Shown here in pieces: positions 1 through 64,000 of a stretch of DNA of 64,000 nucleotides. Each line of letters opens with the position of its first letter. Within the stretch, counting starts at the first letter, position 1. Origin of the DNA: Eledone cirrhosa (lineage: Eukaryota); the NCBI GenBank assembly GCA_964016885.1, contig OZ024742.1, positions 270,072,001-270,136,000 of the forward strand, given 5' to 3'. Position numbers and translations under genes: made by a program. A model generated the notes under the pieces. That model had not been told where the DNA came from. It did no database searches and saw nothing but the letters and a program-made list of their open reading frames with translations.

Positions 1-730
1 TCAAATATCAAAGATGGATGTCAAATTGTATATTAAACATAAGTAATAATTCTAAAAGCTACTGACCAGAACACAGACACAAAGAAACACAGCACGAACA
101 AAAATTACATGTTTAAAACAATTGTGATATAATAATTTTTATTGAAAATGGAATAGAAGCATCAGCCCTCACCTTCAAGAAGTGAGGCCACATAACATCT
201 GCGAATATAACTCAAATGTTTAATCTTATGTTAAAAACTTTATATTCAAATAGAAAATATTTACAAGTGGGAGAGAACCCCTCTGCGTCCACTAACTACA
301 ACAGCAATATCACCGCCGCCGCCACTACAAATCCCATAATAATAATAATAAGTATTGTTGTATCTCATAAGTTCTCTCAAAATGTTTAGTTCAAATATGA
401 AGGAGGGATGTCAACTTGTATAGTAAATATAAGTAACAAGTTGTAAAGCTATTGAACAGAACACAGACAAAAACAAACGCAACATCAAAAGAAAAACAAC
501 ATTCAAAATAGTTGAAAGCAACATCCACTACCTCCCTCATTGTTATAGCTACGAGCTCAACGCTAGCAAATATACAAAGCAGCAGCGACAGCAACAACAA
601 CAAAACATGTGACCAATGATACTGGCCTCGGAAAAAAAAAGGAAATAAAAATCAAACAAAAAAGTCAGACATTCAAAAATTACAACGACACCTACAGCTA
701 CATCGCTGCCACTACCACTACTACCACTGA
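1..730 (+). repeat. Diverged copy of the leader sequence found in front of the Dong-like LINEs (internal ~390-bp duplication)
   Basis: 1-95 is repeated imperfectly at 391-485. Segments such as AAAATGTTTAGTTCAAATATGAAGG..ATGTCAAC (~380-416) and AAGTCAGACATTC (~662) match 59815-59852 and the AAGTCAGACATTCG in the leaders at 55640 and 60623. Confidence 0.5.
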
Positions 731-779
731 ATAATGAAAATGAAAATGATTTATTGATGTTGATAGTGGTGATGCTGAT

Positions 780-1582
780 GATAACGGTTGTTTCTCCTTT
801 TGGTACAGTACCAGCTATTACCCTAGTGAATTGCTGGTGCTTTGTCTTGTCGACCGCGTAGACGTGAGAAGCGGAGTTGACTTCGGCCCGAATTGGGCTC
901 AGATCATAAATAGCAAACCCTGATGATAATAATAATTGATTCTACTTTTGGCACAGGGCCAGCAATTGCTGGGGCTCTATTTTATTGACCCCAGAAGATA
1001 ATAATAACTGTTCCTACTTTGGGCACAAGGCCACCAATTACCCAGTGCAATACTGGTCCTTTATATTATCTACCCCGTAAGGATGAATGGCTAAATTAAC
1101 CTCGGCGGGATTTGTACCGAGACCGTAATGGGACGTAACTCTATGCTGCATAGCATGGTATCAGATCCTCTACCGATACAGCCAATCCAATGATAATTGT
1201 TTTTACTTTTGTTTCTAGTTATAAGCAGGGCTCACATTAAGAAAACTTTAAAGTACTTTATTTTATCGACCCCGTAAAGATGAAAGGCAAAGTCAACCTC
1301 GGCGGGATTTGAACTCAGATCGTAAAGGGACGTAACTATGCTGGAAAGCATGGCGTCCGACCCTCTACCGATACTGCCAATCCACCGCCCTGATAATTGT
1401 CTCTACTTTAGGCACAAGGCCAGCAATTACCCAGTGCATTACTGGTACTTTATTTTATCGACCCCGTAAGGATGAAAGGCAAAGTCAACCTCGGCGGGAT
1501 TTGAACTCAGATCGTAAAGGGACGTAACTATACTGGAAAGCATGGCGTCCGACCCTCTACTGATACTGCCAATCCACCGCCC
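780..1582 (-). mobile_element. Head-to-tail cluster of about 5 tRNA-derived SINE copies (best copy 1391-1582)
   Basis: Minus strand reads GGGCGGTGGATTGGCAGTATC(A/G)GTAGAG (A-box-like) ... CTGAGTTCAAATCCCGCCG (B-box) ... GGGGTCGATAAAATAAAGTACCAG plus a TTA-rich tail. Copies at ~1391-1582, 1191-1390, 1000-1188, 921-997 (truncated) and 780-920. The same family recurs at 16432, 23700 and 47461. Confidence 0.9.
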
Positions 1583-3954
1583 TAATACAGCCAAAATATA
1601 ATGAGGTCATATTTGATTTACTGAGTCATATGAGACACTTACTTTGACGCCCTAATTTTAATGACTGAGGTAATTCCTTCCTTTTAAATTATAAATTTTC
1701 ATTTACTTTATTATAAATGTATAGAGTCAGATTAGTGTAAAATGTAAATTATAGATAGATATCTTTTTTATTTAACATCCTTGTTTATTTAACCTCCTAT
1801 ACATCCTTGTGTTCAAGTGTTTCCATGTATATATTAGGTGTTCTTTCTATATATGTAAGTGTATACATATGTAAATGTATTTTGTATTAAACAGGTAGTT
1901 GTTTTAATATATTCTGCCTATTTTAGGCAGAATTCAGTATTTTCTTCTAGATTAATGTATGTATAGAGGGAGATACACTAGTATTATTGCATATATTTAT
2001 AGAAATTGTCATATCTGATATCGGCATTCTAGTATTATTGAACTTATTGGAATTATATGTTAAGAATCTTACTAACTTATCTAACCAACATGATTGCGAA
2101 TCCATTTCTGTAACTACAAACGTTCACAAGCCTATGTATATTTAACATATATTAATCTCGCTATGAAGATTTTAAACTGTGATTATATCACAGTTGTTTC
2201 ACCCGGAAATAATATATGTGCGTTGCAGGTGTACCAATAAATGTATGCATATAAAATAGAATATGCTGAACACGTAACACCTCTATTTTTTTTTCATACC
2301 CGTATATAGTTGACTTTATCTATTCACACATTTAGATATCTATATATACGGAAATTGTAGATAAGATAGATAATTTCAGATTAAGTGTTACGCACTCAAA
2401 AAACATTAATCTCATCTATGCATAGTATTTTCATATCTGATTCATCACTATGGGAAATGAATTAACTTTAACGTATACATCTTTATATTTCCGTTTTTGT
2501 AGATTAAATTTCATATTTGCTTATATTTGTATGTGTGTAAATTATTTAGTGTATGTACAAATAAATTTTAAATTAAGCAAATACAGCAATTTATGGAATT
2601 TCGTTTAGTGAGTATTTGTATAAACACACACCCGCACACACGCATACGCACGCACATACACACACACACACATAAATACATTGAACACTCTCCCATACGT
2701 GCAAAACCATATATATTTGTATTTTCGTTTATATAGAATATGAAATTGCATGAAATATTTTGTTTTCATTTGTTTCACCTCTCCTTACCGCGATTTCTAC
2801 TTTCCATTTTTTGAGGTGAGGCTTCGCTACATCAAATTGCATTTAACACATCGGTAAATTATTTACTTATAATTTTAATACTGGAAGTCAAATGATTATC
2901 TGCGAAATTTGTGTCACTGAACCAAAGTGATAATCGATTTTCTGTGGTATGTTAGACATGCATGTATCCATATATTCATAGTTACATGCATATATATATA
3001 TATATATAAGTGTATGTGTGAGAGTGTGTGTGTGTGTGGAAAGAGAGAGTTAGCGAGAAAGAGAGGCAGGCCGTGTTATAAACACATAGGGTAAGCGATC
3101 GATCGATAGATAGAAATTTGCAATAGGGTATATGGTTGAAATCACTGACGAGTGACGTAGCTAATCTTTAGCTGTATACAAATATATACGGGCAAACTTA
3201 CCTATCTAACTATATAGATTCATATTTATTTACATACAGGTAGACAAACTGAGAAAGAGACAGATATGCATGACTTTCAACGTGTAATTGCATATGAATC
3301 CGTGCGCTCTCAAGATGATCAAGTTATACACCAAACTGAAAACACAAAGACCACTCTCCGAAGAAAGAAACAGCACTCAACTTAGACTGAATCGTCAACA
3401 TTGGCCGAACACATTTGGGGCGTCTGTATATGCTTCCTTAATGTCGGTTTTATTACTTGCGCTGAGTGGGGTGGATGTCAAAAGAGTAAAATAAAATGAG
3501 GGCAAAATATAACATGAGATTTTATAGTAAAAAGAGAGCTATTCTCTAAATAACTGGTGACAGCAGACCAAATATTTTCTGAAACTGTCAAACTTTTCCA
3601 ATATGAAAAACGATGACCAATCGATAATAGGCTAAGTAATCTAACTTAATAAATTAGTTACCTTGTAATTCTTTTGCCGTTTATCTTATCTAATAGACGT
3701 GTGTGTGTGTATGTGTGTGTGAAACCTTGATTACAAGTGTGTATTGAATGGAAACATGCCACGTTTATTCCATCGCCTAGATTCAGTAAGTAGAATACAT
3801 TATATTGCTGCTTTTAGATAAGCTAGACTCGGAATAGAGCATGTTTCTATAATGATGATGGTGATGATGATCATTAAGATAATGTAATTATGTGTTTGTT
3901 TGACATTGGATATATATGTTGCATCCTCCCAACATTGTGTGCACACATTTGCAT

Positions 3955-3955
<1 letters not shown>

Positions 3956-4023
<68 letters not shown>

Positions 4024-4045
4024 ACACACACACACACACACACAA
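3956..4045. repeat. (CA)n microsatellite
   Basis: Direct inspection. Confidence 0.98.
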
Positions 4046-4123
4046 ACATAGACACACGCACACACAAACAAACACACACAAATATATATGTGTGTGAGAG
4101 TGTGTGTGTGTGTGTATGTGTGT

Positions 4124-5747
4124 GTATCCCGCATTAAATAAGGGGTAGCCACTATAAATAAGGTACTCAATACATAGCAGAGTATGAAGCAGTTCTATTC
4201 AGGTAGAAGCCTTTTCTATATTAAATATATATATATACATATATACTTGGGGAGGGTCATATATGCGTAATATTGCCAGAATTAATAACAGAACACACTC
4301 ACTGTTTGGTTGGTTTTCGCTTTTCGCTTCTGTGTCTTTTATATCGGTAATCTAATTTATTCGGTCCTCAATGTTGCCATTGACTGACCAAGGGTAAAAA
4401 ATAATACAGATACAATATAGACACAAACACATATATATAGTTTATCAAAGTTCTTTCGTTGCACATCTGCAACATCGTCAGTGGTGCTATTGTTTCCTCC
4501 CGTTACATTGTATTTTCTACGCCATCTTTATTTAGTCTGTTTATATATTTATTTATTTGTTTATTTTATTTTGTCGTCTTTGCGCGTGCGTTTGCGTTTG
4601 TGTATAGTGTTTTGTTTGATGTGTGTTCGTGATTGGGTGACTGTGTATTGGTTAATGTATTCTATCTTTACTAGTGTGTGTTTATATGTGTTTGTTGTTA
4701 TTGTGCTTGTGTATGTATTTATTTATTTATTTATCTATTTATTTATTTATTTATACTTCTCTTAGGTCAGTGTTGTTTGTTTGGGTGTTGTTGTTATTCG
4801 ATTCATTCTTCTCTGTTTAGCCTTGGCCTCCTAAGTTCTATTTCACTGGCCTCTCTGATTTGCCTATCTGCTGGGTCATTTCAATGTTTAGATATTATTC
4901 TAATTTCTATGTTGTCCATGTTACCGTCGTGTTGTTGTCTGGCATGTTCGTATCGTACTGAACCGTTTTTTCGTCCTTTTAGTTCCCCTCAGTGTTGGTC
5001 TATCCTTTCACCTATGCTACGAGCTGTCTGGCCTATGTATGTTGTTGTCATGTTTCTGCAAGTACCCTCTGTATATCTTATACTATAGACTACGCTTCTA
5101 GTTTTACAATTTATCCGGGGGTTTACCTTACATATGATACATTTCGTATTAGCACAGTGGGTTTTCTTAAAAGGGTAGGTTTTGCTGATCAGAGATTTTA
5201 TGGTGGTCCTGGCTTTTCTACCACCTTAATCTTTAAGTGGGTCTTTCTCAGGGCCTTTCTACACTGGTTAGCTAATTTCCCTCCAGGGGTAGCGTCCACA
5301 AACATGACACTCTGGTATCTCTGGTTGTCGTACCATGAGGTGGCTTTCCCTATCTTATGTCCAGCCCTATCTAAGCTATTCCATGATTTGCTCCTGCATA
5401 ATGGGCAAATTCCTTTCATGTCCAGTTCTATGAGGGTCTTATACTTCTGCATGGCTCCTTCGTATACTATGACTGTCTCTTTGGTTGTAGCCAGAGAACT
5501 GCATGCGGTTTATGAAGTGTTGGATGTGTCTTTCCCTTTCTGTTGGGTCGCACATGCGGGACACATCAAACCCTCCCCAAGTATAACAATATTTGTTTCG
5601 ACACACGATTTCATATAAAAAACATCGCAAAACTATATATATATAATAAATATAGAAAAGGCTTCTACCTGAATAGAACTGCTTCATACTCTGGTATGTA
5701 TTGAGTACCTTACTTATAGTGGCTATCCCTTATTGAACGCGGGATAC
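4124..5747 (-). mobile_element. 5'-truncated Penelope-like element (C-terminal GIY-YIG) with inverted terminal duplication
   Basis: Minus-strand frames give SVMFVDATPGGKLANQCRKAL...IKVVEKPG (5198-5452) and CKTRSVVYSIRY...TYIGQTARSIGERIDQH (~4990-5110; GIY-YIG motifs). An HHR motif lies downstream at 4443-4486. 4124-4222 is duplicated in inverted orientation at 5649-5747. Microsatellites flank both ends. Confidence 0.85.
4443..4486 (-). ncRNA. Minimal type I hammerhead ribozyme motif in the PLE 3' pseudo-LTR (partly degenerate)
   Basis: Minus strand: CACCA CUGACGA U GUUGCA-GAUG-UGCAAC GAAA GAAC UU UGAUA. 6-bp helix II; helix I has a mismatch. Confidence 0.7.
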
Positions 5748-5771
5748 GTACACATACACACACACACACAT

Positions 5772-5781
<10 letters not shown>

Positions 5782-5867
<86 letters not shown>

Positions 5868-5880
5868 ATAAATATATATA
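5782..5880. repeat. (TA)n microsatellite (further long tracts at ~6123, 6555, 7474, 7702, 10625, 14539, 15811, 17021, 19868, 22288, 23446, 34862)
   Basis: Direct inspection. Confidence 0.98.
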
Positions 5881-5934
5881 TTACTACCTTCATTAAATAT
5901 TAACCATTTAACATCTCCGGGTATGTCATGTATC

Positions 5935-5997
5935 ATTATATTTTGTCTGATGAGGACGTACTATTGTACATCCGAAATATGTATAATAAAATGTAAT
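5935..5997 (+). ncRNA. Type I hammerhead ribozyme within a ~240-bp insert between (TA)n tracts
   Basis: AUUAUAUUUUGU CUGAUGA GGAcGUAC-UAUU-GUACaUCC GAAA UAUGUA UA^ AUAAAAUGUAAU. 12-bp helix I including G-U pairs, canonical core, short quasi-palindromic helix III. Confidence 0.85.
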
Positions 5998-6118
5998 TCA
6001 TCAAAAGAACATCTATTTTATTAATACTTATATCTTAATATCAATAACTCCGGAAAATTATCCTCCGTCGAGTGCTTCCAATCATTCTTTGACATAATCA
6101 TTGAATATTGTTTAACAC

Positions 6119-6217
<99 letters not shown>

Positions 6218-6550
6218 TATATATTACATATAAAACTACAGAGGTGCATCAAAATGAGCAGGAATCGCACGACGGAACAAATAAAACAACTAAAGAACAA
6301 CAGTAAGAAAGAAAGCTGGACAGTCCCAGTACAAGGTTCCATTCAAACGAAATGCCACACTCTCGTGGCAAATGCTTTGACAAGGAGTTCATAGACACAC
6401 GCAAACTCAAAATGCTTTTAAAATTCATTGAATTCCAATCCATATCTGTATACACCCATGCTGGCTGCGAAATCCTAGTTCTATTCCACACACAAGCATA
6501 CATACACACACACAAACATACGCACAGACACACACACACATACTTATAAG

Positions 6551-6626
<76 letters not shown>

Positions 6627-6727
6627 TAAAAGGAATTCCAACTTTGTCTGATTTACTCGTTTTATTTACAATCCTTTAAAATTTATAATGGTATTAGAAT
6701 GAAATAGTATGGTAGTTAAGTGTTAAT

Positions 6728-6766
6728 TGAACAAGTACTTTCATGCTTTCGCAATCTTCAGGTTCA
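6728..6766 (-). ncRNA. Minimal type I hammerhead ribozyme motif within a ~430-bp insert between (TA)n tracts
   Basis: Minus strand: UGAAC CUGAAGA UUGC-GAAA-GCAU GAAA GUAC UU^ GUUCA. Perfect 5-bp helix I; palindromic helix III AGUACU. Confidence 0.75.
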
Positions 6767-7074
6767 TATTGTGTGGCGACAGTCAAGGAAGCTAGATTTA
6801 ACACCCTTCTAGCGGGTCCGGGTAAGTTTTTTACATTCATTTAAATTATTGATTTATTGATATTTTATTTGAGTGAGCCGAATCTTCCTGGTCGTTCTTT
6901 TTCGGCTGTACGGGTGATTTTAGGCATAATCTATGTGTTGGTAATTTAACGATGGTTATAGCTCTGATTTATTCAAATCATTGAGCCCTCTGCCACTCAT
7001 ATCGGATATTGTTTATCGTTAATTCGTGTGCTGATTTTCCGATACTCGATTATTCTATTATATATATATATATA

Positions 7075-7437
7075 TATTGGTAAACGGAATAGAAAATGCT
7101 GACAAATTGTTCACAGTTGAAAAATGGTTTAATTAGGAATAAAAGAGTATTAGTGATTGTATGGGTTAGTATTCAGTTGTGGTTTTAAGTTTTTTAGTTT
7201 CTACCGGTTGCGCATTTCTAAATGCTTTTCAAAAATAATTTTGAGATAGAGTGTCCGTGCTGTTTGCTCTTATCAGAGCAAACAGCACGGACACTCTATC
7301 TCAAAATTAGAAACTAAAAAACTTAAAACCACACCTGAATACTAACCCATACAATCACTAATACTCTTTTATTCCTAATTAAACCATTTTTCAACTGTGA
7401 ACAACTTGTCAGCATTTTCTATTCCGTTTACCAATAT
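7075..7437. repeat. Fold-back (near-perfect palindrome) with a degenerate HHR in the left arm only
   Basis: 7075-7201 plus 7236-7269 are the reverse complement of 7276-7437. The unpaired 34 nt (7202-7235) read on the minus strand UUU UUGAAAA GCAUU-UAGA-AAUGC GCAA CCGG UA. Confidence 0.9.
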
Positions 7438-7469
7438 ATAATAACTTATGTGTTACACCTCTATTCTTT

Positions 7470-7534
<65 letters not shown>

Positions 7535-7536
<2 letters not shown>

Positions 7537-7700
7537 GTAATAATAAAATTTGAAGACTAAAATCCAAAGATTATATATCAAATATATAAGAGCCGTAGAG
7601 CAAATATTTATTAAAATAACAGATTAAAGTTTAAGCAAAGAGTCGCTGCTTTCACCCTAAACGGGATCTTCTGAAGATACCGTTAAGGGTGAAAACAACG

Positions 7701-7701
<1 letters not shown>
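7535..7701 (-). mobile_element. Short repeat with a folded-back HHR-like motif; related to 14470-14540 and 23504-23690
   Basis: Shared string GAAAGCAGCGA..CTTTGCTTAAACTTTAATCT. TTTCACCCTAAACGGGATCTTC/GAAGATACCGTTAAGGGTGAAA forms a hairpin that turns at CTGAAGA. Confidence 0.7.
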
Positions 7702-7739
<38 letters not shown>

Positions 7740-7761
7740 GTGTATATATATATATATATGG

Positions 7762-7800
<39 letters not shown>

Positions 7801-8028
7801 GAAACACACAGATACATGCGGACACACACATATACATGAATGCATCCGCACCCAACTGTGAGTTAAGGGTGCCAACTTCACCGATGTTGCTCGATGAATG
7901 ACTGGGACAGACCAATCCGTTTGAACTAGACTGAACCAGTATCAGAGTTAAAAATACATTATGAAGAGAGAAGAAAGATTTAGATATAATTAGTAATAAA
8001 ATGTATCATACCTAAACTGCTCCTAGAT

Positions 8029-8118
8029 TCCTCGACTACGTAGTTTCGTGGCATAAACAAAAACAATACATCATAAAGCTATAGAGTCCTTGCGAGGTCT
8101 GACGACTTATCAAGAGGA
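8029..8118 (-). ncRNA. Hammerhead ribozyme, U3-A8 variant (593-bp unit copy 1)
   Basis: UCCUC UUGAUAA GU...AC GAAA CUACGUAG UC^ GAGGA; one helix II mismatch (GUCA against UGCC). Confidence 0.75.
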
Positions 8119-8621
8119 TTCCTCATTTTACTAGTCTCAAGAACGCGTCTACACGACGTGAGAAAGAATCCCAAAAGGCGGAGGGGGAGATAGTCACGGG
8201 ATATAACGGTCGAGAAACAGAGCTAAGCCTCTTATAACCCCGAAGAAAATACCACGGAGGCGGAGGGGGTATTTATATCGAAGCCGTAGAAGAGGTGGTG
8301 AAGGAGGCGAGAAGTATGAGTAATGGAAGCTTTCCAGCAGTCCCCACACTTCAAAGATTGCTCGACCAGAGGGAGTTATTAACAATATATTTAGAAACAC
8401 ACAGATACATGCGGACACACACATATACATCAATGCATCCGCACCCAACCGTGAGTTAAGGGTGCCAACTTCACCGATGTTGCTCAATGAATGACTGGGA
8501 CAGACCAATCCGGTTGAACTAGACTGAACCAGTATCAGAGTTAAAAATACATTATGAAGAGAGAAGAAACATTTAGATATAATTAGTAATAAAATGTATC
8601 ATACCTAAACTGCTCCTAGAT

Positions 8622-8711
8622 TCCTCGACTACGTAGTTTCGTGGCATAAACAAAAACAATACATCATAAAGCTATAGAGTCCTTGCGAGGTCTGACGACT
8701 TATCAAGAGGA
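8622..8711 (-). ncRNA. Hammerhead ribozyme, U3-A8 variant (copy 2)
   Basis: Identical to copy 1. Confidence 0.75.
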
Positions 8712-9214
8712 TTCCTCATTTTACTAGTCTCAAGAACGCGTCTACACGACGTGAGAAAGAATCCCAAAAGGCGGAGGGGGAGATAGTCACGGGATATAAC
8801 GGTCGAGAAACAGAGCTAAGCCTCTTATAACCCCGAAGAAAATACCACGGAGGCGGAGGGGGTATTTATATCGAAGCCGTAGAAGAGGTGGTGAAGGAGG
8901 CGAGAAGTATGAGTAATGGAAGCTTTCCAGCAGTCCCCACACTTCAAAGATTGCTCGACCAGAGGGAGTTATTAACAATATATTTAGAAACACACAGATA
9001 CATGCGGACACACACATATACATCAATGCATCCGCACCCAACCGTGAGTTAAGGGTGCCAACTTCACCGATGTTGCTCAATGAATGACTGGGACAGACCA
9101 ATCCGGTTGAACTAGACTGAACCAGTATCAGAGTTAAAAATACATTATGAAGAGAGAAGAAACATTTAGATATAATTAGTAATAAAATGTATCATACCTA
9201 AACTGCTCCTAGAT

Positions 9215-9304
9215 TCCTCGACTACGTAGTTTCGTGGCATAAACAAAAACAATACATCATAAAGATATAGAGTCCTTGCGAGGTCTGCCGACTTATCAAG
9301 AGGA
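9215..9304 (-). ncRNA. Hammerhead ribozyme, U3-A8 variant (copy 3)
   Basis: UCCUC UUGAUAA GUcGGCA...UGCCAC GAAA CUACGUAG UC^ GAGGA. Confidence 0.8.
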
Positions 9305-9869
9305 TACCTCAATTTACTAGTCTCAAGAACGCGTCTACACGACGTGAGAAAGAATCCCAAAAGGCGCAGGGGGAGATAGTCACGCGATATAACGGTCGAG
9401 AAACAGAGCTAAGCCTCTTATAACACCGAAGAAAATACCACGGAGGCGGAGGGGGTATTTATATCGAAGCCGTAGAAGGGGTGGTGAAGGAGGCGAGAAG
9501 TATGAGTAATGGAAGCTTTCCAGCAGTCCCCACACTTCAAAGATTGCTCGACCAGAGGGAGTTATGTGTGTGTCCGCATGTATCTGTGTGTTTCTAAATA
9601 TATTGTTAATAACTCCCTCTGGTCGAGCAATCTTTGAAGTGTGGTGACTGCTGGAAAGCTGCCATTACTCATACTTCTCGCCCCCTTCACCACCTCTTCT
9701 ACGGCTTCGATATAAATACCCCCTCCGCCTCCGTGGTATTTTATTCGGGGTTATAAGAGGCTTAGCTCTGTTTCTCGACCGTTATATCGCGTGACTATCT
9801 CCCCCTCCGCCTTTTGGGATCCTTTCTCACGTCGTGTAGACGCGTTCTTGGGACTAGTAAAATGAGGTA

Positions 9870-9959
9870 TCCCCTTGATAAGTCGGCAGACCTCGCAAGG
9901 ACCCTATATATTTATGATGTATTGTTTTTGTTTATGCCACGAAACTACGTAGTCGAGGA
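9870..9959 (+). ncRNA. Hammerhead ribozyme, U3-A8 variant (copy 4, inverted arm)
   Basis: Same motif; helix I 5' strand is UCCCC (one mismatch). Confidence 0.75.
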
Positions 9960-10462
9960 ATCTAGGAGCAGTTTAGGTATGATACATTTTATTACTAATT
10001 ATATCTAAATGTTTCTTCTCTCTTCATAATGTATTTTTAGCTCTGATACTGGTTCAGTCTAGTTCAACCGGATTGGTCTGTCCCAGTCATTCATTGAGTA
10101 ACATCGGTGAAGTTGGCACCCTTAACTCACGGTTGGGTGCGGATGCATTCATGTATATGTGTGTGTCCGCATGTATCTGTGTGTTTCTAAATATATTGTT
10201 AATAACTCCCTCTGGTCGAGCAATCTTTGAAGTGTGGGGACTGCTGGAATGCTTCCATTACTCATACTTCTCGCCTCCTTCACCACCCCTTCTACGGCTT
10301 CAATATAATTACCCCCTCCGCCTCCGTGGTATTTTCTTCGGGGTTATAAGAGGCTTAGCTCTGTTTCTCGACCGTTATATCGCGTGACTATCTCCCCCTC
10401 CGCCTTTTGGGATTCTTTCTCACGTCGTGTAGACGCGTTCTTGAGACTAGTAAAATGAGGTA

Positions 10463-10552
10463 TCCTCTTGATAAGTCGGCAGACCTCGCAAGGACTCTAT
10501 ATCTTTATGATGTATTGTTTTTGTTTATGCCACGAAACTACGTAGTCGAGGA
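10463..10552 (+). ncRNA. Hammerhead ribozyme, U3-A8 variant (copy 5, inverted arm)
   Basis: UCCUC (10463-67), UUGAUAA (10468-74), GUcGGCA..UGCCAC, GAAA (10534-37), CUACGUAG, UC^ (10547), GAGGA. Confidence 0.82.
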
Positions 10553-13499
10553 ATCTAGGAGCAGTTTAGGTATGATACATTTTATTACTAATTATATCTA
10601 AATCTTTCTTCTCTCTTCATAATGTATATATATATATATGTATATATGTATATATATGTATATACATATATGTATATATATGTATATATATATGTATATA
10701 TGTATATATGTATATAGGTATATATATATATGTATATATACTGTCAAAATACAGACGTGACTTGGGTACTTTTATATGTTTGCCCTCATACAAGCAGACG
10801 ACTTTTCGTTTGAAGTGGAGACACGAATCTTAGGAATGATTTAAACGCATTGCCTGTATTGCCTTTACCGTCTGCTACAGAGCTACATATGTGATCGATA
10901 GTGATGTTCAACTACCTACAGCTAAATATTTTCTCACCTCACCAGTCCTTATTATATAATGACTTCAAATAAAATCGATGCTTATATATATTTTTGTTTG
11001 CATATGTAGTTATTCAAACAAACCTGTGTATCTATTACATTGTGAGTCGTGGTCGATTTCTGTACTCGCATACATTATAAGATGACAGCACATAGTTACC
11101 TCCGTAATGTTTTTCCTCAAGTTGGTTCCAGAGTATCTACTGAATCCCATTGTTTGTTCTGTTTGTTTATTGCCAATAAATGGTGGCTCGACAATTACAG
11201 ATCTATGGATTCTGTAGCTCACTTAATGAGATAAATATTGGAGTGAACATCATGATAGAGTGAAAACCTTTCAAAGGATTGCGCAGTTAATATAACATTC
11301 TGGTAACTGAAGCCCGTAAAAGCACTAATGAGCAAATGATTTTATAAGATAATTCATATGGAACTTAACTTCTAAACATCCAAACAACAATCAATCCCTC
11401 ATCGAAAGAAATGTCCAATGAGCATGTTTGATCCACTAGCTATCTATTCAACTATCTCACAGCCTACATGCTCATTTGTCACGTTGTTTTATATGTGTAT
11501 GTATATTCTGTTTTTTGCATGACCTCCCTATTATTGAATATATCCAGAACTCATGGTTTAGCATATTTGTGTTATCTAGTATCATTCAATGCATTGTTTG
11601 TTGCCAATGTGGGAGCCACTATTCAGTGCCTTGACCTACATTTCGTGGGCAAATCTTCCACAAATCACGCCCAAATGTCTGTACAAAATGGGAGGAATCT
11701 ATCGATAACGTACTCTCTATATACGCTGTCTAAATAAATGTGAAATGAGATCATATTTGTGCTCTCGATTTGCTGATCTGAGCGTATATATAGATAAAAC
11801 CCTGATACAGAAAAAAGAAAATTTAACACGGAAATAAAATCCAAGCATTAACTTCGTCTACGTTATTAATTTCAAGGAGATGATTAAGTAAGAAACAAAT
11901 CAAATTATAAAACGGAAATAAATATAGTGAATACAAATAAATTTAAATGTTTCTATAAAGTCTTCATATCCTCAACGGTCTATATTGGCAATCACAATTA
12001 ACTGCCTTCTTAATGGTCTCAAATAAAACGATTCAGCATAATCTTCAGATTAACTGAGCGATTATCTATAATAGGATTCTCCACTCAGTCGGTTCACTTG
12101 AGTAAATTCACGTGACAATTGGTATCAATCTTAAAAAAAGCAAAGAAGTGAAAATGGAGGATAAAGAAGAGGAAGAAAGCGAACAGAGAGACGTTAATAC
12201 TGTAATATGCTAAGCAACGATATTGATATTGCATTTTTGGTCTGCTTAAAGAAACATTAAGATTGATTGCAAGTATTTATTATAATTCAGACACATATGC
12301 ATGCATATCAAGTCATATACATCCATTCACATATGTACGTATGTATGTATGTGTGTATGTTTGAATGTATATACACATGTATGTATGAATTTATGTATAT
12401 ATTTTACATGTATGTGAGTATTTGTATGAATGTTTGTATGCATATAGTTGTATGTAAGTATGCATGTTTGTATGTATGCATGTGTATGTGTGTGCATATA
12501 TATGTGTGTATGTGCTTATATTCATATAAGCATGTATGTGTGTAGATGGAACTTCCGTTGATTTCGAAGATGATCACACCAACATTCGTCTAAATGTGTT
12601 TTCAGATAATTCTCACATAGAATCACCATGACAAAATATAGGATAAGATTACAATTTTAATATGTACAATTAATACTACGAGTTTCCATGCTGCTAATAT
12701 CTACATAATTTCACTGAAAATCCCTAAGTTGACCTGTGTCTATGATTATGACTGCCTCAATAATAGAAGCAGCTGTCTCAACGCTATATATATGTAGATG
12801 CATATGTACGTGTTTTCGTGTATACGTTTTTATCATGCAGTGGTTTGCACTACTTTTACTTCAGCGACTCTGACCATTTGAAACATCATCTAAGAATTTA
12901 TCTTTACTTTGTGAAAGAGAGGTATCAATACTACAGACTTCATGTGCGTTATTTGTTGAGGTATGAATATTTCCCCGTTTCCAACTGTAGAATGCACAAC
13001 GTTTTAGCGTTTAGTACGTTTACATCCACTTCGCATAGGTCTGTCATATAATAAAAATAAAATAAAGTTACTGCTGATTTTAGTTCTATCCCCAGTTTGA
13101 GCACCTAGTATATTTGGTGAGATGCAATTACATCCAGCTTTAAATAACTCTCAATGTAGAAAGTTGATATTTATATCTTTCAATATATTTTATGTTATAT
13201 TTACACTCGAACTTCCTTGAAGTGTGGAACAAAACATTTTATAATATTCTCACTACGCTGAATTACTAATATCATATCTCTGCATATGTATATGTGTGTT
13301 TCGGTATGTGAGTATGTGATTTTATACATATAGTTATACATATTCTAGATAAAAGTATTCACTCATATGGCAGAAAAAATGTATGAACTCTGCAACCGTT
13401 CATCCCCCATGGAAAATGTTAATGGTAACACGTGAAAAAATTTGGTCTCAGTGAATGCAGAATAACTTTGCAAATTCACCACCAGCAGGTCTCCATACG

Positions 13500-13620
13500 T
13501 AAGAAGAAGATTATTTCTGAGAACAATAGAAAATTACAAAAGCAACACAAAACTGATCTCGGGTGGAGATTTAAATGCCAGAATGAGTAAAAACATTTGA
13601 AGAGGCAAGTTTAAGAGCAA
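13500..13620 (+). pseudogene. Possible decayed LINE AP-endonuclease fragment
   Basis: One frame reads LRTIENYKSNTKLISGGDLNARMSK (GD(F/L)NA motif); nothing else supports it. Confidence 0.3.
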
Positions 13621-14171
13621 GCTGCCATAGATCATACTATTATCTGGAGGTGTAAGAGATGAAAACGTCCATATAATAATTAAAAAAACACGGAAACTCT
13701 CGTAACCCAAGAAATCCAATAAACGGTTACACGATTTATGCAACAAACGCTGACGATTCAGCAGGTCAGAATGGACATCGTTCTGGTACACGTCTATAGT
13801 GCGTAATCTTCAACACAAAATAAATCATTAAGATAATGGGTATCTCGATTCCGATAAAAGATTTTATAATATGGAACTATCTTCCCCCTTGTGTTGTTTA
13901 TTTTATCATAGTGGAATCAAAATTCAACAAACGTTAGAATTCCTATATATGTGAAGGTATGCATCATGACGAATATCATAACTAATCTCCATTATTATTT
14001 AGAAACATCAGCAATGTGATAGAATCAGTAGTATAAAAACTGCGGCACACTTTCCGCTAAGCAATCAACTGATCAAAAAATGCTATTCGCGTTCCGATAA
14101 ACGCTTTTCACAGACACATTTCTGAATATCCTCTTTTAGAAACAATATAACTAAATTGATTTGAACTAGCA

Positions 14172-14533
14172 ATCTCCAAGTATCGATGGCTCTCAGACAT
14201 ATTTGCAGTCGAGCCCCTAGGAGTGGAGAATTCTGGTGACCTTGGCGTTAGGGCTACCTCCCTACTTACCACCATAGGCGCTGAGCTGGTTAGCCGCAGG
14301 TGTGAGCCTAGCGAGAAGGAATGGCACTTCCAGCACATCCACCTTACCATCCTCCGGGGAAACGCCTTCTCCATTCTGTCCGCCGGGGGCGTAGGGCGGC
14401 CAGCGCGTGGGACCCCATTTGCTCATATTAGAGAGAGATGGGAGGGGCAAGAGATATGGAGGCCATGGCAGTGCGGGTCGAAGAACTGTTAAGGCTGAAA
14501 GCAGCGATACTTTGCTTAAACTTTAATCTCCTA

Positions 14534-14540
<7 letters not shown>
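14172..14540 (+). mobile_element. 3' end of a CRE-type (RLE) non-LTR retrotransposon followed by an HHR-like remnant and (TA)n
   Basis: In-frame ISKYRWLSDIFAVEPLGVENSG...EKEWHFQHIHLTILRGNAFSIL resembles the CRE C-terminal pattern KY..L...F.P.AVE..G...FQR.S...QRGNA..I. Confidence 0.7.
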
Positions 14541-14586
<46 letters not shown>

Positions 14587-15269
14587 CTTTATGACTTTAT
14601 ATTATTTATATTCTTATTAACACACTTTTAAAACCTGTTAACTTTACAACTAGAAATTTTGTGATATAACTGTTGATATTAAGTAAGCATTTGAAAGAAT
14701 ATATTCTACACCAAACATTTCTGAATTCATCTGAATTCACCAAAAACTGCAAATTTGTTTTCAAATTTACATTCATATGAATGTTCATGTCGATGAAAGA
14801 TCTTGGCATTAGTCCCTCAAGGCGCAATTCTCGAGTCAATGGTTTTCTCAGATTTTAAAGATGATCTGTCAACCTCTGTGAAATGTTGCTATATATTTTG
14901 GCTTACGGTGCGTGATTTCCACAGATAGCGACGAGGAAATCACATGACAACAGTTAATACTTTGCCAGATTAATGACAACACAATTGTAAAGCAAAAGAA
15001 AATCTCATCAGAACTTACATTTACATTGCATACTAAGTACCAAATATTGTAGATTCTAGCTGCCTGATATGGGACACATCATTTCTCTATATGTAATAAC
15101 ATTTCACAAAAACTAGGTTACACGAGAAACAAGTGGAATTAAGCTGGAATAGAAAAAAATATCAAGTACGATTTACAACGCTTTTCTATTAAGGGCAAGT
15201 ATGTTACGAACATATTCACCTAACATATTGTAGCCCATATTCATGTTTGAAAGGGCTTTACACATGGGA

Positions 15270-15508
15270 AGGTAATGTTGCTAAGAGGTTCGATACACCT
15301 TGAGACAGAAGTGATCCTAAACGTCGAGCGCTCACCCGGGTAAACATACAGTAACTCGAATTTACACTCCCTGGATATATATATATATATGTTATATATG
15401 ATTGGGTGTGGGGCTTTGATTTGTGTAAGTTTCGTATGGAACTAATTACCTAATACTTATATACTCTGTTGTAAGCCGTTGGTATCGAACCTCTTAGCAA
15501 CATTACCT
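15270..15508. repeat. 27-bp perfect inverted repeat bracketing a (TA)n tract
   Basis: AGGTAATGTTGCTAAGAGGTTCGATAC (15270-15296) and its reverse complement (15482-15508). Confidence 0.9.
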
Positions 15509-15518
15509 CAGAGTGTAT

Positions 15519-15801
15519 TATAGTAAAATAAAACAAGGACGAGTGGTTACTCCTTCATTACTTTTAATGGTTGGTGACGCGCGTTTCGCCACTGATCTGG
15601 CCAATGTTTCGATGTGTAACGATCTAGCCTGACTCTGTAATCCACGGCTTGTCAGACCCCTTACAGTGATAATGGAAACATGACAGAGTCGGGCTCGATC
15701 GATACAGATCAAACGTTGAGCGAAACAGTGGCGAAACGCGCGTTACCAACCAATAAACGTAATGAAGGAGTAACCACTCGTCCTTGTTTTATTTTACTAT
15801 A
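15519..15801. repeat. Fold-back element, ~120-bp arms, HHR-bearing
   Basis: 15519-15640 is an imperfect reverse complement of 15682-15801; the right arm ends in (TA)n. Confidence 0.9.
15573..15658 (-). ncRNA. Type I hammerhead motif with long helix II insert (core mutated at G8)
   Basis: Minus strand: GGU CUGACAA GCC..~55 nt..GGC GAAA CGCGCG UC^ ACC; palindromic helix III ACGCGCGU. Confidence 0.65.
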
Positions 15802-15802
15802 C

Positions 15803-15856
<54 letters not shown>

Positions 15857-16104
15857 TTGTTTGTATGTATGGATGTATGGTTTTATAATTTATGAATTTT
15901 CACCAATAGAAAAGTAATCGGTTTCTGACATTCACTCAAGTTACTCTCATTGGAATGTAAACAACATCAACTAGGTAGATATGTATGCATATCTGCATGC
16001 GGGCGTGTTTGCAGGTATGGATGTTATTGTTTGTGTGGAGGTGGATGATTTGAGTAAAATATGTGTATGTGCATATGCGTTGTGTCTGTACATGTAAACA
16101 TGCA

Positions 16105-16431
16105 GTATTTAGATGCCACATTTTTGGAATGTTTTACATATTTTTACTGTTCCATTAATGTATTGTAATTGTAATTTCCTAACTAGTCGTGTTCTTTCTG
16201 TTTCTGTGAAACCCAACTTCTCAATATGTGTACTGAGGCAGTTACTAACACATCCCACTGTCCCAATAGTCACAGGTATAAATCTGGAGTTGTATTCAAG
16301 GTGGAGTATCTGCAAATTTCTCATTAGTTCTGCATAGATATTCTCCTTTTCGCCGATCTTAAATAGAATATTGGCATCTGCTGGGCAGCTAACTTCCACT
16401 ACACCGCATGCGTTATTTTCCCTATCGCATA
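16105..16431 (-). pseudogene. 3' fragment of an RLE-type non-LTR retrotransposon
   Basis: VVEVSCPADANILFKIGEKENIYAEL...FIPVTIGTVG; restriction-like endonuclease C-terminus of the same style as the Dong-like ORFs. Confidence 0.75.
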
Positions 16432-16602
16432 TCATCGGTAGAGGGTCAGACGCCATGCTTTCTAGCATAGTTACGACCCTTTACAGTCTGATTTCAAATC
16501 ACACGGAGTTTAACTTTGACTTTCATCCTTACGGGGTCGATAAAATAAAGTACCAGTAATGCACTGGATAATTGCTGGCTTGTGCCAACAGTAGAAACAA
16601 TT
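16432..16602 (+). mobile_element. tRNA-derived SINE (5'-truncated)
   Basis: Matches the SINE at 1391-1582. Confidence 0.9.
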
Positions 16603-16656
16603 ATATTAGCTATGTTATGTCTGATGATAACTGCTAGGGATACCCATGTATTAAAA

Positions 16657-16692
<36 letters not shown>

Positions 16693-16773
16693 TATATTTT
16701 TGTATACATGGGTATCCCTAGCAGTCCTCATCAGACACAACATAGCTAATATAATTGTTTCTACTGTTGGCAC
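16582..16773. repeat. 70-bp inverted repeat centred on (TA)n; includes the SINE tail and a CTGATGA half-site
   Basis: 16582-16651 against 16704-16773. Confidence 0.9.
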
Positions 16774-17016
16774 CATAAATGGAAAAAATGAAACGAAATT
16801 TCATTTCTCACTCTTAGTACGGCTGTTACTTAAATATAATGATATATACGGTTGATAAACCCGGTACGGCTTAATTCGGGATGTTTGTTTACAAACAAAC
16901 CGAGCATTATAATAAATGTTCGGTAAATCCATACGTACATATATATATGTGTGCATATATGTATATATATATACATACTACTGTACGTATGTATACATAT
17001 ATGTATGTACGTATAC

Positions 17017-17121
<105 letters not shown>

Positions 17122-17280
17122 AGACATACACACAGACATATACGTATGTGTGTTCAAATCGTAAGGGACCAGATTTGTTAAGATGAAGAAAATACTAACT
17201 ATGGGCAATAGGGTTTGCCAGATTCAATTTAAGAATAAATCAAGAAAATAAATACTAACCGGAATTGTGGTAACTACCAA

Positions 17281-17359
17281 TCACCCATACAGCGTTTTGC
17301 TATGCTGTTTCGCAAATTAATTTTGCGAGGATTACCAATTCTTGCTCATCAGTGTGTGA
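17281..17359 (-). ncRNA. Complete type I hammerhead ribozyme
   Basis: Minus strand: UCACACA CUGAUGA GCAA..26 nt..UUGC GAAA CAGC-AUAGCAAAAC-GCUG UA^ UGgGUGA. Canonical core, 5-bp helix III, 6 of 7 helix I pairs. Confidence 0.88.
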
Positions 17360-17380
17360 ACATTAATAATCTCCTCACAA

Positions 17381-17802
17381 AAATGCGGAAGCTCAAAAGA
17401 GCCACGGAATGTTATCATAAACCTTCAAAAGTGTGGGACTAGAGTTGTTGCTCAAAAATATTGTAACCATTATCTATCGTGCACTCTGTGGCATCCTTTT
17501 ATATAAAAGAGACTCATAACGAACTCAAGACGACACGATAATTATTTAAGCTAATGTTCAATATCTCATATCAGATGTTTAGTAATGATTAATACGAAAT
17601 GCACTTAAACCGAATTCTATATTATAAATTCACTTAAATAATTATCATGTGGTCTTGAGTTCGTTATGAGTCTCTTTCTAATAAAAGGAAGCCACAGAGT
17701 GTACGATAGATAATGATTACAATATTTTTGAGCAACAACTCTAGTCCCACACTTTTGAAGGTTTATTATAACATTCCGTGGCTCTTTTGAGCTTGCGTAT
17801 TT
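17381..17802. repeat. Fold-back with ~170-bp arms directly upstream (minus-strand sense) of the HHR
   Basis: 17381-17550 against 17633-17802. Confidence 0.9.
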
Positions 17803-18689
17803 TTCAGGTCTAGTTTAATCTTTTTTAAGGCAACGCTTGTAATAACTCTAGTTAAACATGATATATATTAATAATAAATTATCGTTGTAATGTAATTAGA
17901 TTATATAATTGTTATTTTATAAATGATCTTATAAATATTATTGTAAGATGTTTAAAAATATTTTCAGACTTTTAATATAAACAACTACAAAAAACAATCA
18001 ATATTAAAAAAATATATTTTACATAATAATTGTTATAGTTGAATTAATCAAAATTAAATATTACATACAAATAGTATAACATAATACTAAAAAAAAATAA
18101 TCTAACATAATAATAATAAAATAATCTAACATGAAACGAACAATAATATGGACATATGTACAAGTAAATATGATACAACCAATATTCTAAGCATGTTATA
18201 ACGAGCTGAAAACATAGTTAATATAAATTTAAAAAAATCATATATAAATTAACAATATAACTTACCAAAACGAGAAAAATATTTTGATGATAAAACGACA
18301 AAATACAGGATAGAGATTCGAAATCGAAACGTTAAATAAACGTGCAAACAAAACGCTTTTGGGCAACAATTAGTCTCGTTGGTTGATTAGCCAATAAGAG
18401 GATGAAATTAGCCAATAAGACGATACATTACAAAACATGTTTGGAAGGAATCGCCACGGCCAGCAATACCCCTTGAATCTTTTATTCACAAGCTACACAT
18501 ATATTGTCAGACATGCAGACATAAAACATCCTGCTGTTAGTCACTGGGTGTTAATAGATAACGTACATGGTATCAGAACTTAGCGTGTCTCACAAACTCA
18601 CACCACAAAATCAGATCACAATGCCTAAGATAAAAAACTAATATATAGACAATATTCACTGATTGACACGTGTTTCCGGGTGGCCTAAA

Positions 18690-18850
18690 TCTATGGAAAG
18701 GCACCAAAACAATGGCAATCGGAAAGTAGTAATACCAACTTTCAAAGAGGGAAACAAGAGAGATTGTTCCAATTCTCCGCCGTAAAGTCTATGCTAACTG
18801 TCTGGCAAAGAGATGCAGGGATATTGTCGAGCCTCAGATAGCTGACGAGA
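18690..18850 (+). pseudogene. Small decayed LINE RT N-terminal fragment
   Basis: GKAPKQWQS / VVIPTFKEGNKRDCSN resembles the G..P..W....I.PIFKKG....C.NYR motif. Confidence 0.5.
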
Positions 18851-18940
18851 AATAAACACATTGACATATGTAGAAAGATCAACCAACATATTACTGTCAG
18901 GATCAAGTTGTAGTGAAATGTGGAATTATCTGTGCATCAT

Positions 18941-19478
18941 GTTGCTTATTAACAGACAAATAAGCTTGCAAGAAAATCTATCTCACTATTCTGATGGTTG
19001 CTTATTAACAGAGAAAAAAGTTTGCAGGAAAATCTCCCTCACTATTCTAATGGTTGCTTATTAACAGAGAAAAAAGCTTGCAGGAAAATCTCCCTCACTA
19101 TTCTGATGGTTGCTTACTAACAGACACAAAAGTTTGCTGGAAAATGTACCTTGCTATTCTGATTGTTGCTTATTAACAGACAAAAAATCTTGCATTAATG
19201 CACAATTTTACTTTTACTGAAACTAATTACAATATTGAAACATTTTCTGGGAAATAGCCCACATTGTCAAATAAGAATCCAGCAACCATCAGAATAGTGA
19301 GGGAGATTTTCCTGCAAGCTTTTTTGTCTGTTAATAAGCAACCATCAGAATAGCAAGGTAGATTTTCCAGCAAGCTTTTGTGTCTGTTAATAAGCAACCA
19401 TCAGAATAGTGAGGGAGATTTTCCTGCAAGCTTTTTTCTCTGTTAATAAGCAACTATCAGAATAGTGAGGGAGATTTT
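18941..19478. repeat. 56-bp minisatellite in two inverted arms
   Basis: Unit GTTGCTTATTAACAGAGAAAAAAGCTTGCAGGAAAATCTCCCTCACTATTCTGATG; ~4.5 copies at 18941-19195 and ~3.5 reverse copies at 19281-19478. Confidence 0.93.
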
Positions 19479-19862
19479 TGAAAACGACTTAAGAAATGTA
19501 AATTAAAACTCTAATCCTAAAGAGAGAAAACAGAAATATTATCCTCTAAAAGTTCAATACATCCAGAAGAAGTGACTTTTAGATCCCGAAATGTTGGACA
19601 GAAGAAAGAACAGCAACAGAAAGAAACAAAACAAAGATTACAAGGTAACTTACTTTTTCGTTACCAAATTTGACACACCATGTTTTATTGTTTAGCCTTC
19701 TATAGCTTTCCATGTTATATATACAGTCCAGAAATAGCCGTCGAAACGGCTTGAGCTCTGCGGTTGGGGTTTTGAATATTTTCCTATTACCCACTCTACT
19801 ACCCAAAGTATAGAGTACTCTGGTGCTTTATGGTCCACTTGGTTCCTTACCACACTTTCTTC

Positions 19863-22356
<2,494 letters not shown>

Positions 22357-22425
22357 TATGAAGAGAGAAGAAACATTTAGATATAATTAGTAATAAAATG
22401 TATCATACCTAAACTGCTCCTAGAT

Positions 22426-22515
22426 TCCTCGACTACGTAGTTTCGTGGCATAAACAAAAACAGTACATCATAAAGATATAGAGCTTTTGCGAGGTCTGCC
22501 GACTTATCAAGAGGA
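22426..22515 (-). ncRNA. Hammerhead ribozyme, U3-A8 variant (copy 6)
   Basis: Same motif; core, helix I and helix III intact. Confidence 0.8.
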
Positions 22516-23018
22516 TACCTCGTTTTACTAGCTTCAAGAACGCGTCTACATGACGTGAGAAAGAATCCCAAAAGGCGGAGGGGGAGATAGTCACGCGATA
22601 TAACGGTCGAGAAACAGAGCTAAGCCTCTTATAACCCCGAATAAAATACCACGGAGGCGGAGGGGGTATTTATATCGAAGCCGTAGAAGAGGTGGTGAAG
22701 GGGGCGAGAAGTATGAGTAATGGCAGCTTTCCAGCAGTCACCACACTTCAAAGATTACTCGACCAGAGGGAGTTATGAACAATATATTTAGAAACACACA
22801 GATAGATGCGGACACACACATATACATGAATGCATCCACATCCAACCGTGAGTTAATGGTGCCAACCTTACCGATGTTGCTCAATGAATGACTGGGACAG
22901 ACCAATCCGGTTGAACTAGACTGAACCAGTATCAGAGTTAAAAATACATTATGAAGAGAGAAGAAACATTTAGATATAATTAGTAATAAAATGTATCATA
23001 CCTAAACTGCTCCTAGAT

Positions 23019-23108
23019 TCCTCGACTACGTAGTTTCGTGGCATAAATAAAAACAGTAGATCATAAAAATATAGAGCTTTTGCGAGGTCTGCCGACTTAT
23101 CAAGAGGA
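23019..23108 (-). ncRNA. Hammerhead ribozyme, U3-A8 variant (copy 7)
   Basis: Same motif; substitutions lie in the helix II insert. Confidence 0.8.
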
Positions 23109-23444
23109 TACCTCGTTTTACTAGCTTCAAGAACGCGTCTACATGACGTGAGAAAGACTACCAAAAGGCGGAGGGGGAGATATTCACGCGATATAACGGT
23201 CGAGAAACAGAGCTAAGCCTCTCATAACCCCGAAGAAAATACCACGGAGGCGGAGGGGGTATTTATATCGAAGCCATAGAAGAGGTGGTGAAGGAGGCGA
23301 CAGTATGAGTAATGGCAGCTTTCCAGCAGTCACCACACTTCAAAGATTACTCGACCAGAGGGAGTTATGAACAATATATTTAGAAACACACAGATAGATG
23401 CGGACACACACATATACATGAATGCATCCACATCCAACCGTGAG

Positions 23445-23503
<59 letters not shown>

Positions 23504-23508
<5 letters not shown>

Positions 23509-23690
23509 TAAAATAACAGATTAAAGTGTAAGCAAAGAATCACTGCTTTCCCCCCTTGACGCGATCCTTTGCTTAACATTTAATCTGTCATTTTAATAAA
23601 TATTTGCTCTACGGTTCTGATATATTTGATATATATTTATCCTTATAGAGCCCTCTTTGAATTTTAGTATTCAAATATATTATTATTACT
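23504..23690. mobile_element. Fold-back copy of the 7535-7701 repeat
   Basis: TTATTAAAATAACAGATTAAAGTGTAAGCAAAG...CTTTGCTTAACATTTAATCTGTCATTTTAATAA. Confidence 0.75.
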
Positions 23691-23699
23691 ATATATATA

Positions 23700-23891
23700 G
23701 GGCGGTGAATTTGCAGTATCGGTAGAGGGTTGGACGCCATGCTTTGATGCATAGAGATACGGCCGTTGGCATTCTGAGTTCAAATCTCGCCTGGATTAAC
23801 TTTGCCTTTCATCCTTACGGGGTCGATAAAATAAAGTACCAGTAATGCACTGGGATAATTGCTGGCCTTGTGCCAAAAGTAGAAACAATTA
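23700..23891 (+). mobile_element. Full-length tRNA-derived SINE
   Basis: A-box-like TTGCAGTATCGG, B-box GAGTTCAAATC, conserved body and tail. Confidence 0.92.
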
Positions 23892-23892
23892 C

Positions 23893-23928
<36 letters not shown>

Positions 23929-24214
23929 CGCATGACGATTGTCTGCTAAATAGATAGTTTGACCACCTCAATGTACAAGGAGCTCAGTTATGGCATGCAC
24001 ACCCAAGTGGCATTTTTGATCAGACATACATTTAAAATGCTGTCTACATAAATTGCACCTTATGTGTTCGTAGCTTCAACTCATGAGTTGATTGATCTTG
24101 ATGAACCACGAAATGTCTCTTCAGAACACTTTTAGATTTGCATATTTGTGATTTGTGTGGCATTGATAAGTGTGAACTTTTTGGTATGTTCTGACGCCAG
24201 AAGGAAGTGTCCTA

Positions 24215-24530
24215 CGTGTACCTTCTTGTGAGATTAAAGTACAGCTACCGACAGGCAGGTTTTTCCACAAATTCTACAAGCAGAAACACTCCTATTAATT
24301 TCGTATTCAATTATTGGTCGTTTTTCTCTATACTCCTCTTAATATTTACTTTCATTAATCTATTTTTCTCAAACGCTTTCACGCCATCCCATATTTTTGA
24401 GCGCCAGGTAAAGTGATCTACTGCAAGTTTTTCAAGTATTTTTTATTTATTCCTACATTCATCAAATTTTCCTTCATTGCCTCCTCGAACCTCTTCTTTA
24501 GATTGCTCCCTTTCCCTTTTCCCTGATCTC
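24215..24530 (-). pseudogene. RTE-clade LINE 3' fragment
   Basis: KKRFEEAMKENL, WRSKIWDGVKAFEKNR and terminal C2H2 finger CRICGKTCLS...SHKKVH. Confidence 0.65.
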
Positions 24531-25001
24531 GAAAGTGACACAGAAGAGACTCAGCTTAGCGAGACACGGGTGTCCCTACACGAACACAGTGAAAGAGGGA
24601 TGAAATACATTGATGTCCTAATGTCAGACAAGTCGCAGCGGTTATGTTGAAGCTCAGATTACTGGAGATATGTCCTCCATGGACCTCGTGAAACTTTGGG
24701 ATAGATATATAAAAAGGCATATAAGCGCGTGTGGTCGTTTGTATTCGTGTGAATGCCCGTGTTAGTATTGGGAGACTGAGAATGTGATACATAAACGTTA
24801 AATGTAGTTAGATAGGGAGATATATGTAAGAATCGTCTAGTTATTATGCAAGAAATGCTGGCGTTTCTACTCTGAGCACACCATCCACATACTTGCCCAG
24901 AATACGTAGTACTAACAGCTTAATAAAGGCATCCACTTTGTATCAGCGAAAGCAAAATAGTATGGGTATCAAACATTTTATCCACATTCTCCAATTGTTT
25001 G

Positions 25002-25049
<48 letters not shown>

Positions 25050-25287
25050 TCGCACAGCCACTTCGGTCACGAATGAACATGACTTTGCACCTAAGAAATT
25101 CCTGTTGAAGGCACAAACGCGGACGAGGTGTATTTATGGAAAAACTACCAGTCACTCATGCTTGACAGTCTCGTTTCTCCACGCAACCGATATTGTCCAA
25201 AGGAAAAGTGATGTTAGATACACCTTGCAACCAGTGAAGTCGCAACTCATTTCTGCACCTGAGTGTATATATATATATATATATATG

Positions 25288-25297
25288 GAGAGAGAGA

Positions 25298-25343
<46 letters not shown>

Positions 25344-25385
25344 GATAGAGCAATAGAGATAAAGAAGGGGAAAGAGAGAGAGAGA
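25288..25385. repeat. (AG)n microsatellite
   Basis: Direct inspection. Confidence 0.95.
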
Positions 25386-27114
25386 AAGTGGCGGTATATG
25401 TTATATAGAAAGATAGGTAGCTATGCATGTGCTCTATTCTATTCATATTTGTTTCTGACGCAAGTGAATGACTCTTGGTTCGCGAATATTTGTTGGACAG
25501 AATATTTCTTATACTTTTAAATGACCAAATCTTTTTCTCTAACTCATTGCACATGCTAACTTCTCCTCTATCATTGTGCTAGTGAAGCCTATTAAAATAC
25601 ACAAAGCACATAATCATTCAACTTTGCTGTGTGCACTTGATTGATCATGTGCTATAATGATAATACTTCACTATCAATATAATAAAAGGATATTCACCAA
25701 ATATAATATAGATACCCAAATTCACTTTGTTTACTCATCCATCTAGATTCAAGCGAATGCAATGGGGTATACATGTTGCGTTTGAGATTGCTTTCCAACG
25801 TAAAATGTGTTATATATATACCAGTCTATGGTCCAGCGAATTTGCTGGATTTTCATTATTAAATATTGCTTGTTAAGTTTCAAAGAAATCAATCACGGTA
25901 CACGATTCTTTGTGTATATAACTATGATCTTTCGTTAGTGCAAGACCTGTGCACTGTTTTATCAAAAGTTCTATATAGGATTATGCATTCAATTATAAAG
26001 ATACTTTTATTGATATCTGCAAGCACTCTGTCTCGGCTGCATTGGTGCGTAAACAATGCTGCTCTACTATAACATTAAAGATTCCCGGGGCGTTCTTATA
26101 TATTTCAGATACACTATTTAATCTAAAGAACAATTAATGTTCTGTGGTACGCACTTATGGCCCAGAGGGAAAATGAATATTGTATAAAATAGTATTCGCA
26201 TAAAGATATTAAATCATGCGACATTATTCGTATACATATGTGTGTGTGTGTGTGAGTGTGCGTTTGGATGTGTGTGTGTGTGTATGCGTGTGAGTGTGTG
26301 TGGGGGCGTTTATGAACATTTATTTGCATTAAAATGAACAGGCAAAATTGTATCTGATTAAATTATTATAATTATTGATATCTAGGTATGCATATTCCTC
26401 AATAATGTCGGAGTAAATGTATGTCCATACGTACGATTCAATCTTTATTTCTTACTTCCTTTGCTGTCCCTCATTGTCTTTTTGTGTGACCCTCCTAACC
26501 CAACTAGGATTTCCTCACCTCCAAATGATGTACCTTTGAAACACCCGCTATACATACATGTAGTAAACTCGTACCCAATAGAAACATTGCACAGAAAATA
26601 TAATGATAGAGGCATAAACAACACGACATACTTCACTTATTTTAGTTTTGCCAGAACGATAAGTATGTTTTAAAAAGACACAAATCTATAACTACATTTG
26701 ACACACAATTACACAGACACACACACATAACCGCAGTTATACATATAAATAGCACATACACATTCTCGCATAAATCCTCAAATGTTATCCTTCAAAAATA
26801 TTTCAAAGGAAATCGACTAAAATATATTATCAGCAGTATAATAAACAAGTATACAAGTAAAAACGCTGTTTGATGCCAATTCCAGAAATTATGTAATGCA
26901 CTAGGGAATAAGATTTAAAACAAAATTCAGTTATTCATAAGTATCCCCCTTGACATTATAGTGCGTAGGATTAAGTAGCCTTATTTGAAGCATAGAAAAA
27001 CTGTTTTAAGAACATAATAATACAAAATGATCATCTATTACTAAAATGTTTATAGAACTTTAGCATGAAGCGTAAAATCATTAAGAATATTTGAAATAAT
27101 TTTAAAATTATTTA

Positions 27115-27870
27115 GCCCCATCACTGTCTGCTGTTGACCACTCTCCAACATCGTAGACGATCCTCATCTGATCATTCCACTCCACTCCAGATCGCTTTTA
27201 GTTTTCTTAATTCAACCTCAGTTTCACGCCCTCAGCTTCCGCTAGGCAGGCTTCTCTCACTCACACTGCGATTTCCAGGCCAGGGTTAGGCGTGTGGTCA
27301 TGGATGCTGCTTTTCTAAGGGTATGTCCAACCCAGCTTTAGTTCCTCTGCAGAATCTGCTTAGCCACTGTTTCCTGTCCCACTCGTTCCCATTTAGTTTC
27401 TGATCTTCGCCGATTCTTTGATATTGTAGATACGCCTCAGAGAGGTGTTGGAGAATGTTTAGTTCTGAAGCAGATGTTTTTTTGTGGCCAGACGTTCTTT
27501 ACCATGGACGGGACGTATCGACTTGTCACCCACGTCAATCAAACACAATTCCTAGGGAGTTAAATGACAACACCTTTTATACGCTCTCCACTCAACCAAC
27601 TGTAACAGGTGTGTTAGCGGTGGTGTTTATCTTCATCAGCTCGTTTGGGGGGTTCTTGCTTTTTTTAGTCCTGTTCCAGTTGACGTAGTCTCCAAGCGTG
27701 AGATACTGTCCTGTACCTGATTTTAACTTTGTGACATGAGTGCCAGATCATCAGCAAAATGTTGGTCATCTAGTTGTGTCCAGGCTGTCCTCTACATGCC
27801 ATTGTTCCTGTATGTTGTGGGTTTCCTTATCCAGTCAATGACAAGCAGGATGAGGAAAGGTGAAAGCCTG
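27115..27870 (-). pseudogene. Decayed RTE-clade LINE 3' half
   Basis: WTQLDDQHFADDLALMSQ (RT catalytic motif) and WVGHTLRK..TRLTLAW. Confidence 0.75.
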
Positions 27871-28599
27871 CGCCCAAGTTGTATCTAAAGCATAATTTTA
27901 ATTTTACATATGTTTCAATGAAGAGCGGTGGGCCATAACACGATACATACGAGGTATCTGTCCCTTGCTCTACATATCTTCAGTAATTCAGATATTGATA
28001 GATGTTTTAATAATTTACTCCTTACCATAGATGAGGTTCATACCATATAAATTAATACATACCAACTAACAAGCACAATCAAAAGCAACAGCAAAGCAGA
28101 AGCGGTATTAAAATTAATATATCAAAATGTAGTACACCAGACATATGTTTAATAATTACATGAGTATTTTACTGTGCATATGGACAAGAAAAAAGGGCAG
28201 TAGTTAGTTAATGGTGCGTTTCGGGTATATAAATATATATAAAAAAAATAGAAAATGGAAAATAAAATCTATGACTTTATAAAAAGTGTTTTTTCCTAAT
28301 AAGATGACTTCCAACGGTACAAACAATCTCTAACTGTAACATACTGACATCAATTTTATTTATAATGAAATACCAATAAAGAAATAAAATCAGAAAGATA
28401 GATAATTAAACCATTATTCTGCAGATTTACTGTATTAGAATGTTCACCAAATGTATGCATAAAAATATGCATATGAAAGCAATGTTATAATTATTATTAT
28501 TAATTTTATATAACGGAAGTGAAAATTAGATATTATAAGTGAATAATTAAATAACAAATATACCCTGCAAAAAGATGGTCAATAATCACACTGAATTTT

Positions 28600-29200
28600 G
28601 TACTATTGACACAATGTCTGGATTTTGTCCAGTATCCTCCATTTAATGGAGAACGCTGTGCCGTTATTTATGAGATTCGAGAAATGGTACGATACCTGAG
28701 TAGTATGTTTTTTCAGGATGTCTGAACGTTCTTTCGTCGTTCAGGAAATGGGGCCGGCTCTTACACATTCCTACATAAGACCAGGCTTCAGTTTGGTGGT
28801 TCTGTGTGGTAGAGGTGACTTCTGCTCCATATATCATCGCTAAGAGTGTTGCACTGTTGACCCAGGGTACATTCGTCAGGCATTCTGCATGAGCATGCGT
28901 AAGCTGGAAGGATTTTGAGTTTGTGGGTGACGTAGGATTTTATGCTTCTGGTACAAGAGTAGCTTAATTTCACTACATGGAAGTTGAGTATTTGTAGGCA
29001 TTTATAGCCTACAGAGAAGTGAAAATATAGAAGGGCTAGGAATTGTCTATCTATATTTGTCTTCACATTGAGCGCGAATGATGGCGCGAACTATGGCTTT
29101 ATGTCTATGTTTTGTCTTGCTAGATATAGGGAGCTGATCAGGAGATAAGAGAGTAAGGTAACGATGCTCTTCCAGATACTGATCTGACCAACGCATTTTG
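28600..29200 (-). mobile_element. Penelope-like element fragment (linker plus GIY-YIG; same clade as 19990-22285)
   Basis: KTNIDRQFLALL.FHF..ILNFHVVKLSYSC..CSCRMPDEC, then IYGAEV..SYVGMC..FSIKWRIL. Confidence 0.78.
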
Positions 29201-29221
29201 GAGAGGCATATGGGAGCTGTA

Positions 29222-30905
29222 TTTTAACAAACTGGAAATTACCAGGCCCGGATGGTGTGCAAGGATATTGGAATAAAAATATAATGTCTCGCTTCCCGAT
29301 AGGGACGACCATGTACAATGAGGGATTGGTGTAGGATGAACTACCGCAGTAGTTTATAAAATGTACACAACGGTTCTAATAATAAAAGACTAAGCCAACG
29401 GAAAATAAGTTACCAACTATAGGCATATCACATGTCTGTTCTTATGTGAACATTACTAACAATCATTATGCCGGAGGAAATCTAACACCATACCTCGTCA
29501 TAAACAACCTACTGCCGGGAGAACTGAACAGATGTCGAAATAAGTTCCCTGGTACAAGAGACGAGGTACTTATTGACGAGATGATAATAGAGACCTGCAA
29601 GAGGCATACTGGTCTTGCAGTGAAATGGATAGATTAAAAGAAGGTATTCTACCCCTCGTCATTGATGACATAATACTCTTCGGGAAGAGCGAAAACGAGT
29701 CGGATGTTGTTTATATCATTGCCTGTATTTACAGCAAGGATATGTGCATGGAATTTGGTGTTAATAGGCGTGGATTTCGAGTGATGAGCACAGTTTAATT
29801 AAAGAGAATGAAAGGAATCGAGGTACCAGTGGGTGAGATGATAAAGGACAATAAAATGAAGGAAATGGTAACATCTGAATTAATAAAGAGACTAAGGAAC
29901 ATATTAAAATCACATCTGAATAGTAAAAATGACACATGTTCAGTAGATTTAAGAGCTGTATATCTATTATTAGGTACAGTGTGGCAATTCTTAAGTGTGA
30001 AAGACAAAGAATCTTATGACAAACTACAGTATGTATAACGAGAAGTGACATATTGATAGAGCTCTATGAGGAGATCTGAAGTTAAATGTGGCCTAATCAT
30101 CCTGGAGGACTGTGTTCAGATAGAAGTGTCTAAACAAATATGTTTATGGACGTAACGATCCAATGATTAAGGCCGTATTGAAAGAGGAGACAAGAGACCA
30201 GGGGGCATCCGAGTAATAAGTAACACTAAAGAACAACTGGAATGAAAAGTTTCTTTATAACACCTTTTTAAAGAAAATTGAATTCAGAGATCCGCAGGCA
30301 TTGAACTGCATAAGGAAAGGGAAAGTTAAGGAAGCCGAAGAACGACTGCCACTGCTCTTATGGGGAATTAGATGAAACACCATATTTAGGAGGAGGATAT
30401 CCCGCTCTGTACGCTCTGTGGAAAGAGATTGAATGAGAAGAAACTGTGAATCATGCTAGAGTGTAAATATCTATCGCCAACTCTCTATATAGGAGGGAGA
30501 TATGATATAGTAGGAAAAGTGATTAACTGGCATTTACGCAAACTGAACAAATTACCTCATACTGTGAATTGAATATTCCAGAGTCTTTGATAGAAAACAA
30601 TCAATGAAGGCTAAAAACGGATAAATAATTAGAACACAATTAGCCTGACTTTGAGGGTTTTGACAAAGAAAATTACCTCGCTTGATTATTTATGTAGCTT
30701 GCGCATTTGAGGCAAGAGTGCAAGAACAGGAAAACAGTAAATTAAAATCTATCAGTTTTAAAGTGGGAACTTAAACTAATTTGGGGCTGTCATTTGATCA
30801 AGGTCGTCTCCATCGCCGGAGAAGCATACAAGGCTGGTTAAAGAAAATAAGCCCAGGCCCTTTTTTTGGAACACCCCAGAAGGTATGACTGTGAGGAAAA
30901 GCCTG
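29222..30905 (+). pseudogene. Old, deleted copy of the R4/Dong-like LINE
   Basis: Collinear with 57115-59240 (LTNWKLPGPDGVQGYW, RNILKSHLNSKN, RLE region), with many stops. Confidence 0.88.
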
Positions 30906-30908
30906 AAC

Positions 30909-35375
<4,467 letters not shown>

Positions 35376-38281
35376 TAGAATGTTTCTACGTTGCTTGCCC
35401 ATCGAGCAGCATTGGTTCCCTCGTTTCTCAGAGCACGTGCCTTAGCTCTGACAATGCAACCTTCGTGTTTCGCATTGAAGAAAAGGTGTAATGCCATTCT
35501 GGCCGCTTGCACGTCAGTTGCAATGCCACTACAAATAGCCTCGTCTAACTTATCTACCAACAATCCTCCTTTCTGTTTTTCTCTAACGCTACTTCTTTGC
35601 TAAACCCTATCGACATGACTCTAATCTCTCATTTGAGTGCCCCTCACCATCTATTGTTGACGACTCACCCTGTCAATTTTTCTTAACTAAATTGTTGACT
35701 CGTTCCCTGTAAGCAAACGTGCTGGAAATGACATGTTCAGCATCCATAACAGGGTCCTAAATTACACGTCTAATCTAGGTCGATCATACAGATCACAAAC
35801 TTGTGATCTGAATAGGCGACCGTTTTAAAACGTGGACAGCTTACAGTATTTCTGTGTAATCTCCTAATGAATATCCTATCTATATACGTTTAAAATGACG
35901 CAATGCGGTTTGTCCTGGTTCACACTGGCGCATTAGGGAAATCTAGTTGGTACCTCTCAGACAGTTGAAACTGGCTGATCAGGTACTTGAGGCTTTTGCA
36001 CCCCCCGCTCCTATCGGATACACCCACACAGTCCCAGCATGCGTCTAAGATGCCGTTACAGTCCCCCGCTAACAGAAAAGGACGAGACGTACCCAGAAAG
36101 GCTTCCAGGCGTCTAAGGAAATCCGGCCCTCCTGCTCCAGTAGAGGCGTGGACGGCCACCAGTTTAAAGGCTGCAACTTAGATATTGTTCACGTCCAGGA
36201 CCACCAACTTAGCGTCTGGATCCTGGAAGATCGACCTTACCTCGATATCCAGGCCTTCATAAAAATGTACTGCCAACCCGCCTCCCATTCCCGGGCGACT
36301 AACACATGCGAATATCTGATAGTCGTCGAAAATCCTTGTCTCTCTGACGGCAATTACATCCATTTCTAGAGACATGAGGTCGTTGTGCAAGTGACCATGC
36401 TTCCAGGACGATCCAAGGCCTCGAGCAATTAAACTTCCTATTCTTAATACGGCCATGCTGGTAGGCTAAAAGAGAGAGGAAAGGTTTACTTACCTTCCGG
36501 GATCTTGTGAAGGTTGCCATGTTCGACCTCCATAGTTGGTGGGGTTTCTTTTGGGAACCCTTATACAAGTCTTGAAGTGGGTTTTACGTTCGGGTTACCC
36601 ACGTCCTGAGGAAAGCTGTCCTGTACCTCTTTGCATAAATCGAGCGACATTCGCACCAGAAACAAATCTTCCGTCATGCGAAATAAGCTCGATTTAAAAA
36701 TGTCCCCCTCTTTTTGTATTTGTTTAACTCGTGCTACGAGGGCCTTGTTGGTTCTCCTGACGAGGACGAAGTTTTGTATGTTTTGTTGGTGTGATTTTAT
36801 TTGTTTGCGTGGCTGTGGTGGTGATGGTTTTGATGGTGTTGTTTCGGTGTGTCTGTGTTTGTTGTAAGTGCGGTGTCTGTGGTTTCAGTTGTTTGTGTGT
36901 CCATTTTCTCTTGCGTCTGTTTAGGTTGCTTGCGTCTGGGGGATTCTGGTGATGGAGTTGGTGATGTTGATGTTGGTGTTGTTTTGGAGATGTTTGCGCG
37001 GGTGGTGTCTGTATGTTTTATTGTGGGTGTTTTTGTGCTTCGTTGATTTTTTTTTCTTTTTGTGTTTCTTTTTTTGTATTTTGGGGGATTTTGGTTTCCC
37101 TCATCTTCAGTACTGGTAGATGACGGGTCTACGTCTGTAAGTCTGTATGTGTTTGTGTGTGTGTTTATGTTTTTATTGATGTGTGTATTTTTGGATGGAG
37201 GAAGAGTTGGACAACTTTCCGCATCTCACCCCTGGGTGGTCAATGTTGGTGGTGGTGTTTCTATTGGTGTTGTTGCTGGTGATTTTACCGGTGCTAGTGT
37301 TGGTTGTGGTCCTCGCCCCGGCAGAAGTGGAGACCTTCGACCCCTTTCATGTTTCATAGCGAGGGCTTCAGACTTAAACAGCACCGAAATGGTGCCGCAT
37401 TGTCTGCCACTCGCTATCTATCGGTGTCTTCTGTGATGCACCTCAGTGTGACTTCGACATCTACTTGTGGAATTAAAGCTGCCCTCTTGGTTTCTGCTGA
37501 GATGCATCTGTAATGCACCGTTCTGCGCTCCACTGATTCAATAGCTTCTACCGGGACAGTTAAGTTGGTCCAGGTTTGCTCTTGCGTGATGAGCTTCCAG
37601 GCCTGGGCCAACTTTCATTTTTGTTCGAGAGGTCCATGCTGAAGCATGGCCTCTTTTTGGGTGCTGCCGCAGCGAAAGTGTTATTTTTGTTGTCGTTGGT
37701 AGTGTCGTTCTTATTTTCTTGTTGCTGTTATCACTGTTGCAGTTGGTAATATCTTTGGTGCCGCCATTGTTATTCTCGCTGCAGTTGGTATTGTTTCTGT
37801 TGTCGTTGTCGCTATTTGTTTTCATGTTAGTGGTGTTAATATTGTTGATGCATTTGTTGGCATTTTGTTCTGTTGTCTGTACTTTGGTTGTCGCTGATAC
37901 TGTTGTGGTTGGTGTGGTCATTTTTATCAAAATTAGTGTGCTCACTGTTGTTGTCATTGCTGTCTTTGTTCACGTTTGTGGTGGTGTTTTTTGTATCACT
38001 TTCTGTAAACCTCCTCTCAACTTTTACGCCGTTGTCACACGAGAGCAGACATATTGCTGGGTGGCGTGAATCAGCCATGCTTTCTCTTTTTTTTCTTTAT
38101 AATTTTTAAAAATAAAATGTTCAATTATTTGGGCCAAAATGCCCAAATATTATACTTTCCCTTTCACAGGGCAAAGTCAAAGGGCTTATATCATTTACAC
38201 AAGAAAGATTTTAGAACAAATAATTATAACAGGTAATCAAAGCGACTTACTCGGAGCGTGCAAAAAGACGTACGAACAGAC
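35376..38281 (-). mobile_element. L1/Tx1-like LINE copy B (5' UTR, ORF1 and endonuclease only)
   Basis: MAVLRIGSLIARGLGSSWK..DVIAVRETR and LLAGDCNGILD (APE motifs); T/N-rich ORF1 start at 38078; 5' end abuts (AAT)n. Confidence 0.85.

Positions 38282-38323
<42 letters not shown>
38282..38323. repeat. (AAT)n tract separating LINE copies (also 43910-43939, 48888-48989, 54732-54790, 59354-59372)
   Basis: Direct inspection. Confidence 0.97.
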
Positions 38324-38327
<4 letters not shown>

Positions 38328-41300
38328 TCTTTATTAACCACAAGGGCTTACATAAAGTAGACATGAATGAGAGTACAGGAAAATACATACAGGACGGTAC
38401 AAATGGGCATTTCTGCGTGTAAAAAAACACAAAAAACAGAGGATGTAACAAAAAAATAACAATGAAAAATGCCCCAATAGGGGGGAGATTTCCGACGGAC
38501 ATTAATGGAGAAAGCCCATTAAAAGGCTACAGTGACGCTGAACACCAGGGCAAGTGCCCTCTCCCAGTTTTCCACCTTTAATTTACAGACACATACTCTG
38601 AGTAGGCCCATTAACTCGGGACATACTTGCATCTCTCACCCATCTTTCAACAAAATGCTGGGAAAAGAGCACTTCCCTCTGAACCCTGATTTTCCTTTTC
38701 AAATGAAATTTGAAAAAGTTAATCAGGGCATCACCGAAGAGGTCAGTGCTCGTCTTCAGCCCTTTCAAACGTGTCCACCATACTATCTCTTTCACCATGG
38801 CCACCAGACAGATAAAAATTGCCTGCCCTTTCCGTCTAAAGGAGGAGGGCGGGGCCATACTCACGATGGACTCAGCTGATAGCCGGATCCGTCCTACACG
38901 TGACAGCAGGTGTTCGGCATAAACCCACAAGTCAGCAATGCTCGGACACTGCACGATGGCGTGCAAGACGGTTTCGTCGCCCTGCGCACATCTCGGACCT
39001 GCCCGGCTGACGGCACCTCCATCTTTGTAGAGTTTATCCCGAACTGGCAAAGTTCCTCGGTAGCACAGCCTGGCCAGGTATTTCTTGAAGTTGTCCATAG
39101 GCCCGGGCCCGAAAGTTCTTCCGAAGAGATTGGCTAGTTGTTTTTCGTCGATGCCTAGAATTTCTCCAAGTACGTCGTCGCTATTCCCCTCCACTAATCC
39201 TCTATAGAACGCTTAGGTGGAGTTTCCACCGATCACATTGCCCGATTATTCGAGAGCTGTGAGCGCCTGAAGACATTCCAGTCTCCAAGCGCTCCCTCTC
39301 GGTCTTCGCTTGACCCAGGACTGCAGCTCCGTCAAGGAGACGAGCTGGGGAAAGACGCGTCTAGCAAACGGCGACCTCACCTGATCACCGTCGAGGAAGA
39401 GGTGGAGATGTCGTAGCCTGAGCGCGTGTCTGCGTATCATCAGCCACGGCTTGCCCAGCCCTCTACGTAGCGGGTGTTGACAGCATTTGGACCGCCTGAC
39501 CATCGGAACGCTTCCCTTCCACAAAAAGCGAAAGAGCAAACGCTCCAGCGCAGTCAGGCAAGGCTTAGGACAAGGTACGACGGTTAGACGGTAGTAGATG
39601 ACGGACGCGATATACGCGTTAGCCACCTCCGCCCGACCTTTCAGGGACAGCTTCCTCTCCGCACATTTCTGGGTGAGAGAAGCCACCCTGCTGGTCCCCT
39701 CGTCCAAATTTTTCTCCATCTGAAGGTCTGGACCGAACCAGACCCCTAGTAATGTAACCGATCCGTCCGTCCAGCGCCCGACGACGCTGTTGGACGGCAT
39801 AGACCTGCCTCTCCAGGTGCCGAGCTGCAGGCCCACTGACTTTTCCTGGTTGATCATTGCTCCTGTCACCGCTTCGTATTCTCTTAGTGTAGTGCCGATC
39901 GCCTCGATGTATTTGGCGTTCGACACCACTACGGTAACATCGTCCGCATATGCTGACACGAATCTTCCACTTCCTAGTTCGCGCGGGATCCCTCTCAACG
40001 TCTCCAGTTTGTGCAGTAATGGCTCGAGAGTCAATATGTACAAGAGGGACGAGAGTGGACATCTTGGCGGACCGAGCGCATGATGTTGAACGGTTCCGAA
40101 AGGTGACCACACTCACCACAGAGCAGATGTCGCTGTGCATGCCAGCGATCCAGCCTCCGAAGACGGGCCCAAAGCCAGCCGCCCTCAGGACTGCTGCTAG
40201 GTAACGATGGTTGACCTATCGAAAGCTTTCGACTGATCTAAATTGATCAAGGACCCACCCGTGCCAAGTTACCTAACTACCCTCCCTACGATGCATTGCA
40301 TGAGGTGGAGGTTGTCGTGGATGAATTTGTCGGGAATGGCGCACGTCTGCGCCTCTTCCACCAGACCACCAACGACAAGCGCCAAACTCTTTGCTAGTAC
40401 CTTGGCCAAAATCTTGAACTCTGTGTTTAGCAGAGTTATGGGCCTGAAATTATCTATGTTATCCCCCTTATTCGGATCCTTTCTCAGCAGCTCTACAGCT
40501 CCTCGGCTCACAGAGCTGGGAATTCTCCCGTTCTGTTGCCAATTGCATTAGACGTCCGCCAACAGGCCTCTGAACAAGTCTGGCATATGTACGTAAAGTT
40601 CATAGAGCAGACCATCCAAACAAGGCGATTTACCCCTTGTGCAGCCAGTCATTGCCTCCCGTATTTCAGCGGCTGTTATCGGCTTTTCGCAACACTCCGC
40701 CTCAGTGGCCGAGAGCCGCAGCAGTCCGTTGAATTAGACACTGAAGTCCATCTCTCGATCCGGCCCGCCGCTGCCCTCCAACAGCTGGGCAAAGTGTCGC
40801 TGTAAAGCTTCACACATTTGCCCGGGATCGAGTAGCATGCGCCCGTCGTGGTCCACCAAAGACCGGATCGTGGCTTTGTTGACACGACGCGCCTCCGCCA
40901 CTCGGACCCATTGAACGGCTTTCGTCCCCTCGTGTCTGAGAGCACGCACCCTTGCTCTGACAACGCAGACTTCGTGCTTTGCATTGAAGAATTGGTCAAG
41001 GGTCGACTTCGCCGACTATCTTTAATTGTGGACAGCCGATGCTAGATCTATCTGTTTCCCTACAAAATACTCTATCTAGATATGATCTGGATGACCCTAT
41101 GCGATTTGTCCAAGTTCACATTGGCACATTCGGGAAATCCAATCGGTACCTGTCACAGTTCAAAACATCTGAGCAGGTTGGTGAGGCTCTTGCACCCTCC
41201 TCCCTTATCCGCTAATCCCGCACAGTCCCAGCGTGCATCTAAGATCCCGTTCCAGTCGCCCACTAACACTAAAGAACGGAACGTTCCAAGAAAGGTCTCC

Positions 41301-43909
41301 AGACGCCGGAAGAAATCAGGCCGGCCTGCTCCTGTCTGGACATAGACGGCCACTAACCTGAAAGCTTGCCCATCTCCGCTGGTCACGTCCAGCACCACAA
41401 AGGTACCTTCTGGGTCCAGGAAGATGGCCCGTATGGCGAGATCCAAACCTCTCCGAAAAAGCACAGCAAATCCTCCCTCCGATCCGGACGGCTGGGAGAT
41501 GCGTACACAACGTATCCGTCAAAGATCGGTGCGAAGGCCCGTGCTTCGGAGATTCTGGTCTCGCTGATGGCTACTACATCTATGTTTAGTGATCTGAGGT
41601 CGTTGAGCAGGTGGCCCTGCTTCCATGACGACCCCAAGCCACGCATTTATGCTGCCTTTTCTGAGTGAGGTCATGTTGAAAAGGAGTGGAAAATATGGGA
41701 AAGACGACTTACCTTACTTGTCGTAGAGGAAGGATGGTGTGTTCATCCTTTTCACTACTTGTGGCCTCGTCCGGAAGGATATCCTTATAAATCCTCCTGG
41801 AGAGTGCTTGTCGGAAGTCTCCGATGTCTTTGGGGAATTTTTGTTTTAGTGTCGTGTATCTTTTCTGTGTGATGCGAGTGATTTGCATGTGTGGAGTTGG
41901 TGTGAACTTTTGGGTTGTTGTGTAGTCTTTTTCTGTGATGCTGGTGTTGTGTTGGATGTAGTGTAATAATTGGTTGTTGTTCAAATGTAATGCTGTGTAG
42001 TGTGTATCGTTTTGGTTGTTTTGTTTTGTTTCGTTTGTTGTGGGTTTGTTTCTGTTTCGCTTGTTGGTGACTTTTGTGGTGTTAGTGATGGTGGTGTTGG
42101 GGTAAATGATGGTGATGGTGTTGGTGTTTGTGGTGATGGCGTTGGTGATGCTGGTGTGGATGGTGGCATAGCTGTACTAACTTTTTTGTTTGATAGTTTA
42201 TTTGTTTCCCTCTGTATTTTGTTTTTGGAGGGGGAAGGAAGAGAATTTTTTCTTTTTTGGTTTCTTTTTTTTTTCCGGATATCGTTTCCCACTCCTCCTC
42301 GTCACAATCTGTCTCCAGTTGTGATAGGCCGGGGAGTGGAAAATCCTCCACAGCCGTTAGTTTTGGTTGTGGTGTGGTGGATGGTGTAGGCGCTGGTGCT
42401 AGTTCTGAAGCGTTGGGTGGTGGTGGTGTTGGTTTTGCTGGTGGTGGTAGTGGTGTTGGTTTTGCTACTGTTGCTGGGATTGTTGCTGTTATAGTTGCTT
42501 CTGTTGTTGCTGCTACAGTTGTTGCTGCCATCTCTGCTACTGGTGGTGTTGATGGTTGTGTCACTGGGGTGGGTAGGAGAGGTGGCCTCAACTTTTTAGC
42601 CTGAGGGCAGAAAGCCCTTAGGTGGGTTCCTTCACCACAAACGACACACCTAGGTCTTCTGCCCTCGACAATTACCGTGAGGTGGCTGCCGTCAGTGAGG
42701 TCTATTACCTCTGGGATCTCCTCAATGCTTTTTTGGTCCGCTTGGATCAGGAGCTCCATCCCAGATCCGGACCAGTTTTCCTGCTTTTCTTTTGCTACTG
42801 CTATTATTTTCGTGTTGGCTTCGATGCCGGCGAGGACAGCCGCTATTAGCCAGGGAATTTCGATGGCCGGTGGAACGTGGGTCACCCTGATCTTTACGAG
42901 TCTCTGGCCACAATAGCTTGGGACGAGTGTGAGGTCGTCACTTTTTAATGGGGCCATGGATTTTTCTCTAGCCTCCACTGGTGTTTCAAAGAACACATCC
43001 ACGGTTCCATACTTTTGCCCACGTCTGATGTGGGTTTTTCTTGCCCACACATGTCGCAAAGCTTTTTGGATTTGGGACTCGGATGCCCGTTCCACTCGGC
43101 GCAATTTTACATTTATTGTTCTATACGACACGGTGCACAGGCGCCGATGCTCCATTTTATTAGGTGGGGGGGGGGAGGCTGACCCTGTACCCATCTTTCT
43201 TTACCATTTGTTTGGCATTTTCTAAATCTTCTTGAGTTACCGTGAACGCTTCGAATTGTTTTGCTACGATGGCGAAACTGAGGGTCGGTTTTATAATGTC
43301 ATTGTTGTTGTTGTTGCTATCGTTATTTGTGTTAATCTTAATTTTTGTTTCAGTTGTGGTGGTGGTGACGTCATTCGTCTTTGGTGCGGAAGAGTCCATT
43401 TTGCTTGATTTCATTTCGACATCACGAGTTAATTTATTTTTTTCTTCTTTTGTTTCTGTTGTCGCGGTGGTGGTGGGGGTGGTGGTTGTTGCGGTGGTGG
43501 TGGTGGTGGAGGCTTTAACACCTGCAGTCATTGGTAATGGCGGGAAATGAATGTCTGCCTGAGACAAATTTAAAATATTGCTACTGCTTATATTTTTTTT
43601 GTGTTGGTAAACGTAGTAACATTTACAATGGTGGTGTCTGTGTGAGGTGTTATTTTGTGAGGAAGGCTTTCAGCTGCTTCGTGCAGAGGGGAATTAGCCA
43701 TTTTTTTTCAAAGAAATTTTTGGATAATAATAAAAGTTAAAATTTTGGGCACAAGGCCCCAATCTTTTTGGGTGTCCTTTTCGGAAAACAATGTATGTGT
43801 GCTTATAAACAGTTAACAATAACATTTTCCATAAATGGCAATTTTTAACAAACGGAAATAACAAACCTTTGCGGAGCTCACGATGATACGATTTACTACG
43901 TAGGTCGCC
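38324..43909 (-). mobile_element. L1/Tx1-like LINE copy C, both ends present, frameshifted
   Basis: ORF1 with CX2CX4HX4C knuckle (CVVCGEGTHLRAFC, 42082-43194). ORF2 APE (ISETR, LVGDWNGILD), RT (NFRPITLLNTEFKILAKVL, SAYADDVTV) and C-terminal zinc motif. AATAAA at the 3' end; (AAT)n on both sides. Confidence 0.93.
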
Positions 43910-43939
<30 letters not shown>

Positions 43940-43940
<1 letters not shown>

Positions 43941-46900
43941 GATCGAATAGATCAAATAGATCGAATACAGAACAGACATATAACAACTGGAAAAAGAAAC
44001 ATCCCGAAAACAGAGGCAGTAACAAACTAGCGAATATACGAAGAAACATTGTTAAAAAAAGTTACTAAATGATATGGAAATTGATCGGATCAAGCACAGG
44101 GTCAGCGAAGGGAAAATGAAACATGTGACAGTGAAAACGATGTAAATTGTAACACTTCGCATCCAAGGGTTGGGGCGGAATCACTGACAGCAGAAAATAT
44201 TAAAGAAATGATCGCGAAAGTGGAGGGAGTGCATGATCAAGATGAAACTCAAAATGAACACAATGAGATCATAAATGATAAAGAAATAAATGAGAATGAA
44301 CTTGCCAACTTGAAGGATGAAATTATGTTAGAATGGATGAAAATGAAAGAATCTGACATGGGGGAACGAGACACTCTCCCTAAGATCCAGAACTCCAAAC
44401 AGAACCAAAAGATAATACCCTAGACTAACATAATTCTCAAAAACATTATCATCACAAACAAACTAAACATTAATGATCTAAATCATCTCTATTATGCATC
44501 GCCTAAAGTCACCACTTACTTATGTGGAGTGAAAATGAATAAAACAAAGGAATTCTCACAAGAAATCTACTTGGCAAGAGAACATTAATCGACAAATAAA
44601 CCTTCTCCGATCTGACATAGACATTTTAACAAACTACTAAGTAGGTGAACATGTTAAACAAACTAAACTTAGAAAATTGTAAAGTATAAAATCAACAAGT
44701 GACATAGACATGCTGATAGAAATAATCAATCAAAAGGTGTCGGCCGAAGCTGCTCGTATAAGGTGCTTTGAAAAACGATCTAGATTCTATATGGACAATA
44801 ATATGTTCAAAAACAACCAAAGAAATTCTGCAGAAAAATTGGCAACTGGTAAATTAATACCACCCAAGGAGGAAGTGCAAGAATTCTGGGAAAAGATCTG
44901 GGCCGATAAAAAAGGTCATAATATACATGCCCCATGGATAGGCAGACAAATGAACGATACAACTCACCTTGAGGAACAAACATGGGAAAATATAACAGTT
45001 GAACATCTGCATTTGGCTCTTAGAAAAACCAGTAAATGGAAATCCCCAGGAAAAGACAAAATACAAAACTTTTGGATAAATGCCTTCACAGAGTCTCATG
45101 AGCTGTTAGCCCAAATTTACAATGAAATAGTTAAGGAGCCAGAAAAGATACCATCATGGCTAGTTAACGGCATTACATTCCTACTTCCGAAGAAGATGAG
45201 ACAAACAACCCCCAAAATTACACTCCGATAACTTGCTTGACAACAATGTATAAAATGTTAACATCAGTCCTAACTGAATATACATATGACCAGCAGATAA
45301 CAAATTATCTATTTCCCAATGAGCAGAAAAGGGGTAAACGAGGCTCATATGGCTGTAAGGATCAGCTTTTGGTTAACAAAATGATACTGGAAGATTGTCA
45401 TAATAGACACAAAAATCTATCAATTGCTTGGATAGATTATAAAAAAGCAACGATAGTTTGCTGCACAGTTGGATTGAAAAATGTTTATAGATTTTCAAAA
45501 TATCTCCCGTTGTCAGGATGCTCCTGTCATTCAGTATGAAACATGGAAAACGATACTCTTTTGAGTAGTGAAAACAAATCCCTGGAAGCTGGAGAAGTTA
45601 ATATTAATTGTGGAATTTTTCAGGTTGACTCTTTATCACCGCTTTTATTCTGTATGGCACGTATACCATTAAGGAAAATGCTCAATGAAACAAAACATGA
45701 ATATAAATCTATGACAAAATCATTAATCACTTGTTTTACAAGGATGACCTGAAACTATTTGAAAAAAATGATGAACAATTGCAAGGGCTATTATCCTCTG
45801 TGAAGCAGTTCAGTGATGACATTAAAATGGTGTTTGGACTACATAAATGCGCCAAATCAACGTTCACGAGAGGAAAGCTGTTGATAAGTTCAGACATTAA
45901 TCTTGAGCGGGGGCATGTGATAAGAGAACTTGATCAAGAGGAAACTTACAAATATCTAGGTGTTTGTGAAGGAGACGGAATCAAGCACTCGACAATGAAG
46001 GAAATGATAAGGAAGGAATGTTACCGCAGAGTAAGAGCAATCCTAAGAACGGAATTGAATGCAAGGAATAGGATCGATGCCATAAACACACGCTTGCCAT
46101 ACCAGTAGTAACCTACAGTTATAATGACATCAACTGGTCAAGCACAGAGATCCGTAGGCTCGATACAAAAATTAGATAATTCTTAAACATGCACCGAATG
46201 CATCACCCCAAGGCAGATACAGATAGAAATATCTCTCCATAGGAAAGAAGGAGGACGTGGGTTAGTCCAGTTGGATATTGCGTTGAAATCTGCAACAATT
46301 GGAATATGTGAATATCTAAGGGAATCACATGTTGGCTGTTCAAACTCGTTTTGAAACACGAAAGCATCAACAGATCATACTCCATTACAAAAGATGCCCA
46401 AAGATACAGTAATGGACTACAAATTTCAGAAGTTCCATTTAATGGTGAAATGAAAATCACAGAAAAAGCAAAGCAGGTAAAAGTAACTGCACATAAATAA
46501 CTGCTACAGAAACTGGTTAAGTAATGGCAATAAAAGCCTCTGTATAGAAAATACACAGAAAGAGCTAACAATACTGATGTTGACAAAACTTTAACCCATC
46601 CGTGGTTGGCATCCTCGTCACTGAAATCGGAGACTGAAGGACTTCTAATATGAGCACAAGATCAGTGTCTGCCAACCAAAAATTACCAAGCCAACATAAT
46701 CAAAGATGGACGCAAAGTATTATGCCGTGTATGTAAAAAACAACCAGAGACCATTGATCATATAATTTTAAATGTGCAGTCCTATAGCTCCAACCGAATA
46801 CCCAAACAGGCATGACAGAGCTGCACAATACATACATTGGATAATGTGTAAGCATTTTGACCTGTCCCATCAAAAGAATTGGTAGGAGCATCAACCACCT

Positions 46901-47440
46901 CCCACATATGAAAAAGATCACATCTCAATCTTGTGGAACTTTAGCATCCAAACAGACCGAATACTAGATGCAAATAGACCTGATATAATACTGAAGGACT
47001 TTAAAAAGAGGGTATGAATGCTAATTGATATGTCCGTTCCAATAGACAAGAATGTATCTATAAAACATTTGAATAATTGAGCAAGTATGAGGACCTGGAG
47101 ATAGAAATTGGAAAAATCTGGAAATTGAGTACTAAAACAATACCAGTGGTTGTAGGCATTCTAGGAATGATACCTAAGGGGTCTAATGATTACTTATCGG
47201 AAATCCCAGGAAACCCGCGTATAGGAGAAATACAAAAGCTAGTACAAATGGGAACTGCCCATATACAAAGGAAGATTATGTCAATATAAGTACATCACAA
47301 GTCTAAACACCGAAAGATGCATGTGTATGTATGTATGTTCTTTCTTGAACATGGCGGACCTTGTTGTCTCTTGAGGTCACTGGTTGTGACTTGGTGATAA
47401 CTCGTATGAACATAAAGCAGGATAAATGCAACTGTAATAA
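43940..47440 (+). pseudogene. Second-family R4/Dong-like RT-RLE LINE, decayed
   Basis: KWKSPGKDKIQNFW, GCKDQLLVNK, GIFQVDSLSPLLF, FYKDDLKLF, SKYEDLEIEI..IPVVVGILG. Confidence 0.9.
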
Positions 47441-47460
47441 TTATAACAATAATAAAAATA

Positions 47461-47643
47461 ATAATTTTTTCTACTATTGGCACAAGGCCAGCAACTACAC
47501 AGTACATTACTGGTACTTTATTTTATCGGCCCTGTAAGGATGAAAGGTAAAGTTAACCTCGGCGAGTTTGGAACGCGGAATGGCAAGGGCTGTAACTCTA
47601 TGAGCCAAAGCATGGCGTCCAACCCGCTACCGATACTGCCAAT
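47461..47643 (-). mobile_element. tRNA-derived SINE
   Basis: Matches the SINE at 1391-1582. Confidence 0.88.
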
Positions 47644-47659
47644 AATTGATTAGGTTAGG

Positions 47660-48890
47660 AATTGATAAGGTCTGAGTACGTAAAAAGAGTAAGGAGCATA
47701 TTAAAATCACATCTAAATAGTAGGAATGTCATCAGTGCAGTGAATTCGCAAGCTGTGTCTATTATTAGGTACAGTGCGCGAATTCTGAAATGGAATGTTG
47801 CTGAACAAAAGGAAATGGATAGGAACACTAGGAAGCTATTAATTATCTACAGCATATTCCACAAGAGGAGTGATGTCGATATACTCTACTTAAGGAGATC
47901 TGAAGGTGGAAGAGGTCTTATCAACATAGAGGACTTGTTCAGATGGAGAAAGACAACCTGCACAAATACGTGACCGACAGTAGGGGGCCAATGCTCATAA
48001 TTGTACTGAAGGAGAGAACAATAGACCAGGAGATGTCCAAGGAAGAAATAACAACAAGGAGGAAGAGCAACCTTCATGAAAAATCCGTCCATATTACCTT
48101 CTTTGAGAAAACAGAATTTAGAAATCCACAGACATGGAACTGGTTAAAAAGAGGAAACCTTAAAAAGGCTTCAGAAGGAATGCTAATGGCTACGCAAGAG
48201 CAGGCACTTAATACGAAGTTGTTGAACCACCATATTTACAAGGAGGAGGCTAGCCCACTATGTAGGATCTGTGGAGAGAGAGAGGAGACTGTGGCTCACA
48301 TTGTATCCGAGTGTACACACCTAGCCCAGACTCACTATAAAGGCTGCAGACGTGATGTGATGGGCTGGGTGATCCACTGGCACCTATGCAAAGTAAACAA
48401 TTTACCACATTCTGAGAAGTGGTATGAGCATAAGCCAGAGTCGCTGATAGAAAACGATCAGGTGAAGGTGCTGTGGGATTTCAGAATATAGACGGATAAG
48501 AAACTGGAACACAATAGGCATGACCTGGTGGTTTTGGACAAGAATACAAGATCGTGCCTGATTGTAGATGTAGCCTTTAATTTGACACGAGAGTGCTAGA
48601 AAAGGAGAGGGAGAAAATTAACCGATACTAGGACTTAAAATGGGAGGTAAAAAGGATTTGGAACTGCCATGAAGTCATAGGCGCACTAGGTACTATCTCA
48701 AAGAGTTTTCAAGGAGGGTTAAAGAAAGTTAGTCCAGCCCCGCTTTTTGGAATAGTTCAAAAAGGCATGCTTGTTGGGAACAGCAAGAACCCTGCGATAC
48801 GTCCTGAATATCCTAGGCTGCAGGTAGCGGCTTGATATTCATTTAAAAAAACTTTCCAGTTAAATAACATCAAATAGACTCAAAGAACAA
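47660..48890 (+). pseudogene. 5'-truncated R4/Dong-like LINE copy with (AAT)n tail
   Basis: Collinear with 58090-59340. Confidence 0.93.
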
Positions 48891-48909
48891 TAACAATAAT
48901 AATAATAAT

Positions 48910-48989
<80 letters not shown>

Positions 48990-50214
48990 GGGAAGAAGAC
49001 GCACGAGGTGGTAGACTGTCATGAAATCGCTCCCGCAAGTTTTGAATTTTTAACATATTTAAATCATTTGTGAAATATCAACTCTTAGTACAAATGCTAC
49101 GTAAAGCATCCGGCTTGAGCCCCAAAAAAATTCGGACCCAAAATATATTGTTATAAGGCTCAAATATTCAAATATTCAACTTTGTATTGTACATTGTATA
49201 TTCAAAAAAAAAATGGCTATAAATGGAAGAAGAAGAACCCCCCATCCTCTGTCTACACTATATAGGACAGCCAAACAACACCAATCTCACCAACACCAGA
49301 AACTAGATACACCGCCTACCCCATCACCTCTCTGTGTACACTAAACACAATAGCCAGATAACGGCAATTTCACCACCACCACAACCAATCTCAACATAAT
49401 AATGATAATAATAAATACTATTATTATTGTCCCAAGTTTTAACAACATGTTTAACCCCATAGATTCACCGAACGGACATCAGTAACGACAACGCCGCCCA
49501 TCCATCATTACTACCACTATCCCATCACCGCCACCACCACTCCTTCATTGCTACCACCGCTAAAACACCACCATCACTAAAGTAATACGACCACATCACC
49601 ACCACCACTGCCATCATTACTACCACTATCCCATCACCGCCGCCACCACTCCTTCATTGCTACCACCGGTACAACACCATCACTACAGTAATACGATCAC
49701 ATCACCACTACCTCAGTATTGACATCACCACCACCACTGTCTCACTATCGCTACCGCCGCTATTCTCTCCCATTGCTTCCAGCTAGTTGCTGCCACCACA
49801 TTATAGAATTCCTACTAAAAAAGAGGAAGGCATCAAAATATATAGATACACTCAAAAGAAAAAAAGAAAAACAAACATCAAAACCAAAGCAGCACAGCAA
49901 CAACAGCAAAAAAAAGAGAAAAAACAAACAGAGAAAAACAAAAACAAAAAAAAAACGTAAAGAAAATAAGAATGAAAAGAGAAACAAGCGGATGGACAGA
50001 GAAGAGAAGGGAAAAACTAAGTCAGAGATTCAAACACTACATTACAATGAAACTTATGCTTATTCATTTTTGTTTTTTTTTCTGCCTGTGTGTTTGATTG
50101 TTTATTTGTGTTCGTCTACAGCGTGGTGATAATGCCACACAAGAGCCCAGTGGAGCGGCGCAACCACCGGAGACGGTGAATCCACAGATGGCTATGTAAC
50201 CATACATTCGCCAA

Positions 50215-51213
50215 TCTATATATATAAAACTGTGGTTGTCTGTCTGTCTATCGATTTTTGGCACACATCTCCTCTTAGAATCTCTCACGGAATTGCACCG
50301 AAATTGGTATACTTGTACATTGAGCCCTAGCGAAGACATCGCAAAAAAAAATTTCAAATTGACCCACCCTAGGTGACGAAATCGAATATAATGTATCGAT
50401 TTTTGAGCGTAAGTTATCAGTTATTTCCCTTTGTTCTGTTTACATTGAGCGTCTTACGTAAAAAATTACGCTGGCTTTCTCAGCGTTTCGAACAGTTGTC
50501 GAGCCAGCAAAATATTGACCTGCAAAATTCATCAGTTCGAACACTAAGCTTCCGTTTTGCTTCATTTCCATTTAAAAGCATTTTAAAACAATATTTTTAC
50601 TTGAAAACAAGTCTATTTAAAGACTACGTAAAACAAGCAAATATTTCGTCGTTAGGCGTGCAGACAGACAGTCGTGCAGACAGACAGTCGTGCAGAGAGG
50701 TGATATACGCGTGCAGACAGATAGTCGTGCAGAGAGGTGATATAGGCGTGCAGACAGACAGTCGTGCAGAGAGGTGATATAGGCGTGCAGACAGACAGTC
50801 GTGCAGAGAGGTGATATAGGCGTGCAGACAGACAGTCGTGCAGAGAGGTGATATAGGCGTGCAGACAGACAGTCGTGCAGAGAGGTGATATAGGCGTGCA
50901 GACAGACATAACTGATAATTTGGTTACGCTAATGTTTTTCTCTGCGTTGCAGTGTTTACATTTTCGATCTTTGTTAAAAAATAACCAGTGCAGTTTCTAT
51001 CCCCAGCATCCTCTTTTGTTATAACATTCGGGTTATCGTTATGTTTTCTTAACTTCATAAGGCATATTGTTGGTTGAGGGAATATTAATCAAAAACACCA
51101 CATGCAAGTCTGCACAGTAGACTCTACAGTTTTTAAGCCAAGAAAGAAACTTAACATTGTAACTTTAACACAGCTACTGAGCGACCCCGAGCAACGCCGG
51201 GCTTTACTGCTAG
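50215..51213 (+). mobile_element. Non-autonomous Helitron
   Basis: Starts TCTATATATATAAAA; ends with hairpin CCCGAGCAACGCCGGG followed by ...CTAG. Inserted between A and T without target duplication (empty site CGCCAA|TCCTCG in units 2 and 3). Confidence 0.92.
50654..50908. repeat. 37-bp minisatellite inside the Helitron
   Basis: Unit AGGCGTGCAGACAGACAGTCGTGCAGAGAGGTGATAT, about 6.5 copies. Confidence 0.95.
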
Positions 51214-54200
51214 TCCTCGATAAGAGTGTTTAAATATCGAACCTAAACAGTTCGAATAACGGTGAAATGGAGACTAGACCGTCATGTGACAGACTCTCAC
51301 CCAACAGGTGCTCCCTGGCTCAGCAGCAGGGACCTGGCTGTCAACCAAATACTGCTGGTGTCGGAGGAAGAAGAAGAAGGAAAGGGACCAGAACCAACTA
51401 GACGAAAGAATTGAATAGAACTGTTATGCAATGTTACCTGAAAAGTAACCCCAAGGAGAGGGGCTATAGGAGACGGATGCATAACATCTGGAACGAGATT
51501 AGTCTATTTAAATTAGATGAACAAAAATTGGCCGGGCAGGCTCGGGTAATAAGAACTAATGTGTGGATAAGCGAGCTGGAACTGGACGAACTGAGCAGAG
51601 AGATTAGCTTGGAGATGGAGGGTGGAGTATGCCAGGCAAACGAGCCAGTGGGAAATGAAGGTGAAGAGGTCGAGAGAACGGAGGAACCACCCGAAGCAGA
51701 CAATGATCTTAATACTGAGATAAATAATACCTGGAACAGAGATACGGCCACTGAGGAGATGAATGCTGATGGCTAGGACACGATTTGGTTGATATCCTAA
51801 ACTTAGTGGTAGATGAATTTAACAATGATAGTGGGAGACCTATGAACCTAAGATTTGTAGACAGGAAAAAGTTAAAAGAAACAATAGCTAAGGTAAACAA
51901 AGTCATCCCATAGCTTGAGGCGAGGAGCCTTCACCAGTGCAACAATATCCTCAAAGCAACAGCAAATACGGTGAGGAAACTACTTGGTATAAAAGCGAGA
52001 GGAAACAACAGACAAGAAAGAGCAGAGCTTTGGTGGAAGAAACGACTGAGTGGTCAAATGAGGGAAATGAGAAATGACATTGGAAAGCTTGAGTCACTAC
52101 TGAATGGGACACTAAAAAACATAGACACTAAAAATAGACTGGAAATAAAGTACAAAACTAGGAGGAAAAAGCTAAATATTATCATAGAGGAACTGAAGCA
52201 AGGCATTGTAGCAAAGAGTGCAAAAATCAGGCGATACGAGAACAGAGTCAGTCAGTATAAACAGAACAGCATGTTCGACAACAACCAGAAGATGCTGTTT
52301 GGACAGCTTGAGGGGAAAGAAAGAGGCAACGACTTGATCCCTGAGGCGGAACAAACTAAAACATTCTGGAGAGGAATATGGGAGCAGGATGTTAGACATA
52401 ATGACCAGGCAGGGTGGATTGAGACAGTACAGAGGGAGATCGGTGAGCAGGCACACCAACAAACTGATTTGAGTATCACAGTTGAAACTTTTAAGGGGCA
52501 GGCCAAAAAACTAACCAACTGGAAATCACCAGGCCCAGATGGTGTGCAGGGGTATTGGATTAAAAATTTAACATCCCTCCACCCGAAGCTGACAACCATG
52601 TTCAATGACTGCTTGATGTCAGGTGAGGTACCAGAGTGGTTGACAAAAGGTACCACAGTTCTGGTAATGAAGGACCGAATCAAGGGTAATGATGTTACCA
52701 AATATAGAGCTATCACATGTCTGTCCGTAATGTGGAAACTGCTGACGAGAATTGTGTCTGAGGAAATCTACCATCCCCTCCACACAAACAACTTGTTACG
52801 GGACGAACAGAAAGGATGCCGAAAGAATTCACGTGGTACAAAGGACCAGTTGCTTATTGATAAGATGGTAATGGGGAATTGCAGGAGGAGACACACTGGT
52901 CTTGCCATGGGATGGATCGACTTTGAAAGGCATTTGACATGGTGCCTCATTCTTGGATCACCAAAAGCCTGGAGATCTTCAAGGTGGCAGATAACATCAG
53001 ACAGTTGCTGGGCAGAAGTATGAGGTCCTGGAAAACAGAGTTGACATCAACTGGAGAATCCTTGGGAAGCGTGAAGATCAAGAGAGGTATCTTCCAGGGA
53101 GATAGTCTGTCCCCTCTGTTGTTTGTCCTTGCCCTGATGCCCCTGACCAGTGTACTGCGAAATGTGAGAGCAGGATACAGGTTGGGAAAGGGAGGGCTTA
53201 CCATCAATCACCTCCTCTTCATGGACGATATTAAGCTCTTCGGGAAGAGTGAGATGGAGTTGGATGTGCTTGCTGACACTGTCCGTATTTTCAGCAGTGA
53301 TATATGTATGCAGTTTGGTATTAGTAAGTGTGGAGTCATTGTGATGAGGAGGTGTACGTTGAGCAGAAGTAACGGAATCCAGATAACAACAGGTGAGATG
53401 ATAAAGGAAATTGACTCGGAGGAAGGATACAAGTATTTGGGCGTTCTGGAGGCTGATGGCATAAAGAACAAACAAATGAAGGAATTGTTAAGAACTGAAT
53501 ACATTCGGAGAGTAAGGAGCGTATTGAAGTCACATCTGAACAGTAGAAATGCCATAAGCGCAGTAAATTCCCGAGCTGTGTCTATTATTAGGTACAGTGC
53601 GGGAATTCTGAGATGTAATGTTGCTGAACAAAAATAAATGGATAGGAAGACTAGGAAGCTATTGACTATCTACAACATGTTCCACAAGAGGAGTGATGTC
53701 GATAGACTCTACCTAAGGAGATCTGAGGGTGGAAGAGGTCTTATCAGCATAGAGGAATGTGTTCAGATGTAGAAAAACAACCTACATAAATACGTGACTG
53801 ATAGTAAGGAGCCAATGCTCAGAACTGTACTGAAGGAGGGGACAATAGACCAGGGGATGTCCAAGGAGGAAATAACATCAAGGAGAAAGAGCAGCCTCCA
53901 GGGAAAATCCCTTCATAGTACCTTCTTTGAGAAAACTGAATTTAGAGATCCACAGACATGGAACTGGTTGAGAAGAGGAGACCTCAAAAAGGCTACAGAT
54001 GGAATGTTAATGGCTGCACAGGAGCAGGCCCTCAACACGAAGTGGTTGAAACACCATATTTACAAGGAGGAGGCTAGCCCATTGTGCAGGATATGTGGAA
54101 AGAGAGAGGAGACTGTGGCTCACATTGTATCCGAGTGTAAACACCTAGCCTAGACCCACTTTAAGGGCTGAACACATGATGTGATGGGCAGGGTGATCCA

Positions 54201-54730
54201 CTGGCACCTGTGCAAAGTAAACAATTTACCACATTCTGAGAAATGGTATGAGCATAGGCCAGAGGCGGTGATGGAGAACGATCAGGTGAAGGTGCTGTGG
54301 GATTTTAGGATACAGACGGACAAGAAACTGGAACACAATAGACCTGACCTGGTGGTTGTGGACAAAGACAAAAGATCGTGTCTGATTGTGGATGTGGCCT
54401 GCCCATTTGACACGAGAGTGCAAGAGAAGGAGAGAGAGAAAATTAACCGATACCAGGACTTAAAGTGGGAGGTAAAAAGGATTTGGAACTGTCATGAAGT
54501 CAAAGTGATCCCGATTGTCATAGGAGCACTGGGGACTGTCTCCAAAAGTTTCCAGGGATGGTTAAAGAAAATCGGCCCCTTCACGCTTTTTGGAACGCTT
54601 CAAAAGGCATGCTTGCTGGAAACAGCAAGAACCCTCCGATATGTCCTGAATATCTGAGGCTGCAGGTAGTGGCTTGATATTCATTCCAACGGACTTTCCA
54701 GTTGACTAACCTCAATGACTGAGATTCAAG

Positions 54731-54789
<59 letters not shown>

Positions 54790-54790
<1 letters not shown>

Positions 54791-57700
54791 GGGAAGAAGA
54801 CGCACGAGGTGACGGAGGTCATGAAATCGCTCCCGTAAGTTTTGAATTTTTAACATATTTAAATCATTTGTGAAATAACAACTCTTAGTACAAATGCTAC
54901 GTAAAGCACCCGGCTTGAGCCCCAAAAAATTCGGACCCAAAATATATTGTTATAAGGCTCAAATATTCAAATATTCAACTTTGTATTGTACACTGTATAT
55001 CCCCCCCAAAAAATGGCTATAAATGGAAGAAGAAGACCCCCCCCCCCCCTCCTCTCCTCTGGCTACACTATATAGGACAGCTAAACTCACCAACACCAGA
55101 AGCTAGATACACCACCCACCCCATCATCTGTGTACACTAAACACAACAGCATTTTCACCTTCACCGCCACCGCTCACTGCGGCCATCATTACCACCACTA
55201 TCCCATCACCGCCGCCACCACCCCTTGACTCCTTCACTGCTGCTGCCACCGCTACAGCACCATCACTACAGTAATACGGTCGCATCACCGCCACCACTGC
55301 CTCGGTATCGACATCACCACCACCACTGTCTCAGTATCGCCAACGCCGCCAATCTCCCACTTCTCCCTGCTGGCTGCCACTTCCACATTATAGAATTCCT
55401 ACTACTAACAAAGAGGAAGGCATCAAAATATATAGATAGACTCAAAAGAAAAAAGAAAAAACAAACAACAAAACCAAAGCAGCACAGCAACAACAGCAAA
55501 TAACGAGAAAAACAAACAGAGAAAAACAAAAACAAAAAAAGAAACCCCAAAAACGTAAAGAAAATAAGAATGAAGAGAGAAGCAGGCGGACGGACAGAGA
55601 AGAGGGGGGGAAAAAGTAAAACTTAAAAAACAAAAACTAAGTCAGACATTCGAATACTACATTACAATGAAACTTATGCTTATTCATTTTTGGGGCCCTT
55701 TCTGCCCGTGTGTTTGTTTGTTTATGTGTGTTCGTATACAGCGTGGTGATAATGCCACACAAGGGCCAAGTGGGATGGCGGATCCACAGATGGCTATGTA
55801 AACATACATTCGCCAATCCTCGATAAGAGTGTTTAAATATCGAACATAAACAGTTCGAATAACGGTGAAATGGAGACTAGAACGTCATGTGACAGACTCT
55901 CACCCAACAGGTGCCCCCTGGCTCAGCAGCAGGAACCTGACTGTCAACCAAATACTGCTGATGTTGGAGGAAGAAGAAGAAGGAAAGGGGCCAGAACCAA
56001 CTGGACGAAAGAATTGAATAGAACTGTTATGCAATGCTACCTGAAAAGTAACCCCAAGGAGAGGGGCTACAGGAGACGGATGCATAACATCTGGAACGAG
56101 ATTGGTTTATTTAAATTAGATGAACAAAAATTGGCCGGGCAGGCTCGGGTAATAAGAACTAATGGGTGGATAAGCGAGCTGGAACTGGAGGAACTGAGCA
56201 GAGAGAATGGCTTGGAGATGGCGGGTGTAGTATGCCAGACAAGCGAGCCGGCGGGAAATGAAGGTGAGGAGGTCCTGAGAACGGAGGAACCACCCGAAGC
56301 AGACAATGATCTGAATACTGAGATAAATAATACCTGGAACAGAGATACGGCCACTGAGGAGATGAATGCTGACGGGCTAGGACAAGATTCGGTTGACATC
56401 CTAAATTTAGTGGTAGATGAGTTGAACAATGATAGTGGGAGACCTATGAACCTAAGATTTGTAGACAGGAAAAAGTTAAAAGAAACAACAGCTAAGGTAA
56501 ACAAAGTCATCCCATACCTTGAGGCGAGGTGTCTTCACCAGTGCAACAATATCCTCAAAGCAACAGCAAATACGGTGAGGAAACTACTTGGTATAAAAGC
56601 GAGAGGAAACAACAGACAAGAAAGAGCAGAGCCGTGGTGGAAGAAGCGACTGAGTGGGCAAATCGGGGAAATGAGAAATGACATAGGAAAGCTTGAGTCA
56701 CTACTGAATGGGACACTAAAAAACATAGGCACTAAAAATAGACTGGAAATAAAATACAAAACTAGGAGTAAAAAGCTAAATATTATCATAGAGGAATTGA
56801 GGCAACGCATTGTAGCAAAGAGTGCCAAAACCAGGCGATACGAGAACAGAGTCAGTCAGTATAAACAGAACCGCATGTTCGACAACAACCAGAAGATGCT
56901 GTTTGGACAGCTTGAGGGGAAAGAAAGAGGCAACGACTTGATCCCTGGGGCGGAACAAGCTAAAACATTCTGGAGAGGAATATGGGAGCAGGATGTTAGA
57001 CACAATGCCCAGGCAGGGTGGATTGAGACAGTACAGAGGGAGATCGGTGAGCAGGCACAACAACAGACTGATTTGAGTATCACAGTTGAAACTCTTAAGG
57101 GGCAAGCCAAAAAACTAACCAACTGGAAATCACCAGGCCCAGATGGTGTGCAGGGGTATTGGATTAAACATTTAACATCCCTCCACCCGAAGCTGACGGC
57201 CATGTTCAATGACTGCTTGGTGTCGGGTGAGGTGCCAGAGTGGTTGACAAAAGGTACCACAGTTCTGATAATAAAAGACCGAATCAAGGGTAATGATGTT
57301 ACCAACTATAGACCTATCACATGTCTGCCCGTAATGTGGAAACTGTTGACGAGCATTGTGTCTGAGGAAATCTACCATCACCTCCACACAAACAACTTGT
57401 TACCGGACGAACAGAAAGGATGCCGAAAGAAGTCACGTGGTACAAAGGACCAGTTGCTTTTTGATAAGATGGTAATGGGGAATTGCAGGAGGAGACACAC
57501 TGATCTTGCCATGGGATGGATAGACTACAGAAAGGCATTTGACATGGTGCCTCATTCCTGGATCACCAAAAGCCTGGAGATCTTCAGGGTGGCAGATAAC
57601 ATCAGACAGTTGCTGGGCAGGAGTATGGGGTCCTGGCAGACAGAGTTGACATCAACTGGAGTATCCTTGGGAAGCGTGAAGATCAAGAGAGGTATCTTCC

Positions 57701-59372
57701 AGGGAGATAGCCTGTCCCCTCTGTTGTTTGTCCTTGCCCTGATGCCCTTGACCATTATGCTGCGAAAAGTGAGAGCAGGATACAAGTTGGGAAGGGGAGA
57801 GCTTACCATCAATCACCTCCTCTTCATGGACGATCTTAAGCTCTTCGGGAAAAGTGAGAAGGAGTTGGATGTGCTTGTTGACACTGTCCGTATTTTCAGC
57901 AGTGATATATGTATGCAGTTTGGTATTGGTAAATGTGGAGTCATTGTGATGAAGAGAGGTAGGTTGAGCAGAAGTAACTGGATCCAGATACCAACAGGTG
58001 AGATGATAAAGGAAATTGACTCTGAGGAAGGATACAAGTATTTGGGCGTTCTGGAGGCTGATGGCATAAAGAACAAAAAAATGAAGGAATTGTTAAGAAC
58101 TGAATACATTCGGAGAGTAAGGAGCGTATTGAAGTCACATCTGAACAGCAGAAATGCCATAAGCGCAGTAAATTCCCGAGCTGTGTCTATTATTAGGTAC
58201 AGTGCGGGAATTCTGAGATGGAATGTTGCTGAACAAAAAGAAATGGATAGGAAGACTAGGAAGCTATTGACTATCTACAACATGTTCCACAAGAGGAGTG
58301 ATGTCGATAGACTCTACCTAAGGAGATCTGAGGGTGGAAGAGGTCTTATCAGCATAGAGGACTGTGTTCAGATGGAGAAAAACAACCTATACAAATACGT
58401 GACCTATAGTAAGGAGCCAATGCTCAGAACTGTACTGAAGGAGGGGACAGTAGGCCAGGGGATATCCAAGGAGGAAATAACATCAAGGAGGAAGAGCAGC
58501 CTTAAGGGAAAATCCCTTCATAGTACCTTCTTTGAGAAAACTGAATTTAGAGATCCACAGACATGGAACTGGTTGAGAAGAGGAGACCTCAAAAAGGCTA
58601 CAGAAGGAATGCTAATGGCTGCGCAGGAGCAGGCCCTCAAAACGAAGTGGTTGAAGCACCATATCTACAAGGAGGAGGCTAGCCCACTGTGCAGGATCTG
58701 TGGAGAGAGAGAGGAGACTGTGGCTCACATTGTGTCCGAGTGTAAACACCTAGCCCAGACCCACTATAAGGGCTGGAGACACGATGTGATGGGCAGGGTG
58801 ATCCACTGGCACCTGTGCAAAGTAAACAATCTACCACATTCTGAGAAATGGTATGAGCATAGGCCAGAGGCGGTGATGGAGAACAGTCAGGTGAAGGTGC
58901 TGTGGGATTTTAGGATACAGACGGACAAAAAACTGGAACACAATAGACCTGACCTGGTGGTTGTGGACAAAGAAAAAAGATCGTGCCTGATTGTGGATGT
59001 GGCCTGCCCGTTCGACACGAGAGTGCAAGAGAAGGAGAGGGAGAAAATTAACCGATACCAGGACCTAACGTGGGAGGTGAAAAGGATTTGGAACTGCCAT
59101 GAAGTCAAAGTGATCCCGATTGTCATAGGCGCACTGGGGACTATCTCCAAAGGTTTCCAGGGATGGTTAAAGAAAATCGGCCCCTTCACGCTTTTTGGAA
59201 CGCTTCAAAAGGCATGCTTGCTTGGAACAGCAAGAACCCTCCGATACGTCCTGAATATCTGAGGCTGCAGGTAGTGGCTTGATATTCAATCCAACGGACT
59301 TTCCAGTTAACCAACATCAATGACTGAGATTCAAGGAATAACAACAACGATGGTAATAATAATAATAATAAT
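54790..59372 (+). mobile_element. R4/Dong-like array unit 2 (leader, intact ORF, short 3' UTR, AAT tail)
   Basis: Begins GGGAAGAAGACGCAC after (AAT)n, like units 1 and 3. Confidence 0.95.
55870..59262 (+). CDS. Intact 1130-aa non-LTR retrotransposon polyprotein: RT, CCHC knuckle and restriction-like endonuclease (R4/Dong clade)
   Basis: WKSPGPDG, NYRPITCL, GTKDQL, WIDYRKAFDMVPH, GIFQGDSLSPLLF, HLLFMDDLKLF, CRICGEREETVAHIVSEC, RPDLVVVD..IVDVACPFD..EKINRYQDL. Confidence 0.96.
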   Translation: METRTSCDRLSPNRCPLAQQQEPDCQPNTADVGGRRRRKGARTNWTKELNRTVMQCYLKSNPKERGYRRRMHNIWNEIGLFKLDEQKLAGQARVIRTNGWISELELEELSRENGLEMAGVVCQTSEPAGNEGEEVLRTEEPPEADNDLNTEINNTWNRDTATEEMNADGLGQDSVDILNLVVDELNNDSGRPMNLRFVDRKKLKETTAKVNKVIPYLEARCLHQCNNILKATANTVRKLLGIKARGNNRQERAEPWWKKRLSGQIGEMRNDIGKLESLLNGTLKNIGTKNRLEIKYKTRSKKLNIIIEELRQRIVAKSAKTRRYENRVSQYKQNRMFDNNQKMLFGQLEGKERGNDLIPGAEQAKTFWRGIWEQDVRHNAQAGWIETVQREIGEQAQQQTDLSITVETLKGQAKKLTNWKSPGPDGVQGYWIKHLTSLHPKLTAMFNDCLVSGEVPEWLTKGTTVLIIKDRIKGNDVTNYRPITCLPVMWKLLTSIVSEEIYHHLHTNNLLPDEQKGCRKKSRGTKDQLLFDKMVMGNCRRRHTDLAMGWIDYRKAFDMVPHSWITKSLEIFRVADNIRQLLGRSMGSWQTELTSTGVSLGSVKIKRGIFQGDSLSPLLFVLALMPLTIMLRKVRAGYKLGRGELTINHLLFMDDLKLFGKSEKELDVLVDTVRIFSSDICMQFGIGKCGVIVMKRGRLSRSNWIQIPTGEMIKEIDSEEGYKYLGVLEADGIKNKKMKELLRTEYIRRVRSVLKSHLNSRNAISAVNSRAVSIIRYSAGILRWNVAEQKEMDRKTRKLLTIYNMFHKRSDVDRLYLRRSEGGRGLISIEDCVQMEKNNLYKYVTYSKEPMLRTVLKEGTVGQGISKEEITSRRKSSLKGKSLHSTFFEKTEFRDPQTWNWLRRGDLKKATEGMLMAAQEQALKTKWLKHHIYKEEASPLCRICGEREETVAHIVSECKHLAQTHYKGWRHDVMGRVIHWHLCKVNNLPHSEKWYEHRPEAVMENSQVKVLWDFRIQTDKKLEHNRPDLVVVDKEKRSCLIVDVACPFDTRVQEKEREKINRYQDLTWEVKRIWNCHEVKVIPIVIGALGTISKGFQGWLKKIGPFTLFGTLQKACLLGTARTLRYVLNI

Positions 59373-59377
59373 ATTTA

Positions 59378-62300
59378 GGGAAGAAGACGCACATGGTGGA
59401 TAGAAGGTCGTGAAATCGCTCCCGTAAGTTTTGATTTTTAACATATTTAAATCAATCGTGAAATAACAATTCTTAGTACAAATGATACATAAAATATCCG
59501 GCTTGAGTCCCCAAAAAATTCGGATCCATAATATATTGTTATATCGCTCAAATATTCAATTTTGTATTATACATTTTATATTCAAAAAAGAAAATGGTTT
59601 TAAATGGAAGAAAACCCCCAATGTCTACACTATATAGAACAGCCAAATAACAGCAATTTCACCAACACCAGAAACTAGATACACCACCTACCCCACCACC
59701 CCTCTGTGTACACTAAACACATCAGCCAGATAACGGCAATTTCACCGCCACCACCACCACCACCAATCTCAGCATAATCATAGTAAGTACTATTATTATT
59801 GTCTCAAGTTTTAACAAACTGTTTAATTCCAATATTAAGAAAATATGTCAACACATATACGCGACTAACCCCAGAGATTCACCGATCAAACAAAAATACA
59901 GTTCATTCAACAAAACTCAGTAACGACAACGCCATCACTACAGTCAGCGCCAACGGCCCCCGGTCCATCATTACTACCACTATCCCATCACCGCTGCTAC
60001 CACTCCTTCATTGCTACCACTGCTATTCCCCCATTACCTTCTGTTAACTTACGAAAAGGGAAGATGGCGGTATCAATAGACAATATTAATAAACAAGATT
60101 AATATTTAATTTTGGATCAGGAATGTTAGAGTCGAAAAGGAGGAAAATGACAAAATGACTAACTAACTAAAGATAATTTCACCACCAACACCACCACCAC
60201 TACCACGATGAAAACTCTGGTTAAGTCGACTCACCCGCGATTTCTACTCCAACTTCAACACCATCACTACAGTAATACAACCACATCACCACCACCACTG
60301 CCTAATAATGTATCGCTACCGCCGCTATTCTCTCCTACTACCTCTTGCTATTTGCTGCTAACACAGCACCGCCACCACCACCACCACCACTGCCTCATTA
60401 TCACTATCGCCGCTATTCTCTTCCGCTACCCCCTGCTACATCGTAGAACCACCACTAAAAGAGGAAGGCATAAACATATATAAATAGACTGAATTGATGA
60501 CCCGGTCAAAATCAGAATAACAAAAATCAAAATCAAAGCAGCACAACAACAACGAAAAACGTAAAGAAAATAAGAATGAAGACAAAAACAAACAGACAGA
60601 CAGAGAAGGGAAGGGAAAAACTAAGTCAGACATTCGAACACTAAATTACAATGAAATATATGCTTATTCATTTTTGGGTTTTGTTTTGCCTGTTTGTTTG
60701 TTTGTTTATTTATGTTCGTCTACAGCGTGATAATGCCACACAATATTCACGTGGATTGACGGAACCACCGGAGACGATGAATTCACCGGTGGTTATGTAA
60801 CCATACATTCGCCAATCCTCGATAAGAGTGTTTAAATGTCGAACCTAAACAGTTCGAATAACGGTGAAATGGAGACTAGAATGTCATGTGACAGACTCTC
60901 ACCCAACAGGTGCTCCCTGGCTCAGCAGCAGGGACCTGGCTGTCAACCAAATACTGCTGGTGTCGGAGGAAGAAGAAGAAGGAAAGGGATCAGAAACAAC
61001 TGGACAAAAGAATTGAATAGAACTGTTATGCAATGTCACCTGAAGAGTAACTCCAAGGAGAAAGGCTATAGGAAACGGATGGATAACATCTGGAACGAGA
61101 TTGGTCTACTTAAATTAGATGAACAAAAATTGGCCGGGCAGGCTCGGGTAATAAGAACTAATGGGTGGATAAGCGAGCTGGAACTGGACGAACTGAGCAG
61201 AGAGATTAGCTTGGAGATGGAGGGTGGAGTATGCCAGGCAAACGAGCCGGTGGGAAATGAAGGTGAAGAGGTCGAGAGAACGGAGGAACCACCTGAAGCA
61301 GACAATGATCTGAATGCTGAGATAAATAATACCTGGAACAGAGATACAGCCACTGAGGAGATGAATGCTGATGGCTAGGACACGATTTGGTTGATATCCT
61401 AAACTTAGTGGTAGATGAATTTAACAATGATAGTGGGAGACCTATGAACCTAAGATTTGTAGACAGGAAAAAGTTAAAAGAAACAACAGCTAAGGTAAAC
61501 AAAGTCATCCCATACCTTGAGGCGAGGAGCCTACACCAGTGCAACAATATCCTCAAAGCAACAGCAAATACGGTGAGGAAACTACTTGGTATAAAAGCGA
61601 GAGGAAACAACAGACAAGAAAGAGCAGAGCCTTGGTGGGAGAAACGACTGAGTGGTCAAATCAGGGAAATGAGAAATGACATTGGAAAGCTTGAGTCCCT
61701 ACTGAATGGGACACTAAAAAACATAGACACTAAAAATAGACTGGAAATAAAGTACAAAACTAGGAGGAAAAAGCTAAATATTATCATAGAGGAACTGGAG
61801 CAACGCATTGTAGCAAAGAGTGCAAAAATCAGGCGAGACGAGAACAGAGTCAGCCAGTATAGACAGAACCGCATGTTCGACAACAACCAGAAGATGCTGT
61901 TTGGGCAGCTTGAAGGGAAAGAAAGAGGCAACGACTTGATCCCTGAGGCGGAACAAACTAAAACATTCTGGAGAGGAATATGGGAGCAGGATGTTAAACA
62001 TAATGACCAGGCAGTGAGGATTGAGACAGTACAGAAGGAGATTAGTGAACAGGCACACCAACAAACTGATTTGAGTATCACAGTTGAAACTCTTAGGTAG
62101 CAGGCCAAAAAACTAACCAACTGGAAATCACCAGGCCCAGATGGTGTGCAGGGGTATTAGATTAAACATATAACATCCCTCCACCCGAAACTGACAACCA
62201 TGTTCAATGACTGCTTGATGTCAGGTGAGTTACCAGAGTGGTTGACAAAATGTACTACAGTTCTGATAATGAAAGACCGAATCAAGGGTAATGATGTTAC

Positions 62301-64000
62301 CAACTATAGACCTATCACATGTCTGTCCGTAATGCGGAAACTGTTGACAAGCATTATGTATGAGGAAATCTACCATCACCTCCACACAAACAACTTGTTA
62401 CGGGACGAACAGAAAGGATGCCGAAAGAAGTCACGTGGTACAAAGGGGAGTTACTTATTGATAAGATGGTAATGAGGAATTGCAAAAGGAGACACACTGG
62501 TCTTGCCATGGGATTGATAGACTACAAAAAGGCATTTGACATGGTGCCTCATTCTTGGATCACCAAAACCTGGAGATCTTCAAGGTAGCAGATAACATCA
62601 GACAGTTGTTGGGCAAAAGTATGAAGTCATGGGAAACAGAGTTAACATCAACTGGAGAATCCTTGGGAAGCGTGAAGATCAAGAGAGGTATCTTCCAGGG
62701 AGATAGTCTGTCCCCTCTGTTGTTTGTCCTTGCCCTGATGCCCCTGACCAGTGTACTGCGAAATGTGAGAGCAGGATACAGGTTGGGAAAGGGAGGGCTT
62801 ACCATCAATCACCTCCTCTTCATGGATGATCTTAAGCTCTTCGGGAAGAGTGAGAAGGAGTTGGATGTGCTTGTTGACACTGTCCGTATTTTCACCAATG
62901 ATATATGTATGCAATTTGGTATTAGTAAGTGTGGAGTCATTGTGATGAAGAGGGGTAAGTTGAGCAGAAAAAACGGAATCCAGGTACCAACGGGTGAGAT
63001 GATAAAGGAAATTGACTCTGAAGAAGGATACAAGTATTTGGGCGTTCTGGAGGCTGATGACATCAATAACAAAAAAATGAAGGAATTGATAAGAACTGAA
63101 TACATTCGGAGTGTAAGGAGCGTATTAAAGTCACATCTGAACAGTAGGAATGCCATAAGTGCAGTAAATTCCCGAGCTGTGTCTATTATTAGGTACAGTG
63201 CGGGAATTCTGAGATAGAATGTTGCTGAACAGAAATAAATGGATAGGAAGACTAGGAAGCTATTGACTATCTACAACATGTCCCACAAGAGGAGTGATGT
63301 CGATAGACTCTACTTAAGGAGATCTGAGGGTGGAAGAGGTCTTATCAGCATAGAGGACTGTGTTCAGATGGAGAAAAACAACCTACACAAATACGTGACT
63401 GATAGTAATGAGCCAATGCTCAGAACTGTACTGAAGGAGGGGACAATAGGCCAGGGGATGTCCAAGGAGGAAATAACATCAAGGAGGAAGAGCAACCTTC
63501 AGGAAAAATCCCTTCTAAGTACCTTCTTTGAGAAAACTGAATTTAGAGATCCACAGACATGGAACTGGTTGAAAAGAGGAGACCTTAAAAAGGCTACAGA
63601 AGGAATGTTAATGGCTGCGCAGGAACAGGCCCTCAAAACGATGTGGTTGAAACACCATATTTACAAGGAGGAGGCTAGTCCACTGTGCAGGATATGTGGA
63701 GAGATAGAGGAGACTGTAGCTCATATCGTATCCGAGTGTAAACACCTAGCCCAGACTCACTATAAGGGCTGGAGACATGATGTGATGGGCAGGGTGATCC
63801 ACTAGCACCTATGCAAAGTAAACAATTTACCACATTCTGAGAAGTGGTATGAGCATAAGCCATAGGCGGTGATAGAAAACGATCAGGTGAAGGTGCTGTG
63901 GCATTTTAGGATACAGACGGACAAGAAACTGGAACGCAATAGACCTGATTGGTGGTTGTGGACAAGGAAAAAAGATCGTGCCTGATTGTGGATGTGGCCT
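59378..64000 (+). mobile_element. R4/Dong-like array unit 3 (leader plus disrupted ORF from ~60869; runs off the window)
   Basis: Collinear with unit 2; multiple stops and frameshifts. Confidence 0.93.

What the first reader, a model, noticed from the sequence alone, without database searches (positions are those of the whole stretch)
10463..10552. Compensatory U3-A8 core and perfectly palindromic helix III
Seen: the core is UUGAUAA rather than CUGAUGA, so exactly positions 3 and 8 have both changed. Helix III is the 10-nt palindrome ACUACGUAGU. Core and helix III are invariant in all 7 copies, while differences fall mostly in the helix II insert. Established: C3-G8 form a tertiary Watson-Crick pair and U3-A8 preserves it; palindromic helix III permits dimeric (double) hammerheads. 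Inference: the ribozyme was selected for activity and may cleave best when two monomers of a tandem transcript pair. The large helix II insert could be a tertiary-contact or protein-binding module.
Basis: partly seen in the sequence, partly recalled or inferred. Interest (0 to 1): 0.75.

Follow-up and report, generated by a model that had tools for sequence, protein, structure and literature searches.

The report
Dimer-type hammerhead in Penelope-derived repeat
This is a known variant of the hammerhead RNA motif, carried by about 6,000 copies of a small protein-less repeat; it is predicted to cut only when two copies pair, and one lone copy is likely spliced, uncut, onto the front of a host gene's messenger RNA.

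Summary
Confirmed: a type I hammerhead at 10463-10552 with a U3-A8 core, a 59-nt helix II and a 10-nt palindromic helix III. It sits in a 593-bp ORF-less unit with 5,968 genomic motif matches. Copies sit in (TA)n as tandem, head-to-head arrays with two fixed 3' ends, the architecture of Penelope-like elements (PLEs). U3-A8 and dimer-forming palindromes are both published for PLE hammerheads, and this scan noted what looks like this family before (e1-9595527). Invariance in the seven window copies is chance-compatible (P=0.13). Against older subfamilies, 0 of 43 ribozyme positions changed versus 38 of 131 others (P=8e-6). Within the family positions 3 and 8 do not covary (23 single changes, no C3-G8); the C-G/U-A swap shows only between families. 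Folding predicts a weak monomer helix III and a double hammerhead for the dimer. New here: a conserved splice donor 22 nt past the cut site. One contig of an unlabelled, probably RNA, run joins it, across the uncut site, to an Anp1-family gene 3.7 kb from a lone copy. A helix I-helix II pseudoknot is possible but unproven. Cleavage is untested and the mobilising PLE unidentified.

The parts
10463..10552 (+). Type I hammerhead motif, U3-A8 core (target copy)
10468..10474 (+). Core U3-U4-G5-A6-U7-A8-A9
   Evidence: 5,945 of 5,968 genomic matches are U3-A8
10475..10533 (+). Helix II, 59 nt: 6-bp bulged proximal stem, asymmetric internal loop, distal hairpin
   Evidence: pair probabilities 0.89-1.0 except the two core-proximal pairs at 0.16; one-sided changes in 11 of 16 distal pairs
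10537..10546 (+). Helix III, 10-nt perfect palindrome; predicted 10-bp intermolecular helix in the dimer
   Evidence: self-duplex -12.9 kcal/mol versus hairpin +0.8
10547..10548 (+). Predicted cleavage site after GUC (C17)
   Evidence: hammerhead consensus; cleavage not tested
10457..10461 (+). GAGGU, 5' half of a possible helix I-helix II pseudoknot; can alternatively hairpin with the 5' strand of helix I
   Evidence: unchanged between subfamilies; 92.7% of cells paired, no two-sided change
10483..10487 (+). ACCUC in the helix II internal loop, 3' half of the possible pseudoknot
10569..10575 (+). Splice donor AG|GTATGA, 22 nt after the cut site
   Evidence: GT kept in 107 of 112 distinct copies; X4 contig leaves the element exactly here and resumes at a host acceptor
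9977..10040 (+). Candidate 64-nt intron of the full unit (branch-like TACTAAT, pyrimidine tract, AG); cut short by the element end in the 10156-10627 unit
   Evidence: AG kept in 41 older-type and 1 of 75 young-type matches; internal splicing not seen
9563..10627 (+). Plus arm of a head-to-head insertion: 1.8 units of the 593-bp monomer, ending at unit position 472 before (TA)n
7792..9565 (-). Minus arm of the same insertion: 3 tandem units, ending at unit position 41 before (TA)n; hammerheads at 8029-8118, 8622-8711, 9215-9304
9870..9959 (+). Upstream tandem hammerhead copy (helix I mismatch at 9873)
22351..23447 (-). Second insertion of the family, about 1.85 units; hammerheads at 22426-22515 and 23019-23108
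7703..7797 (.). (TA)n flank at the left end of the insertion
10625..10740 (.). (TA)n-like flank at the right end of the insertion

Best explanation
The motif is a U3-A8 type I hammerhead in a 593-bp protein-less repeat that is likely a non-autonomous Penelope-like retroelement (non-LTR retrozyme), and it is predicted to cut mainly when two copies pair through the palindromic helix III. Inferred cycle: a tandem array is transcribed; neighbouring motifs form a double hammerhead and release unit-length RNA, which is probably circularised; an autonomous PLE reverse transcriptase/GIY-YIG enzyme nicks (TA)n and primes at two TA-like sites (unit positions 472 and 41-46), giving tandem arms and head-to-head insertions. 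Copies ending at 472 keep the splice donor but lose the acceptor 6 nt further on, so a lone copy can splice into a downstream host exon; being alone it would stay largely uncut. Shown: sequence, copy number, insertion architecture, conservation, one junction contig. Inferred: cleavage, dimer dependence, circle, identity of the mobilising enzyme, RNA nature of run X4.
For: 5,968 matches, 0 in the control. No substantial ORF in the unit. Of 80 distinct insertions 44 are head-to-head, 29 of these with one end of each class, and 98 of 107 such ends abut TA runs; Craig et al. describe this tandem/inverted/tail layout and (TA)n bias for PLEs. Runs of up to 5 same-strand motifs at 591-bp spacing need a more-than-unit template. 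Old versus young subfamilies, copies chosen by a flank motif only (26 usable of 30): 0 of 43 ribozyme positions versus 38 of 131 others, P=8e-6. The trans-dimer minimum-energy fold is the double hammerhead (-67.3 versus 2 x -26.8); intermolecular helix III p about 0.85 in the tandem transcript, monomer helix III p 0.08; the circular unit lacks the active fold. Only 3 of 100 helix III shuffles gave as much dimer gain. An autonomous PLE of the same genome (L071, 938 aa, GIY-YIG over and RVT_1 just under Pfam cut-off) has a U3-A8 hammerhead with a palindromic helix III in both terminal repeats. Junction contig.
Against: No cleavage, circle or RNA end was observed. No DNA similarity was found between the unit (young or old) and any sampled autonomous PLE family, so PLE descent rests on architecture. 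No two-sided change in any helix within the family, and the covariation score is not above shuffles. A 3-bp helix III with a 4-nt loop is longer than in amphibian dimer-dependent motifs, and a coral retrozyme monomer cleaves at about 0.8 per min, so monomer cleavage is possible. In the tandem fold of this locus only part of the double hammerhead forms. The junction is one contig of one run whose kind is not on record; internal splicing of the 64-nt intron was not seen.
Confidence: 0.78

Rival explanations
1. Same element, but the hammerhead cleaves efficiently as a monomer, helped by a 5-bp pseudoknot between the strand 5' of helix I and the helix II internal loop; the palindrome is an ancestral leftover.
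For: A 3-bp helix III can form; both pseudoknot halves are unchanged between subfamilies (0 of 10) and 92.7% paired; about 40% of hammerheads use such a pseudoknot (PMC3088659).
Against: Monomer helix III is +0.8 kcal/mol, p 0.08; the four loop bases that pair only in the dimer are as conserved as the stem; a contig from a lone copy spans the cut site; pseudoknot P=0.06 with no two-sided change.
Confidence: 0.13
2. The unit is the detached terminal repeat (pLTR) of an autonomous PLE that I did not sample, and the arrays are truncation products rather than a self-standing retrozyme.
For: Promoter-like motifs, hammerhead, donor and two 3' ends resemble the pLTR layout of L071; only 150 of 10,596 GIY-YIG candidates were scored.
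Against: In the family loci mapped the unit continued into another unit, a TA run or unrelated flank; in the 35 loci translated nearby PLE ORFs were on the other strand or downstream; tandem units join precisely every 591-593 bp in young and old subfamilies.
Confidence: 0.06
3. A satellite spread by DNA-level recombination in TA microsatellites, with an inactive hammerhead look-alike.
For: No Rfam hit; fold z -1.2; no activity data.
Against: Dispersal over many chromosomes with fixed 3' ends and variable 5' truncation and inversion; ribozyme positions spared over about 20-25% divergence.
Confidence: 0.03

Closest known systems
PLE hammerheads with U3-A8 core (Schistosoma mansoni Cercyon family; Cervera and De la Pena 2014, PMC4209133; parts 1-2 of 4 read, supplements not read)
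   Same: Type I, U3-A8, 5-bp helix I, enlarged helix II with a bulge, palindromic helix III, predicted dimer activity
   Different: Helix II is 59 nt rather than 7-8 bp; helix III is a 10-nt palindrome rather than minimal; carried by an ORF-less unit, not a pLTR flanking an ORF
Metazoan non-LTR retrozymes (Cervera and de la Pena 2020, PMC7229834, passages; Li et al. bioRxiv 10.64898/2026.07.22.740005, parts 1-2 of 5)
   Same: Non-coding tandem units each with a type I hammerhead; dispersed monomers, dimers and multimers; unit length within the reported 51-972 bp; proposed PLE origin
   Different: U3-A8 core; head-to-head insertions with two fixed ends in (TA)n; a splice donor after the ribozyme; circles not shown here
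EN+ PLE insertions (Neptune, Hydra, Naiad; Craig et al., bioRxiv 10.1101/2021.04.23.441226, passages)
   Same: Partial tandems, inverted 5'-truncated arm, a tail on one end, (TA)n bias, intron in the terminal repeat region
   Different: Tail is about 165 nt, not 30-40; no ORF; no sequence link to a sampled family
Natural U3-A8 and pseudoknotted hammerheads (Perreault et al. 2011, PMC3088659; section 8 and passages)
   Same: U3-A8 covariation; possible stem I-stem II pseudoknot
   Different: Here the pseudoknot partner would lie in an internal loop of a long helix II, and is unproven

Membership tests
Type I hammerhead ribozyme | Core 3-UGA-N-8-A ... GAA, A15.1-U16.1, H17 with a Watson-Crick 3-8 pair | tested here: met
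   U3-A8 in 5,945 of 5,968
Type I hammerhead ribozyme | Three helices around the core, helix I open | tested here: met
   helix I p about 0.9, helix II p 0.89-1.0 (closing pairs 0.16), helix III weak as monomer and strong as dimer
Type I hammerhead ribozyme | Compensatory changes in the helices | tested here: inconclusive
   0 two-sided changes in 47 sequences; catalytic helices are nearly invariant
Type I hammerhead ribozyme | Match to an Rfam hammerhead model | tested here: not met
   the long insert and U3-A8 core may explain the miss (inference)
Type I hammerhead ribozyme | Self-cleavage at H17 | not testable with these tools
   contigs show no RNA ends
Non-LTR retrozyme | Non-coding tandem units each with a type I hammerhead, dispersed in the genome | tested here: met
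Non-LTR retrozyme | Transcribed | tested here: inconclusive
   run X4 looks like RNA by depth ratio and a GT-AG junction, but its kind is not on record
Non-LTR retrozyme | Unit-length circular RNA | not testable with these tools
   tandem genomic copies mimic a circle junction
Non-autonomous Penelope-like element | Tandem and inverted insertions, 5' truncation, tail at one end, microsatellite target | tested here: met
   description
Non-autonomous Penelope-like element | Sequence homology to the pLTR of an autonomous PLE | tested here: inconclusive
   none among 80 GIY-YIG and Hydra-like loci; sampling is a small part of more than 10,000 candidates
Autonomous Penelope-like element | RT plus GIY-YIG ORF | tested here: not met
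   no ORF in the unit

The most novel reading that the evidence does not exclude
The unit is a mobile promoter/first-exon cassette whose ribozyme counts copies: it cuts in tandem transcripts but is silent when alone. Copies ending at position 472 lose their splice acceptor and act as natural gene traps, placing an intact, uncut hammerhead in host mRNAs (as at the Anp1-family gene on C22), where pairing in trans with other family transcripts could switch cleavage on; a pseudoknot from the long helix II tunes the switch.
Probability: 0.2. Interest if true: 0.7.

Novelty: new member of a known kind. Interest (0 to 1): 0.38.

Why it matters
The two headline features are in print, so they are not surprising by themselves. 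The value is as a test system. A young, 6,000-copy, 593-nt substrate with two fixed paired ends makes the poorly understood PLE insertion mechanism and the role of PLE hammerheads testable. The lone copy spliced to a host gene offers an in vivo test of dimer-dependent cleavage and a possible route by which ribozymes enter host 5' UTRs.

Tried and rejected
Rfam: no hammerhead hit (the miRNA hits are TA-repeat artefacts). Coding: no ORF in the unit. Autonomous partner: no similarity to 30 + 20 GIY-YIG loci or 30 Hydra-like loci; L056 and L194 merely contain insertions of the family; Pfam found nothing in the L101 and L094 frames, so 'Hydra-like' rests on recalled motifs. Other families sharing helix III: one search returned 5 matches, all rearranged family copies. 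Double changes in helix III: 12 matches versus 19 in the control, none of this family. C3-G8 copies: none among 18 non-U3 matches across subfamilies. Intron-less genomic copies: 0 of 113. Internal splicing: no such joint. No RNA holder listed; this blank is not evidence. The first conservation test was biased by its search pattern and was replaced. A 6-versus-6 cross-family P value is not used, because the families were hand-counted, partly pre-filtered for Watson-Crick pairs and related. Lunse et al. 2017 was not held, so its variants could not be compared; I know it only through PMC6765202. Searches listed no paper describing this family or a PLE hammerhead exon spliced to a host gene; unread supplements of PMC4209133 and the 2026 preprint could hold it.

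Full report
Observation. The motif is present as described: helix I 10463-10467 with 10548-10552, core UUGAUAA, a 59-nt helix II, GAA, helix III ACUACGUAGU and C17 at 10547. Seven copies lie in two insertions: a head-to-head array (7792-9565 minus, 9563-10627 plus) and 22351-23447 minus. Core and helix III are invariant in 7 of 7, but only 39 of 426 well-aligned columns vary, so this has P=0.13. Helix II is somewhat enriched in differences (10 of 59, P=0.047). One copy has a helix I mismatch and two break a proximal helix II pair. Rfam does not recognise the motif and its fold z-score is -1.2.

What carries it. The unit is 593 bp with no substantial ORF. The genome is an unnamed 3.0-Gb animal assembly. 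The best-scoring copies are 97-98% identical and lie on many contigs (only 40 of 1,646 candidates scored). A 24-nt motif gives 5,968 matches and 0 in the control. Among 80 distinct insertions, 44 are head-to-head. Outward 3' ends fall at unit position about 472 (66), about 44 (41) or elsewhere (17); 29 of the 44 pair one end of each class, and 98 of 107 such ends abut TA runs. Partial tandems, an inverted truncated arm, a one-sided tail and (TA)n bias are the described signature of Penelope-like elements (bioRxiv 10.1101/2021.04.23.441226, passages). Tandem ORF-less units with type I hammerheads are non-LTR retrozymes (PMC7229834, passages), proposed to be non-autonomous PLE derivatives (bioRxiv 10.64898/2026.07.22.740005, parts 1-2 of 5).

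Positions 3 and 8. Genome-wide, 5,945 of 5,968 matches are U3-A8; 11 differ at 3 only and 12 at 8 only, none at both. A looser pattern covering older subfamilies gave 18 non-U3 copies, all A8. So there is no covariation inside the family. Between families there is. Autonomous PLEs of this genome carry U3-A8 with an ACCGGU palindrome: L071 has it in both terminal repeats around a 938-aa RT/GIY-YIG frame, and L086, L087 and L089 have it too. Other families have C3-G8 (L081, L088, window 5947, and a Hydra-like family with a roughly 95-nt helix II and an 8-nt palindrome). In the scan that allowed any 3/8 pair, 25 of 28 non-family hits were U-A or C-G; these are not independent events. Natural U3-A8 was reported in PMC3088659 (section 8), and about 1,300 U3-A8 PLE hammerheads in Schistosoma in PMC4209133 (parts 1-2 of 4), which also describes palindromic helix III and low dimer-dependent activity.

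Selection. Older subfamilies, 75-84% identical to the young unit, share the unit layout and both ends. I picked old copies by a 5' flank motif only (26 usable of 30; 3 failed the identity filter and 1 was a duplicate). Their majority base differs from the young copy at 0 of 43 ribozyme positions and 38 of 131 other positions (P=8e-6). This supports selection in the transposing lineage. It treats sites as independent and does not prove cleavage.

Dimer. As a monomer helix III is a 3-bp hairpin (+0.8 kcal/mol, p 0.08); as a self-duplex it is 10 bp (-12.9). The minimum-energy fold of two motifs is the double hammerhead (-67.3 versus twice -26.8). In the tandem transcript of this locus intermolecular helix III has p about 0.85, though only part of the double hammerhead forms. 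The circular unit is predicted to lack the active fold. Only 3 of 100 helix III shuffles matched the dimer gain. These are predictions; a tertiary-stabilised monomer is not excluded.

Helix II insert. It folds as a stable hairpin on an asymmetric internal loop. In 47 aligned copies 11 of 16 distal pairs vary on one side only, none on both, and the covariation score is not above shuffles. The loop holds ACCUC, complementary to GAGGU just 5' of helix I. Neither half changed between subfamilies (0 of 10, P=0.06). Stem I-stem II pseudoknots are common in hammerheads, so this is the likeliest tertiary contact, but it is unproven. Protein binding could not be tested.

Splice donor. A GT donor 22 nt after the cut site is kept in 107 of 112 distinct copies. 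A candidate 64-nt intron ends in AG in older copies, while most young copies have lost that AG. Run X4 (kind not on record) has a 1,396-nt contig at depth 182 that matches 10530-10569 and leaves exactly at the donor. Its continuation maps once in the genome, with one mismatch, right after a pyrimidine tract and TAG. A copy with a single hammerhead, ending at position 472, lies 3,690 nt upstream on the same strand, and its two differences from the window equal the contig's count of two. The exon holds a whole Anp1-family frame (PF03452, E=1.5e-52). Family depth in X4 is in the hundreds, like this single-copy exon, against about 100,000 in X1 and X2, which points to RNA. The contig runs 18 nt past the cut site, so some uncut RNA would exist; the fraction is unknown. 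This is one contig of one study. Whether the element supplies the start site is not shown, and splicing within the unit was not seen.

Mechanism and verdict. Most likely a non-autonomous PLE derivative whose dimer-dependent hammerhead releases unit RNA from tandem transcripts for circularisation and PLE-driven insertion into (TA)n (confidence 0.78). The mobilising family was not found among 80 sampled loci. Searches listed no paper on this family. Earlier scan notes, read after my analyses, describe what appears to be the same family (e1-9595527); they are unchecked and are not support. The headline features are known; the splice junction and the possible pseudoknot are the additions. New member of a known kind, interest 0.38.

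Noticed in passing
window 5937-5994 (+): A second, unrelated type I hammerhead with canonical C3-G8 core, 10-bp helix I and a near-palindromic 8-nt helix III, between (TA)n runs.
   Followed up: partly
window 7071-7440: Fold-back stub resembling by eye the terminal repeat of the PLE family in L077; its hammerhead-like motif is U3-A8 with GCAA in place of GAAA in both places.
   Followed up: partly
window 15519-15801, 16582-16773, 17379-17804, 18941-19478, 22139-22280: Further fold-back (inverted) insertions; a hammerhead-like C3-A8 motif with an 8-nt palindrome at 15655 minus.
   Followed up: no
L180:1501-2732 and L181 (G000 C22:8275794-8281130): Anp1-family glycosyltransferase frame contained in one exon, joined in run X4 to a lone family copy 3.7 kb upstream; I recall Anp1 mainly from fungi, so its origin in this animal may merit a look.
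   Followed up: partly
window 10400-10542, run X4 record 9: One contig at depth 3 has 28 differences, mostly T>C on the plus strand, as antisense A-to-I hyper-editing of the head-to-head double-stranded RNA would give; low depth, could be error.
   Followed up: no
run X5, loose end before window 10508; L181 after the family copy: A contig at depth about 212 joins the family's helix II to sequence matching by eye the reversed terminal repeat of the L071-type PLE; a possible template switch hinting at the mobilising family.
   Followed up: no
L168, L178: Another U3-A8 family with a roughly 56-nt helix II, a bulged helix I and a long near-palindromic helix III; similar sequence flanks several other loci.
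   Followed up: partly
L195-L223, about 700 nt after the query match: Very abundant Hydra-like PLE family whose 3' end carries a CCGAUGA (U4C) hammerhead with a roughly 95-nt helix II and an 8-nt palindrome, ending in (ATT)n (8 of 30 loci read).
   Followed up: partly
L071:1071 and 6050 (oriented), L086, L089, L077: In the Neptune-like families the GU of the cleavage triplet also reads as a possible splice donor, so cleavage and splicing might compete at one site; by eye only.
   Followed up: no
window 9609, about 10040, about 10120: TAACTC-like hexamer recurs just after both 3' end positions of the unit, and after the first end of a Neptune-like family; 5' inversion points cluster at unit positions 47-49.
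   Followed up: no
window 47657-64000 and 30911-43200: Tandem non-LTR retrotransposon copies (one 1,141-aa intact frame at 55837-59262) and degraded LINE-like frames on the minus strand.
   Followed up: no
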